From positions 440,920 through 504,919 of the forward strand of contig CAZZBM010000001.1 of assembly GCA_964652255.1 (NCBI GenBank): DNA of 64,000 nt, given 5' to 3'. The notes under the pieces are model-generated. The model was not told where the DNA came from. It worked only from the letters and a program-made list of their open reading frames with translations, and searched no databases. Source of the DNA: an uncultured bacterium (GTDB lineage: Bacteria; Bdellovibrionota; Bacteriovoracia; Bacteriovoracales; CAZZBM01). Numbering within the stretch: position 1 is the stretch's first letter; the number at the start of each line of letters is the position of its first letter. Shown piece after piece: positions 1 to 64,000 of this stretch. The position numbers were made by a program, and so were the translations under genes.

Positions 1-162
1 TATGCCGATCATGAAATCTATAAAGCTTTCCTAAACCTGATCCCTTACTTTGTTCCTGTGATTTTTCTTTTTCAAGGTCTTTTTATCTCTTTGGTTCAAG
101 CTTTTATCTTTACTTTATTAGGACTTGTTTATATAAAACTAGCTACAACACATGAAGAATAG
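1..162 (+). CDS. atpB: F0F1 ATP synthase subunit a, C-terminal fragment (5' end outside window)
   Basis: Frame 1 is open from the window edge to TAG at 160-162. The translation ...GLFISLVQAFIFTLLGLVYIKLATTHEE resembles the conserved last TM helix of subunit a. It lies directly upstream of atpE. Confidence 0.75.
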   Translation, partial: YADHEIYKAFLNLIPYFVPVIFLFQGLFISLVQAFIFTLLGLVYIKLATTHEE

Positions 163-171
163 GAGTTTATT

Positions 172-435
172 ATGTTTTATCTATTAACATCATCTTTTGT
201 TTTTGCTGCTGAAGGTGCTTTGGATATGAGATCTTTAGCTGCTGGTTTTGCTATTGCTATTGCTATTTTTGCTGCAGCTATGGCTCAAGGTAAAGCTGCT
301 GCTGCTGCCTTTGAAGGAATGTCTAGAAATCCTTCTGCTGGAAATAGAATTTTTATTGCAATGCTGTTAGCATTAGCTTTAATTGAATCTTTAGCACTTC
401 TTGCTTTTGTTATTTCAAATTCTTTGTTAAAGTAA
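172..435 (+). CDS. atpE: F0F1 ATP synthase subunit c
   Basis: 87 aa forming a two-helix hairpin. It has the loop motif EGMSRNPS and the ion-binding Glu in [19 protein letters not shown] lies 6 nt upstream of the ATG. Confidence 0.9.
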
Positions 436-443
436 GACCTTAA

Positions 444-1133
444 ATGGGAATTCTTCTCACTGGGCTTTTTCTTGTTTTTCTAGAAATTGTCTTAAGTTTA
501 GACAATGCTGTTTTTATTGGTTTAATTACAGAGCACTTAGAACCTAAGTTAAGAAAAAAAATTCGTTTTATTGGTGTTAGCCTTGCTATTCTTTTAAGAA
601 TTTTTGCCTTAATTTTTATTAATTATATCTTTTTTCTTAAAAAAAGTTCTGTGCATCTATTTGGTTACTCTGTTGTTTATGCACAGTTTCTTTTTTTCTT
701 TGGAGGATTATTTTTGCTCTATCAATCTTCTAAAGAGCTTTATTATTTTAATAAACCCAAGAAAGATATTCTGGATAAAGGAGGTCCTTTAAAGATTTTT
801 TTTAAAATTATTTTTTTAGACTTAGTTTTTTCCATAGATTCATTACTAACAGCTTTAGCTGTGACTAAAAACATGCTTTTAATTATCACAGCTATCTTAG
901 TTGCAACTTCTACTCTTTTTTTTTCAGTAGAGAGAATTGCTAATTTTATTCAAAAAAAACCTAAAATGAAGCTTTTGGCTATTGTTTTTCTTTTCTTTAT
1001 TTCTGTGATCTTAACCCTTGAAGGCTTTAATATTAAAGTTCCAAAAGAATATCTTAATGCTGCCTTTATTTTTTATATCTTTTTTGAATTTCTATCAACA
1101 AAGATGATTAAAGAAGTTAATTTGAAAAAATAG
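444..1133 (+). CDS. TerC/YjbE-family integral membrane protein
   Basis: Polytopic membrane protein carrying the paired TerC-type motifs VLSLDNAVFIGLI and LDLVFSIDSLLTALAV. Confidence 0.6.
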   Translation: MGILLTGLFLVFLEIVLSLDNAVFIGLITEHLEPKLRKKIRFIGVSLAILLRIFALIFINYIFFLKKSSVHLFGYSVVYAQFLFFFGGLFLLYQSSKELYYFNKPKKDILDKGGPLKIFFKIIFLDLVFSIDSLLTALAVTKNMLLIITAILVATSTLFFSVERIANFIQKKPKMKLLAIVFLFFISVILTLEGFNIKVPKEYLNAAFIFYIFFEFLSTKMIKEVNLKK

Positions 1134-1156
1134 AGAAAGTTTAGTAAAAGAAGTCT

Positions 1157-1954
1157 ATGATTTTTTCACTTTTTGCTCTTTTGATAGAAAAAAACATTCT
1201 TACCTATGGTGGGCAAACTCTTTTTTTAACTCAAGTGAACTCTTTTAAAAAAAACAAGACTATCTATCAACAATCTTTTCAAGAGATAGATTCAGATCCT
1301 AAAGATTTTTTTTTAAAAAGATTTATTGAAAGAGATTATTTAAAAGCTTTTCAAATTAATTTTAATGACCAAGTCTTTGAAGAACAAATTCATTATCGAG
1401 CTCAAAGTTTAAAGATGACTCCTCAAAATTTTATTCAAGCTATCAACCAAAGTGGTTTAAGTTTAAAGGAGTTTCGAGATTTATTAGAATATCAATTTTA
1501 TCATCAAAATTTCGTTCAATCTTTTTCTAATAAAATTGATGCCAAAAATGTTAAAGGAAGTGAAGAAACCTACTATGTATTTAGTCGCTTTGAAGTAAAT
1601 CAAGATGAAGAAAAGGATAAAACAAAATTTAAATTAAAGGTTGAACAACTGGTAAAAAATGGACAATTTGTTGATTATAAAACTTTTACAGCTGCAAAGA
1701 CGCCTTATCCTATAGATGAGTCTTCTTTAGAAGATTCTATGAGAAATGTTTTAAAAACTTTAAAAAATCAAGAAATTTCTCAGGTCTTTTCTGTGGGTAA
1801 TAAATGGATTGTTGTTCATTTGCAATCTCAACAAAGAAAAAAATTATCTCAAGAAGAAACTATGAGAAAAAATCTTATGAAAAAAACTTATGACTTAGCT
1901 AAAAACTATCTAGATCAAGAAGTTCAATCTTTTAAGCTTCATGAAAAATATTAA
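1157..1954 (+). CDS. Hypothetical exported protein, SurA N-terminal-domain-like chaperone (no PPIase motifs seen)
   Basis: Short hydrophobic N-terminus. The helical region QSLKMTPQNFIQAINQSGLSLKEFRDLLEYQ resembles the SurA/PpiD chaperone domain. The similarity is weak. Confidence 0.35.
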   Translation: MIFSLFALLIEKNILTYGGQTLFLTQVNSFKKNKTIYQQSFQEIDSDPKDFFLKRFIERDYLKAFQINFNDQVFEEQIHYRAQSLKMTPQNFIQAINQSGLSLKEFRDLLEYQFYHQNFVQSFSNKIDAKNVKGSEETYYVFSRFEVNQDEEKDKTKFKLKVEQLVKNGQFVDYKTFTAAKTPYPIDESSLEDSMRNVLKTLKNQEISQVFSVGNKWIVVHLQSQQRKKLSQEETMRKNLMKKTYDLAKNYLDQEVQSFKLHEKY

Positions 1955-4445
1955 AATCATTGAAGCTAAAGAACATAATTTAAAAAATATTACAGTTCAT
2001 TTTCCTAGAAATCAATTTATTGTGGTGACTGGTCCTTCTGGTTCAGGAAAGAGTACTCTTATTTATGATTGTTTACATAAGGAGTCTCAAAGGAAATATC
2101 TAGAATCTCTATTTTCTTCTGCAACTCTTTTTTCTGAATCAAGTATTGTGCCAGCTCGTGTAAAAAGTATTGAAAATCTTTCTCCTACTCTAGCTATTGA
2201 TCAAAAAACGACAAGTTTATGGCCACGAATGAGTGTTGGAACTGTTTCTGAAATTTATGATTTTTTAAGACTTTATTTTACTCATTGTTGTGATCAATTT
2301 TGTCTGAGTTGTTCTTCTCCTTTAAGTGAAGGTTCTTTTGAGTCTTTTATTGATAATCTCGAGGTAGATCATTATAAAATTTATTCACCACAAGTTGTTC
2401 ATAAAAAATTAAATCTAGAAAGCATCATTCAAGAGCTTTTAGAAGAAGGCTATGAAAAGGCTTTACTGGATGGTGAAGAAAAAAAACTTTCTTCCATGAA
2501 AGTTAAAAAAAATGTTTATCATACTTTAGAAGTTCTTATTGATGAACAGAAGAAAGAAAGTACACTTTTTGAGTACTCTTTAAAAGTAGCTTTAAAAAAA
2601 AGTATTAATAAAAGTATTAAGCTTGTAGGGAAAAAAACTTATTACTTTTCTCAAAAAAACTATTGTTATCAATGCCAAAAATCTTACCTTCCTTTAATAG
2701 AGGGTTATTTTTCTTTCAACTCTCCTTTAGGGAGCTGTAGAAAATGTCAGGGTTTAGGTGTTGTTAAAATATTAGATGAGATTAAAATTCTCCAATCTTT
2801 TCAAAGTAAAAAAGATCTTTCTAAAAATTTTAATATCAGTATAGGATCTCTCAGTGATAAAATTCTTTCTTATGAAGAGAAAATAAAGCTTATTCATGAG
2901 TATAAAGATTTTTTTTTAGAAAAAGAGGATTTTATTTTAGATGAAACTTGTTCTGAGTGTTTGGGAAAAAGATTAAACAAGGAAAATGAAAGAGCTAAGT
3001 TGCAAGGTAAAAGTATTGGAGAGTTAGCTTTAACAGAATTAGGAGATTTAAAACTTTTTTTTTCTTCTGTAAAAAGAAAAAATCCCTTAGAAGAAAAACT
3101 TCTTAAAGAGATTACTCAAAGAATAGATCTTCTTTGTCATCTAGGTTTAGACTATTTATTTTTACATAGATCTTGTATCTCTCTGTCTGGAGGTGAATAT
3201 CAAAGAATAAGACTTTGTCGTCAAATATCAGAAGATCTTTCAGGGATGATTTATATTTTAGATGAACCTACCATTGGACTTCATCCTTCTGATCATGCAA
3301 AGTTAATTACAACTTTTAAAAAACTTAGAGATTTAAATAATACAGTCATTGTTATTGAACATGACCAAGATATTATCTATCAAAGTGATTATTTAATAGC
3401 TCTTGGACCAAAAGGAGGCTCTCTTGGAGGGAATCTTCTTTATGAAGGACCAACAAAAAATTATCATGAAAAACCTTTTTATCCTCAATTGGTTCAAGCA
3501 AGAGAAATAAAAAAGTGGCATCAATTAAAAATTGAGAAAAAATATAATCTTGAAGAACGAGAGCTCAAAATTCCTTTAGATGTTTTTTGTTGTGTTACAG
3601 GGGTGAGTGGTTCTGGAAAGAGTACTCTTGTTCATGAAATCATTTATAAAAATTTAATAAAAAACAATATTTCTACTTGTCTTTTAGATCAAAGACCTAT
3701 TGGTAAAACCTCAAGATCAAATCTTTTAACTTATTTAAAACTTTTAGATCCTATTAGAAAACTATTTGCTTCTTTAACAGAAAGTCAAAAACGAGGTTTT
3801 ACCTCCAGTGATTTTAGTTTTAATTCTAAAGGAGCTTGTCCTCATTGTTCTGGTTCAGGGGAAGAAGTTTTTGAATCTTTTTATTTAGAAAATTTTTCTT
3901 TGCCTTGTTCTCTTTGCGAAGGATCTAGATATAAGGAATCAGTTTTAGATCTTTATTTTCAAAGTAAGAACATTCATCAAGTTCTTTCTATGAGTGTTGA
4001 AGAAGCTTTGAATTTTTTTGAATTTCATCAAGAAATTGCTAACTCTCTTTCTCTTCTTCAAGACATAGGATTAGGTTATTTAACCTTAGGACAATCTTCT
4101 TCTAGTCTTTCAGGAGGAGAAGCTCAAAGACTTAAAATTGCTTCAGAATTACTTAAAAAAAAGAAACCAGCCACAGTCTATCTTTTAGATGAACCCACTA
4201 CGGGTTTACACAGAAAAGATATTGATATTCTTGTTCAAGTCTTAGAAAAATTACTAGTTGGAGGACATGGGTTAATCATCATAGAACACAATCCAGAATT
4301 AATTCTTAAAAGTGATTATATTTTGGATATGGGTCCAGAAGGAGGTCGTCGTGGAGGACAAATTCTTTTTGAAGGACCTTTACAAGATTTTTTAAAGACT
4401 TCAACTAAAACCAGTTTGATTTTAAATCAGTGTCTTAAGTTTTAG
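1941..4445 (+). CDS. uvrA: Excinuclease ABC subunit A (compact, 834 aa)
   Basis: Both ABC sites are intact. Site motifs are GPSGSGKST, LSGGEYQRIRL and ILDEPTIGLH, then GVSGSGKST, LSGGEAQRLKI and LLDEPTTGLH. CxxC zinc modules and the RSN motif (IGKTSRSNLLTY) are present. Confidence 0.85.
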   Translation: MKNIKIIEAKEHNLKNITVHFPRNQFIVVTGPSGSGKSTLIYDCLHKESQRKYLESLFSSATLFSESSIVPARVKSIENLSPTLAIDQKTTSLWPRMSVGTVSEIYDFLRLYFTHCCDQFCLSCSSPLSEGSFESFIDNLEVDHYKIYSPQVVHKKLNLESIIQELLEEGYEKALLDGEEKKLSSMKVKKNVYHTLEVLIDEQKKESTLFEYSLKVALKKSINKSIKLVGKKTYYFSQKNYCYQCQKSYLPLIEGYFSFNSPLGSCRKCQGLGVVKILDEIKILQSFQSKKDLSKNFNISIGSLSDKILSYEEKIKLIHEYKDFFLEKEDFILDETCSECLGKRLNKENERAKLQGKSIGELALTELGDLKLFFSSVKRKNPLEEKLLKEITQRIDLLCHLGLDYLFLHRSCISLSGGEYQRIRLCRQISEDLSGMIYILDEPTIGLHPSDHAKLITTFKKLRDLNNTVIVIEHDQDIIYQSDYLIALGPKGGSLGGNLLYEGPTKNYHEKPFYPQLVQAREIKKWHQLKIEKKYNLEERELKIPLDVFCCVTGVSGSGKSTLVHEIIYKNLIKNNISTCLLDQRPIGKTSRSNLLTYLKLLDPIRKLFASLTESQKRGFTSSDFSFNSKGACPHCSGSGEEVFESFYLENFSLPCSLCEGSRYKESVLDLYFQSKNIHQVLSMSVEEALNFFEFHQEIANSLSLLQDIGLGYLTLGQSSSSLSGGEAQRLKIASELLKKKKPATVYLLDEPTTGLHRKDIDILVQVLEKLLVGGHGLIIIEHNPELILKSDYILDMGPEGGRRGGQILFEGPLQDFLKTSTKTSLILNQCLKF

Positions 4446-4482
4446 GCAAAATCTGCCGACAATTTTTTTAAAGGAGATAAAA

Positions 4483-4638
4483 ATGTTTTTTTTATTAAAA
4501 ACACTAGTACTATTTAAATTTATGAATATAAATAACTCATTGGTAGGTAAAGATGAGAAAATTCAAAAGACGAATAAAAAGGATGGGAAGAAAAATTGTT
4601 CTTCTTGTTCTTCTGGATGTTCTTGCGGAACTTGTTAA
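4483..4638 (+). CDS. Small ORF (51 aa) with a Cys/Ser/Gly-rich C-terminus; not in the supplied ORF track
   Basis: AAGGAG at 4471-4476 lies 6 nt before the ATG at 4483. The translation is MFFLLKTLVLFKFMNINNSLVGKDEKIQKTNKKDGKKNCSSCSSGCSCGTC. The stop codon overlaps the mfd stop by 4 nt (convergent genes). Confidence 0.35.
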   Translation: MFFLLKTLVLFKFMNINNSLVGKDEKIQKTNKKDGKKNCSSCSSGCSCGTC

Positions 4639-7600
4639 AAGAGTGCGTTAATTTTTTCTAAAAGGGGAATTAACTGATTTCTTTTTTCTATAGAAAGTTT
4701 ATTAGGTGGAAGCATTTTAACAAAAAGGCTTTTTCCTATAAAAGAAAGAAGTTTTGTTAATTGCTCTTCTGTTAGGGCTTTTAGAATTAAAGTTAAGTTT
4801 TTTTCTGAATCAATAATCTTTTCTAAAGGAATATTTTTTAGAAGAAGTTTATAAGAGATAAGCTCATAAAGTTTTTCTAACTCTAAAGGAAAATCTCCAT
4901 AAAGAGATTCAGTTTCTTTTCTAAAGTTTTCAAGTTCATCATAATAACGAATTAAAGAAAGTTTCTTGAAAAAAACAAGACGTTCTTTTTCTGAGTTAAG
5001 ATAAGTTTTAGGAAGAGTAAAAGAATGAGTGCTTTGAATTTCAACTTCGTCTTGTCTTTCTTTTTTATTTTCTAACTCATTAAGAGCTTCTTGTAGTAGC
5101 TCTAAGTAAAGCTCTAATCCTATTTTAAAAACATGTCCAGATTGTTCTGCTCCTAAAATATTTCCAGGACCTCTCAGATCAAGATCTTGTTGAGATAAAC
5201 TAAGTCCTTCTTGAAAATGCTCTAAGGCTAAAAGCCTTTCTCTAGTGTGGTCTTTTAAAACTTTTTTTGGAACAAAAAAATAAGCATAAGCTTGTTCTTT
5301 TCCTCGTCCAACTCTTCCTTTAATTTGATGAAGTTGAGCTAGTCCAAATCGGTCTGAAGAAAAAACAATAAGAGTATTAGCATTAGGGAGATCAATTCCG
5401 GATTCAATTAAAATAGTGGTTAAAAGAATTTGAATTTTTCCTTGATAAAATTCAAGAAATGTTTTTTCTAATTTTGTTGTTGAAAGTTGTGAATGAGTAA
5501 TTCCAAAAGTAAATTGAGGGTATTTAATTTTTAATTTTTCATGAAGCTCATAAAGAGCATCAATTCTGTAGTGGACAATAAAAACTTGTCCCTTTCTTTT
5601 TACTTCTCTGAGAATGGCTTCATCTAGGGTTTTAAAATTTTCTTCTAAAAAATAGGTTTTAATGGGGTGTCTGTTCTTAGGCTTTGTTGTAATTAAAGAA
5701 AGATCTTTTAACTGAAATAAAGAGAGTTGAAGAGTTCTCGGAATAGGTGTTGCAGAAAGATAAAGTAAATCTAGAAGAGGATATTTTGTTTTTAAGATTT
5801 CTTTTTGATCAACTCCAAATTTATGTTCTTCATCAATAACTAATAAACCAAGATCTCTAAAGACAAGGTCTTTAGAGAGTGCTTTAGAAGTAGAAATAAG
5901 AAGGTCAATAGAACCTTCTTTGATTTTTTCTTTAATAAGTTTAACTTCTTTATTGGTTTTAAATCGATTCAAAAATTCTATTTTAAAGCTAGTGTTTTTA
6001 AATCTTTCCTGAAAAGAAAGGTAATGTTGATAAGAAAGAATACTAGTAGGACAAAGAAGAAGAGCTTGTTTATGACAAAGAAGAACTCTATGAATAGCTC
6101 TCATGGCTACTTCAGTTTTACCTACTCCAACGTCACCACAAAGAAGTCTGTCCATGGGATTATCTGATTCTAGATCATCAAAAATTTCTTCAGTACATTT
6201 TTTTTGATCTTGAGTGAGATCAAAAAAACAGTCAGAAAAAAAATGCAACTCTTCTTGCTCTAAAAAATCATTTTCTAGAATATAAGGAGTTCTTTTATGG
6301 ATCTTTCTCTGAGCTTGAAGCTCTAGAAGATCATAGGCTAATTCCTTGAGAGAGGATTTAGCTTTGTTTTTGATGTCGTGAAATTTTTTTGATTGGAGAG
6401 AGTCTAATTTTGGATGACCCTCATGAGGATGCAGAGAAATCTTATTAATTTTATAAAGAGGAAGATAGATTTTTTCTTCTTGAGCGTATTCTATTAATAG
6501 AAATTCTTCTTCTTCTCTTGGATTAAGAGTGACTAATCCTAGGTAGCGACCTAGTCCAAAATCTTTATGGATAACATATTTACCGAGAGAGAGATCTTTT
6601 AAGGTTAAAGAAAAAAAATCTTCTTTTCTAGAAGATTTTCTTCTCTCTTTTTGTTCTTTTAAAAAAAGAATTTCTTCTGAGGGGAGAATATAAGATTTAT
6701 CTAAGTATCCTTTAATTTGAGCTTCTTCACTAAAGCCAATTTTGATTTTTTGATAATGAGGATAATGAGCACTATCTCCAGAAAAAGATTTTAAATCTAA
6801 GGTTCCTTGAGCTTTTGCATAAAATGGAAAGAAGAAGTAACTTTGAAGAGGTTTTTCTCTCTTAAAAAACTGATCAGATTCTTTTGGAGAAGAAAATTCA
6901 TCATCAAAAAAAACAAGAGAAGATGAGGGAAAAAATTCTTCAATAAAGCTATGTTCTTTAAAACATAAGCTTAAAAAATAGTTTAAATTTAAATGATCTT
7001 CTTTTTTTAATGTTTTAAAAAAAGCTTGTTTTAGATTTTGATCCTCTATTTTTGATCTTAAATAATCAAAAGAAGGTTGTTCGTTTTTAAAAAGAACAAC
7101 TTGAGAGAGTTCTTTTTCTGTTGGTAAAAAGTAGTTATCCAAGAGTTGAATTTTTTTTAATAGACCTTCTTTGAAAAGAAGACGATAGGGTTGATCTAGA
7201 TAAAAATCTAGAATAGAGCCTTTGTAAACAAAGGATTTTTTTTCTAAAGAAGAAGAAGATTGAAAGTTTTGTTCTTTAAAAAACGCAAGAAGATCTTCTT
7301 GAGAAGAATTTTTTTTTAATACAAATTGATCTTGAAAAAAATTTTTAGGAGGAAGTTTTCTAAAATAAGCCTCAGTAGGAAAAAAAAAGATTCCCTCTTG
7401 GAGATAAGTTTTTTGTAAAAAAGTGAGTTCTTCAAAAGTATCAGATCCTAAAGTTTGTGGATCAAGATTAAGAGCAGGGTAAAGATGAAGAGTAGGAAAC
7501 ATTTGAGATTGTTCACAGGTAGAGAAGATCTCTTCATAATGAGGAGAAAAAATAAGAATTCTTTTTTTTTCTTTTAAGAGATAAGAGAGGATAAGTGGAA

Positions 7601-7661
7601 AGTGAGAAGTGAAAACCCCTTGATAAGAATGAGTGAAAGCTTCTTTTAAAAATTTATTCAT
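4635..7661 (-). CDS. mfd: Transcription-repair coupling factor
   Basis: 1008 aa with SF2 helicase motifs CGDVGVGKTEVAMRA, VIDEEHKFGV, LSATPIPRTL and GRVGRG. A CarD-like region (VIHKDFGLGRY) precedes the helicase core. Confidence 0.9.
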   Translation of the reverse strand: MNKFLKEAFTHSYQGVFTSHFPLILSYLLKEKKRILIFSPHYEEIFSTCEQSQMFPTLHLYPALNLDPQTLGSDTFEELTFLQKTYLQEGIFFFPTEAYFRKLPPKNFFQDQFVLKKNSSQEDLLAFFKEQNFQSSSSLEKKSFVYKGSILDFYLDQPYRLLFKEGLLKKIQLLDNYFLPTEKELSQVVLFKNEQPSFDYLRSKIEDQNLKQAFFKTLKKEDHLNLNYFLSLCFKEHSFIEEFFPSSSLVFFDDEFSSPKESDQFFKREKPLQSYFFFPFYAKAQGTLDLKSFSGDSAHYPHYQKIKIGFSEEAQIKGYLDKSYILPSEEILFLKEQKERRKSSRKEDFFSLTLKDLSLGKYVIHKDFGLGRYLGLVTLNPREEEEFLLIEYAQEEKIYLPLYKINKISLHPHEGHPKLDSLQSKKFHDIKNKAKSSLKELAYDLLELQAQRKIHKRTPYILENDFLEQEELHFFSDCFFDLTQDQKKCTEEIFDDLESDNPMDRLLCGDVGVGKTEVAMRAIHRVLLCHKQALLLCPTSILSYQHYLSFQERFKNTSFKIEFLNRFKTNKEVKLIKEKIKEGSIDLLISTSKALSKDLVFRDLGLLVIDEEHKFGVDQKEILKTKYPLLDLLYLSATPIPRTLQLSLFQLKDLSLITTKPKNRHPIKTYFLEENFKTLDEAILREVKRKGQVFIVHYRIDALYELHEKLKIKYPQFTFGITHSQLSTTKLEKTFLEFYQGKIQILLTTILIESGIDLPNANTLIVFSSDRFGLAQLHQIKGRVGRGKEQAYAYFFVPKKVLKDHTRERLLALEHFQEGLSLSQQDLDLRGPGNILGAEQSGHVFKIGLELYLELLQEALNELENKKERQDEVEIQSTHSFTLPKTYLNSEKERLVFFKKLSLIRYYDELENFRKETESLYGDFPLELEKLYELISYKLLLKNIPLEKIIDSEKNLTLILKALTEEQLTKLLSFIGKSLFVKMLPPNKLSIEKRNQLIPLLEKINALF

Positions 7662-7691
7662 TATTTAAAATCTTTTTGTTAGTCTTAAAGA

Positions 7692-8063
7692 ATGGGACTT
7701 GTTGCCTTATTTTTTATACCAATATTTGCTTTGATTTTCTATGTTGGAATTCACCTTCTTGTCAAAGTTCTTGCTCCAAAGGACCCCCCTGGGCAGTACC
7801 AAGGTTTGGTTTATGAATGTGGATTAATTCCCAAGGAACAGAAAAGATTTTTTTCAGTACGTTTTTTTGTCGTTGCTCTTATTTTTTTAGTTTTTGACGT
7901 AGAAACTACTTTAATGATTCCTTTGATGAAAATTTTTAAACCTCTTAATGAAAAAGGAGAAGGGCTTTTTCTTTTGCTTTTAATTCTTTCTTTTATGATT
8001 ATCTTAGTAGAAGGACTTTTATTTTGTTGGAAAAAGGGAGATCTACAATGGCTCAAGGATTAA
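7692..8063 (+). CDS. nuoA: NADH-quinone oxidoreductase subunit A
   Basis: 123 aa with 3 TM segments. Motifs are YECGLIP and FLVFDVETTLMIP. Confidence 0.85.
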   Translation: MGLVALFFIPIFALIFYVGIHLLVKVLAPKDPPGQYQGLVYECGLIPKEQKRFFSVRFFVVALIFLVFDVETTLMIPLMKIFKPLNEKGEGLFLLLLILSFMIILVEGLLFCWKKGDLQWLKD

Positions 8064-9130
8064 AATCTTTTTATGAGCATTTAATAGAGTGGGATGATGT
8101 TTCTGTTTATGTTTTAATTTGTCTTTTTGCTATGCTTACTTTTTTAATTTTTTTTGCCATAGGAGCCCTAGGAACCTTAGCAGAAAGAAAAGTATCAGCT
8201 GATCTTCAAAAAAGACTAGGTCCTAATAGGATTGGTCCTTTTGGACTTTTTCAATTTGTTGCTGATGCTTTAAAAATGATTACAAAACAACATCTTATGC
8301 CAAAAGGGGCAAATTCATTTTTATATCTTTTAGCTCCTTATCTTGCTTTTTTAAGCCTAGGTCTTTCTGTCTTGGTTTTACCTCTTTCTGAATCTATTTT
8401 TATTTGGGATTTTTCTGTAAGTTCTTTTTATCTCGTAGCGGTTTCATCGTTGATGGGAATAGCTATTTTTTTAGGCGGATATGCTTCTTTATCTACTTGG
8501 AGTTTACTAGGAGGCTTAAGAGGAGCCTCTCAGATGATTAGCTATGAAGTTCCTTTGGTGATTTCTTTATTTAATATTGTTTTGTTATCTGGAGAAGCTT
8601 CTTTGCAAGGTATTGTGCAGGCTCAAGGAGGTCTTCCTATTGATTGGTTTATTTTTCATAATCCTTTTAGTTTTATGAGTTTTTTTATTTTTTTTATCTG
8701 CATGCTAGCTGAAACCAACAGAGCTCCCTTTGATTTACCTGAATCTGAGTCTGAACTAGTATCAGGTTTTCATACAGAGTATTCTGGAATGAAATATGCT
8801 TTTTTTGCTATTTCAGAATTTGCTCAAGTTTTTGTCGTTTCTATTGTTTGCTCCTCTCTTTTTTTAGGAGGGTATCAAATGCCTTTAGATATTTTTGATG
8901 AGCCCATCTTAAGAAATTTAGCTCAGCTAGGAACTTTATTTATAAAAGCGTCTTTTCTTTATTTTATGATTTTAGTGATCAGATGGTCTTTACCTAGATT
9001 AAAAGCAAGTCAACTTATGAGTTTATCTTGGAAGTATCTTACTCCTTTATCAATTTTTTTATTATTAGGCTCAGCTTGTTGGATGATTATTTTTGGAGGA
9101 AAATCTTTTATAAGATTATGGTTTTCTTAA
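8048..9130 (+). CDS. nuoH: NADH-quinone oxidoreductase subunit H
   Basis: Motifs AERKVSADLQKRLGPNRIGPFGLFQ and AETNRAPFDLPESESELVSGFHTEYSG. I prefer the ATG at 8048 (GGGAG upstream) to the TTG at 8024 used in the track. Confidence 0.9.
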   Translation: MAQGLKSFYEHLIEWDDVSVYVLICLFAMLTFLIFFAIGALGTLAERKVSADLQKRLGPNRIGPFGLFQFVADALKMITKQHLMPKGANSFLYLLAPYLAFLSLGLSVLVLPLSESIFIWDFSVSSFYLVAVSSLMGIAIFLGGYASLSTWSLLGGLRGASQMISYEVPLVISLFNIVLLSGEASLQGIVQAQGGLPIDWFIFHNPFSFMSFFIFFICMLAETNRAPFDLPESESELVSGFHTEYSGMKYAFFAISEFAQVFVVSIVCSSLFLGGYQMPLDIFDEPILRNLAQLGTLFIKASFLYFMILVIRWSLPRLKASQLMSLSWKYLTPLSIFLLLGSACWMIIFGGKSFIRLWFS

Positions 9131-9588
9131 TAGCTTTAATGTTTTTTTGTGTTCTTGTGGTTTTATTCTCTATGAATATGCTTTATTTGGTTCTTTCTTT
9201 GTTATCTTTATTTTTTCTTTTAGCTGGTTACTATCTTTTAATGGGGATAGAATTCTTAGGAATTGTTCAATTAATGGTTAATCTTGGTGGTGTAGTGGTT
9301 TTAGTTTTATTTACTATTTTTCTTACTAAACAAGAGGGTTTAGAAGCTTTTAAATCATTAAAAAGATCTTTAAAACAATATATTTTTGGTTTTTTTATAG
9401 CAAGTTCAGTGATGATTCCTGTTATAAAAGTAGTTCTTGTTCGGGAAGGAGAATTTTTAAATTATCCTTTAGAAGTTTTAGGTCAGTATCTTATTACAGA
9501 TTATTTAATTCCTTTTGAAATTTCTTCTTTTCTTTTACTAGGAACTTTAATAGCAGCTGCCACATTAGCAAGAGGAGTTAAAACTTGA
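9118..9588 (+). CDS. nuoJ: NADH-quinone oxidoreductase subunit J
   Basis: Start placed at ATG 9118 (MVFLIALMFF...), which overlaps the nuoH stop. The track start at 9028 lies inside nuoH. The NuoJ-like core is GIEFLGIVQLMVNLGGVVVLVLF. Confidence 0.8.
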   Translation: MVFLIALMFFCVLVVLFSMNMLYLVLSLLSLFFLLAGYYLLMGIEFLGIVQLMVNLGGVVVLVLFTIFLTKQEGLEAFKSLKRSLKQYIFGFFIASSVMIPVIKVVLVREGEFLNYPLEVLGQYLITDYLIPFEISSFLLLGTLIAAATLARGVKT

Positions 9589-9878
9589 TGTTGTATTTAG
9601 GTTTTTTTTTTTTCTTTTTTGGTTTGGTGTTATTTTTTTCAAGAAGATCACTTCTCACTATGATTTTTGCTTTAGAATTTTTATTTATTAGTAATATTTT
9701 AACTTTTACTCACTACAGCACTTTTGTTACAAAGGATGCTGGTGGCATTGTTTTTAGCTTATTTATTTTACTTGTAGGAGCTAGTAAAGCAGCCTTAGCT
9801 TTGTCTTTTTTAATTCAATTTTATCATTTAAATAAAGATGATCTTAAAGAAGGTCTTCAGATAGGAGAATTAGAATGA
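9588..9878 (+). CDS. nuoK: NADH-quinone oxidoreductase subunit K
   Basis: About 96 aa with 3 TM segments and the conserved Glu in FALEFLF. There is a TGATG junction with nuoJ; TTG at 9585 is an alternative start. Confidence 0.8.
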   Translation: MLYLGFFFFFFGLVLFFSRRSLLTMIFALEFLFISNILTFTHYSTFVTKDAGGIVFSLFILLVGASKAALALSFLIQFYHLNKDDLKEGLQIGELE

Positions 9879-11536
9879 TTCTTCTCTATCTTTTAAGCCA
9901 AACTCTTGTTTTTCTTTTGCCAAGATTTTCTTTTGTTTTTTCTTTTTTCCACTTAGGCTTTATTTTTTATCTCATAAATCATCATGGTCTCTATGAATTT
10001 TCTTGGCTTCAGTTAGAAGATATGAATCTGACCATGATTCAAATTGTAGATAGATTATCTTTAATGACAGCTTTTATGACTCAAAGTATTGGTCTTTGCG
10101 TTCAGTTTTTTAGTTTGTATTATTTTGAAAAGCCTGATTCTTTTTTAAAGAAAGTTCATTTTTTTATTGTTTCTATGTTAGCTCTGATTTTTTCTGGAAA
10201 TTTTTTACAAACATTTATTTCTTGGGAGATTATGGGTTTTTGCTCTTATCTTCTTATTGGTTACTATCAAGAAAGATTTGAAGCAGGTGCAGCTTCTTTT
10301 AAAGCTTTTTTTCTTAATAAAATAGGAGATGTTTTTTTTCTTTTAGCAATTGCACTGATTCTTTATTATGTAAAAGATTTAAACTTTTTATCTTTTCATG
10401 AATCTCAATCTTTTTTACAAGGAAAGAGCTTAAGATGGTTTTCTCTCTCGGATTTTATAGGACTTTGTTTTTTGATTGCTGTTTTTTCTAAATCAGCCCA
10501 GCTTATTTTTTTTATTTGGCTTCCTGATGCTATGGTGGGACCAAGTCCAGCTTCAGCTCTTATTCATGCAGCAACTATGGTTGCGGCTGGGGTTTATTTT
10601 CTTTTAAGACTAGAGTCTTTTTTTGTGCCATGGCAAGATTTAATTCTAGGGGTTGCTCTTGTAACTAATCTTGTGGCTTCTTTTCTAGGAATTTTTCAAG
10701 AAAAACTTAAAGCTATCTTAGCTTATTCTACTATTTCACAATTAGCTATGATGTTTTTAGCTTTAGGTTTAGGTGTTTATGAAATTGCTTTTATTCATTT
10801 AATTACTCATGCCTTTTTTAAGGCAGGTTTGTTTTTAACAGCAGGAGCTATTATCCATGAAAGAGAAGAAGAAGATCTTAATAGATTAGCTTGTTTGCAT
10901 AAAAGCCATCCTTTTCTCTTTGCTCTCTTTTCTTTTTTCTCTCTTGCTCTCATGGGATTTCCTTTATTTGGAGCTTTCTATTCAAAAGAAATGCTATTAG
11001 AAATACTTTATCCAAGTTGGATTTTTTATATTTTTTTAATTTCATTGTTTTTAACAAATTTTTATGTTTTTAAGGTCTTTTTTTCTTTTATTCAAAAAGA
11101 CAATATTCAGCCAAAAAAAGAAAGCTTTGCTTTTTTCAAAGGTTTTCCTTTGATTTTTTTGGCTGTTTTTTCCCTTAGTTTTTGGATGATTAAATTTTTT
11201 TCTATTAAACATGTTTCTTGGTTTTTCTTTTCAGTGAGTTTTTCCTTAATACTTTTAGCTATCCCCGGAGCTTATTTTTTAAGAGAATTGAAAGAATATA
11301 CTTTTATAAGAAGAAAATTTTTTTTAGATACTTTTTATGAAAAGATTTTAGAAACTATTTCATGGATAGGATCTGTGGTGCAAAAAAAAGAAGAATGGGT
11401 GGATGCTTTTTTTCTTCTTCCTGAAAGAATTCTTTTCTTTGTTAAGCATCTTTTTTTCTTTGCAAGGGGAGTAAATTTTCATCAACCTCTTGGCTTTATA
11501 GCTTTTATTTTAATTTTATTATATTTTTTTATATGA
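9875..11536 (+). CDS. nuoL: NADH-quinone oxidoreductase subunit L
   Basis: Antiporter-like subunit with WEIMGFCSYLLIGY and SAQLIFFIWLPDAMVGPSPASALIHAATMV. The C-terminal lateral-helix-like segment is present. ATGA overlap with nuoK. Confidence 0.9.
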   Translation: MILLYLLSQTLVFLLPRFSFVFSFFHLGFIFYLINHHGLYEFSWLQLEDMNLTMIQIVDRLSLMTAFMTQSIGLCVQFFSLYYFEKPDSFLKKVHFFIVSMLALIFSGNFLQTFISWEIMGFCSYLLIGYYQERFEAGAASFKAFFLNKIGDVFFLLAIALILYYVKDLNFLSFHESQSFLQGKSLRWFSLSDFIGLCFLIAVFSKSAQLIFFIWLPDAMVGPSPASALIHAATMVAAGVYFLLRLESFFVPWQDLILGVALVTNLVASFLGIFQEKLKAILAYSTISQLAMMFLALGLGVYEIAFIHLITHAFFKAGLFLTAGAIIHEREEEDLNRLACLHKSHPFLFALFSFFSLALMGFPLFGAFYSKEMLLEILYPSWIFYIFLISLFLTNFYVFKVFFSFIQKDNIQPKKESFAFFKGFPLIFLAVFSLSFWMIKFFSIKHVSWFFFSVSFSLILLAIPGAYFLRELKEYTFIRRKFFLDTFYEKILETISWIGSVVQKKEEWVDAFFLLPERILFFVKHLFFFARGVNFHQPLGFIAFILILLYFFI

Positions 11537-12864
11537 TGGTATTTTATGCTTATCTTTTTTCTCCTCTTTTAATGGCTCTTGTTTATCTTATTGGTCAAAT
11601 CAAAGAGAAAAAATTTTTTTTTATCTATCAGCTTCTTTGTTTAGTAACTTTTCCTTTTATTTTTTTTCTTTTTCAAGATCAATCTCTTTTTTTTCGTGAT
11701 GGAGTAAGCTTTCTTTTTTCTTTTTTATTAGAAATTCTTCTTATTTTTACTCTAGGTTTAACAAAAAAAAGATCAAATTCTTTTTTTATTCTTTTAGCTC
11801 TTCTTAAGTTTTTTACCTTAATTTTATTTTTTATTAAACATGCTCTTTTATTTTATCTTTGTTGGGAATTTAGTCTTATCCCTCTTTATTTTATCATTGG
11901 TTTTTATGGAGAAGAGAAAAGAATAGAGGCAGCACAAAAATTTTTTCTTTATATGGTCATCAGTTCTTTACCTATGTTAATAGCCTTAATTGATTTCTCA
12001 TTGCTTTCACAAACATTTATGATTAATCAATTAAAGACTCAGACAGATCACCATACTTGGTTGTTTTATGGGTTTTTAATTGCTCTCCTAGTTAAACTTC
12101 CCTTAGTCCCTTTTCATCGTTGGTTGACCATGGCTCATGTTCATGCTCCTATGGAAGGATCTATCCTTTTAGCCGGTATTTTTTTAAAACTGGCTGGTTT
12201 TCTTTTTTTTAGATTTATTCAACCTTTTTTTTCAAAAGAATGGTTGGCTCATCAAAATCTTTTTTTTATATGGGGTTTATTTTCTTTTCTTTATGTAGCT
12301 CTCGCTGCTTCTAGAGAAATGAAACTAAAAAGAATTATTGCCTATGCTTCTATTGGACATATGAGTTATATTTTTATGGGATTGGTAGCTTTTACTTCTC
12401 TATCTATCAAGATGAGTCTTTTTCAGATGGTTAATCATGCATTTTCTAGTGCCTTGCTTTTTGCTTGTGTAGGGTTTTTAAAAAATAGCTTAAAGACTGA
12501 TCAGCTAGACGGTTCTTTTCAAGGATTATTAAAGACATTTCCTCTTTTAGGAGTATTCTTTTTATTTTCTCTTTTTGCTTCTTTAGGTCTTCCTGGTTTT
12601 GGTAACTTTATAGCAGAATTCTTTCTTCTAAAAGAATTTATTCAGTTTATTCCTCATGCTTTATTATTTATCTTGTTAGGATTTATACTAACAACTTTTT
12701 ATCATTTAAGACCTGTTAAAAAAGTCTTTTTTGGCCCCAAGAAAGAAGAATTCCAAGATCTTTCTTTAGAAGAGGGTTTTTATTTTGGGCTTTTATTAGT
12801 TTTACTCATCATGGTAGGATTTTATCCTCAGGTATTTTTTAACTTATGCTCTCTTTATTTTTAA
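11533..12864 (+). CDS. nuoM: NADH-quinone oxidoreductase subunit M
   Basis: Motifs WEFSLIPLYFIIGFYG and KLPLVPFHRWL. ATGA overlap with nuoL. Confidence 0.9.
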   Translation: MMVFYAYLFSPLLMALVYLIGQIKEKKFFFIYQLLCLVTFPFIFFLFQDQSLFFRDGVSFLFSFLLEILLIFTLGLTKKRSNSFFILLALLKFFTLILFFIKHALLFYLCWEFSLIPLYFIIGFYGEEKRIEAAQKFFLYMVISSLPMLIALIDFSLLSQTFMINQLKTQTDHHTWLFYGFLIALLVKLPLVPFHRWLTMAHVHAPMEGSILLAGIFLKLAGFLFFRFIQPFFSKEWLAHQNLFFIWGLFSFLYVALAASREMKLKRIIAYASIGHMSYIFMGLVAFTSLSIKMSLFQMVNHAFSSALLFACVGFLKNSLKTDQLDGSFQGLLKTFPLLGVFFLFSLFASLGLPGFGNFIAEFFLLKEFIQFIPHALLFILLGFILTTFYHLRPVKKVFFGPKKEEFQDLSLEEGFYFGLLLVLLIMVGFYPQVFFNLCSLYF

Positions 12865-14108
12865 CTCACTTAAGTTTTTGCTTACCAGAACTAAGCTTGA
12901 TTATTCTTATCTCTACTGTTCTTTTTATTGAGTCTAGTTATGAAGACTCAGAAAAGAAAAGATATTTTTTAGATATTTTTACAGCCTCTAGCCTTTTTAT
13001 TTCTATTGTTCTCCTTTTTATGTCTTTATCTTTAGACAAAGTTTTATTTTCTCAAACTTATTTTTTAAATTCTCAAACACAGTCTGTTAAAATTTTTTTT
13101 ATTATAGCTTTCTTGGGAATATTTTCTTTTAACAGAAGTAAAAGCCAAGGTGAATCTTTGATTTTATCTCTGATCCTCCTTTTAGGAGCTTGTATTTTAA
13201 TTTCTTCAAGGCATTGGTCTATGACTTATCTCTCAATAGAAATGATGAGTTTTATGGCTTACGCTCTTGTTGCTTTCAAAAAAACAAGAGGAGCTTTAAA
13301 AGCTGCTTTTAAATATTTTTTTTTTGGAAGCCTTGCTTCAGGATTATTTTTATTGGCACTAGCTCATCTTTATGGAATTACAAAAACTCTACATTATGTA
13401 CCATTAACTGAAGCTACATCTTATTTAAATCATTTACTCTATTTTTCTCTTTTTATGAAAATGTCGCTGATTCCTTTTCATTACTGGTCCTTGGAGGTTT
13501 ATTTAGAAAGTGAAGTTTTTGTTCAATATCTTTTTCAATTAATTCCTAAAGCAGCTTTAATTTTTTTATTTTATAATTTGCAAAAAGTTATTCCTTTAAA
13601 TAAAGATTTTTTAATTTATTTTTTAGCCTTCCAATTATTTTTAGGTCCTTATGTCTTCTCAAGAGAATCTTCCTTAAGAAGAGTCCTTTCTGGGTATTCT
13701 TTTTTAAGTACAGCTTTTATGCTTACTCTTTTTAACTCAGAGTCTTATTTTAAACCTCTTCTTTACTCTCTTTATGTCTTAATTCCTTCTTATTTGATTC
13801 TTTTTCAAGAAAGATCTTCAACAATTCACTCCTTTATTGTTTTTTTTGCAGTACTCTCTTTAATAGGATTACCTCCTTTTGGAGGTTTTTTTGTGAAATG
13901 GATTTTTATTAAAGAATTACTTTTACAAAAAAACTTCTTGTTAGTGTCTTCTGTTGTTGGACAATCTCTTGGGTTGATTTATATTTTTTACCCAAGATTT
14001 AAAAAAAAACTTTTTTCAAATCAAGTCTGGCTTTTGGGTTTAGAAGAAATTAAAATGGTTGTTTACCTTCTTGTTATAACTCTTATAGGCTTTTTTGCTC
14101 CCTTATGA
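12846..14108 (+). CDS. nuoN: NADH-quinone oxidoreductase subunit N
   Basis: Motifs YLSIEMMSFMAYALVAF and KMSLIPFHYWS. Polytopic membrane protein of 420 aa. Confidence 0.85.
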   Translation: MLSLFLTHLSFCLPELSLIILISTVLFIESSYEDSEKKRYFLDIFTASSLFISIVLLFMSLSLDKVLFSQTYFLNSQTQSVKIFFIIAFLGIFSFNRSKSQGESLILSLILLLGACILISSRHWSMTYLSIEMMSFMAYALVAFKKTRGALKAAFKYFFFGSLASGLFLLALAHLYGITKTLHYVPLTEATSYLNHLLYFSLFMKMSLIPFHYWSLEVYLESEVFVQYLFQLIPKAALIFLFYNLQKVIPLNKDFLIYFLAFQLFLGPYVFSRESSLRRVLSGYSFLSTAFMLTLFNSESYFKPLLYSLYVLIPSYLILFQERSSTIHSFIVFFAVLSLIGLPPFGGFFVKWIFIKELLLQKNFLLVSSVVGQSLGLIYIFYPRFKKKLFSNQVWLLGLEEIKMVVYLLVITLIGFFAPL

Positions 14109-16633
14109 TTGAACCTACTGTTAAGATCAGAAAGAAAAAGGCTGTTAAAGATCAAGAAAAAACAAAAATTGCTAAAAAACAAGAACAAATCAATGAAGTT
14201 ATTATTGATGACAGAACTAAAGAATTTGGAGTTGGTGAAAAAAAGCTTTTTGATATCTTAAGAAGAAAAGCTAGATTAAAACCTGTTCATGTTGTTAAGA
14301 AAAGTTCTATAAAATACTGGGTAACTGTTGTTACTGTTGTTGTTTCTTTATTGCTTCTTTATCCAGGAGATAATTTTTCTTTTAAAGACATTTCATTTTC
14401 TATACCTTTAGAAAAAAATTTAGACAAAAAAAAATCACAAAACCTTTATGTTCAGTCCTTGGCTCTTTTAAAAAAAGATAGGTCTTTAAAGGGTTTTTAC
14501 GAAGTTCAAAAAATACTTTCTGAAGCCTTAAGCTATGATCCTTATAATAAAGATATTAAGTCCCTTTATTTAAAAATCTGGTCTAAATTAATTGGTCATC
14601 TAGAAAATGATCGGTCTTTGAAAGAGTATTTTGAATATTTAAATACTGTAAATCTTTTAGATTCGCCTAGATATGTTTATTCTCAAGTAAAACTTTATTT
14701 TTATTATGAAAAATACTTTGCAGCTATTAAAATTCTTGAAGAAAGTAGTTTTTTAAAATTAGATCATGAAGAAGAATTAAAAGCCTTATTGGTGGAAGCT
14801 TATTTGAGAGGTGGTTTTTTTGATAGAGCGAAAGAGTTATTTGCAAGTATTCAGGATTTAAATCATTATGATGTTTTAAAGACTAAGGTTTTTTATTATG
14901 ATTTTTTCAATGAAGAAAAGATGCTTAAAAAAAGTTTACAGGAATCTTTAGATCTTTATCCTAATGATAAATTTTTTCAGTTAAAAAAATGTGACTTTTT
15001 TTTAGAAAAAAAAGAAATTCTTAAGTTAGAAGATTGTTTAAAGAATACTATTTCTACAAAATTTGAAGGATCATTTTTTTATGAAGCTCAATATTTAAAG
15101 TTAAAAGGTTTTTTATTTTTATTAAAGGGGAATTTACGCGAAGGAGAAAAGAATCTAAGTGAATCTTTAAGAATAAGAAAAGATGATGATTTGTATAAAA
15201 GAGTTCTTTCTTTTAAGGCTTCAAAAAAAGAAGAAAAAAGTCTTTTTGATTTAATTTTAGTGGCTAAAAAACAAACACTTTTTATGAGAATCAATGAAGC
15301 TCTTGAAAAAAAAGATTTTTATCTAGCCACTAATCTTCTTTTGGATTTTGATAAGATTGGTGAAGAAAAATATGTTACTTTTTTTGAATCTAGAATTCTT
15401 CTAGAACAAGGGTTTTTTGATTTAGCTACTCAAAAAATTGAAGAGCTTTATATTAAGAATAAAAAAGATGAAGAAACCTTAGAAATTTATCTTGAGACTC
15501 TTCTAAAAACAAAAAGATATAAAATGCTTTTAAAAATTCTTGCTGAATATAAAAATACTTTAGGAAGAGAAAATCTTAAAATAACACAATTAGAAGCTCA
15601 AGCTTCTTTCTTTCTAGATCAGTTAAAGAAATCTTTTCAGTTATTTCAATCTTTATCTGAGATAAAATTTTTCAATGAAGATTATTTACTCTTTCAGGGA
15701 AAAATTCTTTTTAAAAGAAAAAAATTTCAAGAGGCAAAAAAAATTCTTAATAAGGCTTTGAAGATTAATCCTTTAAATAAAGAGATTTACTCTCTTTATT
15801 CTCAAATTATTTATGAAGTGGATGGGGTTAAAGAAGCCATAGGGTATCTTTTAACTTTATCAGAGGATCTTAAAAAATCATCACTTCTAATGGCTCAATT
15901 AGCTTCTTTCTATTATAAAATAGGTGATCTCTCTTCTTTTAATTACTATAAAAAAGAATTAAATGAAAAAGAAGAAAAAGAAGAGTTTCTTTATGATTTT
16001 TTACTTAATGAAAGTATTCTCATGTCAGAGGTTGATAAAATTAAAAAGATTATTGATGAAATGATTTTTCTTTTTCCAAAAAGAATTGAATTATTTTTGT
16101 TAAAAGCAAAGATTTTTTATCAAGAAAAAAACTATGAAGAAGCTAAGAGAAATCTTTCTTTGTTAGAAAAGAAATTTTCTTATTTTCCTGAGATGTTTTT
16201 GTTAAAAGCTAAGATTTATTTTGAAGAAAATAATTTTGAAGAGGCTTTGAAAGTTTTAGACCTAGAAGAGAAGAAAAATTTTTTACAATCAAGTATAGCT
16301 TCTTTAAGAGGTCACATTTATCTTAAAATGAATCAAGTAGAATTGTCTGAAAAATCTTTTAAAAAATCCCTCGAACTAAACCCTACGGATCTTGAGGCTC
16401 TTTTAGGCATGGGTGAAATTTCTGAGATTAAAAAAGATTATTCTTGGGCTCTTACCATCTATCAAAAGATTCTATCTTTAGATCCTTCCCAAATTGAAAT
16501 TTACAAGAAAAGAGGAGAGGTTTATTTAAAAATGGGACATAAAAGTACAGCTATAAAGGATTTTGAAACCTATTTAGATCTCAAGGGAAAAGAATCTGAG
16601 GCTGTACAAAAAATTCTTTTAGAATTAAAGTAA
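14105..16633 (+). CDS. Membrane-anchored TPR-repeat protein (842 aa)
   Basis: Lys-rich N-terminus, one TM segment (YWVTVVTVVVSLLLLY), then many TPR-like repeats, for example ALKINPLNKEIYSLYSQI and SLELNPTDLEALLGMGEI. ATGA overlap with nuoN. Confidence 0.6.
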   Translation: MIEPTVKIRKKKAVKDQEKTKIAKKQEQINEVIIDDRTKEFGVGEKKLFDILRRKARLKPVHVVKKSSIKYWVTVVTVVVSLLLLYPGDNFSFKDISFSIPLEKNLDKKKSQNLYVQSLALLKKDRSLKGFYEVQKILSEALSYDPYNKDIKSLYLKIWSKLIGHLENDRSLKEYFEYLNTVNLLDSPRYVYSQVKLYFYYEKYFAAIKILEESSFLKLDHEEELKALLVEAYLRGGFFDRAKELFASIQDLNHYDVLKTKVFYYDFFNEEKMLKKSLQESLDLYPNDKFFQLKKCDFFLEKKEILKLEDCLKNTISTKFEGSFFYEAQYLKLKGFLFLLKGNLREGEKNLSESLRIRKDDDLYKRVLSFKASKKEEKSLFDLILVAKKQTLFMRINEALEKKDFYLATNLLLDFDKIGEEKYVTFFESRILLEQGFFDLATQKIEELYIKNKKDEETLEIYLETLLKTKRYKMLLKILAEYKNTLGRENLKITQLEAQASFFLDQLKKSFQLFQSLSEIKFFNEDYLLFQGKILFKRKKFQEAKKILNKALKINPLNKEIYSLYSQIIYEVDGVKEAIGYLLTLSEDLKKSSLLMAQLASFYYKIGDLSSFNYYKKELNEKEEKEEFLYDFLLNESILMSEVDKIKKIIDEMIFLFPKRIELFLLKAKIFYQEKNYEEAKRNLSLLEKKFSYFPEMFLLKAKIYFEENNFEEALKVLDLEEKKNFLQSSIASLRGHIYLKMNQVELSEKSFKKSLELNPTDLEALLGMGEISEIKKDYSWALTIYQKILSLDPSQIEIYKKRGEVYLKMGHKSTAIKDFETYLDLKGKESEAVQKILLELK

Positions 16634-16639
16634 GGCTCC

Positions 16640-17893
16640 ATGATTGATTTAAAACTTTTTTTTCAAGAAGAAGAGCGTTTAAAACCCTTGCTTTTAACTA
16701 GAGGAGTAAGTGAAGAAGATCTTTTGTTATTAAAAGATGTCGTAGAGAAAAAACGTTTGGTGAATAAAAAACTACAAGAACTTCAAGCTGAAATGAATCA
16801 GAAAACAAAAGAGTTAGGGGTTTTAAAAGCAAAAGATCCTGAAGGCTTTCAACAAAGTCAGATAGTTTTAAAAAAATTAAAAGAAGAACTTCAGCTTGCT
16901 GAAAAAGAATTTGAACAATTTTACACTCAAGAGTTAAATCTTGCTCTAAGAATTCCCAATATCCCCTTAGCGGATACCCCTAAAGGATTAGATGAAACTA
17001 ATAATGTTGTTTTAGAGGAAAGAGGTCTTATTCCAACTTTTCATTTTCCGATTAAGGATCATATTGATCTTGGTGAATCTTTAGGGTTGTTAAACTTTGA
17101 ACAATCTAGAAAATTATCTGGAGCTAGATTTTCTGTTCTTTATGGTGATTTAGTAAAACTAGAAAGAATACTCATTCATTTTATGATGGAAGAACATAAG
17201 AAAATGGGGTTTCAAGAAGTCAGTGTCCCTCTTTTAGTCAGAGAGGAAGCTTTGAAAGGAACAGGACAGTTACCAAAATTTAAGGAAGATCTTTTTAAAA
17301 TTGAAAATCATGATTTTTATCTGATTCCAACAGCAGAAGTCCCCTTAACTAATCTTTATCAAGATGAGCACTTGGAGAACTTACCTAAAAGATTTGTTGC
17401 AGCCACTTCTTGCTTTAGAAGTGAAGCGGGAAGCTATGGAAAAGATACTAAGGGTCTTATTCGTCAGCATCAATTTTACAAAGTAGAGCTGATGACTTTT
17501 ACCACACCAGAAAAATCGGAAGAAGAATTTAATCTCATTTTAAATAGTGCTTGTCATATTCTTGATCTTTTAGAATTACCTTATCGTTTAGTGAGACTTT
17601 GTACAGGGGATTTAGGCTTTTCTTCAGCTAAAACTATTGATTTAGAAGTTTATCTTCCTTCTCAAAAAACTTACAGAGAAATTTCATCGGTTTCTTTATT
17701 TACGGATTTTCAAGCTAGAAGAATGAATACAAGAGTGAAAGAAGGTGGATTTGTCTATACTCTCAATGGGTCAGGGTTAGCAGTGGGAAGAACTCTCTTG
17801 GCTATCTTAGAAAATTATCAATTAGAAGATGGATCTATTAAAGTTCCCAAGGCGCTTAGGGATCTTATGGGGAAAAAAATTATTACTTTCTGA
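16640..17893 (+). CDS. serS: Seryl-tRNA synthetase
   Basis: N-terminal coiled coil plus class II motifs FRSEAGSYGKDTKGLIRQHQFYKVE and NGSGLAVGRTLLAILENY. Confidence 0.95.
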   Translation: MIDLKLFFQEEERLKPLLLTRGVSEEDLLLLKDVVEKKRLVNKKLQELQAEMNQKTKELGVLKAKDPEGFQQSQIVLKKLKEELQLAEKEFEQFYTQELNLALRIPNIPLADTPKGLDETNNVVLEERGLIPTFHFPIKDHIDLGESLGLLNFEQSRKLSGARFSVLYGDLVKLERILIHFMMEEHKKMGFQEVSVPLLVREEALKGTGQLPKFKEDLFKIENHDFYLIPTAEVPLTNLYQDEHLENLPKRFVAATSCFRSEAGSYGKDTKGLIRQHQFYKVELMTFTTPEKSEEEFNLILNSACHILDLLELPYRLVRLCTGDLGFSSAKTIDLEVYLPSQKTYREISSVSLFTDFQARRMNTRVKEGGFVYTLNGSGLAVGRTLLAILENYQLEDGSIKVPKALRDLMGKKIITF

Positions 17894-18092
17894 GCTTGTC
17901 TTTAATGTTTGATGAGGTAGTCGTTAAGTGGATTTTACGCTTATTTAATGAGACTTAAATGAAAAATTTCCTGTAACAAGAGTTCTAGAAAAGCCAAGGG
18001 GAAGATATTCATGCTATAAGGTAAATGTACCAGTTGAGCACGCTCGAACTATAGATAAAATTGAAAAAGGAGCTAATAATCTAGAAATAGGA

Positions 18093-18121
18093 TTGCCAAA
18101 AATAAGACTCATCGATTATAA
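18093..18121 (+). promoter_or_regulatory. Sigma70-like promoter for tRNA-Ser(UGA)
   Basis: TTGCCA (18093-18098), a 17-nt spacer, then TTATAA (18116-18121). The -10 element ends 10 nt before the mature tRNA 5' end. Confidence 0.4.
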
Positions 18122-18131
18122 AGACAATTTA

Positions 18132-18222
18132 GGAAGACTGGTCGAGTGGTTTAAGGCAGCAGTTTTGAAAACTGTCGTAGGTGATGAGCCTACCGGGGGT
18201 TCGAATCCCTCGTCTTCCGCCA
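18132..18222 (+). tRNA. tRNA-Ser (anticodon UGA), CCA encoded
   Basis: Manual cloverleaf fold. The acceptor stem is GGAAGAC/GTCTTCC. The anticodon stem GCAGT/ACTGT carries the loop TTTGAAA. There is a long variable arm, a T-arm with GGTTCGAATCC, and GCCA at the 3' end. Confidence 0.9.
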
Positions 18223-18286
18223 ACAATAAAATTCTCTCTTTTGTGCAAGCTTTTGCTTGATCTTTAAAAACAAGATATTATCAAGT

Positions 18287-19216
18287 ATGGCTTGGTTTTT
18301 GTTTCTTGTTCTTGTTCTAACTTTATTGATTCTTGATCTTGGTTTTTTTCATAAAAAAAATAAAATCATTGGCTTTAAAGAAAGTTTATGGATGAGTTGC
18401 TTTTATGTTTTTATTGCTATTATTTTTGGTTTTTGGGTTTGGTATTTAAAAGGACTAGATGCTTTTGCTCAGTATCTTACTGGTTTTCTTGTAGAAAAAT
18501 CACTAGCCTTAGATAATATTTTCTTAATTTCACTTATATTCTCTGCTCTTTCTATTCCTCTTAAGTATCAACATAGAGTTCTTTTCTGGGGGATTCTAGG
18601 AGTTATTGTTTTAAGGGCTATAATGATTGCTCTAGGTGTTCAAATACTTACTCATTTTGAATGGATTCTTTATTTATTTGCTGCATTTATGATTTTTACG
18701 GGAATAAAGATGTTTTTTGTTTCTCATAAGCCTGTGGATATCTCAAAAAATTTTTTACTCATTCAAATGAAAAAATACTTAAACTTAACAACTCAGTTTC
18801 ATGAAGAAAAATTTTTTATTCTTAAAAAAGACCCTAAGTCTCAAGGAAAAAAAATTTTTTTTACTCCTTTATTCATTGCTTTAATTATGGTTGAGTTTGT
18901 TGATTTAATTTTTGCCGTGGATAGTATTCCAGCTATCTTTTCTATTACTCAAGACCCTTATATTGTTTATACAAGTAATATTTTTGCTATTTTAGGTTTA
19001 AGAGCTCTCTATTTTGCTTTGGCTTCTATTATCGATCGTTTTTATTATTTAAAGCATGCCTTGGCTCTGGTGCTTATCTTTATTGGTTCTAAAATTTTCA
19101 TTGCTGATATGTTGAAAATTACAAAAATTCCGCCCATGATTTCTTTATTTATTACCTTATCATTATTAATGATAGGAGTTGTTCTCTCTTTATTTAAAAA
19201 AAGTAAAGCAAAATGA
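18287..19216 (+). CDS. terC: TerC-family membrane protein (Alx/TerC type)
   Basis: Motifs FLVEKSLALDNIFLISLIF and EFVDLIFAVDSIPAIFSIT. I prefer the ATG at 18287 to the TTG at 18257 used in the track. Confidence 0.8.
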   Translation: MAWFLFLVLVLTLLILDLGFFHKKNKIIGFKESLWMSCFYVFIAIIFGFWVWYLKGLDAFAQYLTGFLVEKSLALDNIFLISLIFSALSIPLKYQHRVLFWGILGVIVLRAIMIALGVQILTHFEWILYLFAAFMIFTGIKMFFVSHKPVDISKNFLLIQMKKYLNLTTQFHEEKFFILKKDPKSQGKKIFFTPLFIALIMVEFVDLIFAVDSIPAIFSITQDPYIVYTSNIFAILGLRALYFALASIIDRFYYLKHALALVLIFIGSKIFIADMLKITKIPPMISLFITLSLLMIGVVLSLFKKSKAK

Positions 19217-19671
19217 AAAAAGAATATATAAATTTATTTTTATGGATTACAGGCATTCTTTTAGTGGGTTCTCTCTTAGGATCTTTAACTAAGCCAGAGA
19301 TTAATAATTGGTATCTTTCTTTGAATCGATCTTCACTTAATCCCCCTAACTATGTTTTTCCCATAGCTTGGACTCTTTTATATATTTTAATTGGGATTAC
19401 TGGCTGGAAAATTTGGCAAAAAGATTCAACTTTATTAAAAGGCTTTTATTCTTTTCAATTATTTTTAAATTGGATTTGGACACCTCTTTTTTTCTATTAT
19501 CAATTAATTGGTTGCGCCTTGTTTGGTTTAATTCTCTTAGATCTGATAGTGTTTTCTCTTATTTGCTTCTCTTATTCGAAAATAAAATTAATAGTTTGGT
19601 TGATGCTTCCTTATTTTTTTTGGCTTCTATTTGCGACTTATTTGAATTTCTACATTTGGAAATATAATTAA
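19213..19671 (+). CDS. tspO: Tryptophan-rich sensory protein TspO/MBR family
   Basis: 152 aa with 5 TM segments. Motifs are LNPPNYVFPIAWTLLYILIGITGW and NWIWTPLFF. ATGA overlap with terC. Confidence 0.85.
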   Translation: MKKEYINLFLWITGILLVGSLLGSLTKPEINNWYLSLNRSSLNPPNYVFPIAWTLLYILIGITGWKIWQKDSTLLKGFYSFQLFLNWIWTPLFFYYQLIGCALFGLILLDLIVFSLICFSYSKIKLIVWLMLPYFFWLLFATYLNFYIWKYN

Positions 19672-19760
19672 AATTAATTATTTACCTCACAGTATTTATG
19701 AAATAAGATATTGAACAAAAGGTTTTTCTTTTATTAAAGAAAATAAATTTAAAAAGTACT

Positions 19761-20804
19761 GTGACCACTATAGAGAAAATCTATTTAGATGACATTGATG
19801 ATTTTGATAAAAAAGTAACAATACCTTCGTGGAATGAAATAAAAAGTCTATGGGGAGTCTCTCCTGTTGGACCATTGCATTTAGGGTATGATTCTTTAAT
19901 TGTTCTTCAAAGAAAAATCTTGGAAAAAAACCCAAAAAAGCATTTTATAGTTATAGCAGATATTCACTCAGCTTTATCCCATGGACTTAGTTGGTTAGAT
20001 CTTCGTCAAAGATGCTATTATTATGAATATTATTTAAGAGAAATTAGTTTTTTAAAACATTCTAACTATATTCTTGGTTCTTATTTTCAAACAAGGCCTA
20101 GTTATGTAGAGTCTCTTTATTCTTTATTGGGAAAAGTTTCTTTAAGATCTGTTATGGATACATTACCTGCTTACGTAAAAAAAAACAATATAGTCCCAGC
20201 TTCTGTGTCAATTTATTCTCTTATGCAATGCTTAGATGTTTTTTATTTAGAAACAAATTTTATAGTTGCAGATCGTGGTCAAGAAAAAATTTATGATTTA
20301 ATTTATGAATTTTATGATTGCAATGTTTTAAGGTTTGGAACAGAAACGAACTTAAAAGAACCCGAAAAAAAAATTACTTTTCTTTACATTCCCATTGCTT
20401 CTGACATTAAAGGGAGATCTTTAAAAGAAAGTTCCTCAGAAACAAGAACTTCTATTCATGACAGTAAAGATACTTTAGAAAAAAAAATCGATCATATGTA
20501 TGCTCCTCCTTATAATCAAATGATTTGTAAAGAAAAAATCAATGCTTGTTTAGAATTCTTTAAATATTCTGTTTTTCCTTGGATCGATGAAAAAATAAAA
20601 ATAGTGAATCAAAATGGTGTTGAGTTTTTATTTGAAAACTATAGAGAATTAGAAAAATGTTTTTATGAAGGTTTTTTATTTCCAAATGATTTAAAGAAAT
20701 CTTTAAAAGATTACTTATGGAAAAGATTGCAATTTATTCAAAACAGTCTTCAACAAGGGATCGATTTTTGGGTGGATAAAAAAAGGTTGAATAAAAATGA
20801 TTAA
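19761..20804 (+). CDS. Class Ic aminoacyl-tRNA synthetase-like protein A (archaeal/eukaryotic-type TyrRS-like, full length, degenerate KMSKS)
   Basis: GTG start, 347 aa. Aligned by eye to the recalled M. jannaschii TyrRS: GVSPVGPLHLGY (HIGH region), FIVIADIHSAL, YSLMQCLDVFYL, ADRGQEKI, LKESSS (in place of KMSSS). A C-terminal domain is present (YRELEKCF...LFPNDLKKSL). Confidence 0.7.
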   Translation: MTTIEKIYLDDIDDFDKKVTIPSWNEIKSLWGVSPVGPLHLGYDSLIVLQRKILEKNPKKHFIVIADIHSALSHGLSWLDLRQRCYYYEYYLREISFLKHSNYILGSYFQTRPSYVESLYSLLGKVSLRSVMDTLPAYVKKNNIVPASVSIYSLMQCLDVFYLETNFIVADRGQEKIYDLIYEFYDCNVLRFGTETNLKEPEKKITFLYIPIASDIKGRSLKESSSETRTSIHDSKDTLEKKIDHMYAPPYNQMICKEKINACLEFFKYSVFPWIDEKIKIVNQNGVEFLFENYRELEKCFYEGFLFPNDLKKSLKDYLWKRLQFIQNSLQQGIDFWVDKKRLNKND

Positions 20805-21600
20805 TTTTTTTAAAAAGCTTAAAAATTTAGGTATAAAAATTTCTATACAAAATAAAAATATTAAAAAGGTTTTTTGGGGTGTTGCTCCAACAGGGGATAT
20901 TCATATTGGATATTTGCCTTATATAGCAATTTTAAAAAAATTAAAATCAATGAATTTTGAAATAATGATTTTAATAGCAGATTATCATGGATATCTTGAT
21001 TCAGAAAAAACTCTTTTTTCTCAAATAGAAGAAAGAACTCAGAGATACTATCATTTTTTTAAAAGATTAGGTTTTTCTGATCAAGATATTGTTTTTGCAA
21101 AAGATGAATATTTAAAATCTTCCTACATAAATTCATTGTTTTTGTTTTCAAGATCTTTGAAATTAAATGAATCATTAAAATGTGCAAAAAAAACCTTAAA
21201 AAGTTTTATTAAAAAAAATTTTCATGTATCAGATGTTCTTTATGTTCTTACTCAAGTTTTTGATCTTGAATATTTTCAAGTTGACCTTGTTCTTTCTGGA
21301 ATAGATGAGTCTGGTGTTTATAAATTTGGAATTCCTATAATTGAGAAAAAAAATAAAAAAAAAATAAATACAATTTATTTTCCCATGATCAAAGGAGTTT
21401 TTGAAAAAGAAATGCATTCAAGTGATTGTGATGATAATAAAATTAATATTTTTGAAGATTTTGAAAGTGTTCTTAATAAAATAAAAAAAAACAATAGTTT
21501 AAAAGTTCAAATTAATAAAATTATATTTCCAATGTTTGAAATAAGCAAAAAAAACAAACCAGAAGAAATCGCTCATTCTTTGGTTGGTATTTGGAGCTAA
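20797..21600 (+). CDS. Class Ic aminoacyl-tRNA synthetase-like protein B (TyrRS-like catalytic domain only, no C-terminal domain)
   Basis: 267 aa, overlapping gene A by 8 nt. Motifs are GVAPTGDIHIGY, ILIADYHGYL, YVLTQVFDLEYF, KEMHSS (KMSKS-like) and INIFEDFESVLNKIKK. The protein ends about 35 aa after the last of these. Confidence 0.65.
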   Translation: MINFFKKLKNLGIKISIQNKNIKKVFWGVAPTGDIHIGYLPYIAILKKLKSMNFEIMILIADYHGYLDSEKTLFSQIEERTQRYYHFFKRLGFSDQDIVFAKDEYLKSSYINSLFLFSRSLKLNESLKCAKKTLKSFIKKNFHVSDVLYVLTQVFDLEYFQVDLVLSGIDESGVYKFGIPIIEKKNKKKINTIYFPMIKGVFEKEMHSSDCDDNKINIFEDFESVLNKIKKNNSLKVQINKIIFPMFEISKKNKPEEIAHSLVGIWS

Positions 21601-21604
21601 TTTA

Positions 21605-22678
21605 ATGATTAAAAAATCTAAAAAAATATCTAATGAGTTTTTAAAGATTTTAAATGAGAATAAAGAAATAATTTTTAAAACCTATTCTAAAGAAACTTCT
21701 TATTTGTTAAATGATATTAATTTTTTATGGGAAGATCTTGAAAAATATTTAACTTTTTTTAGTGAATCCTTGAATCAAAAGAAAAAAATATGGAATTTAG
21801 AAAAGAATTTTTATCAAAAATTTGAAAAAAAATGTGAATATCAAAGAGTAAAACATGGAAAAGTTCTACTTGTTTTGCCCTATAATGCAATTATACCCTT
21901 GTTGCCAATTTTTATTCTTTCTTTTTGTATTTTTGGCAATGAACTTATTGTAGCACCCAGTAGAAAATCTTTAAAAACAGTTACTTTGATATATTCTCTT
22001 TTAAAAAAAATATTAGATAAAAATGATTTTAAAGTTTTTATATTTAAAAAAGGTGGAGAAGATGCATTGAAAAGATATATTGATAAAATAGATCTTCTTT
22101 TTTTTCAAGGAAGTTCAAAAAAAAGAGATTTAATTTATGCTCAATGTTTAGAGCATAATACAGATATTATTTATGAAGGAGAAGGGGCTCAGGTTACAGT
22201 TATAGAAGATAATGTTGATGCTGAAAAAATAAAACAATGGCTTTCTTTTTGTCATGGTAAGCTTTGTACAACTCCAAAGATTTTTTTTATAAAAAAAAAT
22301 CTATATAAAAACTTTTTTAAAATAATAAAAAAGAACATTTCTCATATTCAGTTTACTGAGTTTAATCAAAAAAAAATTATAGAAAGTGTGCATTTAGATG
22401 AGGTTTTCATAGGTCCCTTTGAGGATCTTAAAGATCTTGTTTTTTATCTTAAAAGAAGGTATTCTTTTGGGTTGCAAATTTCTGTTTTTTCAAAAAAACC
22501 AAAAATTATAGAAGAATTTTTTTTAAACGAACTAAATATATCAAGAATTACTATTAATATCAATCCTACCTATCAAAATTCTCTTCTACCTTGGGGTGGT
22601 TATAAAAAATCAGGTTATAGTAGGGTCGGTGATTTTTTTGACAAGGCAACAAGAACAGTTATTGTAGAAAAAGTATGA
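21605..22678 (+). CDS. Aldehyde dehydrogenase-superfamily protein, N-terminally short (about 357 aa)
   Basis: GGAG lies 7 nt before the ATG at 21605. ALDH-like blocks are LVLPYNAIIPLLP, GNELIVAPSRKS, YEGEGAQVTVI (Glu), HGKLCTTPKIFFI (Cys), FGLQISVFSKK and LLPWGGYKKSGYSRVG. Confidence 0.6.
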   Translation: MIKKSKKISNEFLKILNENKEIIFKTYSKETSYLLNDINFLWEDLEKYLTFFSESLNQKKKIWNLEKNFYQKFEKKCEYQRVKHGKVLLVLPYNAIIPLLPIFILSFCIFGNELIVAPSRKSLKTVTLIYSLLKKILDKNDFKVFIFKKGGEDALKRYIDKIDLLFFQGSSKKRDLIYAQCLEHNTDIIYEGEGAQVTVIEDNVDAEKIKQWLSFCHGKLCTTPKIFFIKKNLYKNFFKIIKKNISHIQFTEFNQKKIIESVHLDEVFIGPFEDLKDLVFYLKRRYSFGLQISVFSKKPKIIEEFFLNELNISRITININPTYQNSLLPWGGYKKSGYSRVGDFFDKATRTVIVEKV

Positions 22679-23415
22679 ATTTAGAGAAAAAAGTTATTGT
22701 TGTTACAGGTGCTTCTAGTGGAATAGGTCTAGCAATAGCTAAAGAGCTTTCAAAAGATCATATAGTTATTCTTTTGGCTAGAAGAGAGAAAGTTTTAAAA
22801 GAAATAGTTAATGAAATGATTTTAGAAAAAAGAGAAGTTTCTTATCAAGTCACAGATGTTACCAAGATTGAAGAATTAGAGAGGGCTATAAATTTTGTTT
22901 TAGATCGTTATGGTCAAATTGATGTTTTAATTAATAATGCTGGAATTATGCCCCTTTCCTTTTTATCAGAGCAAAAAATTCATGAATGGGATCAAATGAT
23001 TGATACAAATGTTAAAGGCGTTCTTTATGGTATTTCAGTAGTTTTACCTATCATGAGAAAGAAAAAATCTGGACATATTATTTCTATTGCTTCTATTGCG
23101 GGTCATTTGGTGAAGCCAAGTTTAGCAGTTTATAGCGCGACCAAGCATGCTGTCTGCGCCATAATGGAAGGGTTAAGACAAGAGGAAGCTTTAGCAAAAT
23201 CTAACATTAGAGTCACAACTATTTCTCCTGGAGCTATTGGTACAAATTTATTAAGCACAATTACTTCATTGGATTTAAAAAATTCTTTTATAGAATTTTA
23301 TAAAAATTCTATCGATCCAGAAAGAATTGCAAAAATCGTTGCTTTTGTTATTAATCAACCTATAGATACAGCTATAAACGAAATTATTATTAGACCAACT
23401 CTTCAAGAGCCTTAA
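22675..23415 (+). CDS. Classical short-chain dehydrogenase/reductase
   Basis: Motifs VTGASSGIGLAIA (TGxxxGxG), NNAG and YSATKHAV (YxxxK). ATGA overlap with the ALDH-like gene. Confidence 0.85.
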   Translation: MNLEKKVIVVTGASSGIGLAIAKELSKDHIVILLARREKVLKEIVNEMILEKREVSYQVTDVTKIEELERAINFVLDRYGQIDVLINNAGIMPLSFLSEQKIHEWDQMIDTNVKGVLYGISVVLPIMRKKKSGHIISIASIAGHLVKPSLAVYSATKHAVCAIMEGLRQEEALAKSNIRVTTISPGAIGTNLLSTITSLDLKNSFIEFYKNSIDPERIAKIVAFVINQPIDTAINEIIIRPTLQEP

Positions 23416-23443
23416 AAGAGAGTCATGAAGATGACCCTCTTTT
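23415..23443. terminator. Bidirectional rho-independent terminator between the convergent SDR and hsp20 genes
   Basis: The arms AAAGAGAGTCAT and ATGACCCTCTTT flank a GAAG loop, giving a 12-bp stem with 1 mismatch. The hairpin is flanked by A/T runs on both strands. Confidence 0.6.
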
Positions 23444-23453
23444 AATATTTTCT

Positions 23454-23933
23454 TTAATTTTTTGTAATATCAATTTTTTTAGTAGTGTTATTAGGTAGAG
23501 CTTTCCTGTTGCAGGTAATTGTTAAAACACCATTTTTAAAAGAAGCATGAACTTGATCTTTTTCTACATCCTCTGGGAGATGAAGAATTCTTTCAAAAGA
23601 ACCATAAGATCTTTCAATTCTATGAAAGTTTTTATTTTTCTCCTCTTTTTCCTGCTTTTTAATTCCTTTAATAGCGAGAACATGATCATTTGAAAGCTCT
23701 ATAGAAATATCTTTTTCCTCTACTCCCGGAACCTCTAAGTTTAGAATGTATTCTTTATCTGTAGAAGCAATGTCTAATTTTGGACGCAAAAGAATTTTAC
23801 TTTCATTTGATCCGAAAGCTTCATTGAAAATGCGATCAATTTGAGAATGTAACTCTGAAATAGGATGAAACTGTCTAAAGCTTGGTAAGTATTGATCTTC
23901 ACTATCAAACCAGTTAAATATTGATTTTCTCAT
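23454..23933 (-). CDS. Small heat-shock protein (Hsp20/alpha-crystallin family)
   Basis: Alpha-crystallin domain: YILNLEVPGVEEKDISIEL...FERILHLPEDV...ASFKNGVLTI. GGAG lies upstream of the ATG. Confidence 0.9.
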   Translation of the reverse strand: MRKSIFNWFDSEDQYLPSFRQFHPISELHSQIDRIFNEAFGSNESKILLRPKLDIASTDKEYILNLEVPGVEEKDISIELSNDHVLAIKGIKKQEKEEKNKNFHRIERSYGSFERILHLPEDVEKDQVHASFKNGVLTITCNRKALPNNTTKKIDITKN

Positions 23934-23963
23934 ATTTTTACTCTCCTTTTTTCCAATACTAAA

Positions 23964-23991
23964 ATGATGTTTGTTTTTTAAAAATCAAGGG
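23964..23991 (-). promoter_or_regulatory. Putative heat-shock (sigma32-like) promoter of hsp20
   Basis: The minus strand reads CCCTTGAT, 14 nt, CATCAT. The same architecture occurs upstream of lon at 61907-61934. Confidence 0.35.
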
Positions 23992-23999
23992 GGGTCTCA

Positions 24000-24029
24000 T
24001 TGACACCTCTAGCAATAGAAGTCTATATT
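24000..24029 (+). promoter_or_regulatory. Sigma70-like promoter for tRNA-Ser(GCU)
   Basis: TTGACA (24000-24005), an 18-nt spacer, then TATATT (24024-24029). The mature tRNA starts 11 nt downstream. Confidence 0.55.
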
Positions 24030-24040
24030 TTTCACAAATT

Positions 24041-24131
24041 GGAGATGTGGGTGAGTGGTCTAAACCAGCTCCTTGCTAAGGAGTCGAACCCTAACCGGGT
24101 TCCGTGAGTTCGAATCTCACCGTCTCCGCCA
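24041..24131 (+). tRNA. tRNA-Ser (anticodon GCU), CCA encoded
   Basis: Manual fold. The acceptor stem is GGAGATG/CGTCTCC. The anticodon stem GCTCC/GGAGT carries the loop TTGCTAA. There is a long variable arm, a T-arm with GTTCGAATC, and GCCA at the 3' end. Confidence 0.9.
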
Positions 24132-24142
24132 AATTATAGATT

Positions 24143-25513
24143 TTAAGGAAGTATCTGGTCTAGGACCTTATTGAAGACTTTTATAGGCTCTTCTTGGTTT
24201 TTATCAGGAGCAATTTGTTTTAACAGGGTATCTTTTGTGGCTTCAAAGGTTTTCTTGAGTAAGATTTTACTTAAGTGTTGTTGGTCCAGGGAATATTTAA
24301 GATCTTTGAAGGGTCCTATAACAAAAAATTTTAAAGAATCAATATTTTTAAAACCGGTGAAAGTATGATGGGTATTTAGTTTTTCAAAATCTATTGTTCC
24401 TGTGAAATCATTTTTCAAAGAACCAATATTTACAGAGCTATTATAAAAACTACCTTGGTTTTTACTCCAATTAAGATTAATGGCTCCTGTCAGAGCGTTA
24501 ATTTTTTTTTGAGAAAGATTTTTTTGTAAGGTTAAGATCTGATCTAAGGTTGGCATGGAAAGATTTTCAATTTGATTTTTAAAAAAATCAATATCATAGG
24601 TTTCAACAAGAATTTTTTTTATAAAAAGAGATGTTTTTCCTGAAAGTTCTTTTTTATTTAAATGATAAGTAATATTCCATTCTGAGTTAAGATTTGATTC
24701 TTGGACTGATAGTTGTTTCGAAAGATCAAGATTTTTACAAGAGCCTTTTAAGCTAAGAACAGAATTTTGAACTTGACCAGAGCTTTCACAAATACCCTTT
24801 TCCAAAGAAAAAGAGATGTTATGAATTTGAGTTGCTTCTTTTTTTTGAGAAATTTTTCCTGTAAAATTTTCTAAAAGACCATAAGGTGTTTTAATTTTTT
24901 TAGATTTCACATGAAGAAGAAGTTGTTCATTAAGGTTAATAAATATTTTTTCTGAAGAAAAATCAAGGTAATTTAAACCAAGGCTTCCTTTAACATGGAG
25001 TTGATCTTTTAAAGACAAGATAAGATCGAGATTTTTTAATAGATAGGACTCATAAGCAAGGGAACCTTTCACTTGTAAGGATTCAAAAGAAGGATCTGTT
25101 AAAAGATTAATTTTTATTTTAGAGCCTTTATCTTCTAAGGAACAATTTATTTTCTCTTTAATAAAACAAGTGCTTTTAAGATTAAGTTTTAAAGAATAAA
25201 GGATTAAATCTTCTATTAAAATTGTAACTTTGCTAATAGGTTTTTTAAAAAAGTAATGAAATAAAATTTCTTTTAAAGAAACTTCAAGAGAGATTTTTTT
25301 CAAAGGATCTTTTAAAAAAATTGTTTTTAAAGAAGGAATTTTGATAATAACTTTTGGAAAAATTTTTAAATCAAAATCTCCACAAAGTTCTATATTATAT
25401 TTTTTTAATTCATCTTCAGCTAATGAATGTATTCTTTCTTTATCTAAAAAAAAATATAAAGATGTAAAAAGTATAATTATAGTAAAGAGTAAGAAATAAA
25501 TTTTTTTTGACAT
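24143..25513 (-). CDS. AsmA-family-like envelope protein with N-terminal TM anchor
   Basis: N-terminal anchor KKIYFLLFTIIILFTSLYFFL, followed by a beta-rich repetitive sequence. The segment GDFDLKIFPKVIIKIPSLK resembles the start of AsmA proteins. Confidence 0.45.
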   Translation of the reverse strand: MSKKIYFLLFTIIILFTSLYFFLDKERIHSLAEDELKKYNIELCGDFDLKIFPKVIIKIPSLKTIFLKDPLKKISLEVSLKEILFHYFFKKPISKVTILIEDLILYSLKLNLKSTCFIKEKINCSLEDKGSKIKINLLTDPSFESLQVKGSLAYESYLLKNLDLILSLKDQLHVKGSLGLNYLDFSSEKIFINLNEQLLLHVKSKKIKTPYGLLENFTGKISQKKEATQIHNISFSLEKGICESSGQVQNSVLSLKGSCKNLDLSKQLSVQESNLNSEWNITYHLNKKELSGKTSLFIKKILVETYDIDFFKNQIENLSMPTLDQILTLQKNLSQKKINALTGAINLNWSKNQGSFYNSSVNIGSLKNDFTGTIDFEKLNTHHTFTGFKNIDSLKFFVIGPFKDLKYSLDQQHLSKILLKKTFEATKDTLLKQIAPDKNQEEPIKVFNKVLDQILP

Positions 25514-25598
25514 GGAAATAGTTTTTTCGGATTATTGAAAATAATATTGAATGAAAATTTTCTTGAAATAAATATTGAACTGGTTTTATAATAGAAAA

Positions 25599-25910
25599 AT
25601 GATCTATTGGTGGTTTTTAGCTTTTGCTGGTATTTTTGAAGTTCTTTTTTCTTATCTAATTCTGAGAAAAGATTTATTAAAAAAGTATTTTTTTCCATTA
25701 AGAATCATAGCTTTTATTTTTATAGTACTAGCAGTTAAAAATATTAATATAAGCATCCTATATACCTTATTTATTGCTATGGCAGTTTTGGGAGATTTTG
25801 TTTTGAGTGTTTTTTTGGAAAAAAATCTAGTTACTGCTACCAAGGTGTTCTTCTTTTCTATAATTCTTCTCTCTATTTTAGCTCTACAGTATTTAGAGTT
25901 AAATTTTTGA
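25599..25910 (+). CDS. Divergent SMR-family small membrane protein (possible partner of the downstream SMR)
   Basis: About 103 aa with 4 TM segments and a membrane Glu in TM1 (GIFEVLF). I prefer the ATG at 25599 to the TTG at 25575 used in the track. Confidence 0.45.
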   Translation: MIYWWFLAFAGIFEVLFSYLILRKDLLKKYFFPLRIIAFIFIVLAVKNINISILYTLFIAMAVLGDFVLSVFLEKNLVTATKVFFFSIILLSILALQYLELNF

Positions 25911-25941
25911 CAAGAATATTCTTCTTTGCTTCAATGATCCT

Positions 25942-26265
25942 ATGAGTTGGCTTGTTTTGATTTTAGCAGGACTATGTGAAATTGTTTGGGCTTTGGGTTT
26001 AAAATTTTCAAATGGTCTTACAAAACCTATAGAGTCAGCTGTGACAATATTTTTTATGATCTTTAGTTTGTATCTATTAGCAGTAGCTAGTCGAGAAATA
26101 CCTATAGGGTTATCTTATACCGTATGGGTCGGAATAGGGTCTATTGGAGCTTTTGTTGGTAATATTGTTTTGTTTCAAGAAAAGGCTTCAAGTGTTCAGA
26201 TTTTCTTCTTTACTGTTATTGTTGTTGGTATTCTTGGATTAAAATTGAGTTCTTTAAAGAGATAA
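25942..26265 (+). CDS. sugE: SMR-family exporter (SugE/Gdx-like)
   Basis: 107 aa. Motifs are LAGLCEIVWALGLKFS (TM1 Glu) and LSYTVWVGIGSIGAFVGNIVLFQE. Confidence 0.8.
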   Translation: MSWLVLILAGLCEIVWALGLKFSNGLTKPIESAVTIFFMIFSLYLLAVASREIPIGLSYTVWVGIGSIGAFVGNIVLFQEKASSVQIFFFTVIVVGILGLKLSSLKR

Positions 26266-26297
26266 TTTTTTTTAAAAAAATTCCGATAAAAGGAGTT

Positions 26298-26423
26298 ATG
26301 AAATTTGTCTTTCTTTTGTTATCTTTTTGTACTCCTTGTAAAGATTGTAAAAATAAATCTTTATTAGAGGAAGAAAAAGAAGAAGCTAGAAAAACAAGTG
26401 GTTTTTATATTGAAGATAAATGA
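26298..26423 (+). CDS. Small putative lipoprotein (41 aa); not in the ORF track
   Basis: The translation is MKFVFLLLSFCTPCKDCKNKSLLEEEKEEARKTSGFYIEDK, with a lipobox-like LSFC. AGGAG lies immediately upstream, but the spacing is short. Confidence 0.3.
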   Translation: MKFVFLLLSFCTPCKDCKNKSLLEEEKEEARKTSGFYIEDK

Positions 26424-26438
26424 GTATAATAAGACTAA

Positions 26439-26963
26439 GTGACTCTTTTTTTATGGTCTTGTTCTACAAATTATATTGATCATTTAAAAGAAAAAATTCA
26501 TTCTTTCTCTTTATTCGAGAAGCAACAGTTCCTTCAACAATTAACAAATCTTAAGTCTTTCAAGTTAAAAAGAGTTCTTTTAAAAGAATGGGAGTTGGAA
26601 GCGACTTGTTATGAACCTAAATTTCTTTATAAAGGTGAAACTTATCTAGAAAATGGAGATCTTTTTAAAGAAAAAACTTTGGAAAATTTAGTTTTAGTTC
26701 AAGGAGATTTTCAGCAAGTTTTAAATTTTTATCAACTCATTAAGAACTTAAATTTTAAAAATGAATTAAAAGAAATTCAGATCCTGCCTAGTGAATCTTT
26801 ACTTGTTTCTTTTCATCCTTCTCTTGTTTTCTTTCTTCCTATGAAACCTTCTTTAGAAACTTTAGCAAAAATGGAAGAAATTTTTTTAAACTTAAAAAAA
26901 GAAAAAATTCTTTTAAAAACCATTGATCTAAGAAATTCTCAAAAAGTTCTTGTAAAGTTTTAA
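26439..26963 (+). CDS. FtsQ/DivIB-like protein (short, no clear TM)
   Basis: It sits immediately upstream of ftsA-ftsZ. The beta-rich region ELEATCYEPKFLYKGETYLENGDLF...IQILPSESLLVSF resembles the FtsQ POTRA/beta domain. GTG start. Confidence 0.4.
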   Translation: MTLFLWSCSTNYIDHLKEKIHSFSLFEKQQFLQQLTNLKSFKLKRVLLKEWELEATCYEPKFLYKGETYLENGDLFKEKTLENLVLVQGDFQQVLNFYQLIKNLNFKNELKEIQILPSESLLVSFHPSLVFFLPMKPSLETLAKMEEIFLNLKKEKILLKTIDLRNSQKVLVKF

Positions 26964-27001
26964 AACCTAGGTACCATAAGAAATAGAGGATAGGATGTCC
27001 T

Positions 27002-28201
27002 ATGAAGTCATACATAGCAGCTATTGATGTTGGAACTACAAAAGTGTGTACTCTTATTGCTCAAAAAGAGGGGGACTCTTTAGAGGTGATTGGACTAGGT
27101 TGTTCTCAAAGTCTAGGTCTAAAAAAGGGCTCCATTGTTGATCTAGAAAGTACCATTGAATCGATTGAACAATCTCTTGAAGAAGCAAAAAAAATGGCTT
27201 CTTTAATTAAAATAGAAGAAGCTGTTATTAGTATTGCTGGAAGTCATATTGCTTCTTTTAATACTTCTGGTGTTGTTGCCGTTAGGGATAAAGAAATTAC
27301 AGAGGAAGATATTAAAAGAGCTCTTGAAGCTGCTAAAAGTATTTTACTCCCAGTTGATCGTGAAATTCTTCATGTTTTACCTAAAGAATATAAAGTAGAT
27401 CATTTGGGAGGAATTAAAAATCCTTTGGGAATGATTGGACTTAGACTTGAAGTGCAAGTTCATATTGTGACAGCTTCCTCTGCTTTGATTCAAAATTTAG
27501 TAAAATGTGTTTTAAAAGCAGGGGTTCATCCTGAAAAAATTGTTTTACAACCTCTAGCTTCTTCTCTTTCTGTATTAAGCCATGAAGAAAAAGATTTAGG
27601 AATTCTTCTTATTGATATTGGAGGAGGAACGACAGATTTAGCTTTATGGAAAGAAGGATCTCTTCTTTTTTCGTCTAGTCTCCCGATTGGTGGTCAACAT
27701 TTTACCTATGATTTAGCCCAAGCTTTAAGAATTAGTCAGATGGAAGCTGAGAGATTAAAGGTGAAAGAAGGGACTCTTTTTGAAGAAGATAAAAGTGTTA
27801 CTTTGCAGGGTCTTGTAGGTATGAAACCCAGAGAGATTAGTTCAAGGCTTTTAAGGGAAATTCTTTTAGCCAGAAGTTATGAGTTAGCAACTGTGATTCA
27901 GAAAACACTCAAAGAAAAAGAATTGTTAAAATTTATGACTGGTGGAATTGTTCTTACTGGAGGAGGAGCTTACTTAAAAGGTTTAATTGAATTTTTTGAA
28001 TCTTTTTTTCAAAAACCAGTGAAATTAGGACTTCCTAGAAAATTTTGCAAAATGGATCAAGCTTTAATTCATCCAAAATTTTCTACTGCTCTTGGATTAT
28101 TATTAGAAAATCCATCTAAAAGTCATAAGGTTTATCAACATCATTGGTTAGTTTCAAAATTTAAAAATAAAATTAAAGAATTTTTTACAGATATATTTTA
28201 A
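27002..28201 (+). CDS. ftsA: Cell division protein FtsA
   Basis: Actin-fold motifs AAIDVGTTKVC and DIGGGTTDLALW, plus a C-terminal amphipathic helix KFKNKIKEFFTDIF. Confidence 0.95.
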   Translation: MKSYIAAIDVGTTKVCTLIAQKEGDSLEVIGLGCSQSLGLKKGSIVDLESTIESIEQSLEEAKKMASLIKIEEAVISIAGSHIASFNTSGVVAVRDKEITEEDIKRALEAAKSILLPVDREILHVLPKEYKVDHLGGIKNPLGMIGLRLEVQVHIVTASSALIQNLVKCVLKAGVHPEKIVLQPLASSLSVLSHEEKDLGILLIDIGGGTTDLALWKEGSLLFSSSLPIGGQHFTYDLAQALRISQMEAERLKVKEGTLFEEDKSVTLQGLVGMKPREISSRLLREILLARSYELATVIQKTLKEKELLKFMTGGIVLTGGGAYLKGLIEFFESFFQKPVKLGLPRKFCKMDQALIHPKFSTALGLLLENPSKSHKVYQHHWLVSKFKNKIKEFFTDIF

Positions 28202-28211
28202 GGAGGAGCTC

Positions 28212-29300
28212 ATGGAAGAGGTTAGAGCGAAAATAAAAGTCATTGCCGTTGGTGGAGCTGGTGGTAATGCCGTAAATACAATGATTAGAGAAAATTTGCA
28301 GGGCATTGATTATATTGCAGTGAATACTGATTATCAAGCTTTGGCTCTCAATTTAGCTCCACACAAATTACAAATTGGTCAAGAAATTACTAAGGGTTTA
28401 GGAGCTGGTTCAAATCCTGAAGTTGGAAAACAAGCAGCTTTAGAAAATTATGAAAAAATAGGAGAGATGCTCTCAGGAGCTGATATGATTTTTATTACAG
28501 CTGGAATGGGTGGCGGGACAGGAACAGGAGCTGCTCCTGTTATAGCAAAATTAGCTAAGGAGTTAGGAGCTTTAACTATTGGAGTGGTGACAAAGCCTTT
28601 TAAATTTGAAGGAAAAAGAAAACAACAACAAGCTTTACAGGGAATTGAAGCTTTAAAAGACCATGTGGATTCTTTAATTACAATTCCTAATGATAAGTTA
28701 TTAGATTTTGCAGGGGCTAATTTAACTCTTGTTGAAACTTTTAAAAAAGCTGATGATATTCTCGTTCAAGCTGTGAAAGGGATTTCAGATTTAATTAATC
28801 AAACTGGTTTAATTAATACAGACTTTGCTGATATCTGTACTATTATGGGTAAAAGAGGATTAGCTCTTATGGGCACTGGAATTTCTTCTGGAGAAAAAAG
28901 GGCTCTTAAGGCTGCTCAGCAAGCTATAGAATCTCCTTTATTAGAAAATCTTAAAATAGATGGAGCTACGGGTCTGATTATTAATATTTCTGGAAATGAG
29001 CAGCTAGCTACAAGTGAAGTTTATGAAGCAGTTCAATTTATTACAGAAGCAGCAGACTCTGATGCTGATATTATTTTTGGAGCTGTCATAGATGACAACT
29101 TGGGTGAAGAAGTTAAGATTACAGTTATTGCAACGGGAATTGATCAAAATCAGCATGCTTTTGCTGGAGAGAAAAAAATTGCTCCTAAAGAAGAGTCTTT
29201 TAAAGAACAACATTATCAAGAAGATCAATTTGATACACCAAGTTACTTGAGAAATAATAGAACAGAATTTCATTTTAAAACAAGAAGAGAAACTATATAA
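28212..29300 (+). CDS. ftsZ: Cell division protein FtsZ
   Basis: Motifs GGAGGNAVNTMI and the tubulin signature GMGGGTGTGAAPVIA, plus the C-terminal peptide DTPSYLRN. Confidence 0.97.
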   Translation: MEEVRAKIKVIAVGGAGGNAVNTMIRENLQGIDYIAVNTDYQALALNLAPHKLQIGQEITKGLGAGSNPEVGKQAALENYEKIGEMLSGADMIFITAGMGGGTGTGAAPVIAKLAKELGALTIGVVTKPFKFEGKRKQQQALQGIEALKDHVDSLITIPNDKLLDFAGANLTLVETFKKADDILVQAVKGISDLINQTGLINTDFADICTIMGKRGLALMGTGISSGEKRALKAAQQAIESPLLENLKIDGATGLIINISGNEQLATSEVYEAVQFITEAADSDADIIFGAVIDDNLGEEVKITVIATGIDQNQHAFAGEKKIAPKEESFKEQHYQEDQFDTPSYLRNNRTEFHFKTRRETI

Positions 29301-29307
29301 TTAAAGA

Positions 29308-30537
29308 GTGATTTGGATTTTTGCCTATCTTTTATCTCAAGAGCATTATCATGTAAGAGATCTAAAGACAGGCAAAATTCTTTTATCTTTGAATGAAAAA
29401 AACTCTGTCAGTATTTTTTCTATCAGTAAAATTTTTTTAGCTTACTTATGTTTAAAACATTTAAATGCTGAAGAAACTTTTCAGACAAAAGTTTTTTATG
29501 ATGGAGTTCTAGAAAAGAAAATCTTAAAAGGAAATCTTTATTTAGAGGGTGGTGGAGACCCATACTTAGGAGCTAATGAAATTTTGAAGATTGTTTTAAA
29601 AGTTAAAAGTAAAATTCAAATTATTGAAGGAAAAATTCTGTTAAAAAAATCTAATTTTCCTAAGGTGATCACTTTAAGTGAAGAATTTCCTATAGAAGAC
29701 CCTTACAATACAAGTCTTTCCTTTTTAAATTTTGAATGGAATCGTTTTAAATCTTCAATAAATTCATCTTATTATTCTTTTGACTTTTTTCCGGAAGAAA
29801 AAATTTCTGTGGAAAAAAAATCTTCAGGAGAAGAGTGGAAAGGCTTGTCTTTAAAAAAAGAAATACCTTTAAAGTATCCAGAAAAATTTGTTCAATCTTA
29901 TTTTGAGCATCTTTTAACTTCTTTTATTCAAGTTAAAAAAAGAACAATAGAAAAAACCAAACTTGAAGTTTTAGAAGTTGAAAAAAGTTTAGATCTAAAA
30001 ATCATGATTAAAAATTTATTAGAATATAGCAATAACTTAATAGCTGAAGCTTTAGCAGCTAAGTTAATTCATAAGTTGGAACCACAAGAGAAAAAAAATC
30101 TTATTTTAAAAAAAAAATTACAGCAAAGACTTCAACAAGAAAGTTCTAGTTTTAAAGTAGAGCATGCTTCAGGTTTAAGTTCAAAAAATAAGATTATATT
30201 ATCTTCTCTCACTTCTTGGCTTCAAGAGAAAGCTTTCGATTCTTTTCATGGAGAGTTTTTTATGAATATTTTACCCAAAAAAGAATCTGCTTTTGATGCC
30301 TATAAAGTATTTGCTAAATCTGGGACTGGTCATTTTAGCATTAGTTTAGCAGGCTATTTGTTAACTAAAAAACATCACTGGATTGTTTTTGCTCATTCTG
30401 TTTTTGATGAAAATAAAAGGATTTTATTAAGTTCTAACCCTTATAATGAAAAACTTATTAAACAAGCTCATGTTTTTCAAAAAGAAGCTAAAAAAAAACA
30501 AGAAGAATTTTTGAAAAATCTTTACGAAAATTATTGA
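29308..30537 (+). CDS. dacB: PBP4-type D-alanyl-D-alanine carboxypeptidase/endopeptidase (peptidase S13-like)
   Basis: Motifs SISK (SxxK), LEGGGDPYL and KSGTG (KTG-type). GTG start. Confidence 0.7.
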   Translation: MIWIFAYLLSQEHYHVRDLKTGKILLSLNEKNSVSIFSISKIFLAYLCLKHLNAEETFQTKVFYDGVLEKKILKGNLYLEGGGDPYLGANEILKIVLKVKSKIQIIEGKILLKKSNFPKVITLSEEFPIEDPYNTSLSFLNFEWNRFKSSINSSYYSFDFFPEEKISVEKKSSGEEWKGLSLKKEIPLKYPEKFVQSYFEHLLTSFIQVKKRTIEKTKLEVLEVEKSLDLKIMIKNLLEYSNNLIAEALAAKLIHKLEPQEKKNLILKKKLQQRLQQESSSFKVEHASGLSSKNKIILSSLTSWLQEKAFDSFHGEFFMNILPKKESAFDAYKVFAKSGTGHFSISLAGYLLTKKHHWIVFAHSVFDENKRILLSSNPYNEKLIKQAHVFQKEAKKKQEEFLKNLYENY

Positions 30538-31376
30538 TAAACTTTTCCAAAAATAGGAGCGGTGAAGTCAATACCTTCTTCTTTGCTTAATTTTTCAATC
30601 AGTTCACGTGGTTCATGAAAAGGTTCATCACCTAAGGGAAAAGTTTCAAAGTGAATACCATAATTTTTTTTACTCTTTAAATCTTTAGCTATCTGAAGAG
30701 CTTCTTGAGGATTAATATGATAGTTTTTTAAAATAAAATTTGGTTCATAAGCTCCAATGGGAATAAAAGCAATATCAATATTAAATTGAGCATAATCTTT
30801 AAAGATAGGGGTATAGGCAGTGTCTCCAGTGAAGTAAAAAGTTTTTTCAGGGTGTTGTATAAGAAAAGATCCTGGAATGGTGACATCATTAAAAATCATT
30901 TTTATTAAATTTCTTCCAGAACGATGTTTAACAGGTAGAAATTTAAAAACAGTATCTTTAATTTTTACTTCTTCAAAGGGTTGAAGTTCAATTACATGAA
31001 AACCTTTAAAAAAATTTTTATATTTAGGACCAACAATAAGAGTAATATTTTTGTTTTTAAAAAAATGAAGAGTTTTAATATCAAGATGATCATAGTGATC
31101 ATGGCTTAAACAAATAATATCAATTGGAGGCAACTCTTCAAGAGTAACAGGAAGAGGGGTAAGCCTTCTTGGTCCAAAAGGACCTATTCCAGCTCTTTTA
31201 GAAAAAATAGGATCAAAAAGAATAGTTAGGTTTGATAGTTTTAATAAAACACTACTATGTCCTAAAATGGTCCATTCAATATTGTCAGTGAAAGATGGTT
31301 TTTCATAATGAAAAACTGTGGGTAATGGCTGATTTTTTCTTGAAAGAAGCCAGAGAATAATTTTAAAAAACATCAT
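30531..31376 (-). CDS. MBL-fold metallo-hydrolase
   Basis: Contains the ICLSHDHYDHLD (HxHxDH) motif. A short N-terminal hydrophobic segment is present. Confidence 0.7.
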   Translation of the reverse strand: MMFFKIILWLLSRKNQPLPTVFHYEKPSFTDNIEWTILGHSSVLLKLSNLTILFDPIFSKRAGIGPFGPRRLTPLPVTLEELPPIDIICLSHDHYDHLDIKTLHFFKNKNITLIVGPKYKNFFKGFHVIELQPFEEVKIKDTVFKFLPVKHRSGRNLIKMIFNDVTIPGSFLIQHPEKTFYFTGDTAYTPIFKDYAQFNIDIAFIPIGAYEPNFILKNYHINPQEALQIAKDLKSKKNYGIHFETFPLGDEPFHEPRELIEKLSKEEGIDFTAPIFGKVYQ

Positions 31377-32926
31377 AGAAAAGAGATAATTTCTACTCTG
31401 GAACCAAGAAGATGTTCAAGTCCTTTTTTAAAACTAGCTAATTGAAAATTTTGTTTTGACTGAAATCTTTTACAATAATTTTTTGCTTCTCTAGGGAGTC
31501 CAATGGAATGAAATCTAATTTTTTCTCCCTGTGGCATTAAAATGAGAACACCTCGTTCAGCAATTCTTTGTCTCTCCTTTAATGTCTCTTCTTCGAGAAG
31601 AATTTTATTATTATTATAAGCAAGGCTGGGCAGAGCTTCTTCACTGGTTTTAGTCAGTCGACCAGATTCATCTAAATGAAGAGTGTCGTAATTTAAGGCA
31701 AGCATAGGGTAGACTTCTGGATAATGTTCTTTGATGAATTTAATGTGTTTATGTAAATAATAGGTATCTCCATGAACAGGAGTAAAATGAGTGGGCTTAA
31801 AGGCTTTAAGAAGTAAATGTAAGTCTTCTTGGGCTGGATGACCTGAGGCATGAATAAGGGTTTCTTCAGAGGTAATAATCTCAGCTTCTTGTTCCGTTGC
31901 TTTGTCATAGAGACGATAAATGAAGCGATCATTACCTGTTCCTGGAATAGGTCTAGAGCTAAAAACAATCAAATCATCTTGTTGAAGTTTGGTTTTAGTT
32001 TTTCCAAAAATAATTTGACTCAGGGCACTTCTTGGATCTCCTTGGCATCCAGCACAAAAGATTAAGGAGTTTTCATGACTAAGAAGAGAATCTTTTTCTC
32101 TAAGATCATGATAAGAATCAATGTTTAAAAGACCTAATTGTTTTCCAATTTTGATATTTTGCAAAAGACTTTTTCCAGAAAAATAAATTTCACGATTATA
32201 TTTTTTAGCTATATTGACAAAACTTTGAATACGATGAAAATGAGAAGAAAAGAGAGTAACAAAGATTCTTTTATTAGGTTTTTTTAAAATAGCTTCAATT
32301 TGAGGAAGCAGATCTCCTTCAGAAGGAGTTTTTTTAGGAGAAAAAATAGCAGTACTACCAGCTAAAAGATAACGAATTTTTTTATGTTGAAATTGTTCAA
32401 GAGCTTTTAAATTAAAAGGTTGTTCATAGGGTTGATGAAGATCAATCTTAAAGTCTGAAGCAAAAAGAAGAACAGCTTCAGGGGATTCAAAAACAAGAAT
32501 ATTGGTTTCAGGGACAGAATGATTAATAGGAAGAGGGTAGATTTTAAAGTTATCTATTGTAAGTGAGTCTAGTGAATGAAACTTTAACTTTCTCTTTTTT
32601 CTTTCATAGGAAAGCTTTTTTTCTATAAAAGCTTGAACAAGAGCAGAGCAATAAATTTCTAAATGAGGATACCAATCTAGAAGATGTGGAATAGCCCCAA
32701 TATGGTCTTCATGAGCATGAGTAATAATAACCTTTTTTAATCTTTGTTCATGATTTTTTAAAGCTCTTTTAAAATCAGGGATCAGATATTGAACCCCATA
32801 GCTTTTATCTGCAGGAAAATTTAATCCTGCATCAATAAGAAGATCTTCTTTTTTAAACTGAAATAATGTCGCATTTTGACCAATTCTTTTGGCTCCACCA
32901 AGAAACTTAATGGCTAGTAAATTCAC
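31373..32926 (-). CDS. rnj: Ribonuclease J
   Basis: Metallo-beta-lactamase/beta-CASP layout with ITHAHEDHIGAIPHLL and IHASGHPAQEDL. 517 aa. Confidence 0.85.
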   Translation of the reverse strand: MNLLAIKFLGGAKRIGQNATLFQFKKEDLLIDAGLNFPADKSYGVQYLIPDFKRALKNHEQRLKKVIITHAHEDHIGAIPHLLDWYPHLEIYCSALVQAFIEKKLSYERKKRKLKFHSLDSLTIDNFKIYPLPINHSVPETNILVFESPEAVLLFASDFKIDLHQPYEQPFNLKALEQFQHKKIRYLLAGSTAIFSPKKTPSEGDLLPQIEAILKKPNKRIFVTLFSSHFHRIQSFVNIAKKYNREIYFSGKSLLQNIKIGKQLGLLNIDSYHDLREKDSLLSHENSLIFCAGCQGDPRSALSQIIFGKTKTKLQQDDLIVFSSRPIPGTGNDRFIYRLYDKATEQEAEIITSEETLIHASGHPAQEDLHLLLKAFKPTHFTPVHGDTYYLHKHIKFIKEHYPEVYPMLALNYDTLHLDESGRLTKTSEEALPSLAYNNNKILLEEETLKERQRIAERGVLILMPQGEKIRFHSIGLPREAKNYCKRFQSKQNFQLASFKKGLEHLLGSRVEIISFL

Positions 32927-33557
32927 GGATATCCTTTTTATCTAAAAAACTTCTTAGACTTGATGTTAAAATTTTTACAGAAAGACTTAAATCTTCTCCC
33001 AAAAGGAGATCAGCATAAACTTTTTGTGGAGCAATAAACTTATGATACATAGGTTTAACAGTGAGATAGTACTGATTAATAGTCCCTTCCAAATTTCTTC
33101 CTCTTTCCTTTAGGTCTCTTTGTAATCTTCGAATAAATCTTGTATCAGCATCAACCTCAACAAAACATCTTAAATCCATTATAGACCTAATATCAGGATC
33201 ATGAAAAGCAAAAATTCCTTCTAGAATTAATAAAGGACTGGGCTTGAAAAAAGTATATCCTGTTCTGGCATTTGTTTTATAATCATAGAGAGGAAGCTCA
33301 ATAGGGTGACCACTTCTTAGGGTTGTTAAATCTTTTTTTAATCTTGTCCAATCCACAGAATCTGGATGATCAAAATTCATTAAAGGATGATGATTTTCTT
33401 GATGAAGGTAATAAGAATCTAGTTGAATACACTGAGCTACATCTTTTAAATAAGGATCTTGAAGAAGATATTTTGAGAGAGTGGTTTTACCTGATCCAGA
33501 GCCCCCTGAAATCCCTATAATAAAAGCCATAATTTGCCTATCTAACATGCAAGCCAT
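32907..33557 (-). CDS. udk: Uridine kinase
   Basis: P-loop GISGGSGSGKTT, plus FVEVDADTRFIRRLQRDLKERGR. Confidence 0.85.
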   Translation of the reverse strand: MACMLDRQIMAFIIGISGGSGSGKTTLSKYLLQDPYLKDVAQCIQLDSYYLHQENHHPLMNFDHPDSVDWTRLKKDLTTLRSGHPIELPLYDYKTNARTGYTFFKPSPLLILEGIFAFHDPDIRSIMDLRCFVEVDADTRFIRRLQRDLKERGRNLEGTINQYYLTVKPMYHKFIAPQKVYADLLLGEDLSLSVKILTSSLRSFLDKKDIREFTSH

Positions 33558-33605
33558 CTTTATACAACGTCTATTTTTTACTATGAAAAAATGTTATAGA
33601 AGATT

Positions 33606-34406
33606 ATGTTTTCAGTGAGCTATCAGGGAATTTTTCCTCAAGATTTTAAAAAAAATGTTCAAATTCTTTCTAAGCTTTGTCAGTGTCAAGGATATGCAGA
33701 GGAAGAGGAAAATCCTGACAAGGAAGATTTTGATAAAATGGTTTTTTTCTTTGAAAAAAGAAAATCTGCCGAAATTTTTCAAGAAGTTCTTCTTAAGCAT
33801 AATAAAAAAGTGAAGCCCGTTCTTACAAAAGTTAAGGTGGATTTATGGAAAAAGTATTTAAAACCCTTTAAAATTGGAGCACTTAAGATCGTACCTTTTC
33901 AAGATGGTTTTAAAAAAAAGAAAAATGAAATTCTTTTAAAAATTGGAGAAGCCTTTGGAACAGGTCATCATGAAACTACTAAGCTTTGTCTAGATCTTCT
34001 TCAAAAAATACCTTCTCAAAAAAACATTCTTGATTTAGGGTGTGGTAGTGGAATTCTCACTTTGGCTTATCTAGAAAAATATCCAAAATCTTTTTTAGAA
34101 TCTGTAGATATTGATCCTAAAGCTCTAAAATTAACTCAAGAAAATCTTTTTTTGAATAAAAAAGAAGCTCAAGTAGGGCGAAAGCCTAAAAGAAAAAAAT
34201 ATGATCTTGTTTTAGCAAATATTCTTCTAGAAACACTCATTGAATTAAAAGATTTTTTAAAAAATCAACAGTATTTAATTCTTTCTGGAATCACTCAAGA
34301 CCAAGAAAAAATTTTGCTTCAACAGTTCTCTTCTATGAAGTGTCTTGCTATTAGAAGAAAAAATAATTGGAGTGCACTACTTTTAGGCCATGAAAGGACT
34401 TTATAA
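33606..34406 (+). CDS. prmA: Ribosomal protein L11 methyltransferase
   Basis: Motifs GEAFGTGHHETTKLCL and the SAM motif LDLGCGSGIL. Confidence 0.8.
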   Translation: MFSVSYQGIFPQDFKKNVQILSKLCQCQGYAEEEENPDKEDFDKMVFFFEKRKSAEIFQEVLLKHNKKVKPVLTKVKVDLWKKYLKPFKIGALKIVPFQDGFKKKKNEILLKIGEAFGTGHHETTKLCLDLLQKIPSQKNILDLGCGSGILTLAYLEKYPKSFLESVDIDPKALKLTQENLFLNKKEAQVGRKPKRKKYDLVLANILLETLIELKDFLKNQQYLILSGITQDQEKILLQQFSSMKCLAIRRKNNWSALLLGHERTL

Positions 34407-35013
34407 AAAAAATTTTAGACAACAAGAGACTATTCTTGTCGAAGGAGAAGATTTTCATCATTTAATTCATGTGATGAGATTTCGAGAAGGGGATCAAATT
34501 TGTCTTTTGGATGGAGAAGGCAATAAAAGTATTGCCACTATTGAAAAATTAAGTAAAAAAAATTTTATCTTAAAGCCAAAAAACATTTTTTTTGAAGAAA
34601 AAAAGAAACAACCTAAAATTATTCTTTGTGTCTCAAAAGCTTTTCAAGATTGTCTTCACATCGCTGTTGAATGTGGCTTAGACAGTATATATTATTATTA
34701 TTCTGAGTATTCTCAAAAAATTTCTTTAAAAAGAGTAGGTAAGATTATCAAACAAGCCATGGAGCAAAGTTTAAATCCTTACTATTTAGAGCTCATACTA
34801 TTAGATCAACTGCCTTCTTCCCTGACTATTTGCACAACAGAAAAAAAAACTCAATTTCAACCTACTGACTATTATCTTATTGGCCCTGAGGGAGGTTTTA
34901 GCGAACAAGAATTATCCCAAGCTTCTTCTTTTCTTCATTTTTCTACTTCTATTTTAAAAACACCTACAGCTCTTTCCTATGCTTTAGGTTTTTTAAAAAA
35001 AGAGTTAGAATAA
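34390..35013 (+). CDS. rsmE: 16S rRNA (uracil1498-N3)-methyltransferase
   Basis: N-terminal HLIHVMRFREGDQICLLDGEG and C-terminal LIGPEGGFSEQEL...ILKTPTA. Confidence 0.75.
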   Translation: MKGLYKKNFRQQETILVEGEDFHHLIHVMRFREGDQICLLDGEGNKSIATIEKLSKKNFILKPKNIFFEEKKKQPKIILCVSKAFQDCLHIAVECGLDSIYYYYSEYSQKISLKRVGKIIKQAMEQSLNPYYLELILLDQLPSSLTICTTEKKTQFQPTDYYLIGPEGGFSEQELSQASSFLHFSTSILKTPTALSYALGFLKKELE

Positions 35014-35017
35014 AAAT

Positions 35018-35461
35018 ATGTATAGACCCATTGATGAAGGATTAGGATTTCATAAAAAAGAAAAAACAGAAAAGACAGTTTTCTTTAAGGAAGAGAAGTT
35101 TACTTTTCAACCAGAGGAAATCATTACTGTTGAAAAAAAGAGTTTATTAGTTCCCAGATTTTTAGCCTACACAATAGATTTAATGATCATTGTCACCATG
35201 AGTTTAACTTTTTTTTATTTTTATGAACTACCTTTTTATTACATAACTTATTTTTATACTGTGATTTTTTTTTCTTATTTTTTATGTTTCTGGCAAGATC
35301 AAACCTTGGGTCAATTTTTAACAGGTATAAAAATTGATGAAAAAAAATTTTCAAAACTTTTCATCAGAGCTTTTCTTCTCTTTATTGCACCTCTGACTTT
35401 AGGACTTTTTTTTATTAAAGATGAAGAATCAATTTCAGGGACTAAGGTTTTAGAATACTAA
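35018..35461 (+). CDS. RDD-family-like membrane protein
   Basis: PRFLAYTIDLMII, followed by TM segments and QTLGQFLTGIKI. This is a typical RDD-domain layout. Confidence 0.45.
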   Translation: MYRPIDEGLGFHKKEKTEKTVFFKEEKFTFQPEEIITVEKKSLLVPRFLAYTIDLMIIVTMSLTFFYFYELPFYYITYFYTVIFFSYFLCFWQDQTLGQFLTGIKIDEKKFSKLFIRAFLLFIAPLTLGLFFIKDEESISGTKVLEY

Positions 35462-36234
35462 AAACCATAGTAAAATTTATCTTTTAACTTAGAAAAAAAA
35501 CTTTTTTGAATATTTTTATATAAAAATATTATTTTTTCAGAAGGTTGAATTTGTACAGGTGTTTTTTTTGGTAAAGAAATTTGATGATAACCATCAAGAG
35601 TTAGAGTAAGATCTTCTTGAGAAGAAATTTCTAGGGGGATTTTATTGGAAAGTACCAAAGACCTTGTTAGAAGAGATCTTGAACAAATAGGTGTTAAAAT
35701 AAGAGTTTGAAGTAAAGGATCCACAATAGGTCCACCAGCAGAAAGAGAGTAAGCAGTAGACCCGTAATTAGTGCTTAAAATTAAACCATCTCCTTCCATA
35801 GATAGACTTGTAATTTGATCAGAAAAGTCGATTTGACACATGGTTCTTGTACTTGGATGAAAAACAGCTTCGTTGAAAAAATGATATTTTTTATCAAGAA
35901 TGTTTAAGCAACCAAAGAATCTAGGTTCTTTTTCTAAAAGAGAAAGATTTAAAGGAAAATCTTGTGCTATAAATTCTGGTAAAAAACCAAAATTACCAAA
36001 ATGTAGGCTTAAAAGAGTAGAAGCAGAAGGCATGCAAGAAGTTGCTTTTAAAAAAGTACCATCTCCTCCTAAGGAAAGAAAAGAATCTGATGAAGAAAGA
36101 GAAAGTTTTTGATTATAGAAAACAATGTTTTCATTTGAGAAAAAATTTTTTAAAAAAGAATCAACCTTGTTTTTATAATCTTGAGAAGAATCTTCTTTTA
36201 AAAAAATAATCCATCTATTCAATGTTTTTTCCAA
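35458..36234 (-). CDS. nadK: NAD kinase
   Basis: Motifs GGDGTFL and NYGSTAYSLSAGGPIVDP. Confidence 0.85.
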   Translation of the reverse strand: MEKTLNRWIIFLKEDSSQDYKNKVDSFLKNFFSNENIVFYNQKLSLSSSDSFLSLGGDGTFLKATSCMPSASTLLSLHFGNFGFLPEFIAQDFPLNLSLLEKEPRFFGCLNILDKKYHFFNEAVFHPSTRTMCQIDFSDQITSLSMEGDGLILSTNYGSTAYSLSAGGPIVDPLLQTLILTPICSRSLLTRSLVLSNKIPLEISSQEDLTLTLDGYHQISLPKKTPVQIQPSEKIIFLYKNIQKSFFSKLKDKFYYGF

Positions 36235-36928
36235 TACGATCTGGTCTAAAAGAGAAAGGAAGATTAAACATTTTTAACCATGGCCATGGAATAGAAAGTG
36301 AAAACCAGATAAACATGGCTCTTCCCTTAATATGAGAATAAGGAACTAGTCCCCACACTCTTGAATCACTAGAATGGTCTCTATTATCTCCCATGGCAAA
36401 AAAATATCCAGGAGGAATCACAATTTTATACATATGATTCATGAATTGGTTTTGTTCATCAAAAAGAACGATGTGTTTTTTATTATTAAGAGTTTCTTCA
36501 AAGGCTTCAAATTTTGGAAAAGATCTTTCTAAACCTTTTGTATCTTGGCGATAAGGATCAAAATCTTTTTCAACAATCTCTAAGGGTTCATCATTAAGAT
36601 AAATTCTTTTGTTAATAATCTCTAAACGATCACCTGGAATGGCAATGACTCTTTTAATAAATTCTTTATCAGGATCTTTAGGTGCTTTAAAAATAATAAC
36701 ATCACCTCTTTGAGGTTCTTTAAAAGGAGTTAGATAAATAGGTTCTTTTAAAATTTCTGTATAAGGAACTTTTAAGCCATAAGCAAATTTATTCACTAAA
36801 ACATAGTCACCAATCACTAAAGTTGGGATCATGGATCCAGAAGGAATTTTATAAGGTTCAAAAAAAGAAGACCTTATGGCAAAGACAAAGATGATAAGAC
36901 CTATAAAAGAGAAGATTTGTTTGAGCAT
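36215..36928 (-). CDS. lepB: Signal peptidase I
   Basis: Motifs PSGSMIPTL (catalytic Ser), KRVIAIPGD and GDNRDHSSDSRVWG. Confidence 0.9.
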   Translation of the reverse strand: MLKQIFSFIGLIIFVFAIRSSFFEPYKIPSGSMIPTLVIGDYVLVNKFAYGLKVPYTEILKEPIYLTPFKEPQRGDVIIFKAPKDPDKEFIKRVIAIPGDRLEIINKRIYLNDEPLEIVEKDFDPYRQDTKGLERSFPKFEAFEETLNNKKHIVLFDEQNQFMNHMYKIVIPPGYFFAMGDNRDHSSDSRVWGLVPYSHIKGRAMFIWFSLSIPWPWLKMFNLPFSFRPDRIGKNIE

Positions 36929-36937
36929 GTGTCTTTT

Positions 36938-37522
36938 TTACGAAAAGAGATAATCTTTGGCAATAAGATAAATTTCCTTGCTTTCCTTACGGACTGCTGG
37001 AGGTCTATAAAGAGAAAGAGACTTAAAATATTGTCTTTCTTTTTTTAGTAAAAACTCTAGTTCAGGACCCTCAAAAATTTTAACTACTAAATGACCACCT
37101 TTTTCTAAAAGAATATTTTTTTTTAAAAGAAGATCTTCTACTAGGGAGAGACTTTTTAAATGATCTACATTTTTATGACCTGTGGTTTTTGGAGCCATGT
37201 CAGAAAGAATAAGAGAGAAAGCTTCTTTTTGATCAAGATCTTGTAAGTGATGAATGGTTAAAAAATCCTTCTGTATGAAATTGAGAGATGGGTTTTTAAA
37301 TCCTAAGGGATTTAAATCTAGGGAGGTAATCCGACAAGAATAGTTGCGTAAAAGATACTGAGACCAAGAGCCTGGGCTAGCACCACAGTCAAAAACATTT
37401 TTTAAAGATTTTTTTAAAAAAGGAAATTTTTCAAGAATAGCTTCTAATTTATAGACACTTCTAGCAAGGTATTGTTCTTTTTTTGCTTTCTTAAAATAAA
37501 AATCTTCAGGTATAAAGGACAT
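36938..37522 (-). CDS. rlmE: 23S rRNA (uridine2552-2'-O)-methyltransferase RlmE/FtsJ
   Basis: Motifs ARSVYKLEAI, DCGASPGSWSQY and SDMAPKTTG. Confidence 0.85.
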   Translation of the reverse strand: MSFIPEDFYFKKAKKEQYLARSVYKLEAILEKFPFLKKSLKNVFDCGASPGSWSQYLLRNYSCRITSLDLNPLGFKNPSLNFIQKDFLTIHHLQDLDQKEAFSLILSDMAPKTTGHKNVDHLKSLSLVEDLLLKKNILLEKGGHLVVKIFEGPELEFLLKKERQYFKSLSLYRPPAVRKESKEIYLIAKDYLFS

Positions 37523-37524
37523 AG

Positions 37525-38547
37525 ATGTTTGTAAAAATTTACACTACTTCTTGGTATTTTGTCTTGAAGATTGGAAAAAAATACCTTTATTTTTCTAGAG
37601 GCTTAGAGCCTAGAGTTTTTTTTAAAGAAGAAGCTCCTAAAATTTTTCTTAGAAGGCAAGATCGTTTTCTAGATCTTTTTAGATCTCAGTTTAGAAATAA
37701 AAAATTAGAAAAAATTTTAATAGAAAAAGAATTTATAAAAATTTTTTTCAAAGAAGGAGTTGTTTATTTTTTTTGGACTAAAAAGGGCTTGAATTTTGTT
37801 TTTGATTTTGATTCAAGTTCTTTTTGTTCATGGACTAAAAAAAAGTTTTCTCAAGAAGAATTTTCAAGCTTTAAGTTCTTAACTCTTGTTCAAGAAGAGT
37901 TAGATGAAGAAAAAGCTTATAAAGAATTTAATGAGAAAGTTTCTTTAAAAGAGAAGTATTTAAAAGATTTAGAGAAGGGTTTAAAAAATTTAGATCAAGG
38001 TATCAACTTAAAAAAAGATTTACTGAGTTCAAAAATAGATCTTTCACAAGATTTTCTTTTTTATCACGGTTTAAAGATTTCTTTTAAAAAAAGTGATTCT
38101 TTTTATCAAAAAAGAGATAAAGTTTTTCAAAAAGTCAAAGCCTATGAAGATAAAAAAAAAATTGTTTTAGAAAAAATTAATCTTTTAAAAGAGAAAAATA
38201 TAAAAGAAAAAAAACTCCCTATGAAACAACCTTACTGGAATAGGTCTGATGAAGTTATTTTTGATGAAAAAGATTATTTTTTAGCCATAGGTAGAAACTT
38301 AGAAGAAAACATGAAGCTTTTTAATCAGTATAAGAAGAAAGAGGATTTTTTTTTTCTTCATTTAGAAGGACAATCATCAGCTTTTGGTTTTTTAAAGACT
38401 ACTCATGAGTTGGGTTTAACTTTAGGAGTTTTAAAATATCAAGATTTTTTAAAAACCCAAGGCAAGGTGATGTTAGTAAAGCTCTCTCTGGTGCAATTAA
38501 AAAAGAATGGTCAGGTTTTGGTGAAAAATTTTGAGGTAAAGTCGTGA
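37525..38547 (+). CDS. Mini NFACT/RqcH-like protein with DUF814 (NFACT-R_1)-like C-terminal domain
   Basis: 340 aa with a central coiled coil. The C-terminal YFLAIGRNLEENMKLFNQYKKKEDFFFLHLEGQSSAFGFL matches the recalled DUF814 pattern iGRN..eN..L....D.WfH...GsH. Confidence 0.45.
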   Translation: MFVKIYTTSWYFVLKIGKKYLYFSRGLEPRVFFKEEAPKIFLRRQDRFLDLFRSQFRNKKLEKILIEKEFIKIFFKEGVVYFFWTKKGLNFVFDFDSSSFCSWTKKKFSQEEFSSFKFLTLVQEELDEEKAYKEFNEKVSLKEKYLKDLEKGLKNLDQGINLKKDLLSSKIDLSQDFLFYHGLKISFKKSDSFYQKRDKVFQKVKAYEDKKKIVLEKINLLKEKNIKEKKLPMKQPYWNRSDEVIFDEKDYFLAIGRNLEENMKLFNQYKKKEDFFFLHLEGQSSAFGFLKTTHELGLTLGVLKYQDFLKTQGKVMLVKLSLVQLKKNGQVLVKNFEVKS

Positions 38548-38574
38548 TTTTTTATTAAAAATAGTATAAAATCA

Positions 38575-39528
38575 ATGCTTATGAAAACTCAAAAAGATAT
38601 TGTAGTTGAAACCCTAGAGGAAGCAAAAAAAGTTATTTTTGGTCAAGATGAATTATTAGAAGGGATCTTATGTGCTCTTATTTGTCAGGGACATCTTTTA
38701 GTAGAAGGAATGCCAGGACTTGGAAAAACTTTAAGTATATCTTTGTTAGCTCGTCTATGTGATTTAAAGTTTCAAAGAATTCAATTTACCCCTGATCTTC
38801 TTCCTTCTGATCTTATAGGAACCATGATTTATTCTGCACAAAAAGAAGAGTTTCAGACAAAATTTGGTCCTATTTTTACTCAGTTACTCTTAGCTGATGA
38901 GATCAATAGATCTCCAGCAAAAGTTCAGGCTGCTCTTCTAGAAGCCATGGCAGAAAGGCAAGTGACCATAGGAGAGAAAACTTATCCTTTATCAAATAAT
39001 TTTGTCGTCATGGCGACACAAAATCCTATAGAACAGGAAGGAACCTATCCTCTCCCTGAAGCTCAGTTGGATCGTTTTATGATGAAGGTTCAAGTAGATT
39101 ATCCTGATTTTGAGGAAGAGAGAAAAATTTTACATTTAAAGGAAAATCCTTTGAGTTATTTAAAACCTCTTTTAAATGAAAAAAATCTAGAGGCTTTAAA
39201 ACAAGAAGTTAAAAGTATTTATGTTGATCCAAAGATAGAAGAAGTTATTGTTAAAATTGTTCAATCAACTCGTCCTGGAAATGTGTTGTTTCCGAAAAAA
39301 TTTGAATCTCTTATTATAGCAGGAGCTTCACCTAGGGCTAGTCTTTGGTTGTATAAAGTTTCAAAATTTGAAGCTTTTTTAAAGGGTCGAGATTTTGTTT
39401 CTCCTGAGGATTTATTAGCTTGTGGTAGTAAAATATTATCACATAGACTGATTCTTTCTTATGAAGCTTTGGCAGATAAGGTTAAGGTTCAAGATCTTGT
39501 AGAAACTCTTATTAAAAACTATCTATGA
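38575..39528 (+). CDS. moxR: MoxR-family AAA+ ATPase
   Basis: Motifs GMPGLGKT (Walker A), LLADEINRSPAKVQAALLEAM (Walker B/sensor) and ATQNPIEQEGTYPLPEAQLDRF. Confidence 0.85.
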   Translation: MLMKTQKDIVVETLEEAKKVIFGQDELLEGILCALICQGHLLVEGMPGLGKTLSISLLARLCDLKFQRIQFTPDLLPSDLIGTMIYSAQKEEFQTKFGPIFTQLLLADEINRSPAKVQAALLEAMAERQVTIGEKTYPLSNNFVVMATQNPIEQEGTYPLPEAQLDRFMMKVQVDYPDFEEERKILHLKENPLSYLKPLLNEKNLEALKQEVKSIYVDPKIEEVIVKIVQSTRPGNVLFPKKFESLIIAGASPRASLWLYKVSKFEAFLKGRDFVSPEDLLACGSKILSHRLILSYEALADKVKVQDLVETLIKNYL

Positions 39529-40331
39529 TTGATTTAAAGAAAGTAAGGCATATTGCTCAAAGATATAAAACCTTGCAACTGCAAAAATCTTTAAGTGATT
39601 ATTCAGGACAGTTAAGATCTAAGTTTAGGGGACAAGGTCTTCAATTTAAAGAGCATTTTCTTTATGTTCCTGGGGATGATATTCGTTTTATAGACTGGAA
39701 ACTTACAGCTAGGTCTCAAAGACTTTATGTAAAAAGTTTTGAAGAAGAAAGAAATTTAGATATTCATGTTTTTTTAGATATTTCTGAAAGTATGTTTCTT
39801 AGACAAGAAAATAAATCTAAATTAGAAGCTTACTTAGAAAGTATAGCTTTACTTTATTTAATTTTTGAAAAAACAAAAGATTTTTTAACAGTACATCTCT
39901 TTTTTGAATCTCTTTACTCTTTACCTCAACTTAGTGGTATGATTGGTTTTTCTACTTTTTTGAATCTTTTAAAAAAGGTAGGACTTTATCATGATTCTAA
40001 CATTGTTGCTTATACTCAAGTAAAAAAATACCCTTTAGAAAATAAAATCAAAGAAATAACAAGGTGGGTCAGTAAAAAAAAAGAAGTTATTATTTTTTCT
40101 GAATTTGAAGATTTAAATACAAAGCTAGAGCAGTTATTGAAGAAAAATCAATGTCACCCTTTTAGATACTTGGTAGAGCTTGAAATTTATAAGAATGAAG
40201 CTATAAGAATTCCTTCTGCTGAGGGATTATTGTCTTTAAATTCTGAAAAAGCTATGAATGATGAAAATAAATTAATTAGATCAATTTTGATGAATGATCA
40301 ATACTTAGAATCTTTTGGACATTATTTATGA
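39525..40331 (+). CDS. DUF58-domain protein (MoxR partner)
   Basis: Contains GDDIRFIDWKLTAR, followed by a VWA-like region FLDISESM. ATGA overlap with moxR. Confidence 0.75.
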   Translation: MIDLKKVRHIAQRYKTLQLQKSLSDYSGQLRSKFRGQGLQFKEHFLYVPGDDIRFIDWKLTARSQRLYVKSFEEERNLDIHVFLDISESMFLRQENKSKLEAYLESIALLYLIFEKTKDFLTVHLFFESLYSLPQLSGMIGFSTFLNLLKKVGLYHDSNIVAYTQVKKYPLENKIKEITRWVSKKKEVIIFSEFEDLNTKLEQLLKKNQCHPFRYLVELEIYKNEAIRIPSAEGLLSLNSEKAMNDENKLIRSILMNDQYLESFGHYL

Positions 40332-40945
40332 TAGGTTTTTTATTAGCAGATTTAGTTTTAAAACCTTTAGAGGAAAAAGAATCTTTAATAGCAGGTCAGG
40401 ATTATTTTTTTCTTGTAGAGGGTCAGGAGGATAAAAAATATACCAAAGAATATCTTGAAGAAACTTTTTATGTTGTGAGTGATTTTGAGAAAGATGGTTC
40501 AAGATATTTTCATGTCGTCTATTTAGGTCAATTTAAACAAGCCTTAAAACATCAAGAGAGTTTAATTACTGTTAAAAATCTTGAAGAAAGTCAAATAAAA
40601 ACAAAAGACATTAAAAGATTTATCTACTTTAGATTTTTTCATTTAGGTTTTTGGGTTCAAATTTTACTAGGGTTATTTTCTTTATTGATAGGTTTTTTAG
40701 TTTTTAATTTTTTTAGAAAAAAATTTCTCTTTTTAAGAGAATCAAAAAAAGTTAAAAAAGAATTTTCTCAATTTTCTACAAGAGATGATTTTGAATCTTT
40801 ACTCAGAAGAAGATCTTATTACGAGTTTTATTTAAAAAAAGACTTAGCTGATTTAATTCAGCTCATTAAAACGAAGCAATACCATCCTCATTGGGATGAA
40901 GAGTTTTTATTTTTATGTAAAAAAGAGTTAAAAAACTATGTTTGA
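40328..40945 (+). CDS. Hypothetical single-TM protein in the Bat operon
   Basis: One TM segment (FWVQILLGLFSLLIGFLVFNFF). Its position between the DUF58 gene and batA is typical of small Bat-operon membrane proteins. No motif was recognised. Confidence 0.3.
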   Translation: MIGFLLADLVLKPLEEKESLIAGQDYFFLVEGQEDKKYTKEYLEETFYVVSDFEKDGSRYFHVVYLGQFKQALKHQESLITVKNLEESQIKTKDIKRFIYFRFFHLGFWVQILLGLFSLLIGFLVFNFFRKKFLFLRESKKVKKEFSQFSTRDDFESLLRRRSYYEFYLKKDLADLIQLIKTKQYHPHWDEEFLFLCKKELKNYV

Positions 40946-41870
40946 AAATTTATTTTTTCAACACCCTTATTTTATTTTAATTGGATTGGGAGTCTATTTA
41001 CTTTGGGTGATTGATTTTTTTTATTTATTTCAAAAGAGTCAGATTTTTTTTAGAAAAAAAGTAATAAAAAAACCTTCTCTATCCTTGTTTTTTTTAGGAA
41101 CACTTGGTTTTCTTCTTTTGAGCCTTTCTTTGGGATTACCAAGGGTAAGAAAAGACCTAGGTCCTAAAGATGAAAAACTTAATGATCTATTTTTTTTAAT
41201 AGATGTTTCTTTATCTATGATGGTGAATGATTACAAACCTTCAAGATTAGAAGCTGCTAAAAAGGTAGCCCTTGATTTTGTTCAGCTTAATTCAAAAAAT
41301 AGATTTGGAATTATTCTTTTTGCAGAAAAAGTTTTTACTTTTCTTCCTCTCACAACTGATCAAGATGTTGTGATAGATTCTTTAAGAAAAATTACAATTA
41401 TGGAAAATAAGCTTGGGGGTAAAACCAATATAGGGGATGCACTGGCTTTAATGGTTTTAAAAGTAAAGAGTAGTGAAGCTAAGCATAAAACAGCCATTTT
41501 AATTACTGACGGGGTAAGCAATGAAGGGATACCCCCAATAGAAGCTTTAAAAATAGTTCAAGAAGCTAATATTAAAGTTTACACCGTGGGTGTTGGAACA
41601 AAACATACTGTTAAAAGAGCTGAGTTAGAAGTTGATTTTGAATTATTAAAAAAAATAGCTCAAAAAACTGGTGCTAAAAGCTATTTAGCTAAAGATGAAA
41701 AAAGTTTAGAAGATATTTTTAAAGAAATTGAATCTTTGGAAAAAAAAGAAATCAAGGTTGATTCAGAAGATTATTTTGATGAAAAATTTTATCCATTAGC
41801 TTTGTTAGGTGTTATTTTTATTTTTTTAACTGAAATCATTAAAAGATTTTTTTTAAAGGAATTATTATGA
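40938..41870 (+). CDS. batA: VWA-domain membrane protein BatA
   Basis: N-terminal TM segments and a VWA MIDAS motif, FFLIDVSLSMMVNDYKPSRLEAAK...ILITDGVSN. There is also a C-terminal TM segment. Confidence 0.75.
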   Translation: MFENLFFQHPYFILIGLGVYLLWVIDFFYLFQKSQIFFRKKVIKKPSLSLFFLGTLGFLLLSLSLGLPRVRKDLGPKDEKLNDLFFLIDVSLSMMVNDYKPSRLEAAKKVALDFVQLNSKNRFGIILFAEKVFTFLPLTTDQDVVIDSLRKITIMENKLGGKTNIGDALALMVLKVKSSEAKHKTAILITDGVSNEGIPPIEALKIVQEANIKVYTVGVGTKHTVKRAELEVDFELLKKIAQKTGAKSYLAKDEKSLEDIFKEIESLEKKEIKVDSEDYFDEKFYPLALLGVIFIFLTEIIKRFFLKELL

Positions 41871-43414
41871 CTATTTTAAAACCAGAAATGTTTTTTTTAG
41901 TTTTAGTTTTTGGTCTTGTTCTTATTTTTGTTTATAGGTTTAAAGAAAGAAAGCTAGAAAAAATACTCTCTTTTTATCCCTTTAAAAAAAGATTTTTCTT
42001 TTCTTTAAATTCTTATCTATTTTTAATAGGTTTTTTCTTCTTAATGGTATCCTTACTTGATTTTAGAGGAGAAGGAGAAAAAATAGCCATGGAAGGAAAG
42101 AGTGTTGATCTGATGATTCTTTTAGATCAATCCACAAGTATGCTTTGTGAAGATGTGAGTCCTAGTAGGAAAGAGAAGTCATTGTTTTTTGCTAAATATC
42201 TTATTAGAAATTTGAATTCTGTAAAAACATCTTTAGGAGTTTTTGCAGAAAATTATCAAGAAATTTCTCCCTTTACTCTAGATAAAGATTACTTAGAGTC
42301 TAAATTAGATCAGTTAAAAGATTCTTTTATGGGAGGTTCTAGTGAAATCAGACTTTCCTTGCAAGAAGCTGTTCAAAAAGTGATTTCTAGAAAAAAAAGA
42401 AATATTTTAATTTTAATGATTACAGATGCTGAAGAGCAAGATATTACTTTTTCTCTTGATCTTCCTGCTAACTTGCAACTAGGTCTTGTTGTTGTGGGTA
42501 CTGAAGAGGGAGGTCCCATTCCTTTTAAAGATGCTTCAAAGAATATAACAGGGTATAAAATGCATAATGGGGAAAAAGTTATTACCAAAAGAGGAAGCAA
42601 GATTGTTTCTTATTTGAAAGAGAGAATCTCTGGAGTTAAGGTGTGGATTTTAGATCAAAAATCTTTTCCTGCTGATCAAATTATTTCTTTTATTCAATAT
42701 TCAGCTAAAAATGAATTCAATCAAGAAGTTATTTACAAAAAAAATTACCATACATACTTCTCCTTATTAGGTTTATTTTTTATTGTCTTATCTCTTCTTT
42801 CTAGAAGAGGCTTGATTCTTTATTTCTTTCTTATTTCCATAGCTCATGCTGAAGAGATTCAAATAGATTTAATAGAAAAAAGAAAAAAAGCAGATGAATT
42901 TTTAAAACAAGAGAAATATCTTCAAAGTAAAATTCTTTATGAAGATTTATTAAAAACTTTTCCAAATGATTTGAAGATTAAATTTAATCTAGCAACAAGT
43001 TATTTGGGTTTGCACGATTTTTCAGAAGCTTTGAAAATTTTTAGTGAATTAAAGGACCTTGATGATTATAAAAGAGCTAATGTGTTATTTGCTTTGAAAA
43101 AAAAATCTTGTAATAACCCTAAAAAGGAAGACAATAAGGAAGACAATAAAGATCAAAAACAAAATAATAATCAAGAAAATAAAAATGATCAGAGTCAAAA
43201 TAATGACAACAATAAAGATGAGAAAAATAATGAAAACAACAAGAGAAAAAACGATCAAAGTCAACAACAAGTTAATCAAGACCAAAAAGACTATAAGACA
43301 CAGGCTTTAGAAGAATTTTTGCAAAAAATAAAAGAACAAGATTCAAGTTTGCAAAAAGATAAAGATACTAAGAAAAAGGGATTGTATGGTAGGGGTTCTA
43401 AGAAAGATTGGTAG
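41867..43414 (+). CDS. batB: VWA-domain protein BatB fused to a BatC-like TPR region and a low-complexity tail
   Basis: The VWA domain has LMILLDQSTSM...LMITDAEEQ. After a TM segment come TPR-like repeats (ILYEDLLKTFPNDLKIKFNLATSYLGLHDFSEALKIF). The tail is rich in N, K, D and Q. Confidence 0.7.
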   Translation: MTILKPEMFFLVLVFGLVLIFVYRFKERKLEKILSFYPFKKRFFFSLNSYLFLIGFFFLMVSLLDFRGEGEKIAMEGKSVDLMILLDQSTSMLCEDVSPSRKEKSLFFAKYLIRNLNSVKTSLGVFAENYQEISPFTLDKDYLESKLDQLKDSFMGGSSEIRLSLQEAVQKVISRKKRNILILMITDAEEQDITFSLDLPANLQLGLVVVGTEEGGPIPFKDASKNITGYKMHNGEKVITKRGSKIVSYLKERISGVKVWILDQKSFPADQIISFIQYSAKNEFNQEVIYKKNYHTYFSLLGLFFIVLSLLSRRGLILYFFLISIAHAEEIQIDLIEKRKKADEFLKQEKYLQSKILYEDLLKTFPNDLKIKFNLATSYLGLHDFSEALKIFSELKDLDDYKRANVLFALKKKSCNNPKKEDNKEDNKDQKQNNNQENKNDQSQNNDNNKDEKNNENNKRKNDQSQQQVNQDQKDYKTQALEEFLQKIKEQDSSLQKDKDTKKKGLYGRGSKKDW

Positions 43415-45005
43415 TTTTTGTCTTGTCTTTTATTCTTTTCATCTTTTTTCTTACGAAATTAGACTTGAAAAAGAATTTTTTTCTGTAGGGGATTTTACAA
43501 GGCTTATTATTGAAGGATCTTTAGGAAATAAGACAGTTACTTTAGATGCACATGAAAATTTAAGAGTAATAGGTCCCTCTCATTCTTCTCAAACAGCTAT
43601 TAAAGTTATTAATGGTAAAATGACTAAAGAGTCCTATGAATCTGTTCAGTATCAAATTATGGGTACTCAAAGAGGAGAATACTCTTTAAAAGTAAAAATA
43701 GATAATAAAATTGCTAAGGAATTTAATTTAAAGATAGGTGAGGCTAAAAAATCTCAAGATATTTTTATTAAAGCTGTTGTTAATGAAGAAGAGATTTATC
43801 CAGGTTCTGAAGTTCAAGTTGATTATTATTTATATATTCATGAAGGCATAGCTTTAAAGTATAAAGGAATGTCTTCGGACACTGTTTTACCTGAACATGA
43901 GACTTTAAATATTCAATGGTCGGGAGCTCAACAGAAACAAAAAATAGAAACAGTGATAGAAAATGGATTAAGATACAGAAGAATTCTTCTTCTTTCAGGA
44001 AAAGTGACAACTTATTCTGAAGGAGAATTTGAAATACAGCCTTTTATTGGGACTGCTATCTTTGCAGATCAAAATGAAGAAAGAGTTTTTTTTGATCTTT
44101 TCTCTATAAATAATGATAAAGCTTTAAGGCTTGTCTCTAATACTTTAAAAATTAAGACAGTAAATCTTCCAGTTCTTCAACCCAAAAACTTTTTAGGTTT
44201 TATGGCTAATTCTTTAGAGGAAGCTTCTTTTTCTATAGATCATCAATTTTTAAAGAAAGATACAGAGGGTTTTTTAAAGTTTAAAATTGTTTCTAGTAGG
44301 TATTTAAGATCTTTTAATAAGGATTTATTTTTAGATACTATTTTTCAAGATCTTGATTGGAAAAATAAAGATCTTATTGTTTTTTCTCCAGAAGAAAAAA
44401 CAGAAAAAAAAGATCAAAAAACAGAGAAAGAGTATACTTGGACTATTGTTCCTAAAAGAAGTTTTACTCTAGAAGAAAAAGAACATGAATTTTCTTATTT
44501 TAATTTAAAGAATAAAACTTATGAACAATTTTTAGTAAAAGTTCCAAAAATAGAGTCTGTAATCTTGTCTCAAGATCTTGAAGTAAAAAAAGACGAAGAA
44601 ATAAAAAATTCTCTAGAAGAGGAATATGTTAAAACTGATTGGAAAAATAATATTTTATGGAAATATTTTTATTATGTAAATCTTTTTATCTTTTACTTTT
44701 TGTTTTTATGGATTTTTATCAAAAAAACTTTTTTAAGAGAAAAAAAGGAGTGGGAAGTTCTCTATGAAAAGATGGATAAAAATTTAAATTATGAAAATTT
44801 CTTTTTATTGCTTATGTATTTATCAAAAAAAATGGGTACAAAAGATTTATTGAAGGCTTTACAGGAGTTAAAGTTTAAGGATTACTTTATTGATCTTTAT
44901 CAAAAGCTTAATCAAGATAAATTTAAGGATCATGAACAGTTAATGTTGAAAAAAAATAAAAAGGCATTAAAGGAATTGAAAAAATTGTTAAAAAAACATG
45001 GATAG
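43386..45005 (+). CDS. batD: BatD-like oxygen-tolerance protein
   Basis: Signal peptide, a beta-rich ectodomain and a C-terminal TM segment (YVNLFIFYFLFLWIFI). The call rests on its position after batB. Confidence 0.5.
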   Translation: MVGVLRKIGSFCLVFYSFHLFSYEIRLEKEFFSVGDFTRLIIEGSLGNKTVTLDAHENLRVIGPSHSSQTAIKVINGKMTKESYESVQYQIMGTQRGEYSLKVKIDNKIAKEFNLKIGEAKKSQDIFIKAVVNEEEIYPGSEVQVDYYLYIHEGIALKYKGMSSDTVLPEHETLNIQWSGAQQKQKIETVIENGLRYRRILLLSGKVTTYSEGEFEIQPFIGTAIFADQNEERVFFDLFSINNDKALRLVSNTLKIKTVNLPVLQPKNFLGFMANSLEEASFSIDHQFLKKDTEGFLKFKIVSSRYLRSFNKDLFLDTIFQDLDWKNKDLIVFSPEEKTEKKDQKTEKEYTWTIVPKRSFTLEEKEHEFSYFNLKNKTYEQFLVKVPKIESVILSQDLEVKKDEEIKNSLEEEYVKTDWKNNILWKYFYYVNLFIFYFLFLWIFIKKTFLREKKEWEVLYEKMDKNLNYENFFLLLMYLSKKMGTKDLLKALQELKFKDYFIDLYQKLNQDKFKDHEQLMLKKNKKALKELKKLLKKHG

Positions 45006-45753
45006 ATTATTTTTATACCCATTTTTTTTTGTTATTGGGAGTTTTTTAGGAGTTTTAGTTTACAGGCTTCCAAGAAATATTTCTTTATTAAAATCGTCTT
45101 TTTGTGAACATTGTCATAAAAAGATTACTTGGTGGCAAAATATTCCTTTTTTGAGCTATTTTTTTTTAAGAGCACGTTGTTTTTATTGTAAGAAACCTAT
45201 TAGAAGAAATCTTTTTTTTATAGAAGCTATAACTTTTGTAGGATCCTTGCTAATCTATGAAAACTATACTTTGCCGTGGTTTTATTTAATTGTTTTTTAC
45301 GTTTTTATTTGTCATTTTCTTATAGATCTAGAACATCATTTATTATTAGATTCTCTTAATCTTTATTTATTATTAACTTTTATCATTTGGAGATTTATTT
45401 TGGGCGAATCTTTAATAGAAGGTTTCTTGGGATTGCTTTTTGGATTTCTTTTCCCTTTTTCTATTGCCTGGTTTTTCTATCGCTGGAAAAAACAAATGGG
45501 TATGGGAGGTGGGGATTTTAAACTTTATGCTGCCTTAGGTATGTTGTTAGGACCTATTGATGTTTTTTATCTTATTTTCTATTCTTCTTTATTGGGGATT
45601 GTTTTTTTTATCTCTCTTATTGCTTTTAAAAAAATAGATCCACAAGATCCTTTGCCTTTTGGTCCAAGTATTATCCTTGTTGCCAGTTTTCAGATTTATT
45701 TTCCAGCTTATTATGAATATTTAGTGAGTTTTTGGAAAATGTTACCTTCATAA
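44998..45753 (+). CDS. pilD: Prepilin peptidase (A24 family)
   Basis: Zinc-ribbon region CEHCHKKITWWQNIPFLSYFFLRARCFYCKKPI and the catalytic Asp motif GGGDFKL. Confidence 0.85.
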   Translation: MDRLFLYPFFFVIGSFLGVLVYRLPRNISLLKSSFCEHCHKKITWWQNIPFLSYFFLRARCFYCKKPIRRNLFFIEAITFVGSLLIYENYTLPWFYLIVFYVFICHFLIDLEHHLLLDSLNLYLLLTFIIWRFILGESLIEGFLGLLFGFLFPFSIAWFFYRWKKQMGMGGGDFKLYAALGMLLGPIDVFYLIFYSSLLGIVFFISLIAFKKIDPQDPLPFGPSIILVASFQIYFPAYYEYLVSFWKMLPS

Positions 45754-45786
45754 ATCACCTTTCTTTATCTCTTAAAATAGATCTAA

Positions 45787-46581
45787 ATGCATGTAATCTT
45801 AGATATTGGCTCTGATTCATTTAAAATATACAGCGTTAAAAAACTCTGGTCAGAATCTTTTTTTGCTAAAAAAAATTACCAAGAAGAATATCTTAGCCCT
45901 ATGTTTTTTAAAAAATTATCAGATTTTTTAATAGAACATAAGGTGACTAAAGTAGATTTATTAATTTCTGGTCAAGAGACTTTCATGGGATTTTATCAAG
46001 AAAAAGATCTTATGATTGAAGAACAAGAATTTGAACAGTTTAGTTCTTTTTATCCTTATGTTGATTATCAAATTACAAAGAATCAATGGGGTAAAATTCT
46101 TTATGGATATAATACTCAAATTGTAGAAAAAATAAAATCATTTTTTTCTTCTATGGGTATTAAAATCAATAAAATTGACAATCAATCTTTTTATTTAATT
46201 GAAAACATTAAAAAAGATGAAGAAAATTTTTATTTTATAGATTTTGGACATGAATCTTTAAGGATTTACTTTTTTTATAAAAAAAAATTATTTTTTTATA
46301 AAAAAATTTATTTAGCTGGTCGTCATCTTATTGAAGAGATTCAGAAAAGTATTAATGTTACTTATCAAGAGGGTAAAATTTTAAAAGAAGATGTTGATTT
46401 TTATTCTGATGAACTAAGACATCTTGTAGAAAGTTTTTATACAAAAGTACAAGAGTCTCTTTCTTATTACGTTCAGCCGAATTATAAGGTTTTAATTACT
46501 GGTTCAGAACTAGAAAATAGGTTGTTAAAAAGAAAGCTATCTTCCTATAAGTATCTTGATATGAAAGAGATTTTTTTATGA
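45787..46581 (+). CDS. PilM-like actin-fold protein
   Basis: Motifs ILDIGSDSFKIY and YFIDFGHESLRIYFF...YLAGRHLIEEIQ. Together these resemble the PilM/FtsA phosphate-binding loops. Confidence 0.4.
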   Translation: MHVILDIGSDSFKIYSVKKLWSESFFAKKNYQEEYLSPMFFKKLSDFLIEHKVTKVDLLISGQETFMGFYQEKDLMIEEQEFEQFSSFYPYVDYQITKNQWGKILYGYNTQIVEKIKSFFSSMGIKINKIDNQSFYLIENIKKDEENFYFIDFGHESLRIYFFYKKKLFFYKKIYLAGRHLIEEIQKSINVTYQEGKILKEDVDFYSDELRHLVESFYTKVQESLSYYVQPNYKVLITGSELENRLLKRKLSSYKYLDMKEIFL

Positions 46582-47129
46582 AATTAGAAATTAAGAATTT
46601 AAATTATTACCATAAGCTTTATCAAAAAAATCCAAAATCTAAAATTTTTGCTTCTTTAGCTGAGTGCTATAGGTCAAGAGGGTTAATTGATGAAGCTTTA
46701 AAGATTCTTATGAGTGGAATTCAAGATTATCCTCATTTTACTTATGCTAAAATTATTTTAGCAAGATGCTATCAAGACTTAAAAGAATATTATAAGGCTT
46801 TTGAGTTACTAAAGCCTTATTTAGAAGAAAATACAACAAATTTTGCTTTTTTAAACTTATTTTTAGAGCTTGCTCTTAAGATTCAAGCTTTTTTTGAAGC
46901 TGAAAAAGCTCTTATTTTTTTAAAAAAAATAGATTCTAAGAATAAATTCTTAGAAGAGAAACTTATATTGTTGAAAGAAAAAAATGAAATTAGAACTAAA
47001 AAAGATATAGAAAGCTTTTATATGGCTGAGAATCGAGAATCAAGATATGAAAAGTTAGAGAAATTTTTGAAAAAGTTTTCTGAAAAAACATATAAAAATT
47101 CTTTTGAAAAGCTGTCAAAAAAAATTTAA
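46578..47129 (+). CDS. TPR-repeat protein
   Basis: TPR-like helices AECYRSRGLIDEALKILMSGIQDYPHFTYAKIILARCYQDLKEYYKAFELL. ATGA overlap with the pilM-like gene. Confidence 0.5.
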   Translation: MKLEIKNLNYYHKLYQKNPKSKIFASLAECYRSRGLIDEALKILMSGIQDYPHFTYAKIILARCYQDLKEYYKAFELLKPYLEENTTNFAFLNLFLELALKIQAFFEAEKALIFLKKIDSKNKFLEEKLILLKEKNEIRTKKDIESFYMAENRESRYEKLEKFLKKFSEKTYKNSFEKLSKKI

Positions 47130-49760
47130 AGAAATAAAAAATCGACCTTCTAAAAAAGATTTTTTAAAAGGAACTCCGTAATCTATACTTAAGGATCCAA
47201 TGGGAGTGATATACTTTAAGGTTAAGCCGTAGGAGTGATGATTAATAAACTTTTTATTTAAATAGAAAGAACCTAGATCATAAAAAATCCCAAAAGCTAA
47301 AGACTCTGTTAGGAGATATCTTGGCTCTATTTTAAGATTAAAGATATAATGATCTTTTAAAATCATTTTTGTAATATCAGTTCCTTCTGCTTGATTCAAA
47401 TCAATGAGATCATATCCTCTTGGATCATTAAGATCTCCAAATTTAGCTAATTTTATAATAGGCACTTTTTCATTGCTGTAATTTAGTTGTCTTTTAACAG
47501 AAAAATAATTAGCTATAATAATTTTATCAAAAAAAGAAATATAAGCTTTATTAATATTTTCTATGTTAAAAAAATGGATATTTTTACTGGAAAGAAAAAA
47601 AGAATGAGCATAGCTTGTTTTAAATTCTGATATAAAGCCATTTTTAGGGAAAGATGAATTGTCTCTAAAATCTATGTTAAAAAATGATTCAAGTGAGCCA
47701 ACCTGGATTATTCCATTACTAGTTTCATCTTTGGCATTAAATTGATCAGCATAAATAAAATAATGGCCAAGTCCAATATTAAACTTTCTCAAAAATTTTT
47801 TATTTAAAAAATAAGAAGATTCAAAAAAATAAACATCAAAATAAAATGTTTGTTTTTTAACTAAATTTAAGAAGATGTTATTTTCAATAAATGGGATATC
47901 TTGATCACTAAAATAGCTTAAAGATAATGATCCTTCTGTGAAGTTTTTAATTTCTTTTTTATTAATTTCTCCGTAAGCATCATACTTTTGATTAACAACT
48001 GTTAAAAGAGAAAGAGATCTATTAGAACCTAAAAAACCAGAAAATGTGAAGGAATTTTTTAAATAAAAACCTTCTAAGGTATTAAATCCAAAAGATAAAG
48101 AAAGAACTTTTCTATCACTTTCTTCTACCATAACTTCAATGTCTTCATAATAAAATTTATCATCTTCACTGATTTTTTTGAGAGAAATTTTGACATTTTT
48201 AAAAAGTTTTGAAGTAAGAAGATAATCTTGGAGTGAGTTAATTTTTTCGAAGGTGATTTCTTTATTTTTCTTTAGGTATTTATTAATAGAAGATTCTATG
48301 AAATATTTATTAATATTATTATTTCCAATAATAATATGGTTTTTTTTTATTGATCTTTTTCCTTTTATAATTTGAAAATTTAGAGCAACTTCAGAAGACT
48401 CATTATTGTAAAAAATAAGATTTTCCAAATTAGGATCATTGTTATAGGCATGAAGGTAACCATCTTTTTTTGCATAGTCTAAGAGGTTGCTAGCTTTTAA
48501 TTCTAAATTTAAATAATCAACAGGTTCGTTTTCTTCTAGTTTTTCTTTTTTTAAATACTTTATAAGATCATTGTCAATATTGATTTTTTTTATAATATAT
48601 TGATTCTTTTCTTGAATAAAAACTTCACATTCTTTAATAACTTCATTGGTGCAATAAATGTTTGTTTTAATAAAAGGAATTCCTCTAGATTGGTAGTAAT
48701 CATCAATTTCTTTTTTTAATAATTCTAAAAAATGTTCCTCATAATAATTTCCAGAGATAAGATAAGAATTTGTGATGTTAAGAATTTTATCAATTTCATT
48801 TTCAAAATAATACTTGTTTGTATTTATTTTTTTTGTTCTTGATAAAAATGACTCTAGCTCTTTGCTTGAAATAAATTCATTACCTGTAAAGAATATTTTT
48901 TTTATAAAAGTTTTTTTGTTTAAAATGGCATAAATATTAACAAAATGATATTCATCATTATCAATTGTCTTAATTGAAATATCTGTTTTTTTGAAACCCA
49001 ACTCATTTAAAGATTTTTTAGTTATTTCAATAATTTCATCATCTGTAAGATATTTTCTTTTGTTAATTGTTTTCTCGTTGATTAATTTTATAAAAATATC
49101 TTCTTGAGGATGTTTGTCTATTTTGTAAACAATTTTTTTACCTAAATCTAGGTAAACTTCTAGTAGGTTGTCTTGATAAGAGTAATCAATATAGCTGTTT
49201 AAATATCCTTCTCTTAAAAAATGTTCTCTTAATTCTTTAAAAGTTTTTTCTATTTCTTTGTTATTTTTTGATTTTAAAATAAATTTATTCAAATGAGATT
49301 CAATAAAATTGTAATACTTTCCTTCTGGTATTTTTATTGCTTTAATGATCTCTTTTTTTTCATATGAAATATTTATCTTCAAGAAGCTATTTTCTCTTGT
49401 ATGATTAATAACAAGACCCTGGTAAGAATTTTCAAGAGATTCTAGCTTGATTTGATCAAAAATATTGTTTAAGTCTTTTTCATTGAAAAAATAGTTTTTA
49501 TTAAACTTTAAGAAGTTTTTAAATTCATAAGGTTCAATGATGATTTTTTTGATAGGATCTTCTATGAGACATTCTATTTTGTCTTTGAGAATTTCAATTT
49601 TTTTTACTTCTGAAAAAATATCTGGAATTTTTTCAATATTTTTTTTAAATTCATCAAAAGATTTTGATTCTTTCTTCTTTTTTTCTAAGAACAAAGAAAC
49701 TTCTTTTGATGGTTCTTTGTTACAAGAAAAAAAAAGAGAGGCTATTATTTGAAGGTCCAT
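47115..49760 (-). CDS. Omp85-family outer-membrane protein (BamA/TamA/TamL-like)
   Basis: 881 aa with POTRA-like repeats and a C-terminal beta-barrel ending ...GRFFISLNFF (terminal Phe). The N-terminus MDLQIIASLFFSC has a lipobox-like FSC. Its start overlaps the TamB-like gene by 16 nt. Confidence 0.7.
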   Translation of the reverse strand: MDLQIIASLFFSCNKEPSKEVSLFLEKKKKESKSFDEFKKNIEKIPDIFSEVKKIEILKDKIECLIEDPIKKIIIEPYEFKNFLKFNKNYFFNEKDLNNIFDQIKLESLENSYQGLVINHTRENSFLKINISYEKKEIIKAIKIPEGKYYNFIESHLNKFILKSKNNKEIEKTFKELREHFLREGYLNSYIDYSYQDNLLEVYLDLGKKIVYKIDKHPQEDIFIKLINEKTINKRKYLTDDEIIEITKKSLNELGFKKTDISIKTIDNDEYHFVNIYAILNKKTFIKKIFFTGNEFISSKELESFLSRTKKINTNKYYFENEIDKILNITNSYLISGNYYEEHFLELLKKEIDDYYQSRGIPFIKTNIYCTNEVIKECEVFIQEKNQYIIKKINIDNDLIKYLKKEKLEENEPVDYLNLELKASNLLDYAKKDGYLHAYNNDPNLENLIFYNNESSEVALNFQIIKGKRSIKKNHIIIGNNNINKYFIESSINKYLKKNKEITFEKINSLQDYLLTSKLFKNVKISLKKISEDDKFYYEDIEVMVEESDRKVLSLSFGFNTLEGFYLKNSFTFSGFLGSNRSLSLLTVVNQKYDAYGEINKKEIKNFTEGSLSLSYFSDQDIPFIENNIFLNLVKKQTFYFDVYFFESSYFLNKKFLRKFNIGLGHYFIYADQFNAKDETSNGIIQVGSLESFFNIDFRDNSSFPKNGFISEFKTSYAHSFFLSSKNIHFFNIENINKAYISFFDKIIIANYFSVKRQLNYSNEKVPIIKLAKFGDLNDPRGYDLIDLNQAEGTDITKMILKDHYIFNLKIEPRYLLTESLAFGIFYDLGSFYLNKKFINHHSYGLTLKYITPIGSLSIDYGVPFKKSFLEGRFFISLNFF

Positions 49761-52700
49761 TTGAAATTAAGCCCTCCTCCAATAATATTAAGTTTATTTT
49801 CTTTGTTATCTTCATAAATTTCTTTCTTATTTTCATAAAAGAAGTCTGCTGAAGAATTTTTGTTTAAAATATTTTTTAAGGTTATTTTTTGATCTTCTTT
49901 TTTAGATTCTGTTATTGATTTTTCAAAAACAACTGTTGTTTTTTTTGCTATAATCTTACTTATTTCTATTTTTGTATCGATTGTATTTTTTGAATAAACA
50001 TCAGGATTAATATAGTTTGACTCATTTTCGTTGAACTTAGACGAAAGCCTTATCTTAATATCATGTTTTTTTTTTAAGTTTTTAGAAAATTTCAACTGTT
50101 CAAAAATCATTAATCCCACGGATAGAAATTGACTTTGAACGTTTTCTTTTTTTGATAAATTTTTATTGCTTTCATAGATATGACCAAGAAATATAAGTGA
50201 TAAAATTTCTTCTTGAGTTAAATAAGGCGTAGAGCTAAAGTTTATTTTAAAGTCATTTGTTGTGCCTGTGAGTTTTAAAAAAACAGTGTATTGATTAATT
50301 TCAGAGCTAGCTGTTAAATTAATTGTTGGATCTATTTTTTTTTCTGGTTTTTTAGTGAAAATATTTAAATTTTCTATGTTAAAAATATTGTTATTGATCT
50401 GAATTGTTGAAAGTATTTTATTATTATTATTATTTATATTAATAAAATACAGCGGATCATTTATTTTGTTGGTTATGCTTAGATCTGCATCTAGGGATAA
50501 GTTTAATTTATCATCTAGAATATAAATAGGAGTTTTGTTTTGGATGGCTAAATCCAATTCTATTGGTGAAATATAGTTGTGAGAATCTGGTAAAAATTTT
50601 TGATCTATATTTTTTTTTCTATTCGAAGAGAATAAGTCCATAAGCTCACTTCCAATAAAAGCTTCTTCTAAAAAGATATTTCCTGTAATTTTTTGATTTT
50701 TAATATTATAAAAAGCTTCTCCATTTAGAAAAACAAGACTATCTTGATAGTTTATTTTAATTTTTTTAAGTTCACAATGATTTTTTTCGCAAATTAAAGA
50801 TTTATCTTTAGATTTTAAGTATTTAATAAAAATGTTTTCATCAATGCTGATATCAAAATCCAAGTAATGATCATCAAAAAGCTTAGAAGAAACTTTAAAT
50901 TTATTTGATTTGAAATTTGATTCAAGTTTGCCTTGATGATAATTAGAAAATCCTTTAAGAGGTCCTGAAGCATTGATATAAAAATTACTCAAATCAAAAG
51001 GAATATTTTTTAAGTCAAAATTGTTTTTTATAGATAAATTATCATAAAGATTACCTTTTCCTAAGGTTTGTAATGAGCCTAAGGATCCATCTAAGTTAAT
51101 GTTCCATTCTGCCATATTGTTAAGTATTTTAAGCTGAGTTGGTTCTTTTAAAGATAGTTCGTATTCTTTGCCAAAAGAAATAAATATATTTTTAAAATTT
51201 AAATTTAAAGATAAGTTTTCTTTAAATGAGCCTTTGAAGTCTCCATTAAAATTTATTTTTTTCATATTTAAAAAAGGTAAAAACATGTTCAAGTAATCTT
51301 TGTTTTCAATTTTGAAAGATCCTGTGAATTCACTATAGAAATTTTTATCTAAAAATCCTTTTACTAGAAAATTTTCAAGAAAGTTACAATCAAAAGTTGA
51401 CTTACCTCTATCTTCTCTTAGTGTGCAACTTGTTTCAAACGGGAGTGATTTATTGAGCCCTTTTGCCTTAATAGTTCCAGTGATAAGATTTTCCACAGCT
51501 TTTAATTTAAGATTAAAAGAATAATTTAATGGAATGTAACTAGAAAAATTATTTAAAAAATTTGAAGTAATATTTTGACTTTCAATATCAAAAGAAATAT
51601 TTTTTTTATTTAAATTAATTTCAAGATTTCCTGAAATTTTTTGATTATTTTTTAGAAGAGAAAACTTTTCTAGTTTAACTAAATCTTTATAATAAAGCCC
51701 CTCAGCTTGAAGCTCAGTAAAGTAGTTTTTCATAAAAGAAAATTTATGGATACTTCCTAAAAAATCAACTTTAATATCACTAAAAGTATTTTTTATAAAA
51801 ATTTTACCTGTAAAATACCCTGTTGTTTTTTCCAAAAAATTAAAATTATAAATGCTTTTTAAAACAAAAAGGGGAGCTTCGGTACTTTCAGCTGTTAGAT
51901 CAATATTTTCTTTTTCTATGTCTATGTTTCCATTGATTTTGTTTTTAAACTTGAAACTTTCAATAAATGAGTCTTCTATTTTAAGATTTAATTTGTCTAG
52001 GTTTAAAGATAAGTTAAGAGATGTGTCATAAAAGTTAAAATCTAAAAATTGAGTTTTTTTGCTTTTTCCTTTAATTTCAAGATATTTAAATTCTTTTTCT
52101 TTAAAAAAAAGTTCCCCTTCAAAAAATCCTTTTAGATTGAGTTCTTTTAAAAGATTTAAGTCTTCGACATTTAACTTGTGAACTTTTACAGCAATATCAA
52201 GAGGTTCAAGGCTTCCCTTGAAATCAACTTTTTTTTTAGAGTCTTCGATCTCCCCGCTCATGAAAAATTTTTTATTTTTTAATTCAAAGATTCCGTCTTT
52301 CAAAAATGCTTCCTGAATTTGAAGAATATTTTTTTTAAATGAAAGATTGACATCGTTAACTTTGACACTCTGGGTTTGGAAAGAAAAATTATTTTGATCT
52401 ACATAGTTAAACTTTAAATCTCCTGTTGCTAAAAGGGAAAGAGGCTTGGAAACTTCTGGAATTATTTTTAAAAATTTTTTTAGTGAAAAATTACTCGTAG
52501 TAATATTAACTTCACTTGGAAAAATTCTTTTATTAGAGTAGATAACCGTAGGAGAGATTAAAATAGAGGTAATATGATTTTTTTCATTTTTTGTTTGAAT
52601 CTTTTTAAGTAAAATATTGTTTTTTGTTAAATCTATTTCTCCAGATATATTTTTTTCTTCAAAGTAGGGAGAATTAAAATCTTCTAACTCAAATTTAATA

Positions 52701-53452
52701 TCAATTTTATTTAAGGATAAATACCCATTAGATTTAAAATTACCTGAAAAGTCTTTAATAAAATTAAGATTTCCCTTTGAGTCAAAAATAATGTTTTGAT
52801 TAAACTGATCTAGTTTTCCAAAAAGTTTGATGTAAAAATTTTTGTGATTAATAAAAAAATCTGAAACTTTTAAAGATTCTTTGGATAAAAGAAATTTTCC
52901 TTTAATTTTTTCTATATTAAAAACATTAGACAAAAAAATATCTGCTTCAAAATCAGCTCTATTATTAGAGAAAATAATTTTTTCTATGACAAATTCTTTA
53001 TTCTCCATATTCACTTTAAACTTCTTTAAAGATAAGTCTTGAATAATTGGATAGGATTTAAAGATCTCTTTTAGGTAAGAGTAAAAATAGTTTGGGTCAA
53101 AGCTTTCTGGAATATCCTCTAGGGTTAGATCTTTACTTTTTTTATAGACCTGAACAAACCCTTGGTTACAAGAAAGATTGATTTTGACAGGGAAAGAAAA
53201 AAGCAAGGGAAAAGAAACAGGCACTGTTTGACAAGAAGCTGTGAGATCTTTTGTTTTAAAAAAAACATCTTCAAAGACAATTCTAGGAGGAAAAAGAGTG
53301 AAAGTACTTTGAGAATATTTGAGTGGTAGTATTTTTAATATTCTTTCTTTAATCAGAGTTTGAAAAAAATTTGTGTGAAAAATATTGAAAAATATTAAAA
53401 AAGTAAAAAGAAAAAAAGAACCAAAAAAAAATAAAAATCGTTCCCTATTCAT
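49745..53452 (-). CDS. TamB-like / AsmA-superfamily protein (1235 aa)
   Basis: N-terminal TM anchor (FLFFFGSFFLFTFLIFFNIF), then a long beta-rich repetitive body. The C-terminus reads ...IIGGGLNFKWTFK. It is adjacent to the Omp85 gene. Confidence 0.55.
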   Translation of the reverse strand: MNRERFLFFFGSFFLFTFLIFFNIFHTNFFQTLIKERILKILPLKYSQSTFTLFPPRIVFEDVFFKTKDLTASCQTVPVSFPLLFSFPVKINLSCNQGFVQVYKKSKDLTLEDIPESFDPNYFYSYLKEIFKSYPIIQDLSLKKFKVNMENKEFVIEKIIFSNNRADFEADIFLSNVFNIEKIKGKFLLSKESLKVSDFFINHKNFYIKLFGKLDQFNQNIIFDSKGNLNFIKDFSGNFKSNGYLSLNKIDIKFELEDFNSPYFEEKNISGEIDLTKNNILLKKIQTKNEKNHITSILISPTVIYSNKRIFPSEVNITTSNFSLKKFLKIIPEVSKPLSLLATGDLKFNYVDQNNFSFQTQSVKVNDVNLSFKKNILQIQEAFLKDGIFELKNKKFFMSGEIEDSKKKVDFKGSLEPLDIAVKVHKLNVEDLNLLKELNLKGFFEGELFFKEKEFKYLEIKGKSKKTQFLDFNFYDTSLNLSLNLDKLNLKIEDSFIESFKFKNKINGNIDIEKENIDLTAESTEAPLFVLKSIYNFNFLEKTTGYFTGKIFIKNTFSDIKVDFLGSIHKFSFMKNYFTELQAEGLYYKDLVKLEKFSLLKNNQKISGNLEINLNKKNISFDIESQNITSNFLNNFSSYIPLNYSFNLKLKAVENLITGTIKAKGLNKSLPFETSCTLREDRGKSTFDCNFLENFLVKGFLDKNFYSEFTGSFKIENKDYLNMFLPFLNMKKINFNGDFKGSFKENLSLNLNFKNIFISFGKEYELSLKEPTQLKILNNMAEWNINLDGSLGSLQTLGKGNLYDNLSIKNNFDLKNIPFDLSNFYINASGPLKGFSNYHQGKLESNFKSNKFKVSSKLFDDHYLDFDISIDENIFIKYLKSKDKSLICEKNHCELKKIKINYQDSLVFLNGEAFYNIKNQKITGNIFLEEAFIGSELMDLFSSNRKKNIDQKFLPDSHNYISPIELDLAIQNKTPIYILDDKLNLSLDADLSITNKINDPLYFININNNNNKILSTIQINNNIFNIENLNIFTKKPEKKIDPTINLTASSEINQYTVFLKLTGTTNDFKINFSSTPYLTQEEILSLIFLGHIYESNKNLSKKENVQSQFLSVGLMIFEQLKFSKNLKKKHDIKIRLSSKFNENESNYINPDVYSKNTIDTKIEISKIIAKKTTVVFEKSITESKKEDQKITLKNILNKNSSADFFYENKKEIYEDNKENKLNIIGGGLNFKWTFK

Positions 53453-54791
53453 TTTGCTCGAATGAGCTTATTTTCTCCTGAAGATAAGAAGTTGAATAGT
53501 TGTTTTTTTGAAAATCTTCATCTTGTAATATTTTTTTATGTAAAGCTATGTTGGTTTCTGGACCAATGATAAAAGTTTCTTCAAGAGCTCTTCGAGCTCT
53601 TTTAATGGCTTGATCTCTATTGCTGTCTTTTATAATGATTTTTGCTAATAAAGAATCATAAAAAGGACTAATTTGATAACCTGAATAAATGTAATCATCA
53701 ACTCTAATCCCTGGTCCACTAGGAGCTCTATAATAATCTATGAATTTAGGAGAGGGTTTTAAATTAAAAGGATGTTCAGCATTTATTCTTAGTTCAATCA
53801 CATGACCTTGAAATTGAATTTCTTTTTGAGTAGGAATATGTTGACCTAAACTAATGAGTATTTGTGATTTGACAAGATCAATTCCTGTAAGTTCTTCTGT
53901 GACAGGATGCTCTACTTGAATTCTTGTGTTCATTTCCATGAAATAAAATTCATCAGTTTCCTGATCATAAAGAAATTCCATAGTTCCTGCAGAATAGTAC
54001 CCTATGGCTTGAGCTATTTTTAAGGCAGCTTTATAAATTCTTTCAGGATGTTTTATAGTTAAAGCAGGTGCCTCTTCAATAATTTTTTGAAATTTTCTTT
54101 GAATAGTACAGTCACGTTCTCCTAAATGAATAATGTTGCCTTGTTGATCACCTAAAATTTGAATTTCAATGTGTCTTGGGTGTTGAATATATTTTTCAAT
54201 AAAGAGAGTATCATTTCCAAAAGCTTCATAAGCTTCTTTTTTTAACTTTGAAATAGCTGGTAAAAGTTGATCTTCGTGAAGAATCTTTTCCATCCCCTTG
54301 CCACCACCTCCTCCAGAGGCCTTAATTAAAAGAGGGTAGCTTAGCTTCGAGCAGGCTTGTAAAAGTTCTTTTTGACTTAATTCTGAAACTTTAATTGGTT
54401 TTAAAGTGGGAACTTCTAAGTTGTTAGCAAATTCTTTGGAAGCTAATTTATCTCCCATAACTTCTAGAGCTTTTAACGGGGGACCAATGAAAATAATATT
54501 TTCTTCTTCACAACGTTGAACAAAAGAAGCATTCTCTGAAAGAAAGCCATAGCCTGGATGAAGATGAGTGCACTGAGTTAATTTAGCTATTTCAAGAATT
54601 TTTTCTTGATGAAGATAACTTTCCAGAGAAGAAGCTGGTCCAATGCAAAATGTTTCAGGAGCTAGTTTTACGGGAAGAGTGTTTTTATCTGCTTCAGAGT
54701 AGATGAGAAGACTCTTGATTTGAAGCTCTTCACAAGCTCTTAAGATTCTTAAAGCAATTTCGCCTCTATTAGCGATAAGAATTTTAGTCAT
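53445..54791 (-). CDS. accC: Acetyl-CoA carboxylase biotin carboxylase subunit
   Basis: Contains ILIANRGEIALRILRAC and the ATP-grasp motifs GGGGKGM, EMNTRIQVEHPVTE. Confidence 0.95.
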   Translation of the reverse strand: MTKILIANRGEIALRILRACEELQIKSLLIYSEADKNTLPVKLAPETFCIGPASSLESYLHQEKILEIAKLTQCTHLHPGYGFLSENASFVQRCEEENIIFIGPPLKALEVMGDKLASKEFANNLEVPTLKPIKVSELSQKELLQACSKLSYPLLIKASGGGGGKGMEKILHEDQLLPAISKLKKEAYEAFGNDTLFIEKYIQHPRHIEIQILGDQQGNIIHLGERDCTIQRKFQKIIEEAPALTIKHPERIYKAALKIAQAIGYYSAGTMEFLYDQETDEFYFMEMNTRIQVEHPVTEELTGIDLVKSQILISLGQHIPTQKEIQFQGHVIELRINAEHPFNLKPSPKFIDYYRAPSGPGIRVDDYIYSGYQISPFYDSLLAKIIIKDSNRDQAIKRARRALEETFIIGPETNIALHKKILQDEDFQKNNYSTSYLQEKISSFEQNE

Positions 54792-55212
54792 GACGAATTT
54801 TAAATAAAGGTTGTTGATACTCTACAACTTCACCATTTTGAGCAAGAATTTCAACCACTTCACCATGAAACTCTGCTTCTACTTCGTTCATGATTTTCAT
54901 GGCTTCAATAATGGCAAGGGTTTGTCCAGGAGTGATTCTATCTCCGATTTGAACAAAAGGAGGACTATCAGGAGAAGATGCTTGATAAAAACGACCGATA
55001 AAAGGCGCTGTGATAATTTTAACTTTAGGGTCTAATTCTTTATTAAGAGATTCAATGATGGGTTGAGTGATAAAAGAAGGAGCTTGGTTTTGATGCTGAA
55101 ATTCAATGGAAAATCCTTCAGTGGAAGAGTTATAAGATAATTTAGCAAGACCTTCTTTTCTTGCTAGATCAATAAACTCTTGAAGTGTTTCTTTAACTTT
55201 TTTTTCTTTCAA
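54784..55212 (-). CDS. accB: Biotin carboxyl carrier protein
   Basis: Biotinylation motif IEAMKIMNEVEA. 142 aa. Confidence 0.9.
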   Translation of the reverse strand: MKEKKVKETLQEFIDLARKEGLAKLSYNSSTEGFSIEFQHQNQAPSFITQPIIESLNKELDPKVKIITAPFIGRFYQASSPDSPPFVQIGDRITPGQTLAIIEAMKIMNEVEAEFHGEVVEILAQNGEVVEYQQPLFKIRHD

Positions 55213-55759
55213 GATATTCTCCTGTTCTTGTATCTATTTTTAAAAAATCTCCTTCTTTAATAAATAAAGGAACTGAAATCTGCAACCCTGTTGTCATGAT
55301 AGCTTTTTTATAACCCCCAGTGGCACTATCACCTTTTAATCCAGGATCAGTTTCTTGAACAGCAAGATAAACAAAGTTAGGAAGCTCAATATGAAGAGGT
55401 TTTCCGTTATGATAAAGAAGCTGTAATTTAATTCCTTCTTGAAAATAAAGATGAAGATCACCAACTTGTTCTTTCGTTAAAAACAAGCTTTCAAAACTTT
55501 CTTGATCTAGAAAATGAAAACCTTCATGATCACTGTAAGTAAATTCTACTTCTTTTTGATCTAGATTAGGAATTTGTGCGGTATCAACACCTGCTTTAAA
55601 GGTTTTATCAATGACTTGACCTGTTTCTAGGTTTTTTAATCTCGTCCTTACAAAAGCTGATCCTTTACCAGGATTAACATGTTGATTTTCTACAATAAGA
55701 TAGACTTTTCCTTCTAGTTCTATTTTTAGACCTTTTTTAAAATCTGTGGTTTGATACAT
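55193..55759 (-). CDS. efp: Elongation factor P
   Basis: N-terminal FKKGLKIELEGKVYLIVENQHVNPGKGSAFVRTRLKNL. 188 aa. Confidence 0.95.
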   Translation of the reverse strand: MYQTTDFKKGLKIELEGKVYLIVENQHVNPGKGSAFVRTRLKNLETGQVIDKTFKAGVDTAQIPNLDQKEVEFTYSDHEGFHFLDQESFESLFLTKEQVGDLHLYFQEGIKLQLLYHNGKPLHIELPNFVYLAVQETDPGLKGDSATGGYKKAIMTTGLQISVPLFIKEGDFLKIDTRTGEYLERKKS

Positions 55760-55800
55760 GGCTCATCTTATAGCTAATAAAGATCTTTTTCGTCAAACTC

Positions 55801-55829
55801 TTGACAGAAAATAGGAAGATGTTTTAACT
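55801..55829 (+). promoter_or_regulatory. Candidate sigma70-like promoter for rplM-rpsI
   Basis: TTGACA (55801-55806), a 17-nt spacer, then TTAACT (55824-55829). The ATG lies only 11 nt after the -10 element, so the leader would be very short with no obvious Shine-Dalgarno sequence. Confidence 0.35.
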
Positions 55830-55840
55830 AAGAACAGTCT

Positions 55841-56290
55841 ATGTATAAGCAAAAAACAACTGTCTTAACAGAACAAGAGGCTTCTGAAAAAAATTGGATT
55901 CATCTTGATGCAACAAATGAAACTTTAGGTCGTCTGGCTTCAAGAATAGCTTTAATCTTAAGAGGAAAAAACAAGCCTCAATTCACTCCTAATCTTGATT
56001 CAGGAGATTATGTAGTCGTTACAAATGTAGAGAAAATTTCTTTAACAGGAAAAAAATGGAGTGATAAGCTTTACTTTTGGCACACTAATCATATAGGTGG
56101 AATCAAAAAAAGAACAGCACAGGAGCAACTAGAAAAACATCCTGAAAAACTTCTTTATGATGCTGTTCAAGGTATGCTTCCTAAGAATTCTTTGGGAAGA
56201 GCTCAATTAACAAAATTAAGATTATTTGTAGGTTCTAATCATGAGCATCAAGCTCAACAGCCTCAAACAATGAAGATTACAAAGGAATAA
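55841..56290 (+). CDS. rplM: 50S ribosomal protein L13
   Basis: N-terminal WIHLDATNETLGRLASRIALILRGKNKPQFTP. Confidence 0.95.
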   Translation: MYKQKTTVLTEQEASEKNWIHLDATNETLGRLASRIALILRGKNKPQFTPNLDSGDYVVVTNVEKISLTGKKWSDKLYFWHTNHIGGIKKRTAQEQLEKHPEKLLYDAVQGMLPKNSLGRAQLTKLRLFVGSNHEHQAQQPQTMKITKE

Positions 56291-56293
56291 AAA

Positions 56294-56698
56294 ATGGCTC
56301 CAAAAAAAGAACAAAAATACGTTGCAAGTGCTATTGGAAGAAGAAAAACTGCTGTTGCTAGATTATATCTACAAAAAGGATCTGAAACTCTTAGTATTAA
56401 TGATAGAAGCTTAGGTGAGTATTTTAATAAGCCCACAGATCAATATGTAGTTTTGCAACCACTAAGCCTTCTGCAATTAAAAAATTATAGTTTTTATGTT
56501 AATGTTCAAGGTGGAGGAACAACAGGTCAAGCTGGAGCTATTAGGTTAGCTCTATCAAGAGCTTTACTAAAAGTTGATCCTGCTTTTAAGGAGCCTTTAA
56601 AAAAAGCTGGGTTTCTAACAAGAGACTCTCGTAAAGTTGAAAGAAAAAAATATGGTTTAGCAGGAGCTAGACGAGCATTTCAATTTTCTAAGCGTTAA
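56294..56698 (+). CDS. rpsI: 30S ribosomal protein S9
   Basis: Motifs [19 protein letters not shown] and [25 protein letters not shown]. Confidence 0.95.
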
Positions 56699-56703
56699 TC
56701 AAA

Positions 56704-58986
56704 ATGATTTTTTTGAAGGGAGCTTCAGAGCATACATTGAAAAATGTCTCTGTAGCTTTTCCTCTTCAAAAAATAACTTGTGTTTCTGGTCCTTCTGGAA
56801 GTGGAAAAACAACCCTTGTTTTTAAAACTCTTTTTGCTGAATCTCAAAGAAGATTTCTTAATTCTTTATCTACCAAGGGTCGTTTTTTTGCTAAAAAACC
56901 TTTGGCTCCAAAAATTGATAGTTTAGAGCCAGTTTTACCAAGTTTTGCTCTTTATCAGCATAATTCCATTCATTCTTCTAAAGAAACAGTAGCAACTTTT
57001 CTCACTCTAGAAGAAGATCTTGCTAGGTTTTACTATGAAGAAGGTTACTTGATTTGTCCTCAGCATGAACAACCTTTACTTAATCAATCTTTTGATCATC
57101 TTTTTTCTTCTGAAGATAGTTATGCTTTTTTGTTACCAAAAGATATTTATCAAGATTTTTTTCCTTTTCGTTATCCTACAAAAAGTTATCATGAGGGAGA
57201 GTTAAGGGATTTTTCAAAGGAAGATTCTTTGTGGCTTATGACTTATTTTTCTAAAGATGATGAAGTGTTAAAAGATTTTCCTTTGTCAGTGATAGAAAAT
57301 CTTATTGTTTTTAATTTAGTGAATAAAGAATTAAGTCCTATTAAAAAAAATTACTCTTGTCCTATTTGTCAAAAAAGTCCAAAACTTAAACACAGACACT
57401 TTGCTCTTTTTTTAAAAAAAAGTGCTTTAGGAGCTTGTCGTGAATGTCAAGGTTTTGGAGGAGTTTTATTTTGGGACGAAGATAAAATTTATCATCAAGA
57501 TGAAACTTTAGAACAAGGTGCTTTAGATTTTTTTTCTCTTGCCTTAATGCATCCTTATAAAAAAAAATTAGAAAATTACGCTTTAAAAAATCATTTATCT
57601 TTAGATAAAAAATTAAAAGATTTTTCTCAAAAGGAAAAAAACCTTTTACAAGTTTTTGTTCAAGATTGTTTAAATTTTTTAGAATCAAAAAGATATAAAC
57701 CTGCGGTTGCTTTTTATAGAAGAGCTAAAAAAAAAGAAATCACTTGTTCTACTTGTGAGGGTAATGGACATCATGAAGAATCTTTTTTCTATGCCTATAA
57801 AAATATTGCTTTTAAATCTTTATGGGATCAATCTTTGCAAGACTTGTCTTTAGATCATCCTTTAAAAAAAATTACTATTGATCTTGGATTAGGCTCTTTA
57901 AAGCTTTCTCAAAGAGTTAAAGCTCTTACTCCTTCAGAGTATCAAAAACTTTTATTAGCAAAATTTTTTTATTACCAAGGAACAGATGGTTTATTTTTGT
58001 TAGATGAACCTTCCTTGGGTTTGAGTTCTAAAGAAAAAGAAAATCTCTTAAAGTATTTAAAAGGTCTTTGCAAACAGGGTAATACTGTTATTCTTGTTGA
58101 GCATGATGAGTATTTTCAAAAAAACTCAGACCATCTCATTGTAATGGGTCCTAAAAGTGGTCAAGAGGGAGGTTTTGTTACTTATGAAGGCGATGTTTCT
58201 TCTTATAAATTTCCCAAAATTGAATATCCAAAATTATTAAAAACTGATGTTTTTTTTCAATCAACTTCTTGGAGAAAAAATTCTTTAGAGGTCTTTTCCC
58301 ATGAAGATTCTTATGAAAAAGCTATTAAAGATTTAAAAAAAGAATCTCTTGTTTTTTTAGATGGTCCTGGGAGTAGACAAATAACTTCTAGATCTAACAT
58401 AGGAACATTTTTAGAGCTGATGCAACCTCTAAAAGAAAAAATTTTTCCTAAAAAAAAGAAAAGAGAACTTTTTTCTTGTGAGACCTGTAAAGGATCTAAA
58501 GAAATCGTAACAAAACTGCTTTATTTAGAAGATTATGTTTATCCTTGTTCAGATTGTGAAGCTTTAGGGTTTGAAGAGAAGACTTTAAAAACTTTTTATG
58601 AAGGAAAAAGTTTTCAGGAGTATTTACTCAGTCCTTTAAAAGAATTGAGAAATATTTTTACAGGAAAAAAATATGAAGATTTATTCAAAGGAGCTGAGTT
58701 ATTAAATTTAGATCATCTTATTTTTTTTCGAGAAACTAATAGTTTATCTCGAGGAGAATTACAAAGAATCTTCTTGCTTAAAGAAACAATTTTCATTAAA
58801 GAATCTACTGTTTTTTTTATGGAAGATTTATCTTTTGGATTGTCTCATCAAGATTTGGTTAGTGTTGTTCACTATATTGAATTTTTAAATAAAAAAAATC
58901 ATAGTTTTTTTATTTATGATCAAAATGATTTCTGGGCTCATCTTTACAAAAATTCAAAACAATCTCATACTGAAGAAGTATGTTAA
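56704..58986 (+). CDS. UvrA-like ABC protein with a degenerate second nucleotide-binding site (760 aa)
   Basis: The N-terminal P-loop GPSGSGKTT, QRRFLNSLS, the CxxC zinc modules, LLDEPSLGLS and VEHDE are conserved. The second P-loop is absent (LVFLDGPGSRQITSRSNIG). Signature I reads LTPSEYQK. The second Walker B and H-loop read FFMEDLSFGL and IYDQND. Signature II, LSRGELQR, is retained. Confidence 0.7.
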   Translation: MIFLKGASEHTLKNVSVAFPLQKITCVSGPSGSGKTTLVFKTLFAESQRRFLNSLSTKGRFFAKKPLAPKIDSLEPVLPSFALYQHNSIHSSKETVATFLTLEEDLARFYYEEGYLICPQHEQPLLNQSFDHLFSSEDSYAFLLPKDIYQDFFPFRYPTKSYHEGELRDFSKEDSLWLMTYFSKDDEVLKDFPLSVIENLIVFNLVNKELSPIKKNYSCPICQKSPKLKHRHFALFLKKSALGACRECQGFGGVLFWDEDKIYHQDETLEQGALDFFSLALMHPYKKKLENYALKNHLSLDKKLKDFSQKEKNLLQVFVQDCLNFLESKRYKPAVAFYRRAKKKEITCSTCEGNGHHEESFFYAYKNIAFKSLWDQSLQDLSLDHPLKKITIDLGLGSLKLSQRVKALTPSEYQKLLLAKFFYYQGTDGLFLLDEPSLGLSSKEKENLLKYLKGLCKQGNTVILVEHDEYFQKNSDHLIVMGPKSGQEGGFVTYEGDVSSYKFPKIEYPKLLKTDVFFQSTSWRKNSLEVFSHEDSYEKAIKDLKKESLVFLDGPGSRQITSRSNIGTFLELMQPLKEKIFPKKKKRELFSCETCKGSKEIVTKLLYLEDYVYPCSDCEALGFEEKTLKTFYEGKSFQEYLLSPLKELRNIFTGKKYEDLFKGAELLNLDHLIFFRETNSLSRGELQRIFLLKETIFIKESTVFFMEDLSFGLSHQDLVSVVHYIEFLNKKNHSFFIYDQNDFWAHLYKNSKQSHTEEVC

Positions 58987-60356
58987 TCTTATTGCTTTTT
59001 GCTGAAGATAAAAGTTTAGATGTTCAAAATTTTAAATTAGGTCATTCTCTAGATTTACTCACTCTTGAAGAAGCCTTAAACCCTGTTTCTAGGTATGGTC
59101 AAAAAGGTTCCTTGTTACTAGGTTTAGGAGTGAATTATGCTAATAGTCCCTTTGTTGTTTTAGATGGAAATAAACAAGTGGTACAAAAATATTTTGTTAA
59201 AGATATTTTAGGTATAGATTTACATTTAGGTTATCGTTTTAAAAAAAGATATTTTATTGGATTATCAGGAGATTTTAGAAGAGTGACTTTGGGTGAAGGT
59301 GCTACAGATAAAGAACCTGCTGTTTGGACTTTTGCTGATCCAAAATTACTTTTGAAAGCAAGATTAACTTCAAATGAAGCAAGGTATGCTGTAGCCTTAG
59401 CTCTTTTTGGAACTTATCCCTTAGGTGATCCTTATTATTATGCTACAGATGTTGGTCCCACTATAGGATTATCTCTTTTAGCTGATTATTATATGGATAA
59501 TAAATTATTTTTTGCTACCAATGTTGGTGCTGTTTATGCTCATAAAGCTCAAATTCCACAATATAAAACGACTACAAGTACAGTGACAGGAATGGATATG
59601 AGAGTGAAAGGGGTGGGGGGCTTGGGACTTGGGTATCTTTTTCATGAAAATTTTAGTCTTCATACTGAATTTTCTGGAATGATGGCTTTACCTGATTTGG
59701 CACTACATAAGGCTTTAGATGGAATGCTTTATGCAAGGCTTTTTTTTAAAGGTTTTGCTCTGTATCTTGGAGGAGCTTTGCGTAGTTTAGAATTTTTAAA
59801 AAAACAAGATAATCAAGAGGGGGTAGATGGTTCGGCAGGAGAGTTTAAATATAGATTGTTTGCTGCTTTAAGATATGCTTATTTAGCTGAAGAAAAAGAA
59901 GAAGCACCGAAAGAAGTTTTACCAGAAGAACCCCTGCCTCTTCCAGAAGAGCCAATGCTATTAAGTACAGGAGAACCTATTGAAGTTATTGAAGAAGCTC
60001 CAGTGATCATACCTGTTGGTAGTAAAATTGGAACAGTGTATTTTGAATGGAATAGTTCTCACTTAACTCAAGAGACAAAAAAACAATTAGATGAGTTTAG
60101 TGAAAGAATAAGAAATCAATATAAAGAAAAATCTTTAAAAATTTCAGGACATACTGATGGTCGAGGTTCCAAAAGAACTAATGAGAAATTATCTAAAAAA
60201 AGAGCAGAGAATGTTAAAAATTATCTAATGAATAAAGGTTTAACAAATGAGATGAAAATTGAATCTCACAAAATACCTTTAAGGATTGAAATAGAAATTC
60301 CTGGTCAAGAAGAAACTTTTAAAATGAATCGAAGAGTGGAAATTTATGTGGAGTAG
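58980..60356 (+). CDS. OmpA-family outer-membrane protein, paralogue 1
   Basis: The C-terminal OmpA-like domain has TVYFEWNSSHL, ISGHTDGRGSKRTNEKLSKKRAENV and NRRVEIYV. A Pro/Glu-rich linker and an N-terminal beta-rich domain are present. The gene overlaps the UvrA-like gene by 7 nt. Confidence 0.75.
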   Translation: MLILLLFAEDKSLDVQNFKLGHSLDLLTLEEALNPVSRYGQKGSLLLGLGVNYANSPFVVLDGNKQVVQKYFVKDILGIDLHLGYRFKKRYFIGLSGDFRRVTLGEGATDKEPAVWTFADPKLLLKARLTSNEARYAVALALFGTYPLGDPYYYATDVGPTIGLSLLADYYMDNKLFFATNVGAVYAHKAQIPQYKTTTSTVTGMDMRVKGVGGLGLGYLFHENFSLHTEFSGMMALPDLALHKALDGMLYARLFFKGFALYLGGALRSLEFLKKQDNQEGVDGSAGEFKYRLFAALRYAYLAEEKEEAPKEVLPEEPLPLPEEPMLLSTGEPIEVIEEAPVIIPVGSKIGTVYFEWNSSHLTQETKKQLDEFSERIRNQYKEKSLKISGHTDGRGSKRTNEKLSKKRAENVKNYLMNKGLTNEMKIESHKIPLRIEIEIPGQEETFKMNRRVEIYVE

Positions 60357-60387
60357 AAAACTTTACAAAAGTTTTCTACTCTTTTAG
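60353..60387 (+). terminator. AT-rich hairpin/terminator between the OmpA paralogues
   Basis: The arms GTAGAAAACTTT and AAAGTTTTCTAC flank an ACA loop, giving a perfect 12-bp stem. The hairpin includes the stop codon and is followed by TCTTTT. G+C content is low, so the stability is modest. Confidence 0.45.
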
Positions 60388-60401
60388 AATTTGTATAAGA
60401 A

Positions 60402-61715
60402 ATGTTCTTTTTATTAGCAGAAGTTGCTTCTATTGATGTTCAGTATTATAAATTATCTCATTCTTTTGATACTCTTTTATTAGAAGAAGCTTTTAATCCT
60501 AAAAGTTTTTTTACTGAACGGGGACTTTTTCTAGGAGGAATAGGAGTTAATTATAGTAATAACTTACTCAGTCTTTTTAATCAAACAACTTCTAAAACTG
60601 AAAAGACTTTAGTGCAAAATGTTTTAGGTTTAGATTTGCACTTAGGTTTTTTATTTAAAAAAAGATTTTATTTAGGTTTTTCTGGAGATTTTAGACAAGT
60701 TGTTTTGGGTGAATCTCGTTTAGATAAAAATGGTCAAATAGCTAAGAAAGAAGCTTGGGTTTTTTCTGATCCCAAGGTTGTTTTAAAAATTAGATTAACT
60801 CCTCAAGATGTAAATTATGCTGTAAGTGTCATTCCTTTTTTTGGTTTTAAAGTTGGTGATCCCGTTTATTATGCTACGGATAATTCTTGGATTATGGGGT
60901 CAAAAATAGCTTTTGATTATTATTTTGATCAGCTTTTTATTGTTGTAAATGGTGGATATCAATACGCTCAAGAAGCAAAATTACCTGAGGAGATTACTGG
61001 CAATGAAACAACTAAGGTCACTTCAGCTATTCATAAGATTACCTATGGTTTAGGGGGAGGGTATTTTTTTAATCCTCTTTTTAGCCTTCATTCTGAGCTT
61101 CAAGGTGTAAGTATTCTTCCTTTTGATTTAAAGTATCAGGCTATTGATTGGTTGCTTTTTACAAGAATTAAATTTAATACGGTAGCTCTTTATCTTGGAG
61201 GAGCTTTTAGAGGAATTCAGAATTATCAAGAGAGTTCAAAAGATTCTGTAAGAATTAATTGGCGAGCTTTTGTGGCTTTAAGGGGTTTTTTTGGCTTTAA
61301 AGAGAAGACTATAGCTCCTAAGACAGAACCTGTTGTAGAAGCACCAGTGATTGTACAAGAGGTTAAAAAAGATCCATCTCCCTTGGGCACAGTTTTTTTT
61401 GGCACCAATCAAGCTAATTTAACTTCTCAAGCCCAAGAAACACTAAAACAAATTGCGGATAACATTCGTTCAAATTATTCTTCTAAGCTGATTGTTTTAG
61501 AGGGGCATACAGATAGTCGAGGATCTTTAAGGCATCATGAAGATTTATCTAGAAGAAGAGCTCAATCTGTTGAAAATTTTTTAAAAGCTCAAGGAGTAGA
61601 TAATTCTTTAGAAATAAGATTTAATGCTACGCCTAAAGTTTTAGTAGCTGAAGATCTTGAAACAGGATCAGGATTATCAGAAAACCGATGTGTGGAGATT
61701 TATGTTTTGGAATAA
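60402..61715 (+). CDS. OmpA-family outer-membrane protein, paralogue 2
   Basis: Same architecture as paralogue 1. The N-termini align (DVQYYKLSHSFDTLLLEEAFNP versus DVQNFKLGHSLDLLTLEEALNP). The C-terminal domain has LEGHTDSRGSLRHHEDLSRRRAQSV and NRCVEIYV. Confidence 0.75.
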   Translation: MFFLLAEVASIDVQYYKLSHSFDTLLLEEAFNPKSFFTERGLFLGGIGVNYSNNLLSLFNQTTSKTEKTLVQNVLGLDLHLGFLFKKRFYLGFSGDFRQVVLGESRLDKNGQIAKKEAWVFSDPKVVLKIRLTPQDVNYAVSVIPFFGFKVGDPVYYATDNSWIMGSKIAFDYYFDQLFIVVNGGYQYAQEAKLPEEITGNETTKVTSAIHKITYGLGGGYFFNPLFSLHSELQGVSILPFDLKYQAIDWLLFTRIKFNTVALYLGGAFRGIQNYQESSKDSVRINWRAFVALRGFFGFKEKTIAPKTEPVVEAPVIVQEVKKDPSPLGTVFFGTNQANLTSQAQETLKQIADNIRSNYSSKLIVLEGHTDSRGSLRHHEDLSRRRAQSVENFLKAQGVDNSLEIRFNATPKVLVAEDLETGSGLSENRCVEIYVLE

Positions 61716-61902
61716 TTTAGAGGGAACCTCCCTTCATATTACAGAAGAAGATAGAGGCTTGGCTTCCAGTATCAATATTCCTATGGAAATTTATCAGGGA
61801 GAATATCCTCCTTATTTAGTTTATGGGCTTATTTTTCTGGGAATTGTTTTGGTAATCCTTTTTTTTACCTATAAATATTTAAAATCTAGGAAAACTTTCT
61901 AG
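61702..61902 (+). CDS. Small single-TM protein (66 aa)
   Basis: The ATG at 61702 overlaps the end of OmpA paralogue 2. There is one C-terminal TM segment (YLVYGLIFLGIVLVILFF) followed by KYLKSRK. The track start at 61657 (TTG) lies deeper inside the upstream gene. Confidence 0.35.
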   Translation: MFWNNLEGTSLHITEEDRGLASSINIPMEIYQGEYPPYLVYGLIFLGIVLVILFFTYKYLKSRKTF

Positions 61903-61906
61903 AAAA

Positions 61907-61934
61907 CCCTTGTCTTTCATGCTTTTATCATCAT
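61907..61934 (+). promoter_or_regulatory. Putative heat-shock (sigma32-like) promoter of lon
   Basis: Reads CCCTTGTC, 14 nt, CATCAT. The architecture and spacing match the element upstream of hsp20. Confidence 0.35.
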
Positions 61935-61950
61935 ACTAAAAGATAGAACC

Positions 61951-64000
61951 ATGGAAAAAAACTATCCGGACAAAGTCCTTTTAATCCCAATTGCTCCTCC
62001 TTCAATTTATCCAGGCATCATAGCTCCTATTATGATTAATAAAGCTCTTTACCACCCTGAAATGGAGCAATATTTAGAAAAAGATACTTATGTAGGAATT
62101 AATCTTCTTTTACCTGAGGGTCAAAACCAGGTTTTTGAACGAGGGGTTTTGTGTAAGGTTTTAAAAAAAATCAAGTTAGAAGATAACTCTATTAACATTT
62201 TAGTGCAGGGGATTAAGCGTTATGAGCTTAAAGAAACTATTTCTGAAGATCAGTTAACCTTTGCTTCCTATACTCTTTTAGAAGAAAAAGAAGATAAAAA
62301 TGTTAAAACAACGGCTTTAGTAAGAAATATTCTTGATCATATTAAAAAGATTGCTGAACAAAGTCCTTTTTTTAATGAAGATTTAAAGTTAGCTGTTATT
62401 AATACCCCTAGTGCTTCTTATCTAACAGATTTAGTAGCTTTTGCTCTTAATTTAGATTTAGAACATTCTCAAGATTTTATTGGGACTACCAATGTAAGAA
62501 CAAGATTAAAAAAACTTCTTATTCTTTTAAAGAAAGAAGAAGAAGTTTTAAAAATTCAGCAAAAGATCTCAGAAGATGTCACAAGTAAGTTAAACAAACA
62601 GCAAAAAGAGTATTTTTTAAGAGAGCAGTTAAAGGTTATTCAGGGTGAATTAGGTCAAGATGAAGAAAAACTTAATGATTTTAAAAAAGCTTTAGAAACC
62701 ATTGGTCCTGTAAATGAAGATGTTGAAAAAGTTTTAAAAGAAGAATTTGAAAAATTAAAAAATCTTTCAGAGCAGTCTCCTGAATATCAAGTAAGTAAAA
62801 ATTATGTTCAGTGGATTCTTTCTCTTCCTTGGAATCAATCAAGTCCTAGTCATGATTTTAATTTAAAAAAAGCTCATGAAATTTTAGACCGAGATCATTT
62901 TGGTTTAAAAAAAGTGAAAGAAAGAATTCTAGAATTTTTAGCAGTCAAAAAACTTAAGCCTGATTATGATAGTACTATTTTATGCTTTGTCGGACCACCT
63001 GGTGTAGGAAAAACTTCTTTAGGTCAAAGTATTGCTGAGGCTCTATCAAAAAAGTTCTTTCGTTTTAGTTTAGGTGGCATGAGAGATGAAGCTGAGATTA
63101 AAGGACATAGAAGAACTTATATTGGAGCTATGCCCGGAAAGATTCTCCAAGCTTTAAAAAGAGTTGAGGTAAACAATCCTTTAATCATGCTCGATGAAAT
63201 TGATAAATTAAGTTATTCCTATCAAGGAGACCCTGCTTCAGCTTTGCTCGAGGTTTTAGACCCAGAACAAAATAAAAATTTTTTAGATCATTATCTTGAT
63301 CTTTCTTTTGATTTATCAAAAGTTATGTTTATTGCCACAGCTAATTCTCTTTCTGAGATTCCAGAGCCATTACTAGATAGAATGGAAGTTATTGAACTTC
63401 CCGGATACACTCTTGAAGAAAAATTAGAAATTGCTAAAAAATTTATTCTTCCAAAGCAACTCAAAAAACATGGCTTAAAAAATCAAGATCTTATTTTAAC
63501 TAAGCCTTTATTAAAAACTTTGATTGATTTTTATGCACGAGAAGCTGGAATTAGATCTTTAGAACAAATTATTGCTCGTTTATGTAGAAAAGTAGCCTTA
63601 AATCAGTTCTCAGAGAAATCAAAAAATTTAGTAAAGGAACTAACAATTAATCCTGAACAAGTTTTAGGACCAAAGCGTTTTACAACGGAAAAAACATTAG
63701 AAAAACTTCCTCCTGGAATTGCTACAGGTTTAGCTTGGACTGGTTATGGTGGGGATATTCTTTATGTGGAAACCATTCCTCTAGAGGGAAAAGGTTTTAA
63801 ATTAACAGGACAGCTAGGAGAAGTCATGAATGAATCAGCAACTCTGGCTTATAGTTATGTGAAAAAACTTCTTCAAGCTAAAAAAAAGAAGAAATCTAAA
63901 GAAAAAGACTATCTCTCTTCTCACGAAGTTCATGTTCATCTTCCTGCTGGTGCTATTCCAAAAGATGGTCCTAGTGCTGGAATTACTCTAGCGACAGCTC
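61951..64000 (+). CDS. lon: ATP-dependent Lon protease (3' end outside window)
   Basis: The frame is open from ATG 61951 to the window end, so it is absent from the ORF track. It has a Lon N-domain, the AAA+ motif GPPGVGKTSLGQSIAEAL with MLDEIDK, and the protease-site motif PKDGPSAGITLATA. Confidence 0.95.
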   Translation, partial: MEKNYPDKVLLIPIAPPSIYPGIIAPIMINKALYHPEMEQYLEKDTYVGINLLLPEGQNQVFERGVLCKVLKKIKLEDNSINILVQGIKRYELKETISEDQLTFASYTLLEEKEDKNVKTTALVRNILDHIKKIAEQSPFFNEDLKLAVINTPSASYLTDLVAFALNLDLEHSQDFIGTTNVRTRLKKLLILLKKEEEVLKIQQKISEDVTSKLNKQQKEYFLREQLKVIQGELGQDEEKLNDFKKALETIGPVNEDVEKVLKEEFEKLKNLSEQSPEYQVSKNYVQWILSLPWNQSSPSHDFNLKKAHEILDRDHFGLKKVKERILEFLAVKKLKPDYDSTILCFVGPPGVGKTSLGQSIAEALSKKFFRFSLGGMRDEAEIKGHRRTYIGAMPGKILQALKRVEVNNPLIMLDEIDKLSYSYQGDPASALLEVLDPEQNKNFLDHYLDLSFDLSKVMFIATANSLSEIPEPLLDRMEVIELPGYTLEEKLEIAKKFILPKQLKKHGLKNQDLILTKPLLKTLIDFYAREAGIRSLEQIIARLCRKVALNQFSEKSKNLVKELTINPEQVLGPKRFTTEKTLEKLPPGIATGLAWTGYGGDILYVETIPLEGKGFKLTGQLGEVMNESATLAYSYVKKLLQAKKKKKSKEKDYLSSHEVHVHLPAGAIPKDGPSAGITLATA

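What the first reader, a model, noticed from the sequence alone, without database searches (positions are those of the whole stretch)
19761..21600. Translationally coupled pair of divergent archaeal/eukaryotic-type TyrRS-like genes: possible split asymmetric pseudo-dimer
Seen in sequence:
- Two adjacent ORFs overlap by 8 nt. Both have the class Ic aaRS catalytic-domain order as I recall it from M. jannaschii TyrRS.
- Protein A (347 aa) has GVSPVGPLHLGY, FIVIADIHSAL, YSLMQCLDVFYL and ADRGQEKI. Its KMSKS loop is degraded to LKESSS. It keeps a roughly 100-aa C-terminal domain.
- Protein B (267 aa) has GVAPTGDIHIGY, ILIADYHGYL, YVLTQVFDLEYF and a better KMSKS-like KEMHSS. It stops about 35 aa after INIFEDFESVLNKIKK, so it lacks the C-terminal (anticodon-binding) domain.
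- In both proteins the fourth residue of the HIGH motif is Tyr.
- The Gln/Asp pair that contacts the tyrosine side chain in TyrRS (MQxxD) is kept in both.

Established knowledge:
- Class Ic synthetases are obligate dimers that bind tRNA across the dimer.
- Bacterial TyrRS is normally the roughly 400-aa bacterial type with an S4-like C-terminus.
- Trypanosomatid TyrRS is a fused asymmetric pseudo-dimer, with one catalytic half and one anticodon-recognising half.

Inference:
- A and B may form an unfused heterodimer with the same division of labour (B catalytic, A tRNA-binding).
- Alternatively, they may be amino-acid-activating enzymes recruited to the downstream reductase genes.
Basis: partly seen in the sequence, partly recalled or inferred. 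Interest (0 to 1): 0.8.

Follow-up and report, generated by a model that had tools for sequence, protein, structure and literature searches.

The report
Two remodelled TyrRS paralogues in reductase operon
The two overlapping genes are real but catalytically remodelled relatives of archaeal/eukaryotic tyrosyl-tRNA synthetase, and they belong to a rare, uncharacterised operon (usually: normal TyrRS + A + B + aldehyde dehydrogenase + short-chain dehydrogenase) found in scattered bacteria and archaea that most likely makes a tyrosine-derived small molecule rather than charging tRNA for translation.

Summary
A (19761-20804) and B (20797-21600) overlap by 8 nt, and both are significant class Ic synthetase homologues whose predicted folds match archaeal/eukaryotic TyrRS.

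They are not ordinary TyrRS. Both score far below the curated TyrRS cut-off (128 and 105 bits against 220). The phenol-binding Tyr (Mj Tyr32) is replaced in every member of both families. The catalytic KMSSS lysine is replaced too: Pro/Ser in A, and an invariant Glu-Met-His in B. B also has an invariant Gln173->Glu.

A and B are two separate, old, conserved families (NJ bootstrap 100 and 94), so they are not decaying duplicates.

In more than 15 independent loci from Bacteroidota, Bdellovibrionales, Acidobacteriota and archaeal-type contigs, they sit in one tightly coupled cassette: canonical TyrRS - A - B - ALDH-like - SDR, sometimes followed by a sulfotransferase, metallophosphoesterase or glycosyltransferase-like gene. 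The window copy is the only one that lacks the canonical TyrRS gene.

A and B can occur without each other, which weakens the obligate split-dimer idea.

Best reading: a specialised-metabolite pathway, with activation of a Tyr-like acid, redox steps through an aldehyde, and further processing by B. The cassette TyrRS would act as Tyr-tRNA supplier or immunity gene. The chemistry is inferred, not shown. I found no published description of this cassette.

The parts
19761..20804 (+). Protein A, 347 aa. Full-length archaeal/eukaryotic-type TyrRS paralogue, with a catalytic domain and a C-terminal anticodon-binding-type domain. HIGH is HLGY. The KMSSS loop is replaced by 'SLKES…TRTSIH'.
   Evidence: - ORF.
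- Pfam PF00579 at 51 bits.
- NF006330 at 128 bits against a cut-off of 220.
- AF2 model pLDDT 89.5.
- Foldseek TM 0.77-0.79 to A. fulgidus and Mj TyrRS over the whole chain.
- The 28-member family table gives:
  - Tyr32 -> Leu/Met/Ile/Val/Phe, with no Tyr in any member.
  - Asp68, Gln155, Asp158 and Gln173 are invariant.
  - Lys204 -> Pro in 22/28, Ser in the window copy, and never Lys.
  - Arg132 -> Asp/Glu/Asn.
  - Asp286 kept in 20/28 and Lys288 in 28/28.
20797..21600 (+). Protein B, 267 aa. TyrRS-like catalytic domain with a remodelled active site and a truncated C-terminal region, only 59 residues after the KMSSS-equivalent. Its start overlaps the end of A by 8 nt.
   Evidence: - ORF.
- Pfam PF00579 at 87.7 bits.
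- NF006330 at 105 bits against a cut-off of 220.
- AF2 model pLDDT 85.3.
- The Foldseek top 50 hits are all TyrRS.
- Family signature in 35 members:
  - Tyr32 -> Leu/Phe.
  - Gln109 -> Tyr.
  - Gln173 -> Glu in 35/35.
  - Arg174/Lys175 -> Ala/Ser and Pro/Gly/Asp.
  - KMS -> E-M-H in 35/35.
  - HIGH His and Gly kept in 35/35, Asp158 in 35/35.
21605..22678 (+). Aldehyde-dehydrogenase-superfamily protein, 357 aa from the ATG at 21605. The ORF opens at a TTG at 21584. It is short at the N-terminus and keeps the catalytic Asn, Glu and Cys.
   Evidence: - Pfam Aldedh, E=1.6e-21.
- An alignment of 9 cassette orthologues shows these motifs invariant: P-x-N, E-G-x-G, C-x-G-x-x-C-[TS]-x-P and LLPWG.
- 36-45% identical to the orthologues of other cassettes.
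- 4 of the 9 orthologues also match Pfam LuxC weakly. The window copy does not.
- Best solved relatives are ordinary oxidising ALDHs.
22675..23415 (+). Classical short-chain dehydrogenase/reductase, 246 aa, overlapping the ALDH gene by 4 nt. It holds the position of the cassette SDR but is not its orthologue.
   Evidence: - Pfam adh_short, E=1.1e-52.
- Only 24-26% identical to the SDRs of the other cassettes. Those are 35-58% identical to one another.

Best explanation
**What it is**
- A and B are two anciently diverged, separately conserved paralogue families of archaeal/eukaryotic-type TyrRS.
- They have been re-tooled for a non-translational job.
- They belong to a compact, horizontally mobile operon whose full form is: canonical TyrRS - A - B - ALDH-like - SDR, with an optional sulfotransferase, metallophosphoesterase or glycosyltransferase-like gene.
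- The window carries a reduced form, A-B-ALDH-SDR, in an AT-rich diderm bacterium.

**Proposed mechanism (inferred, not shown)**
1. A keeps the complete amino-acid and adenylate-binding set except the phenol-binding Tyr and the KMSSS Lys. It binds a tyrosine-like amino acid and activates or holds it as an acyl-adenylate or as the tRNA(Tyr) ester.
2. The ALDH-like enzyme takes the acyl group on its catalytic Cys and, with NAD(P)H, releases the amino aldehyde. This is the LuxE/LuxC or ProB/ProA logic.
3. The SDR reduces the aldehyde to the amino alcohol, a tyrosinol-type compound.
4. B has an active site with two new invariant carboxylates and a His. It processes this product further, by adenylyl or aminoacyl transfer.
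5. Tailoring enzymes then decorate a hydroxyl group.
6. The canonical TyrRS carried by most cassettes either supplies Tyr-tRNA or protects the producer from a TyrRS-directed product.

A and B are not the cell's tyrosyl-tRNA synthetase.
For: **Shown**
1. The synteny recurs.
   - The order gene0-A-B-ALDH-SDR, with overlapping or abutting genes, appears in a metagenome contig and a Bdellovibrionales MAG (L002/L014), an Acidobacteriota MAG (L004), the Dyadobacter sp. 32 chromosome (L008/L012) and an unassigned metagenome contig (L023).
   - It also appears in archaeal-type contigs (L020/L022/L030).
   - L011, L025, L033 and L036 show the same order until the contig ends.
2. Gene0 passes the curated TyrRS cut-offs and A and B do not.
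   - Gene0 scores 272-311 bits against 113.8, or 372-399 bits against 220.
   - It is of bacterial type in bacterial contigs and archaeal type in archaeal-type contigs.
   - A and B both fail the cut-off.
3. The active-site changes are family-wide and invariant, so they reflect selection and not decay. A is monophyletic in 100/100 and B in 94/100 NJ bootstraps.
4. More distant A-like genes sit with an ALDH plus other biosynthetic-type genes. In L009 and L024 these are MFS exporters, aminotransferases, an ATP-grasp ligase, a methyltransferase, a kinase and a sulfotransferase.
5. L038 shows non-homologous replacement.
   - It has a canonical TyrRS and a B-like::sulfotransferase::OTU fusion.
   - A PaaK-like adenylate-forming ligase, a LuxC-family reductase (35 bits against a cut-off of 21) and a divergent Zn-ADH stand where A, ALDH and SDR would be.
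   - This is an acid -> aldehyde -> alcohol module.
6. No PADLOC defence-model hits.
7. aaRS-like enzymes and extra aaRS genes in biosynthetic clusters have precedents in reviews PMC12945691 and PMC9437257.
   - The precedents include SbzA, AcmF and MshC.
   - VlmL is cited from my own knowledge of the valanimycin cluster. One search shows only the valanimycin seryl-tRNA reference.
Against: - No product, substrate or activity is known. Every chemical step is inference.
- The ALDH-like protein keeps the general-base Glu, and its closest solved relatives are ordinary oxidising ALDHs. The redox steps could therefore run alcohol -> aldehyde -> acid instead.
- The window's ALDH has no LuxC match.
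- The window's SDR is not the cassette orthologue.
- A has lost the KMSSS lysine that normally stabilises adenylate formation, so its ability to adenylate is uncertain.
- The window cassette lacks gene0. The genome's own tyrS could not be located because only 64 kb is available and it did not appear among the 120 best hits. A translational role in this particular organism is therefore not formally excluded.
- I could not show that gene0 is a second copy in its hosts. The only hint is that the Dyadobacter protein is a singleton cluster with no close Dyadobacter relatives among the 120 best hits.
Confidence: 0.55

Rival explanations
1. tRNA-dependent variant. The cassette TyrRS makes Tyr-tRNA(Tyr). 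A, with or without B, is a catalytically silenced TyrRS that binds this aminoacyl-tRNA through its retained anticodon-binding domain and presents the ester to the ALDH-like enzyme. That enzyme reduces it to tyrosinal. This would be an aminoacyl-tRNA reductase analogous in logic to glutamyl-tRNA reductase.
For: - A keeps the whole C-terminal domain at very high model confidence.
- A keeps Asp286/Lys288-equivalents at canonical frequencies: D in 20/28 against 26/30, and K in 28/28.
- The A family has a mostly positive net charge.
- A canonical, host-type TyrRS is almost always encoded directly upstream.
- Loss of the KMSSS Lys fits a protein that no longer needs to adenylate.
Against: - A keeps every adenylate and amino-acid-binding residue, including HIGH His, Asp68, Gln173 and Asp158. 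That is unnecessary for a mere adaptor.
- The residue equivalent to the acceptor-stem contact Arg132 is Asp/Glu/Asn in 24/28 members.
- The aromatic Phe261 equivalent is lost.
- The window, L009 and L024 have no cassette TyrRS.
- No ALDH-superfamily aminoacyl-tRNA reductase is known.
Confidence: 0.15
2. Oxidative/ligase variant. The SDR and ALDH oxidise an alcohol through an aldehyde to a carboxylic acid, or otherwise build an acceptor. A and/or B then act as ATP-dependent ligases that join a Tyr-like amino acid to it, as MshC or GluQ-RS do.
For: - The ALDH-like family keeps the Asn/Glu/Cys triad of hydrolytic ALDHs. Its best solved matches are oxidising ALDHs.
- Class III aminotransferase + ALDH in L024 is a classic amine -> aldehyde -> acid pair.
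- aaRS paralogues acting as ligases onto non-tRNA acceptors are well established (PMC9437257).
Against: - In L038 the equivalent position is taken by a PaaK-like ligase, a LuxC-family reductase and a Zn-ADH, which is a reductive module.
- This variant offers no explanation for two different TyrRS-like enzymes plus a canonical TyrRS.
Confidence: 0.15
3. A and B form an unfused asymmetric heterodimer that is a working TyrRS. B's site does the chemistry and A's C-terminal domain holds the anticodon. It would be the organism's only or auxiliary TyrRS.
For: - The two genes are translationally coupled and adjacent in nearly all loci.
- The domains are complementary: A has the C-terminal domain and B does not.
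- Class Ic enzymes bind tRNA across the dimer (established knowledge).
- Loss of acceptor-contact residues in A (Arg132 -> acidic) would be tolerated in such a dimer.
- The window lacks an adjacent canonical TyrRS, and none lies in the 64 kb.
Against: - B, the supposed catalytic half, has Glu for the KMSSS Lys and Glu for Gln173.
- B has lost the Arg174/Lys175 equivalents, and its family is mostly acidic.
- Both proteins lack Tyr32 and score at about half the curated TyrRS threshold.
- A canonical TyrRS accompanies the pair in all other loci with visible upstream DNA.
- A and B occur independently.
- The tight coupling extends to the ALDH and SDR genes too, so it is not specific to A-B.
Confidence: 0.07
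4. A and B are decaying duplicates or pseudogene-like remnants without function.
For: - Signature motifs are degraded relative to canonical TyrRS.
- The family is rare and patchily distributed.
Against: - The ORFs are intact.
- A has 31 invariant and 35 nearly invariant columns across 21 sequences that are 31-56% identical to window A.
- The B-specific substitutions are invariant in 35 representatives of 50%-identity clusters.
- The structure models are confident.
- Operon order is conserved across phyla.
Confidence: 0.02
5. An anti-phage defence or other conflict system carried on mobile elements.
For: - The Dyadobacter copy lies among integrase, Toprim and ArdC genes.
- L002 is followed by two reverse-transcriptase genes and DUF4325.
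- The L006 neighbourhood is rich in HEPN/NTase pairs.
Against: - None of the four proteins hits a PADLOC model.
- The window copy sits in an ordinary chromosomal neighbourhood.
- The gene content (redox enzymes, sulfotransferase, MFS exporters in relatives) looks metabolic.
Confidence: 0.04

Closest known systems
Archaeal/eukaryotic-type tyrosyl-tRNA synthetase (M. jannaschii, A. fulgidus, human mini-TyrRS; NCBIfam NF006330)
   Same: - Same fold over the whole chain for A and over the catalytic domain for B.
- The HIGH His/Gly and the tyrosine-pocket residues Tyr151, Gln155 and Asp158 are kept in both. Asp68 is invariant in A but is Asn or Thr in about half of B.
- A keeps the Asp286/Lys288 anticodon-pocket residues.
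   Different: - Both score at about half the curated cut-off.
- The phenol-binding Tyr32 is replaced in all members.
- The KMSSS Lys is replaced: Pro/Ser in A, Glu in B.
- B also has Gln173 -> Glu, Ser206 -> His and Gln109 -> Tyr.
- B has lost Arg174/Lys175 and most of the C-terminal domain.
- The genes are encoded next to redox enzymes, and usually next to a genuine TyrRS.
Double-length TyrRS pseudo-dimer of trypanosomatids (Larson et al. 2011, cited in PMC9437257)
   Same: Two diverged TyrRS-like units encoded together. The units are asymmetric, and only one keeps a full anticodon-binding domain.
   Different: - The units are unfused, and each can occur without the other.
- Neither unit keeps an intact KMSKS lysine, whereas the pseudo-dimer keeps one fully active site.
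- A canonical TyrRS is normally co-encoded.
- The pair is embedded in an operon with ALDH and SDR genes.
aaRS-like enzymes of specialised metabolism (MshC, SbzA, AcmD/AcmF, cyclodipeptide synthases) and cluster-encoded aaRS genes (VlmL SerRS; resistant IleRS/TrpRS copies)
   Same: - Synthetase paralogues recruited into conserved operons with tailoring enzymes and exporters.
- An additional genuine synthetase in the cluster.
   Different: - The 2022 and 2026 reviews read here list no TyrRS-derived member apart from CDPS.
- Unlike CDPS, A and B keep the HIGH motif and hit PF00579 directly. No CDPS appears in the top 50 fold matches.
- Pairing with an ALDH-superfamily enzyme is not a feature of those systems.
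Activate-then-reduce modules: LuxE/LuxC fatty-acid reductase, ProB/ProA, carboxylic acid reductases. Glutamyl-tRNA reductase for the tRNA-ester version.
   Same: - An acid-activating enzyme is encoded next to a Cys-dependent NAD(P)H enzyme of the ALDH superfamily, followed by an alcohol-forming dehydrogenase.
- In L038 a PaaK-like ligase and a true LuxC-family protein occupy these positions.
   Different: - Here the activating enzyme would be a class I synthetase paralogue.
- The ALDH-like protein keeps the hydrolytic-type Glu and is not itself a clear LuxC member.
- The direction of the reaction is untested.

Membership tests
Class Ic aaRS catalytic domain (Pfam PF00579 tRNA-synt_1b) | Significant whole-domain match above the gathering score of 21.1 bits | tested here: met
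   A scores 51 bits over residues 26-318. B scores 87.7 bits over residues 24-238.
Tyrosine--tRNA ligase, archaeal/eukaryotic type (NCBIfam NF006330 equivalog) | Score at or above the curated equivalog cut-off of 220 bits | tested here: not met
   A scores 128.3 bits and B 104.8 bits. The upstream 'gene0' proteins of archaeal-type cassettes score 372-399 bits.
Tyrosine--tRNA ligase | KMSKS/KMSSS loop with its catalytic lysine | tested here: not met
   At the Lys204(Mj) equivalent, A has Pro in 22/28 (Ser in the window copy) and never Lys. B has Glu in 35/35. Canonical sequences have Lys in 29/30.
Tyrosine--tRNA ligase | Tyr32(Mj)/Tyr39(human), which with Asp158 binds the substrate phenol | tested here: not met
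   Canonical sequences have Tyr in 30/30. A has Leu/Met/Ile/Val/Phe and B has Leu/Phe. Asp158 is kept in all.
Tyrosine--tRNA ligase | HIGH motif and amino-acid-binding Tyr151/Gln155/Gln173 | tested here: inconclusive
   A keeps all of them. B keeps HIGH, Tyr151 and Gln155, but Gln173 is Glu in 35/35 and Asp68 is Asn or Thr in about half.
Tyrosine--tRNA ligase | C-terminal anticodon-binding domain with a G34 pocket (Asp286, Lys288, His283, aromatic 261) | tested here: inconclusive
   - In A the domain is present. Asp is kept in 20/28, Lys in 28/28 and His in 13/28, but the aromatic residue is lost.
- In B the domain is truncated: 59 residues after the loop in the window copy, against a family median of 85 and a canonical median of 115.
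Tyrosine--tRNA ligase | ATP-dependent charging of tRNA(Tyr) | not testable with these tools
   This needs ATP-PPi exchange and aminoacylation assays.
Asymmetric TyrRS pseudo-dimer (trypanosomatid type) | Two TyrRS-like units acting as one dimer, one unit with a fully active site | tested here: not met
   - Neither unit has the KMSKS lysine.
- The units occur separately in L039 and L038.
- No fusion was found among the 150 best hits of the B profile.
- Physical dimerisation itself was not testable.
Cyclodipeptide synthases | Loss of ATP-binding motifs, and fold closest to CDPS structures | tested here: not met
   The HIGH His/Gly is invariant in both families. Only PF00579 is hit. All top 50 Foldseek matches are TyrRS.
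aaRS-like enzymes embedded in biosynthetic operons | Conserved co-location with tailoring, redox and export genes across unrelated hosts | tested here: met
   The cassette recurs in more than 15 loci. Variants carry a sulfotransferase, metallophosphoesterase, GT-like gene, MFS exporter, aminotransferases or an ATP-grasp ligase.
LuxC-type acyl reductase (for the neighbouring ALDH-like gene) | Match to Pfam LuxC, plus a catalytic Cys | tested here: inconclusive
   - The catalytic Cys is invariant.
- The window copy has no LuxC hit. 4 of 9 orthologues hit weakly, best E=1e-5.
- The L038 and L009 proteins exceed the LuxC cut-off.
- The general-base Glu is retained.
Cluster-encoded self-resistance or supply synthetase (for 'gene0' of relatives) | A second, functional TyrRS copy in addition to the housekeeping one | tested here: inconclusive
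   - Gene0 passes the TyrRS cut-offs.
- Gene0 is 54-59% identical between cassettes of different phyla.
- The Dyadobacter copy lies on a mobile-element-like segment.
- Whole genomes could not be scanned for the housekeeping copy.
Known anti-phage defence systems (PADLOC-DB v2) | Match to any defence-protein model | tested here: not met
   No hit for A, B, ALDH or SDR at E<=0.01.

The most novel reading that the evidence does not exclude
The cassette is a previously unrecognised way of making an amino aldehyde or amino alcohol from an aminoacyl ester or adenylate.

1. A silenced TyrRS paralogue (A) holds Tyr-tRNA(Tyr), made by the cassette's own TyrRS, or holds Tyr-AMP.
2. An ALDH-superfamily enzyme reduces it. 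If tRNA-dependent, this would be the second kind of aminoacyl-tRNA reductase after GluTR.
3. B, whose active site gains two invariant Glu and a His, converts the tyrosinol-type product into a stable tyrosyl-adenylate mimic that inhibits TyrRS.
4. The co-encoded canonical TyrRS would then be the immunity gene.
Probability: 0.15. Interest if true: 0.9.

Novelty: new variant of a known kind. Interest (0 to 1): 0.7.

Why it matters
- Synthetase paralogues that left translation are a known source of new chemistry (MshC, CDPS, SbzA, AcmF). The reviews I read list no such enzyme derived from full TyrRS.
- This cassette has one genuine TyrRS and two differently remodelled paralogues. It is tightly coupled to an ALDH and an SDR, and it is shared between bacteria and archaeal-type contigs. 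That makes it a compact, directly testable candidate pathway.
- It could reveal any of the following:
  - A new route to amino aldehydes or amino alcohols.
  - A natural TyrRS-directed antimetabolite with its resistance gene.
  - How KMSKS-less class I active sites work.
- It also warns annotators that these genes are mislabelled 'tyrosine--tRNA ligase' in public records.

Tried and rejected
- **Defence system:** PADLOC gave no hits.
- **Regulatory RNA:** Rfam at the gathering threshold finds only the two tRNA-Ser genes. There is no T-box or riboswitch upstream of A or of TerC.
- **Promoter/terminator scan:** not above shuffled expectation, 33 found against 31 expected, with no terminators.
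- **Island boundaries:** no att-like repeats between the two flanking tRNA-Ser genes, only AT-rich chance matches. Codon-position GC is only slightly lower than in neighbouring genes.
- **Canonical tyrS in the window:** tblastn with bacterial TyrRS finds none in the 64 kb.
- **The genome's tyrS elsewhere:**
  - I looked for a hit from the 745,960-bp contig among TyrRS homologues. None was in the best 120.
  - The window genome is not in the species-representative genome collection.
- **A-B fusion proteins:** none among the 150 best hits of the B profile. The long hits are canonical eukaryote-type TyrRS, and P0047 is a B::sulfotransferase::OTU fusion.
- **First NJ tree:** it failed because Kimura distances saturated. 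I repeated it with a gamma-Poisson distance. It is still a crude tree.
- **Literature:** six full-text searches and three papers found no description of this cassette. The library covers open-access papers and bioRxiv only.
- **CDPS membership:** rejected.
- **Heterodimer modelling:** not possible, because the structure tool takes single chains only.

Full report
**1. Observation**

The window has two overlapping ORFs:
- A: 19761-20804 (+, 347 aa, GTG start).
- B: 20797-21600 (+, 267 aa).

They overlap by 8 nt.

Both proteins are significant members of Pfam tRNA-synt_1b: A E=1.7e-13, B E=1.2e-24. Their best NCBIfam model is the archaeal-type TyrRS NF006330, at 128 and 105 bits. TrpRS models score only 22-33 bits. 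Sequence searches of the PDB return M. jannaschii, A. fulgidus, human and yeast TyrRS.

AlphaFold models are confident: A pLDDT 89.5 and pTM 0.89, B pLDDT 85.3 and pTM 0.86. Foldseek puts archaeal/eukaryotic TyrRS first for both. A matches over the full chain including the C-terminal domain (TM 0.77-0.79 to the target). No cyclodipeptide synthase is in the top 50. A and B are only 27% identical over 166 aa.

**2. They are not ordinary TyrRS**

Both proteins fall far below the curated equivalog cut-off of 220 bits.

I aligned 28 A-family and 35 B-family sequences with 30 canonical archaeal/eukaryotic-type TyrRS and read the columns by M. jannaschii (Mj) numbering. Numbering was checked inside the scripts for each residue read, and the Mj sequence was compared by eye with the PDB alignment.

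| Mj position | Canonical (30) | A family (28) | B family (35) |
|---|---|---|---|
| Tyr32 (phenol OH) | Tyr 30/30 | Leu/Met/Ile/Val/Phe, never Tyr | Leu/Phe, never Tyr |
| Lys204 of KMSSS | Lys 29/30 | Pro 22/28 (Ser in window), never Lys | Glu 35/35 |
| Met205 | Met 30/30 | Leu 28/28 | Met 35/35 |
| Ser206 | Ser 30/30 | variable | His 35/35 |
| Gln173 | Gln 29/30 | Gln 28/28 | Glu 35/35 |
| Gln109 | Gln 26/30 | Gln 27/28 | Tyr 33/35 |
| Arg174 | Arg 29/30 | Lys/Arg 21/28 (Glu in window) | Ala/Ser |
| Lys175 | Lys 21/30 | Lys 27/28 | Pro/Gly/Asp |
| Asp68 | Asp 30/30 | Asp 28/28 | Asn or Thr in about half |
| Asp158 | Asp 30/30 | Asp 28/28 | Asp 35/35 |
| Arg132 (reported acceptor-stem contact, from my memory of the 1J1U work) | Arg/Lys/His 30/30 | Asp/Glu/Asn 24/28 | variable |
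| Asp286 | Asp 26/30 | Asp 20/28 | domain truncated |
| Lys288 | Lys 29/30 | Lys 28/28 | domain truncated |

Other points:
- A keeps HIGH His42, His70 and Tyr151 (near-invariant), and Asp68, Gln155, Asp158 and Gln173 (invariant).
- Gln173 is equivalent to Bst Gln195, which contacts the substrate carboxylate in the transition state. That assignment is established knowledge recalled from memory.
- B keeps 59 residues after the KMSSS-equivalent loop. The B-family median is 85 and the canonical median is 115.
- The B family is mostly acidic overall, and the A family is mostly basic.
- Tyr as the fourth HIGH residue is the commonest canonical state, 22/30.

**3. Two conserved families, not decay**

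A has 31 invariant and 35 nearly invariant columns across 21 sequences that are 31-56% identical to window A.

A profile of five B sequences was searched against 1.84 billion cluster representatives. It finds 35 proteins at E<=1e-30. About 33 are short (230-321 aa) and carry the full B signature. Canonical sequences (DQRK, KMS[AS]S) follow after a sharp break.

In a rough NJ tree of the catalytic domain:
- A is monophyletic in 100/100 bootstraps.
- B is monophyletic in 94/100.
- Bacterial-type TyrRS is separate in 100/100.
- A and B are never exclusive sisters, 0/100.

They are therefore two old paralogue lineages of the archaeal/eukaryotic type with remodelled active sites.

**4. Genomic context is the decisive evidence**

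Downstream of B in the window:
- An ALDH-superfamily gene, 21605-22678, with invariant Asn/Glu/Cys.
- An SDR, 22675-23415, overlapping the ALDH gene by 4 nt.

The same order recurs elsewhere, preceded by a further synthetase gene that I call gene0.

| Locus | Source | Arrangement |
|---|---|---|
| L002/L003/L027 | JGI metagenome | gene0-A-B-ALDH-SDR-sulfotransferase |
| L014 | Bdellovibrionales MAG | gene0-A-B-ALDH-SDR-sulfotransferase |
| L004/L005 | Acidobacteriota MAG | gene0-A-B-ALDH-SDR |
| L008/L012 | Dyadobacter sp. 32 chromosome, between integrase/radical-SAM and Toprim/ArdC genes | gene0-A-B-ALDH-GT4-like |
| L023 | unassigned metagenome contig | gene0-A-B-ALDH-SDR |
| L020, L022, L030, L034 | archaeal-type contigs | gene0-A-B-ALDH-SDR-metallophosphoesterase |
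| L011, L025, L033, L036 | closest relatives of the window copy | same order until the contig ends |

Gene junctions are overlaps or gaps of a few bases along most of the cassette, not only between A and B.

Gene0 passes the curated TyrRS cut-offs:
- TIGR00234: 272-311 bits against 113.8.
- NF006330: 372-399 bits against 220.

It keeps Tyr32 and KMS[AK]S-type loops. It is of bacterial type in bacterial contigs and of archaeal type in archaeal-type contigs. Gene0 of cassettes from different phyla is 54-59% identical. It belongs to an ordinary, widespread TyrRS type.

The window, and its twin contig L001, is the only cassette with visible upstream DNA that lacks gene0. TspO and TerC lie there instead. 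No bacterial TyrRS is found in the 64 kb.

**5. Module structure**

A and B are separable:
- L039 has the closest A (57% identity) and reads gene0-A-ALDH with no B.
- L006/L013, from a Bathyarchaeota MAG, has a lone A.
- L009 has an A-like gene with the cassette-type SDR and an ALDH. It also carries an MFS exporter, sulfotransferase, ATP-grasp ligase and aminotransferase.
- L024 has an A-like gene with an ALDH. It also carries an MFS exporter, flavoprotein, methyltransferase, kinase and class III aminotransferase.
- L038 has gene0 plus a B-like::sulfotransferase::OTU fusion (P0047) and no A.
  - A PaaK-like adenylate-forming ligase, a LuxC-family reductase (35 bits against a cut-off of 21) and a divergent Zn-ADH take the places of A, ALDH and SDR.
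- L037 has a sulfotransferase directly upstream of a B-like gene.

I read this as two modules that mostly accompany a TyrRS gene:
- Module 1: A or a ligase, an ALDH-superfamily Cys enzyme, and an alcohol dehydrogenase.
- Module 2: B, sometimes with a sulfotransferase.

The window's SDR is not the orthologue of the cassette SDR. It is 24-26% identical to them, against 35-58% among the cassette SDRs.

**6. Mechanism (inference)**

The replacement seen in L038 and the exporter and tailoring genes in relatives point to a small-molecule pathway.

Most likely route:
1. A binds and activates a Tyr-like amino acid.
2. The ALDH-like enzyme forms a thioester and reduces it to the amino aldehyde.
3. The SDR makes the amino alcohol.
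4. B, whose pocket still has the Tyr151/Gln155/Asp158 frame but carries Glu where the carboxylate-contacting Gln and the catalytic Lys used to be, acts on that reduced product.
5. The cassette TyrRS supplies Tyr-tRNA or confers immunity.

Tyrosinol and tyrosinyl-adenylate are classical TyrRS inhibitors (established knowledge; compare PDB 1q11). This makes the immunity reading attractive but unproven.

Points against this route:
- The ALDH-like family keeps the general-base Glu and resembles oxidising ALDHs.
- The window copy has no LuxC match.
- A lacks the KMSSS Lys.

The tRNA-dependent variant draws support from the conserved C-terminal domain of A and from gene0.

The oxidative/ligase variant draws support from the ALDH catalytic triad.

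The split-TyrRS idea is weak for the reasons given in sections 2, 4 and 5, but it is not formally excluded for this genome.

**7. What is known**

The 2022 review of aaRS duplications lists only TyrZ and the fused double TyrRS for the TyrRS family, with CDPS as a distant derivative. The 2026 review of aa-tRNA-dependent biosynthetic enzymes lists SbzA (class I-like), AcmF (class II-like), CDPS, GNAT-fold enzymes and PEARLs. Aravind and colleagues (2010) described MetRS paralogues and CDPS only. Full-text searches for TyrRS-like paralogues found nothing relevant.

Public records label these proteins 'tyrosine--tRNA ligase' or 'hypothetical protein'.

Within the limits of the library, the cassette appears undescribed. 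It is a new variant of the known theme of synthetase paralogues recruited to metabolism.

**8. Verdict**

The homology and the 'recruited to the reductase genes' alternative hold. The split housekeeping TyrRS does not.
- The finding is interesting (0.7) because of three features:
  - The unusual three-TyrRS-homologue architecture.
  - The invariant active-site remodelling.
  - The spread across both prokaryotic domains.
- Function remains inferred.

Noticed in passing
window 16640-17893, 18132-18222 and 24041-24131: SerRS is followed directly by tRNA-Ser(TGA). A second tRNA-Ser(GCT) closes the block TerC-TspO-A-B-ALDH-SDR-Hsp20. No att-like repeats were found between the two tRNAs, and base composition is only slightly lower for B and ALDH (GC3 0.12-0.13).
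   Followed up: partly
window 18257-19216: A TerC/Alx-family gene scores 365 bits to TIGR03718, whose short name (R_switched_Alx) marks it as a riboswitch-associated subfamily. Rfam at the gathering threshold finds no riboswitch upstream. Only the tRNA-Ser lies there.
   Followed up: partly
window 22675-23415: The SDR that ends the operon is not orthologous to the SDR of the other cassettes. It is 24-26% identical to them, against 35-58% among them. This suggests replacement by a different SDR, or an unrelated neighbour that became coupled.
   Followed up: yes
L038 2739-5207 (protein P0047): An 822-aa fusion of a B-like TyrRS domain, a sulfotransferase and an OTU-like cysteine protease domain. 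It lies next to a canonical TyrRS with an N-terminal extension, a PaaK-like ligase, a LuxC-family reductase, a 507-aa unknown protein and a divergent Zn-ADH.
   Followed up: partly
L002 6323-12375; L008 76-5019 and 11384-13449: Cassettes sit next to mobile or conflict-type genes. In L002 these are DUF4325 plus two reverse transcriptases. In Dyadobacter sp. 32 they are an integrase, HTH, radical SAM, Toprim and ArdC genes.
   Followed up: no
L006/L013 8001-9038 (Bathyarchaeota MAG JAPDIZ010000008.1): A lone A-like gene, 77% identical to A of the archaeal-type cassette L020. It has no B, ALDH or SDR and lies in a region full of HEPN/nucleotidyltransferase pairs, with a small tRNA_edit (YbaK-like) gene about 4 kb away.
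   Followed up: no
proteins P0063, P0073, P0081: Intermediate TyrRS-like proteins that group with B in 75/100 bootstraps. They have Leu/Val/Leu (P0063/P0073/P0081) for Tyr32 and 'GxDE' like B. P0063 and P0073 keep a Lys-Met at the loop (EKMSCS, NKMGAS); P0081 has EEAHSS and no Lys. One has Gln for the HIGH His. They may be evolutionary links between canonical TyrRS and B.
   Followed up: no
window 46000-53500: The lowest-GC stretch of the window (22-24%) holds two very large minus-strand genes. One is an Omp85/TamA-like protein of 880 aa and the other a TamB-like protein of 1234 aa. The rest of the window is ordinary diderm housekeeping: Mfd, UvrA-like, Nuo, FtsA, Bat operon and biotin carboxylase.
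   Followed up: partly

What the first reader, a model, noticed from the sequence alone, without database searches (positions are those of the whole stretch)
21605..23415. N-terminally short ALDH-like protein and an SDR in the same tight operon as the aaRS-like pair
Seen in sequence:
- The four genes 19761-23415 have gaps or overlaps of -8, +4 and -4 nt.
- They end in a clear bidirectional hairpin terminator at 23415-23443.
- The ALDH-like protein keeps the catalytic Cys block (HGKLCTTPK), a Glu block (YEGEGAQVTVI) and the C-terminal PWGGYKKSG block.
- It is only about 357 aa, roughly 100 aa shorter than typical ALDHs.
- The SDR is a complete classical SDR.

Established knowledge: ALDH-fold enzymes can run in the reductive, acylating direction on activated acyl groups, as in LuxC-type acyl reductases and gamma-glutamyl phosphate reductase. 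Glutamyl-tRNA reductase shows that an aminoacyl-tRNA ester can be reduced to an amino aldehyde.

Inference (speculative): the operon could convert an aaRS-activated aromatic amino acid (adenylate or tRNA ester) into an amino aldehyde and then an amino alcohol, or oxidise such a product. I do not recognise this gene combination as a described pathway.
Basis: partly seen in the sequence, partly recalled or inferred. Interest (0 to 1): 0.7.

Follow-up and report, generated by a model that had tools for sequence, protein, structure and literature searches.

The report
Rare mobile tyrosine-reduction gene cassette
The aldehyde-dehydrogenase-like gene and the reductase next to it belong to a very rare, undescribed gene cassette built around copies of the tyrosine tRNA-charging enzyme; it moves between distant bacteria and most likely turns tyrosine into a reduced small molecule, though no product has been shown.

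Summary
Four tightly packed genes (19761-23415) end in a strong hairpin. They are two TyrRS-derived proteins (B, C), a 357-aa ALDH-like protein with Cys/Asn/Glu intact, and a complete SDR.

The synteny test passes. About 18 distinct loci from Bdellovibrionales, Acidobacteriota, Dyadobacter and metagenomes keep the order [true TyrRS A]-B-C-ALDH-like, followed by an optional SDR and sulfotransferase or phosphoesterase. Many sit next to mobile-element genes. The families are tiny: 12 ALDH-like and 6 C hits in 5.8 billion proteins.

A was replaced at least three times by unrelated true TyrRSs, so tyrosine is the likely substrate. B and C keep the tyrosine pocket but lack the KMSKS lysine. Distant relatives keep a B + ALDH-like + SDR triad and include ALDH-alcohol-dehydrogenase and ALDH-sulfotransferase fusions.

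Best model (inferred, about 0.4): TyrRS makes Tyr-tRNA; B/C present it to the ALDH-like cysteine; reduction gives tyrosinal, then tyrosinol, sometimes sulfated. The extra TyrRS would supply substrate and/or give immunity, as AcmD/AcmF do in ascamycin biosynthesis.

The cassette appears undescribed.

The parts
19761..20804 (+). B: TyrRS-derived protein (347 aa) with an archaeal-type catalytic domain plus the C-terminal anticodon-binding-like domain. HIGH-like HLGY is at aa 40-43. Tyr-pocket residues YSLMQCLD are at aa 152-159 and GQEKIY at 173-178. The KMSKS position reads LKESS, with no lysine in register.
   Evidence: Pfam PF00579 E 1.7e-13. NCBIfam archaeal-type TyrRS PRK08560 scores 128 bits against a cutoff of 220, covering profile 32-331/342. 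Orthologues are 38-54% identical in every cassette. Motifs.
20797..21600 (+). C: TyrRS-derived catalytic-domain-only protein (267 aa). HIGY is at aa 36-39, the Tyr pocket YVLTQVFD at 149-156, Q173 is replaced (IDESGVY at 169-175), and the KMSKS position reads the family-invariant E-M-H-[AS]-S (aa 205-209).
   Evidence: Pfam E 1.2e-24. PRK08560 scores 105 bits against 220, covering profile 27-248/342. Only 6 hits in 5.8e9 proteins; five belong to the cassette family and the sixth is a weak 400-aa match (31% identity) on a 1.4-kb contig that was not examined. AF2 model pLDDT 85.3. The top 50 PDB matches are all archaeal/eukaryal TyrRS, TMq 0.65-0.77.
21605..22678 (+). ALDH-like protein (357 aa), a member of a small divergent 'EGEGN / FCxGxxC / QNSLLPWGG' clade of the ALDH superfamily. 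Proposed role: thioester-forming reductase acting on the tyrosyl group.
   Evidence: PF00171 scores 76-77 bits. 12 hits in 5.8e9 proteins and 75 representatives at E<=1e-30 among 1.84e9. AF2 pLDDT 85.6, pTM 0.84. ALDH fold confirmed at TMq 0.68-0.79. Invariant N94, E191, C216, C221.
22247..22279 (+). Catalytic Cys block FCHGKLCTTPK (C221 corresponds to ALDH Cys302), with a second family-invariant Cys (C216) five residues upstream.
21950..21967 (+). VAPSRK, the equivalent of the ALDH 'KPSE' cofactor motif. Lys192 is replaced by Ala and Glu195 by an invariant Arg120.
   Evidence: Profile alignment to PDB 6k0z; invariants P118, S119, R120.
22675..23415 (+). Classical SDR (246 aa) of YdfG type, with TGASSGIG, NNAG, Ser and YSATK. 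LLARRE after beta-2 predicts NADP(H) use. Proposed role: carbonyl reductase for the second reduction step.
   Evidence: adh_short 179 bits; motifs. More than 7,900 clusters at E<=1e-30, many named YdfG. Only 24-28% identical to the SDR family of other cassettes. Its closest relative (63% identity) also follows an ALDH-like gene in L033-L035.
23412..23445 (.). Hairpin flanked by A and U runs between the convergent SDR (+) and Hsp20 (-) genes; a likely bidirectional intrinsic terminator marking the end of the operon.
   Evidence: -15.9 kcal/mol, z -4.67.

Best explanation
The four genes are the window's version of a rare, horizontally mobile biosynthetic cassette dedicated to tyrosine.

Proposed mechanism (inferred, not shown):
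1. A true TyrRS charges tRNA-Tyr. It is encoded in the cassette in nearly all relatives; in the window it would have to be the host enzyme.
2. The two TyrRS-derived proteins B and C no longer activate amino acid, because the KMSKS lysine is lost. They still have a tyrosine pocket, and B has an anticodon-binding-like domain. They would bind Tyr-tRNA-Tyr, probably as a B/C pseudo-dimer, and present the tyrosyl ester.
3. Cys221 of the ALDH-like protein takes the tyrosyl group as a thioester. Reduction with NAD(P)H gives tyrosinal.
4. The SDR reduces tyrosinal to tyrosinol.
5. In relatives, a sulfotransferase (with PAPS-supply genes nearby), a phosphoesterase or a glycosyltransferase-like protein tailors the product.

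The cassette-borne TyrRS would supply substrate and/or protect the producer, because tyrosinol-type compounds compete with tyrosine on TyrRS.

Shown here: gene content, order, conservation, mobility, motif states and folds. Inferred: substrate, direction of the redox steps, tRNA dependence, the B/C heterodimer, the product and its target.
For: 1. Conserved module. The order A-B-C-ALDH-like with an optional SDR and tail gene recurs in about 18 distinct loci from different phyla. A B + ALDH-like + SDR triad persists in distant 57-59% GC loci L018 and L036.
2. Tyrosine. The upstream synthetase passes curated TyrRS cutoffs: TIGR00234 at 291-311 bits against 113.8, or PRK08560 at 372-392 against 220. 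It keeps HLGH plus KQSKS, LMSKT or KMSKS. It has been replaced at least three times by unrelated TyrRS types, while one clade is 56-65% identical across phyla, more than B, C or the ALDH-like protein. Mosaic exchanges are seen in L019 and L022.
3. B and C motif states. In 14/14 C and 17/19 B sequences the residues at Mj positions Tyr151, Gln155 and Asp158 match by pattern (two divergent B members did not match it), and an HIGH-like H-[IL]-G-[YF] is kept in all but L004's B. All lack the KMSKS lysine; C has E-M-H-[AS]-S in 13/14. C has a TyrRS fold. B covers the whole archaeal TyrRS model including the C-terminal domain.
4. ALDH-like chemistry. Cys302, Asn169 and Glu268 equivalents are invariant, and the fold is ALDH. 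LuxC (acyl reductase) is a secondary Pfam hit in 7/12 members.
5. Two-step reduction plus sulfation logic. Relatives fuse the ALDH-like domain to a Zn-ADH (seven cases) and to a sulfotransferase (one case). Two unrelated SDR families occupy the slot after the ALDH-like gene. Both SDR types have Arg after beta-2, the NADP(H) signature by the Kallberg/Persson classification, which I recall from memory. Sulfotransferases, an APS kinase or CysNC/CysD lie nearby.
6. Precedent. In the ascamycin cluster an extra true AlaRS (AcmD) makes Ala-tRNA and is the resistant copy, while a truncated AlaRS-like protein lacking most ATP-site residues (AcmF) uses that aa-tRNA. SbzA does likewise for Ile (PMC12945691).
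7. Tyrosinol binds TyrRS competitively: Kd 40 uM against 22.6 uM for Tyr on human YARS1 (PMC12966498). PDB 1q11 is human TyrRS with tyrosinol.
Against: - There is no biochemical or metabolite evidence of any kind.
- The adenosine half of the NAD(P) site is remodelled (K192 to A/S, E195 to R120, G250 to R174). The E399 region falls in the segment deleted in the window's short form. Cofactor use is therefore unproven.
- By sequence and Foldseek the protein is no closer to known reductive or acylating ALDH-fold enzymes than to hydrolytic ALDHs. NCBIfam gives no ProA or acylating-ALDH hit; SucD is only one of many similar hits. The retained Glu268 equivalent is also compatible with a hydrolytic, oxidative ALDH.
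- ALDH-ADH fusions do not fix the direction of the reactions.
- The window lacks A and any sulfotransferase.
- The Asp286-equivalent anticodon contact in B is conserved in only about 7 of 12 sequences.
- HIGH-like motifs are retained in B and C, so residual ATP use cannot be excluded.
- The SDR is absent from the closest relatives L013 and L014 and from L006. The alcohol step is therefore optional.
Confidence: 0.4

Rival explanations
1. AcmF/SbzA-type transferase model. A makes Tyr-tRNA, and B and/or C transfer the tyrosyl group from tRNA onto a small-molecule acceptor drawn from primary metabolism. The ALDH-like protein, SDR and sulfotransferase make or tailor that acceptor or the conjugate rather than reducing the tyrosyl carboxyl. 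The product would be a Tyr-AMP mimic that inhibits TyrRS, and A would be the immunity copy.
For: There is a direct precedent for a true aaRS paired with a truncated aaRS-like transferase, with sulfur chemistry in the same cluster (PMC12945691). B and C have lost the KMSKS lysine but keep the Tyr pocket. C has an invariant His in the former KMSKS loop that could act as a general base. Sulfotransferase, APS-kinase and PAPS genes occur in several cassettes. A is swapped among TyrRS types, as expected of a resistance gene.
Against: Minimal cassettes (L013/L014: A-B-C-ALDH-like only) contain no enzyme able to build an acceptor. The invariant partner of B is always the Cys-bearing ALDH-like protein, which is most simply the acyl acceptor itself. 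The sulfotransferase is optional.
Confidence: 0.2
2. Adenylate route, analogous to ProB/ProA or LuxE/LuxC. B or C still activates tyrosine with ATP to Tyr-AMP, without tRNA, and the ALDH-like protein reduces the mixed anhydride. The cassette TyrRS would serve only as immunity.
For: An HIGH-like motif and His70, Tyr151, Gln155 and Asp158 equivalents are retained in both B and C. No tRNA-Tyr gene is found in any locus. There are chemical precedents for ALDH-fold enzymes reducing acyl phosphates or activated acyl groups: ProA and LuxC, from established knowledge, with LuxC as a Pfam secondary hit.
Against: The KMSKS lysine, needed for transition-state stabilisation in class I synthetases (established knowledge), is missing in every B and C. 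The co-encoded true TyrRSs keep it. B keeps an anticodon-binding-like domain, which would be pointless without tRNA. In L036 a separate PP-loop ATPase precedes the B-like gene.
Confidence: 0.15
3. Not a biosynthetic pathway. The cassette would be a mobile defence, counter-defence or translation-protection module, for example sensing or rescuing tRNA-Tyr charging during phage attack or toxin exposure. The ALDH-like protein would act as a thiol esterase on Tyr-tRNA.
For: Cassettes sit next to reverse transcriptases and DUF4325 (L001), a type I/IIG restriction-modification system (L033), an integrase (L010), and ICE or plasmid genes (primase, ParA, TraG, ArdC). ALDHs have NAD-independent esterase activity (established knowledge). 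The cofactor site is remodelled.
Against: No core gene matches any PADLOC model. The cassette is absent from 2.9 million viral contigs. The SDR, alcohol-dehydrogenase fusions, sulfotransferase, PAPS genes and an MFS exporter are typical of small-molecule pathways, not of known defence systems.
Confidence: 0.1
4. In this particular window the block is a decaying or inactive remnant. It lacks the TyrRS and tail genes, and the SDR is merely an adjacent ordinary YdfG-type gene.
For: There is no A and no sulfotransferase in the 64 kb. The SDR belongs to a huge housekeeping-type family. C and the ALDH-like gene have lower GC than the background (z -2.2 and -1.7) while the SDR does not (z +0.6).
Against: B, C and the ALDH-like protein are full length and keep every family-invariant residue. 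The genes overlap (ATGA) and share one terminator. The same YdfG-type SDR (63% identity) follows the ALDH-like gene in L033-L035. Any host has a housekeeping TyrRS that could supply Tyr-tRNA.
Confidence: 0.1

Closest known systems
Ascamycin AcmD/AcmF and SB-203208 SbzA (aaRS-like enzymes in aaRS-inhibitor biosynthesis; PMC12945691)
   Same: These clusters carry an additional true synthetase alongside a truncated or divergent paralog of the same synthetase with an impaired ATP site. The true copy supplies aa-tRNA and is the resistant enzyme. Sulfur-activating or sulfur-transfer genes sit in the same cluster.
   Different: Those are AlaRS (class II) and IleRS paralogs in Streptomyces, which acylate a sulfamoyl or sulfonamide acceptor. 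Here there are two different TyrRS (class Ic) paralogs, obligatorily partnered with an ALDH-fold Cys enzyme. No acceptor-building genes are present. The cassette is a 4-6 gene mobile unit in Bacteroidota, Bdellovibrionales and Acidobacteriota.
GluRS / glutamyl-tRNA reductase (HemA) of the C5 tetrapyrrole pathway
   Same: The proposed chemistry is the same: an aminoacyl-tRNA ester is attacked by an enzyme Cys, and the thioester is reduced by NADPH to an amino aldehyde.
   Different: GluTR has an unrelated fold and no Pfam GluTR match is found here. The proposed reductase here is ALDH-fold and would need retired synthetase paralogs to present the substrate. This is a working analogy, not family membership.
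ProB/ProA and LuxE/LuxC (ATP-dependent acyl activation followed by an ALDH-fold reductase)
   Same: An ALDH-fold Cys enzyme runs in the reductive direction on an activated acyl group made by a dedicated partner. LuxC is a weak secondary Pfam hit in 7/12 family members.
   Different: There is no NCBIfam ProA hit, and the window protein itself does not reach LuxC at E<=1. The partners here are TyrRS paralogs, not a kinase or an acyl-protein synthetase.
AdhE-type ALDH-ADH bifunctional enzymes, and carboxylic acid reductase / NRPS R-domains
   Same: Both convert acyl to aldehyde to alcohol. Relatives of this ALDH-like protein are fused to a Zn-ADH.
   Different: AdhE uses acyl-CoA and an Fe-ADH. 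CAR and NRPS enzymes use adenylation, carrier and SDR-type R domains. None of these uses synthetase paralogs.
Pseudo-dimeric TyrRS of trypanosomatids (from memory) and cyclodipeptide synthases
   Same: The pseudo-dimer shows division of labour between two non-identical TyrRS-like halves, one binding the anticodon and the other handling the acceptor end. CDPSs are TyrRS-fold enzymes that use aa-tRNA and have lost the ATP motifs.
   Different: Here the two halves are separate genes and neither keeps the KMSKS lysine. C matches TyrRS and not CDPS in both Pfam and Foldseek, and HIGH-like motifs are retained.

Membership tests
Aldehyde dehydrogenase superfamily (PF00171) | Pfam score above the gathering threshold, and the ALDH fold | tested here: met
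   76-77 bits against a cutoff of 23. AF2 model pLDDT 85.6. Foldseek TMq 0.68-0.79 to many solved ALDHs.
Aldehyde dehydrogenase superfamily (PF00171) | Catalytic Cys302, oxyanion Asn169 and general-base Glu268 equivalents | tested here: met
   C221, N94 and E191 are invariant in 12/12 members and align to these positions in PDB 6k0z and 3pqa.
Aldehyde dehydrogenase superfamily (PF00171) | Canonical NAD(P) site: Lys192, Glu195, G245-S246-x-x-x-G250, Glu399 | tested here: inconclusive
   F167, G169 and S170 are kept. Lys192 is replaced by Ala/Ser, Glu195 by invariant Arg120 and Gly250 by invariant Arg174. The Glu399 region falls in the segment deleted in the short forms. No ligand modelling was possible.
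Known reductive or acylating ALDH-fold families (ProA, LuxC PF05893, CoA-acylating ALDH) | Sequence membership through a family model hit | tested here: not met
   NCBIfam gives no ProA or acylating-ALDH hit, and all hits lie far below their cutoffs. LuxC is only a weak secondary hit in 7/12 relatives (best E 1.1e-5) and does not match the window protein.
Tyrosyl-tRNA synthetase (for B and C) | Score above the curated equivalog cutoff | tested here: not met
   B scores 128 bits and C 105 bits against the PRK08560 cutoff of 220. The cassette A proteins pass.
Tyrosyl-tRNA synthetase (for B and C) | Class I signature motifs HIGH and KMSKS | tested here: not met
   An HIGH-like H-[IL]-G-[YF] is kept, but the KMSKS lysine is absent in all 19 B and all 14 C sequences. 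C reads E-M-H-[AS]-S. True TyrRSs from the same loci keep KMSKS, KMSAS, KQSKS or LMSKT.
Tyrosyl-tRNA synthetase (for B and C) | Tyrosine-binding pocket (Mj Tyr32, Tyr151, Gln155, Asp158, Gln173) and fold | tested here: inconclusive
   Tyr151, Gln155 and Asp158 equivalents are conserved in both. Tyr32 is replaced by Leu/Met/Ile in B and Phe/Leu in C. Gln173 is kept in B and becomes Glu in C. For C, the top 50 PDB matches are all TyrRS. Mj numbering comes from a sequence recalled from memory and was cross-checked against the cassette's true archaeal-type TyrRSs.
AcmD/AcmF-type pair (true aaRS plus aaRS-like aa-tRNA-dependent enzyme) | An extra true synthetase of the same specificity encoded next to the paralog | tested here: inconclusive
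   Met in nearly all related loci. Not met in this window: tblastn finds no TyrRS in the 64 kb.
AcmD/AcmF-type pair (true aaRS plus aaRS-like aa-tRNA-dependent enzyme) | The paralog uses aa-tRNA as acyl donor, and the product inhibits the cognate synthetase | not testable with these tools
   This needs enzymology and metabolite identification.
Classical SDR (for 22675-23415) | TGxxxGxG, NNAG and the Ser-Tyr-Lys triad | tested here: met
   TGASSGIG at aa 11-18, NNAG at 87-90, Ser in SIASIAG at 137-143, YSATK at 153-157. adh_short scores 179 bits. The nearest named homologues are YdfG-type.
Cyclodipeptide synthase | CDPS family model or fold match | tested here: not met
   Pfam gives only PF00579, and there is no CDPS among the top 50 structural matches of C.
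Known anti-phage defence systems (PADLOC) | A match to any defence-protein model | tested here: not met
   There are no hits for B, C, the ALDH-like protein, the SDR, A or the sulfotransferase. Only the accessory metallophosphoesterase of L012 hits a generic candidate model.

The most novel reading that the evidence does not exclude
An ALDH-fold enzyme acts as a second, independently evolved aminoacyl-tRNA reductase. Two catalytically retired TyrRS paralogs hold Tyr-tRNA-Tyr and feed its tyrosyl ester to the enzyme's cysteine. The result is tyrosinal, tyrosinol or tyrosinol sulfate, made by a 4-6 gene mobile cassette as a TyrRS-directed antimetabolite, with the co-transferred TyrRS serving as both substrate supplier and immunity protein.
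Probability: 0.25. Interest if true: 0.85.

Novelty: new variant of a known kind. Interest (0 to 1): 0.72.

Why it matters
If the model is right, several things follow.
- It would add a new enzymatic route from an amino acid to an amino aldehyde or alcohol, using neither NRPS/CAR machinery nor GluTR.
- It would be a new use of retired tRNA-synthetase paralogs as substrate-presenting subunits.
- It would be a compact, mobile gene set for a probable TyrRS-targeting compound with a built-in resistance gene. Self-resistance-guided genome mining looks for exactly this kind of signal.
- It would give a functional handle on an uncharacterised ALDH clade of about 75 representative clusters, and on two TyrRS-derived families that databases currently call 'tyrosyl-tRNA synthetase' or 'hypothetical protein'.

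One host, Dyadobacter sp. 32, has an isolate genome (NCBI NZ_LR735258.1). If the strain is available, the hypothesis is directly testable.

Tried and rejected
- PADLOC scan of core and accessory proteins: nothing for the core genes.
- Rfam scan for a T-box or other leader near the cassettes: only tRNAs (the first attempt exceeded the size limit).
- tRNA search for a dedicated tRNA-Tyr: none in any locus.
- Viral contigs with both the ALDH-like and B profiles: none.
- PLSDB plasmids by tblastn with the ALDH-like protein and B: none.
- Exact look-up of the window proteins gave no names or organism, so the window's organism remains unidentified.
- Literature searches for the gene combination found nothing specific.
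C was modelled instead.
- I first concluded that the window SDR was a chance neighbour, because it is only 24-28% identical to the SDRs of other cassettes and is absent from L013/L014. I rejected this after finding its 63%-identical relative in the same position in L033-L035.
- Composition gave only weak evidence of a separate history for C and the ALDH-like gene versus the SDR, and I did not rely on it.
- A sulfotyrosine-charging or genetic-code idea was dropped. The sulfotransferase is optional, there is no tRNA gene, and Asp158 is retained.


Full report
**1. The observation**

The region contains four same-strand ORFs:
- 19761-20804, 347 aa, referred to here as B
- 20797-21600, 267 aa, referred to here as C
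- 21605-22678, 357 aa from the ATG (an upstream TTG at 21584 is an alternative start)
- 22675-23415, 246 aa

The junctions are -8, +4 and -4 nt. A GGAG lies 8 nt upstream of ATG 21605, and the last junction is ATGA. Directly after the SDR stop codon, 23412-23445 folds into a hairpin flanked by A and U runs. It folds at -15.9 kcal/mol with z = -4.67, and none of 200 shuffles folds as well. The rule-based terminator scan missed it. It lies between the convergent SDR and Hsp20 genes.

Pfam calls the four proteins tRNA-synt_1b, tRNA-synt_1b, Aldedh and adh_short.

There is one correction. The ALDH-like protein is short for two reasons:
- About 50 model positions are missing at the N-terminus (the Pfam alignment starts at position 54 of 461).
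- About 50 residues are missing after the catalytic Cys. Longer family members of 406-419 aa still carry this segment.

**2. Rarity and conservation**

The ALDH-like protein has only 12 relatives among 5.8 billion clustered proteins. C has only 6: five belong to the cassette family, and the sixth is a weak 400-aa match (31% identity) on a 1.4-kb contig that I did not examine. An exhaustive profile search of 1.84 billion representatives finds 75 at E<=1e-30, forming a divergent ALDH clade with signatures EGEGN, FCxGxxC[ST]xP and often QxxxLPWGG.

Every neighbourhood I could read has the same layout:
- a full-length synthetase (A)
- then B, C and the ALDH-like gene
- then, variably, an SDR
- then a sulfotransferase (L001, L010, L006), a metallophosphoesterase (L012, L022, L025), or a weak GT4-like gene (L017)
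- with an APS kinase nearby in L004

Hosts named by the records are a Bdellovibrionales MAG, an Acidobacteriota MAG, a Bacteroidia bin and Dyadobacter sp. 32.

Many flanks look mobile or island-like:
- integrase (L010)
- primase, ParA and TraG (L006)
- primase and ArdC (L017)
- reverse transcriptases and DUF4325 (L001)
- a restriction-modification system (L033)

The cassette is absent from viral contigs and from PLSDB plasmids.

In the window it lies between two tRNA-Ser genes. It lacks A and any sulfotransferase; tblastn finds neither in the 64 kb.

**3. The synthetase genes**

A passes the curated TyrRS thresholds in every case tested. It is bacterial-type at 291-311 bits against 113.8 in four loci, and archaeal-type at 372-392 bits against 220 in two. 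It keeps HLGH/HLSH/HIGY/HLGT together with KQSKS, LMSKT, KMSAS or KMSKS.

Four A proteins from different hosts are 56-65% identical to each other. That is more than B, C or the ALDH-like protein between the same loci (32-52%). Other cassettes carry unrelated TyrRS types, and mosaics exist: L019 combines an L010-type A with an L013-type B, and L022 is similarly mixed. The function required is therefore TyrRS activity itself, which points to tyrosine.

B and C are separate orthologous families, with 38-55% identity to the window's copies. Both derive from archaeal-type TyrRS but score far below the cutoff. In a MAFFT alignment with the cassette's own true archaeal-type TyrRSs, and with the M. 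jannaschii sequence recalled from memory, the following holds:
- Both keep H-[IL]-G-[YF] in all but L004's B, and residues matching the Tyr151, Gln155 and Asp158 positions in 17/19 B and 14/14 C sequences.
- Tyr32 is replaced by an aliphatic or Phe residue.
- Gln173 is kept in B but is Glu in C.
- The KMSKS lysine is absent in all B and C sequences. C instead has a near-invariant E-M-H-[AS]-S.

B spans the whole TyrRS model including the C-terminal domain, while C stops after the catalytic domain. The AF2 model of C (pLDDT 85.3) matches only archaeal/eukaryal TyrRS structures in the top 50. No CDPS appears.

**4. The ALDH-like protein**

The AF2 model is confident (pLDDT 85.6, pTM 0.84) and has the ALDH fold (TMq 0.68-0.79). 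Profile alignment to solved ALDHs places residues as follows:
- N94, E191 and C221 at the Asn169, Glu268 and Cys302 positions
- a second invariant Cys (C216) five residues upstream of C221
- Lys192 replaced by Ala/Ser
- Glu195 replaced by invariant Arg120
- Gly250 replaced by invariant Arg174
- the Glu399 region inside the segment deleted in the short forms

Thioester chemistry is therefore plausible, but cofactor binding is unproven. The basic substitutions would suit NADPH but could serve another anionic ligand. No known reductive ALDH-fold family claims the protein. LuxC is a weak secondary match in 7 of 12 relatives.

**5. The SDR**

The window SDR is a complete classical SDR from the very large YdfG-type family. 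It is only 24-28% identical to the SDR family found in other cassettes, whose members are 52-86% identical to each other and 36-48% identical to those of L018 and L036. The closest cassette relatives, L013 and L014, end at the ALDH-like gene.

I first read this as a chance neighbour. However, the SDR's closest homologue (63% identity) also follows a C gene and a 364-aa ALDH-like gene in L033-L035. So two unrelated SDR families have been recruited to the same slot. That argues for a functional need for a carbonyl reductase.

Both SDR types carry Arg after beta-2. By the Kallberg/Persson classification, which I recall from memory, this is the NADP(H) signature.

**6. Wider relatives**

- L018 (59% GC) has a radical-SAM gene, an aminotransferase, a B-family protein, the cassette-type SDR, an MFS transporter and an ALDH-like-sulfotransferase fusion. 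CysNC and CysD are transcribed divergently.
- L036 (57% GC) has a PP-loop ATPase, a B-family protein, an ALDH-like protein and the cassette-type SDR.
- Seven further relatives fuse the ALDH-like domain to a Zn alcohol dehydrogenase.

The conserved core is therefore B + ALDH-like + a second reductase, with sulfation as a frequent final step.

**7. Mechanism**

The best-supported reading is a tRNA-dependent reduction of tyrosine in four steps:
1. TyrRS makes Tyr-tRNA.
2. B/C bind it and present the ester.
3. Cys221 forms a thioester that is reduced to tyrosinal.
4. The SDR gives tyrosinol, which some cassettes sulfate.

The closest documented logic is in the ascamycin cluster, as described in PMC12945691. 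AcmD is a true extra AlaRS that makes Ala-tRNA and is the resistant copy. AcmF is a truncated AlaRS-like protein lacking most ATP-site residues that uses that Ala-tRNA. SbzA plays a similar role in SB-203208 biosynthesis.

The chemistry would parallel GluRS/GluTR, ProB/ProA and LuxE/LuxC (established knowledge). Tyrosinol competes with tyrosine on TyrRS (PMC12966498). That makes an immunity role for A plausible.

All of this is inference. The rivals remain open:
- tyrosyl transfer to another acceptor
- a tRNA-independent adenylate route
- a defence or quality-control role
- an inactive remnant in this window

**8. Novelty and verdict**

No family model, defence catalogue or paper in the searched library describes this cassette. 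Source databases label its proteins 'tyrosyl-tRNA synthetase', 'aldehyde dehydrogenase family protein' or 'hypothetical protein'.

It is best filed as a new variant of a known kind: clusters that combine a true aaRS with retired aaRS paralogs. The ALDH-fold partner could make it more than that.

Interest is high for aaRS and natural-product specialists. The mechanism is only moderately supported.

Noticed in passing
window 18132-18222 and 24041-24131: Two tRNA-Ser genes (anticodons tga and gct) bracket the block TerC-TspO-B-C-ALDH-like-SDR-Hsp20. tRNA genes are common integration sites, so the whole 6-kb stretch might be an island.
   Followed up: partly
window 18257-19671: TerC-family membrane protein and TspO/MBR protein overlap by 4 nt directly upstream of the cassette, separated from B by an 89-nt gap with no predicted terminator. 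They could be co-transcribed with it.
   Followed up: no
window 22247-22267 (aa 215-221 of the ALDH-like protein): A second cysteine (C216) five residues before the catalytic Cys is invariant in the 12 close relatives and common in the wider clade (FCxGxxC). It replaces the Asn usually found in the ALDH 'FxNxGQxC' block. A thiol relay or a redox switch are possibilities.
   Followed up: partly
L012 1-441; L022 432-974; L025 447-851; L026 145-681; L030 420-950: Cassettes with an archaeal-type TyrRS are preceded by a small ORF. In L022 and L025 it scores as a retropepsin-like aspartyl protease (gag-asp_proteas, E 1e-8 to 1e-10). The ORFs at the same position in L012, L026 and L030 were not scanned, so their identity is assumed from position only.
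   Followed up: no
L001 6323-12375: Downstream of the L001 cassette lie two unknown ORFs, a DUF4325 protein and two large reverse-transcriptase (RVT_1) genes, which looks like a defence island.
   Followed up: no
L029, L030, L032: These copies of the L012-type cassette have B, C, the ALDH-like gene and (in L030) A split into fragments at about 95-99% identity (77% for the C fragment of L032). They are either decaying pseudogenes or assembly frameshifts.
   Followed up: no
L036 114-800: A Dph6-like PP-loop ATPase (Diphthami_syn_2) sits directly upstream of the B-like gene in a cassette that lacks A and C within the contig. It could be an alternative ATP-dependent activating enzyme.
   Followed up: no
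L018 275-13974: The distant cluster combines a radical-SAM enzyme, an aminotransferase, an MFS transporter, a CDP-glycerol glycerophosphotransferase-like gene and a fatty-acid desaturase with the B-like, SDR and ALDH-sulfotransferase genes. This suggests a more elaborate sulfated product.
   Followed up: no
window 24143-25513 (-): A 456-aa ORF with an N-terminal hydrophobic segment has no Pfam match at E<=0.01.
   Followed up: no
window ALDH-like aa 331-338 (22595-22618); C aa 202-206 (21400-21414): The only very low-confidence stretches in the two AF2 models are the conserved GGYKKSGY loop of the ALDH-like protein and the former KMSKS loop of C. Both are loops that might become ordered only on binding a partner or ligand.
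   Followed up: no
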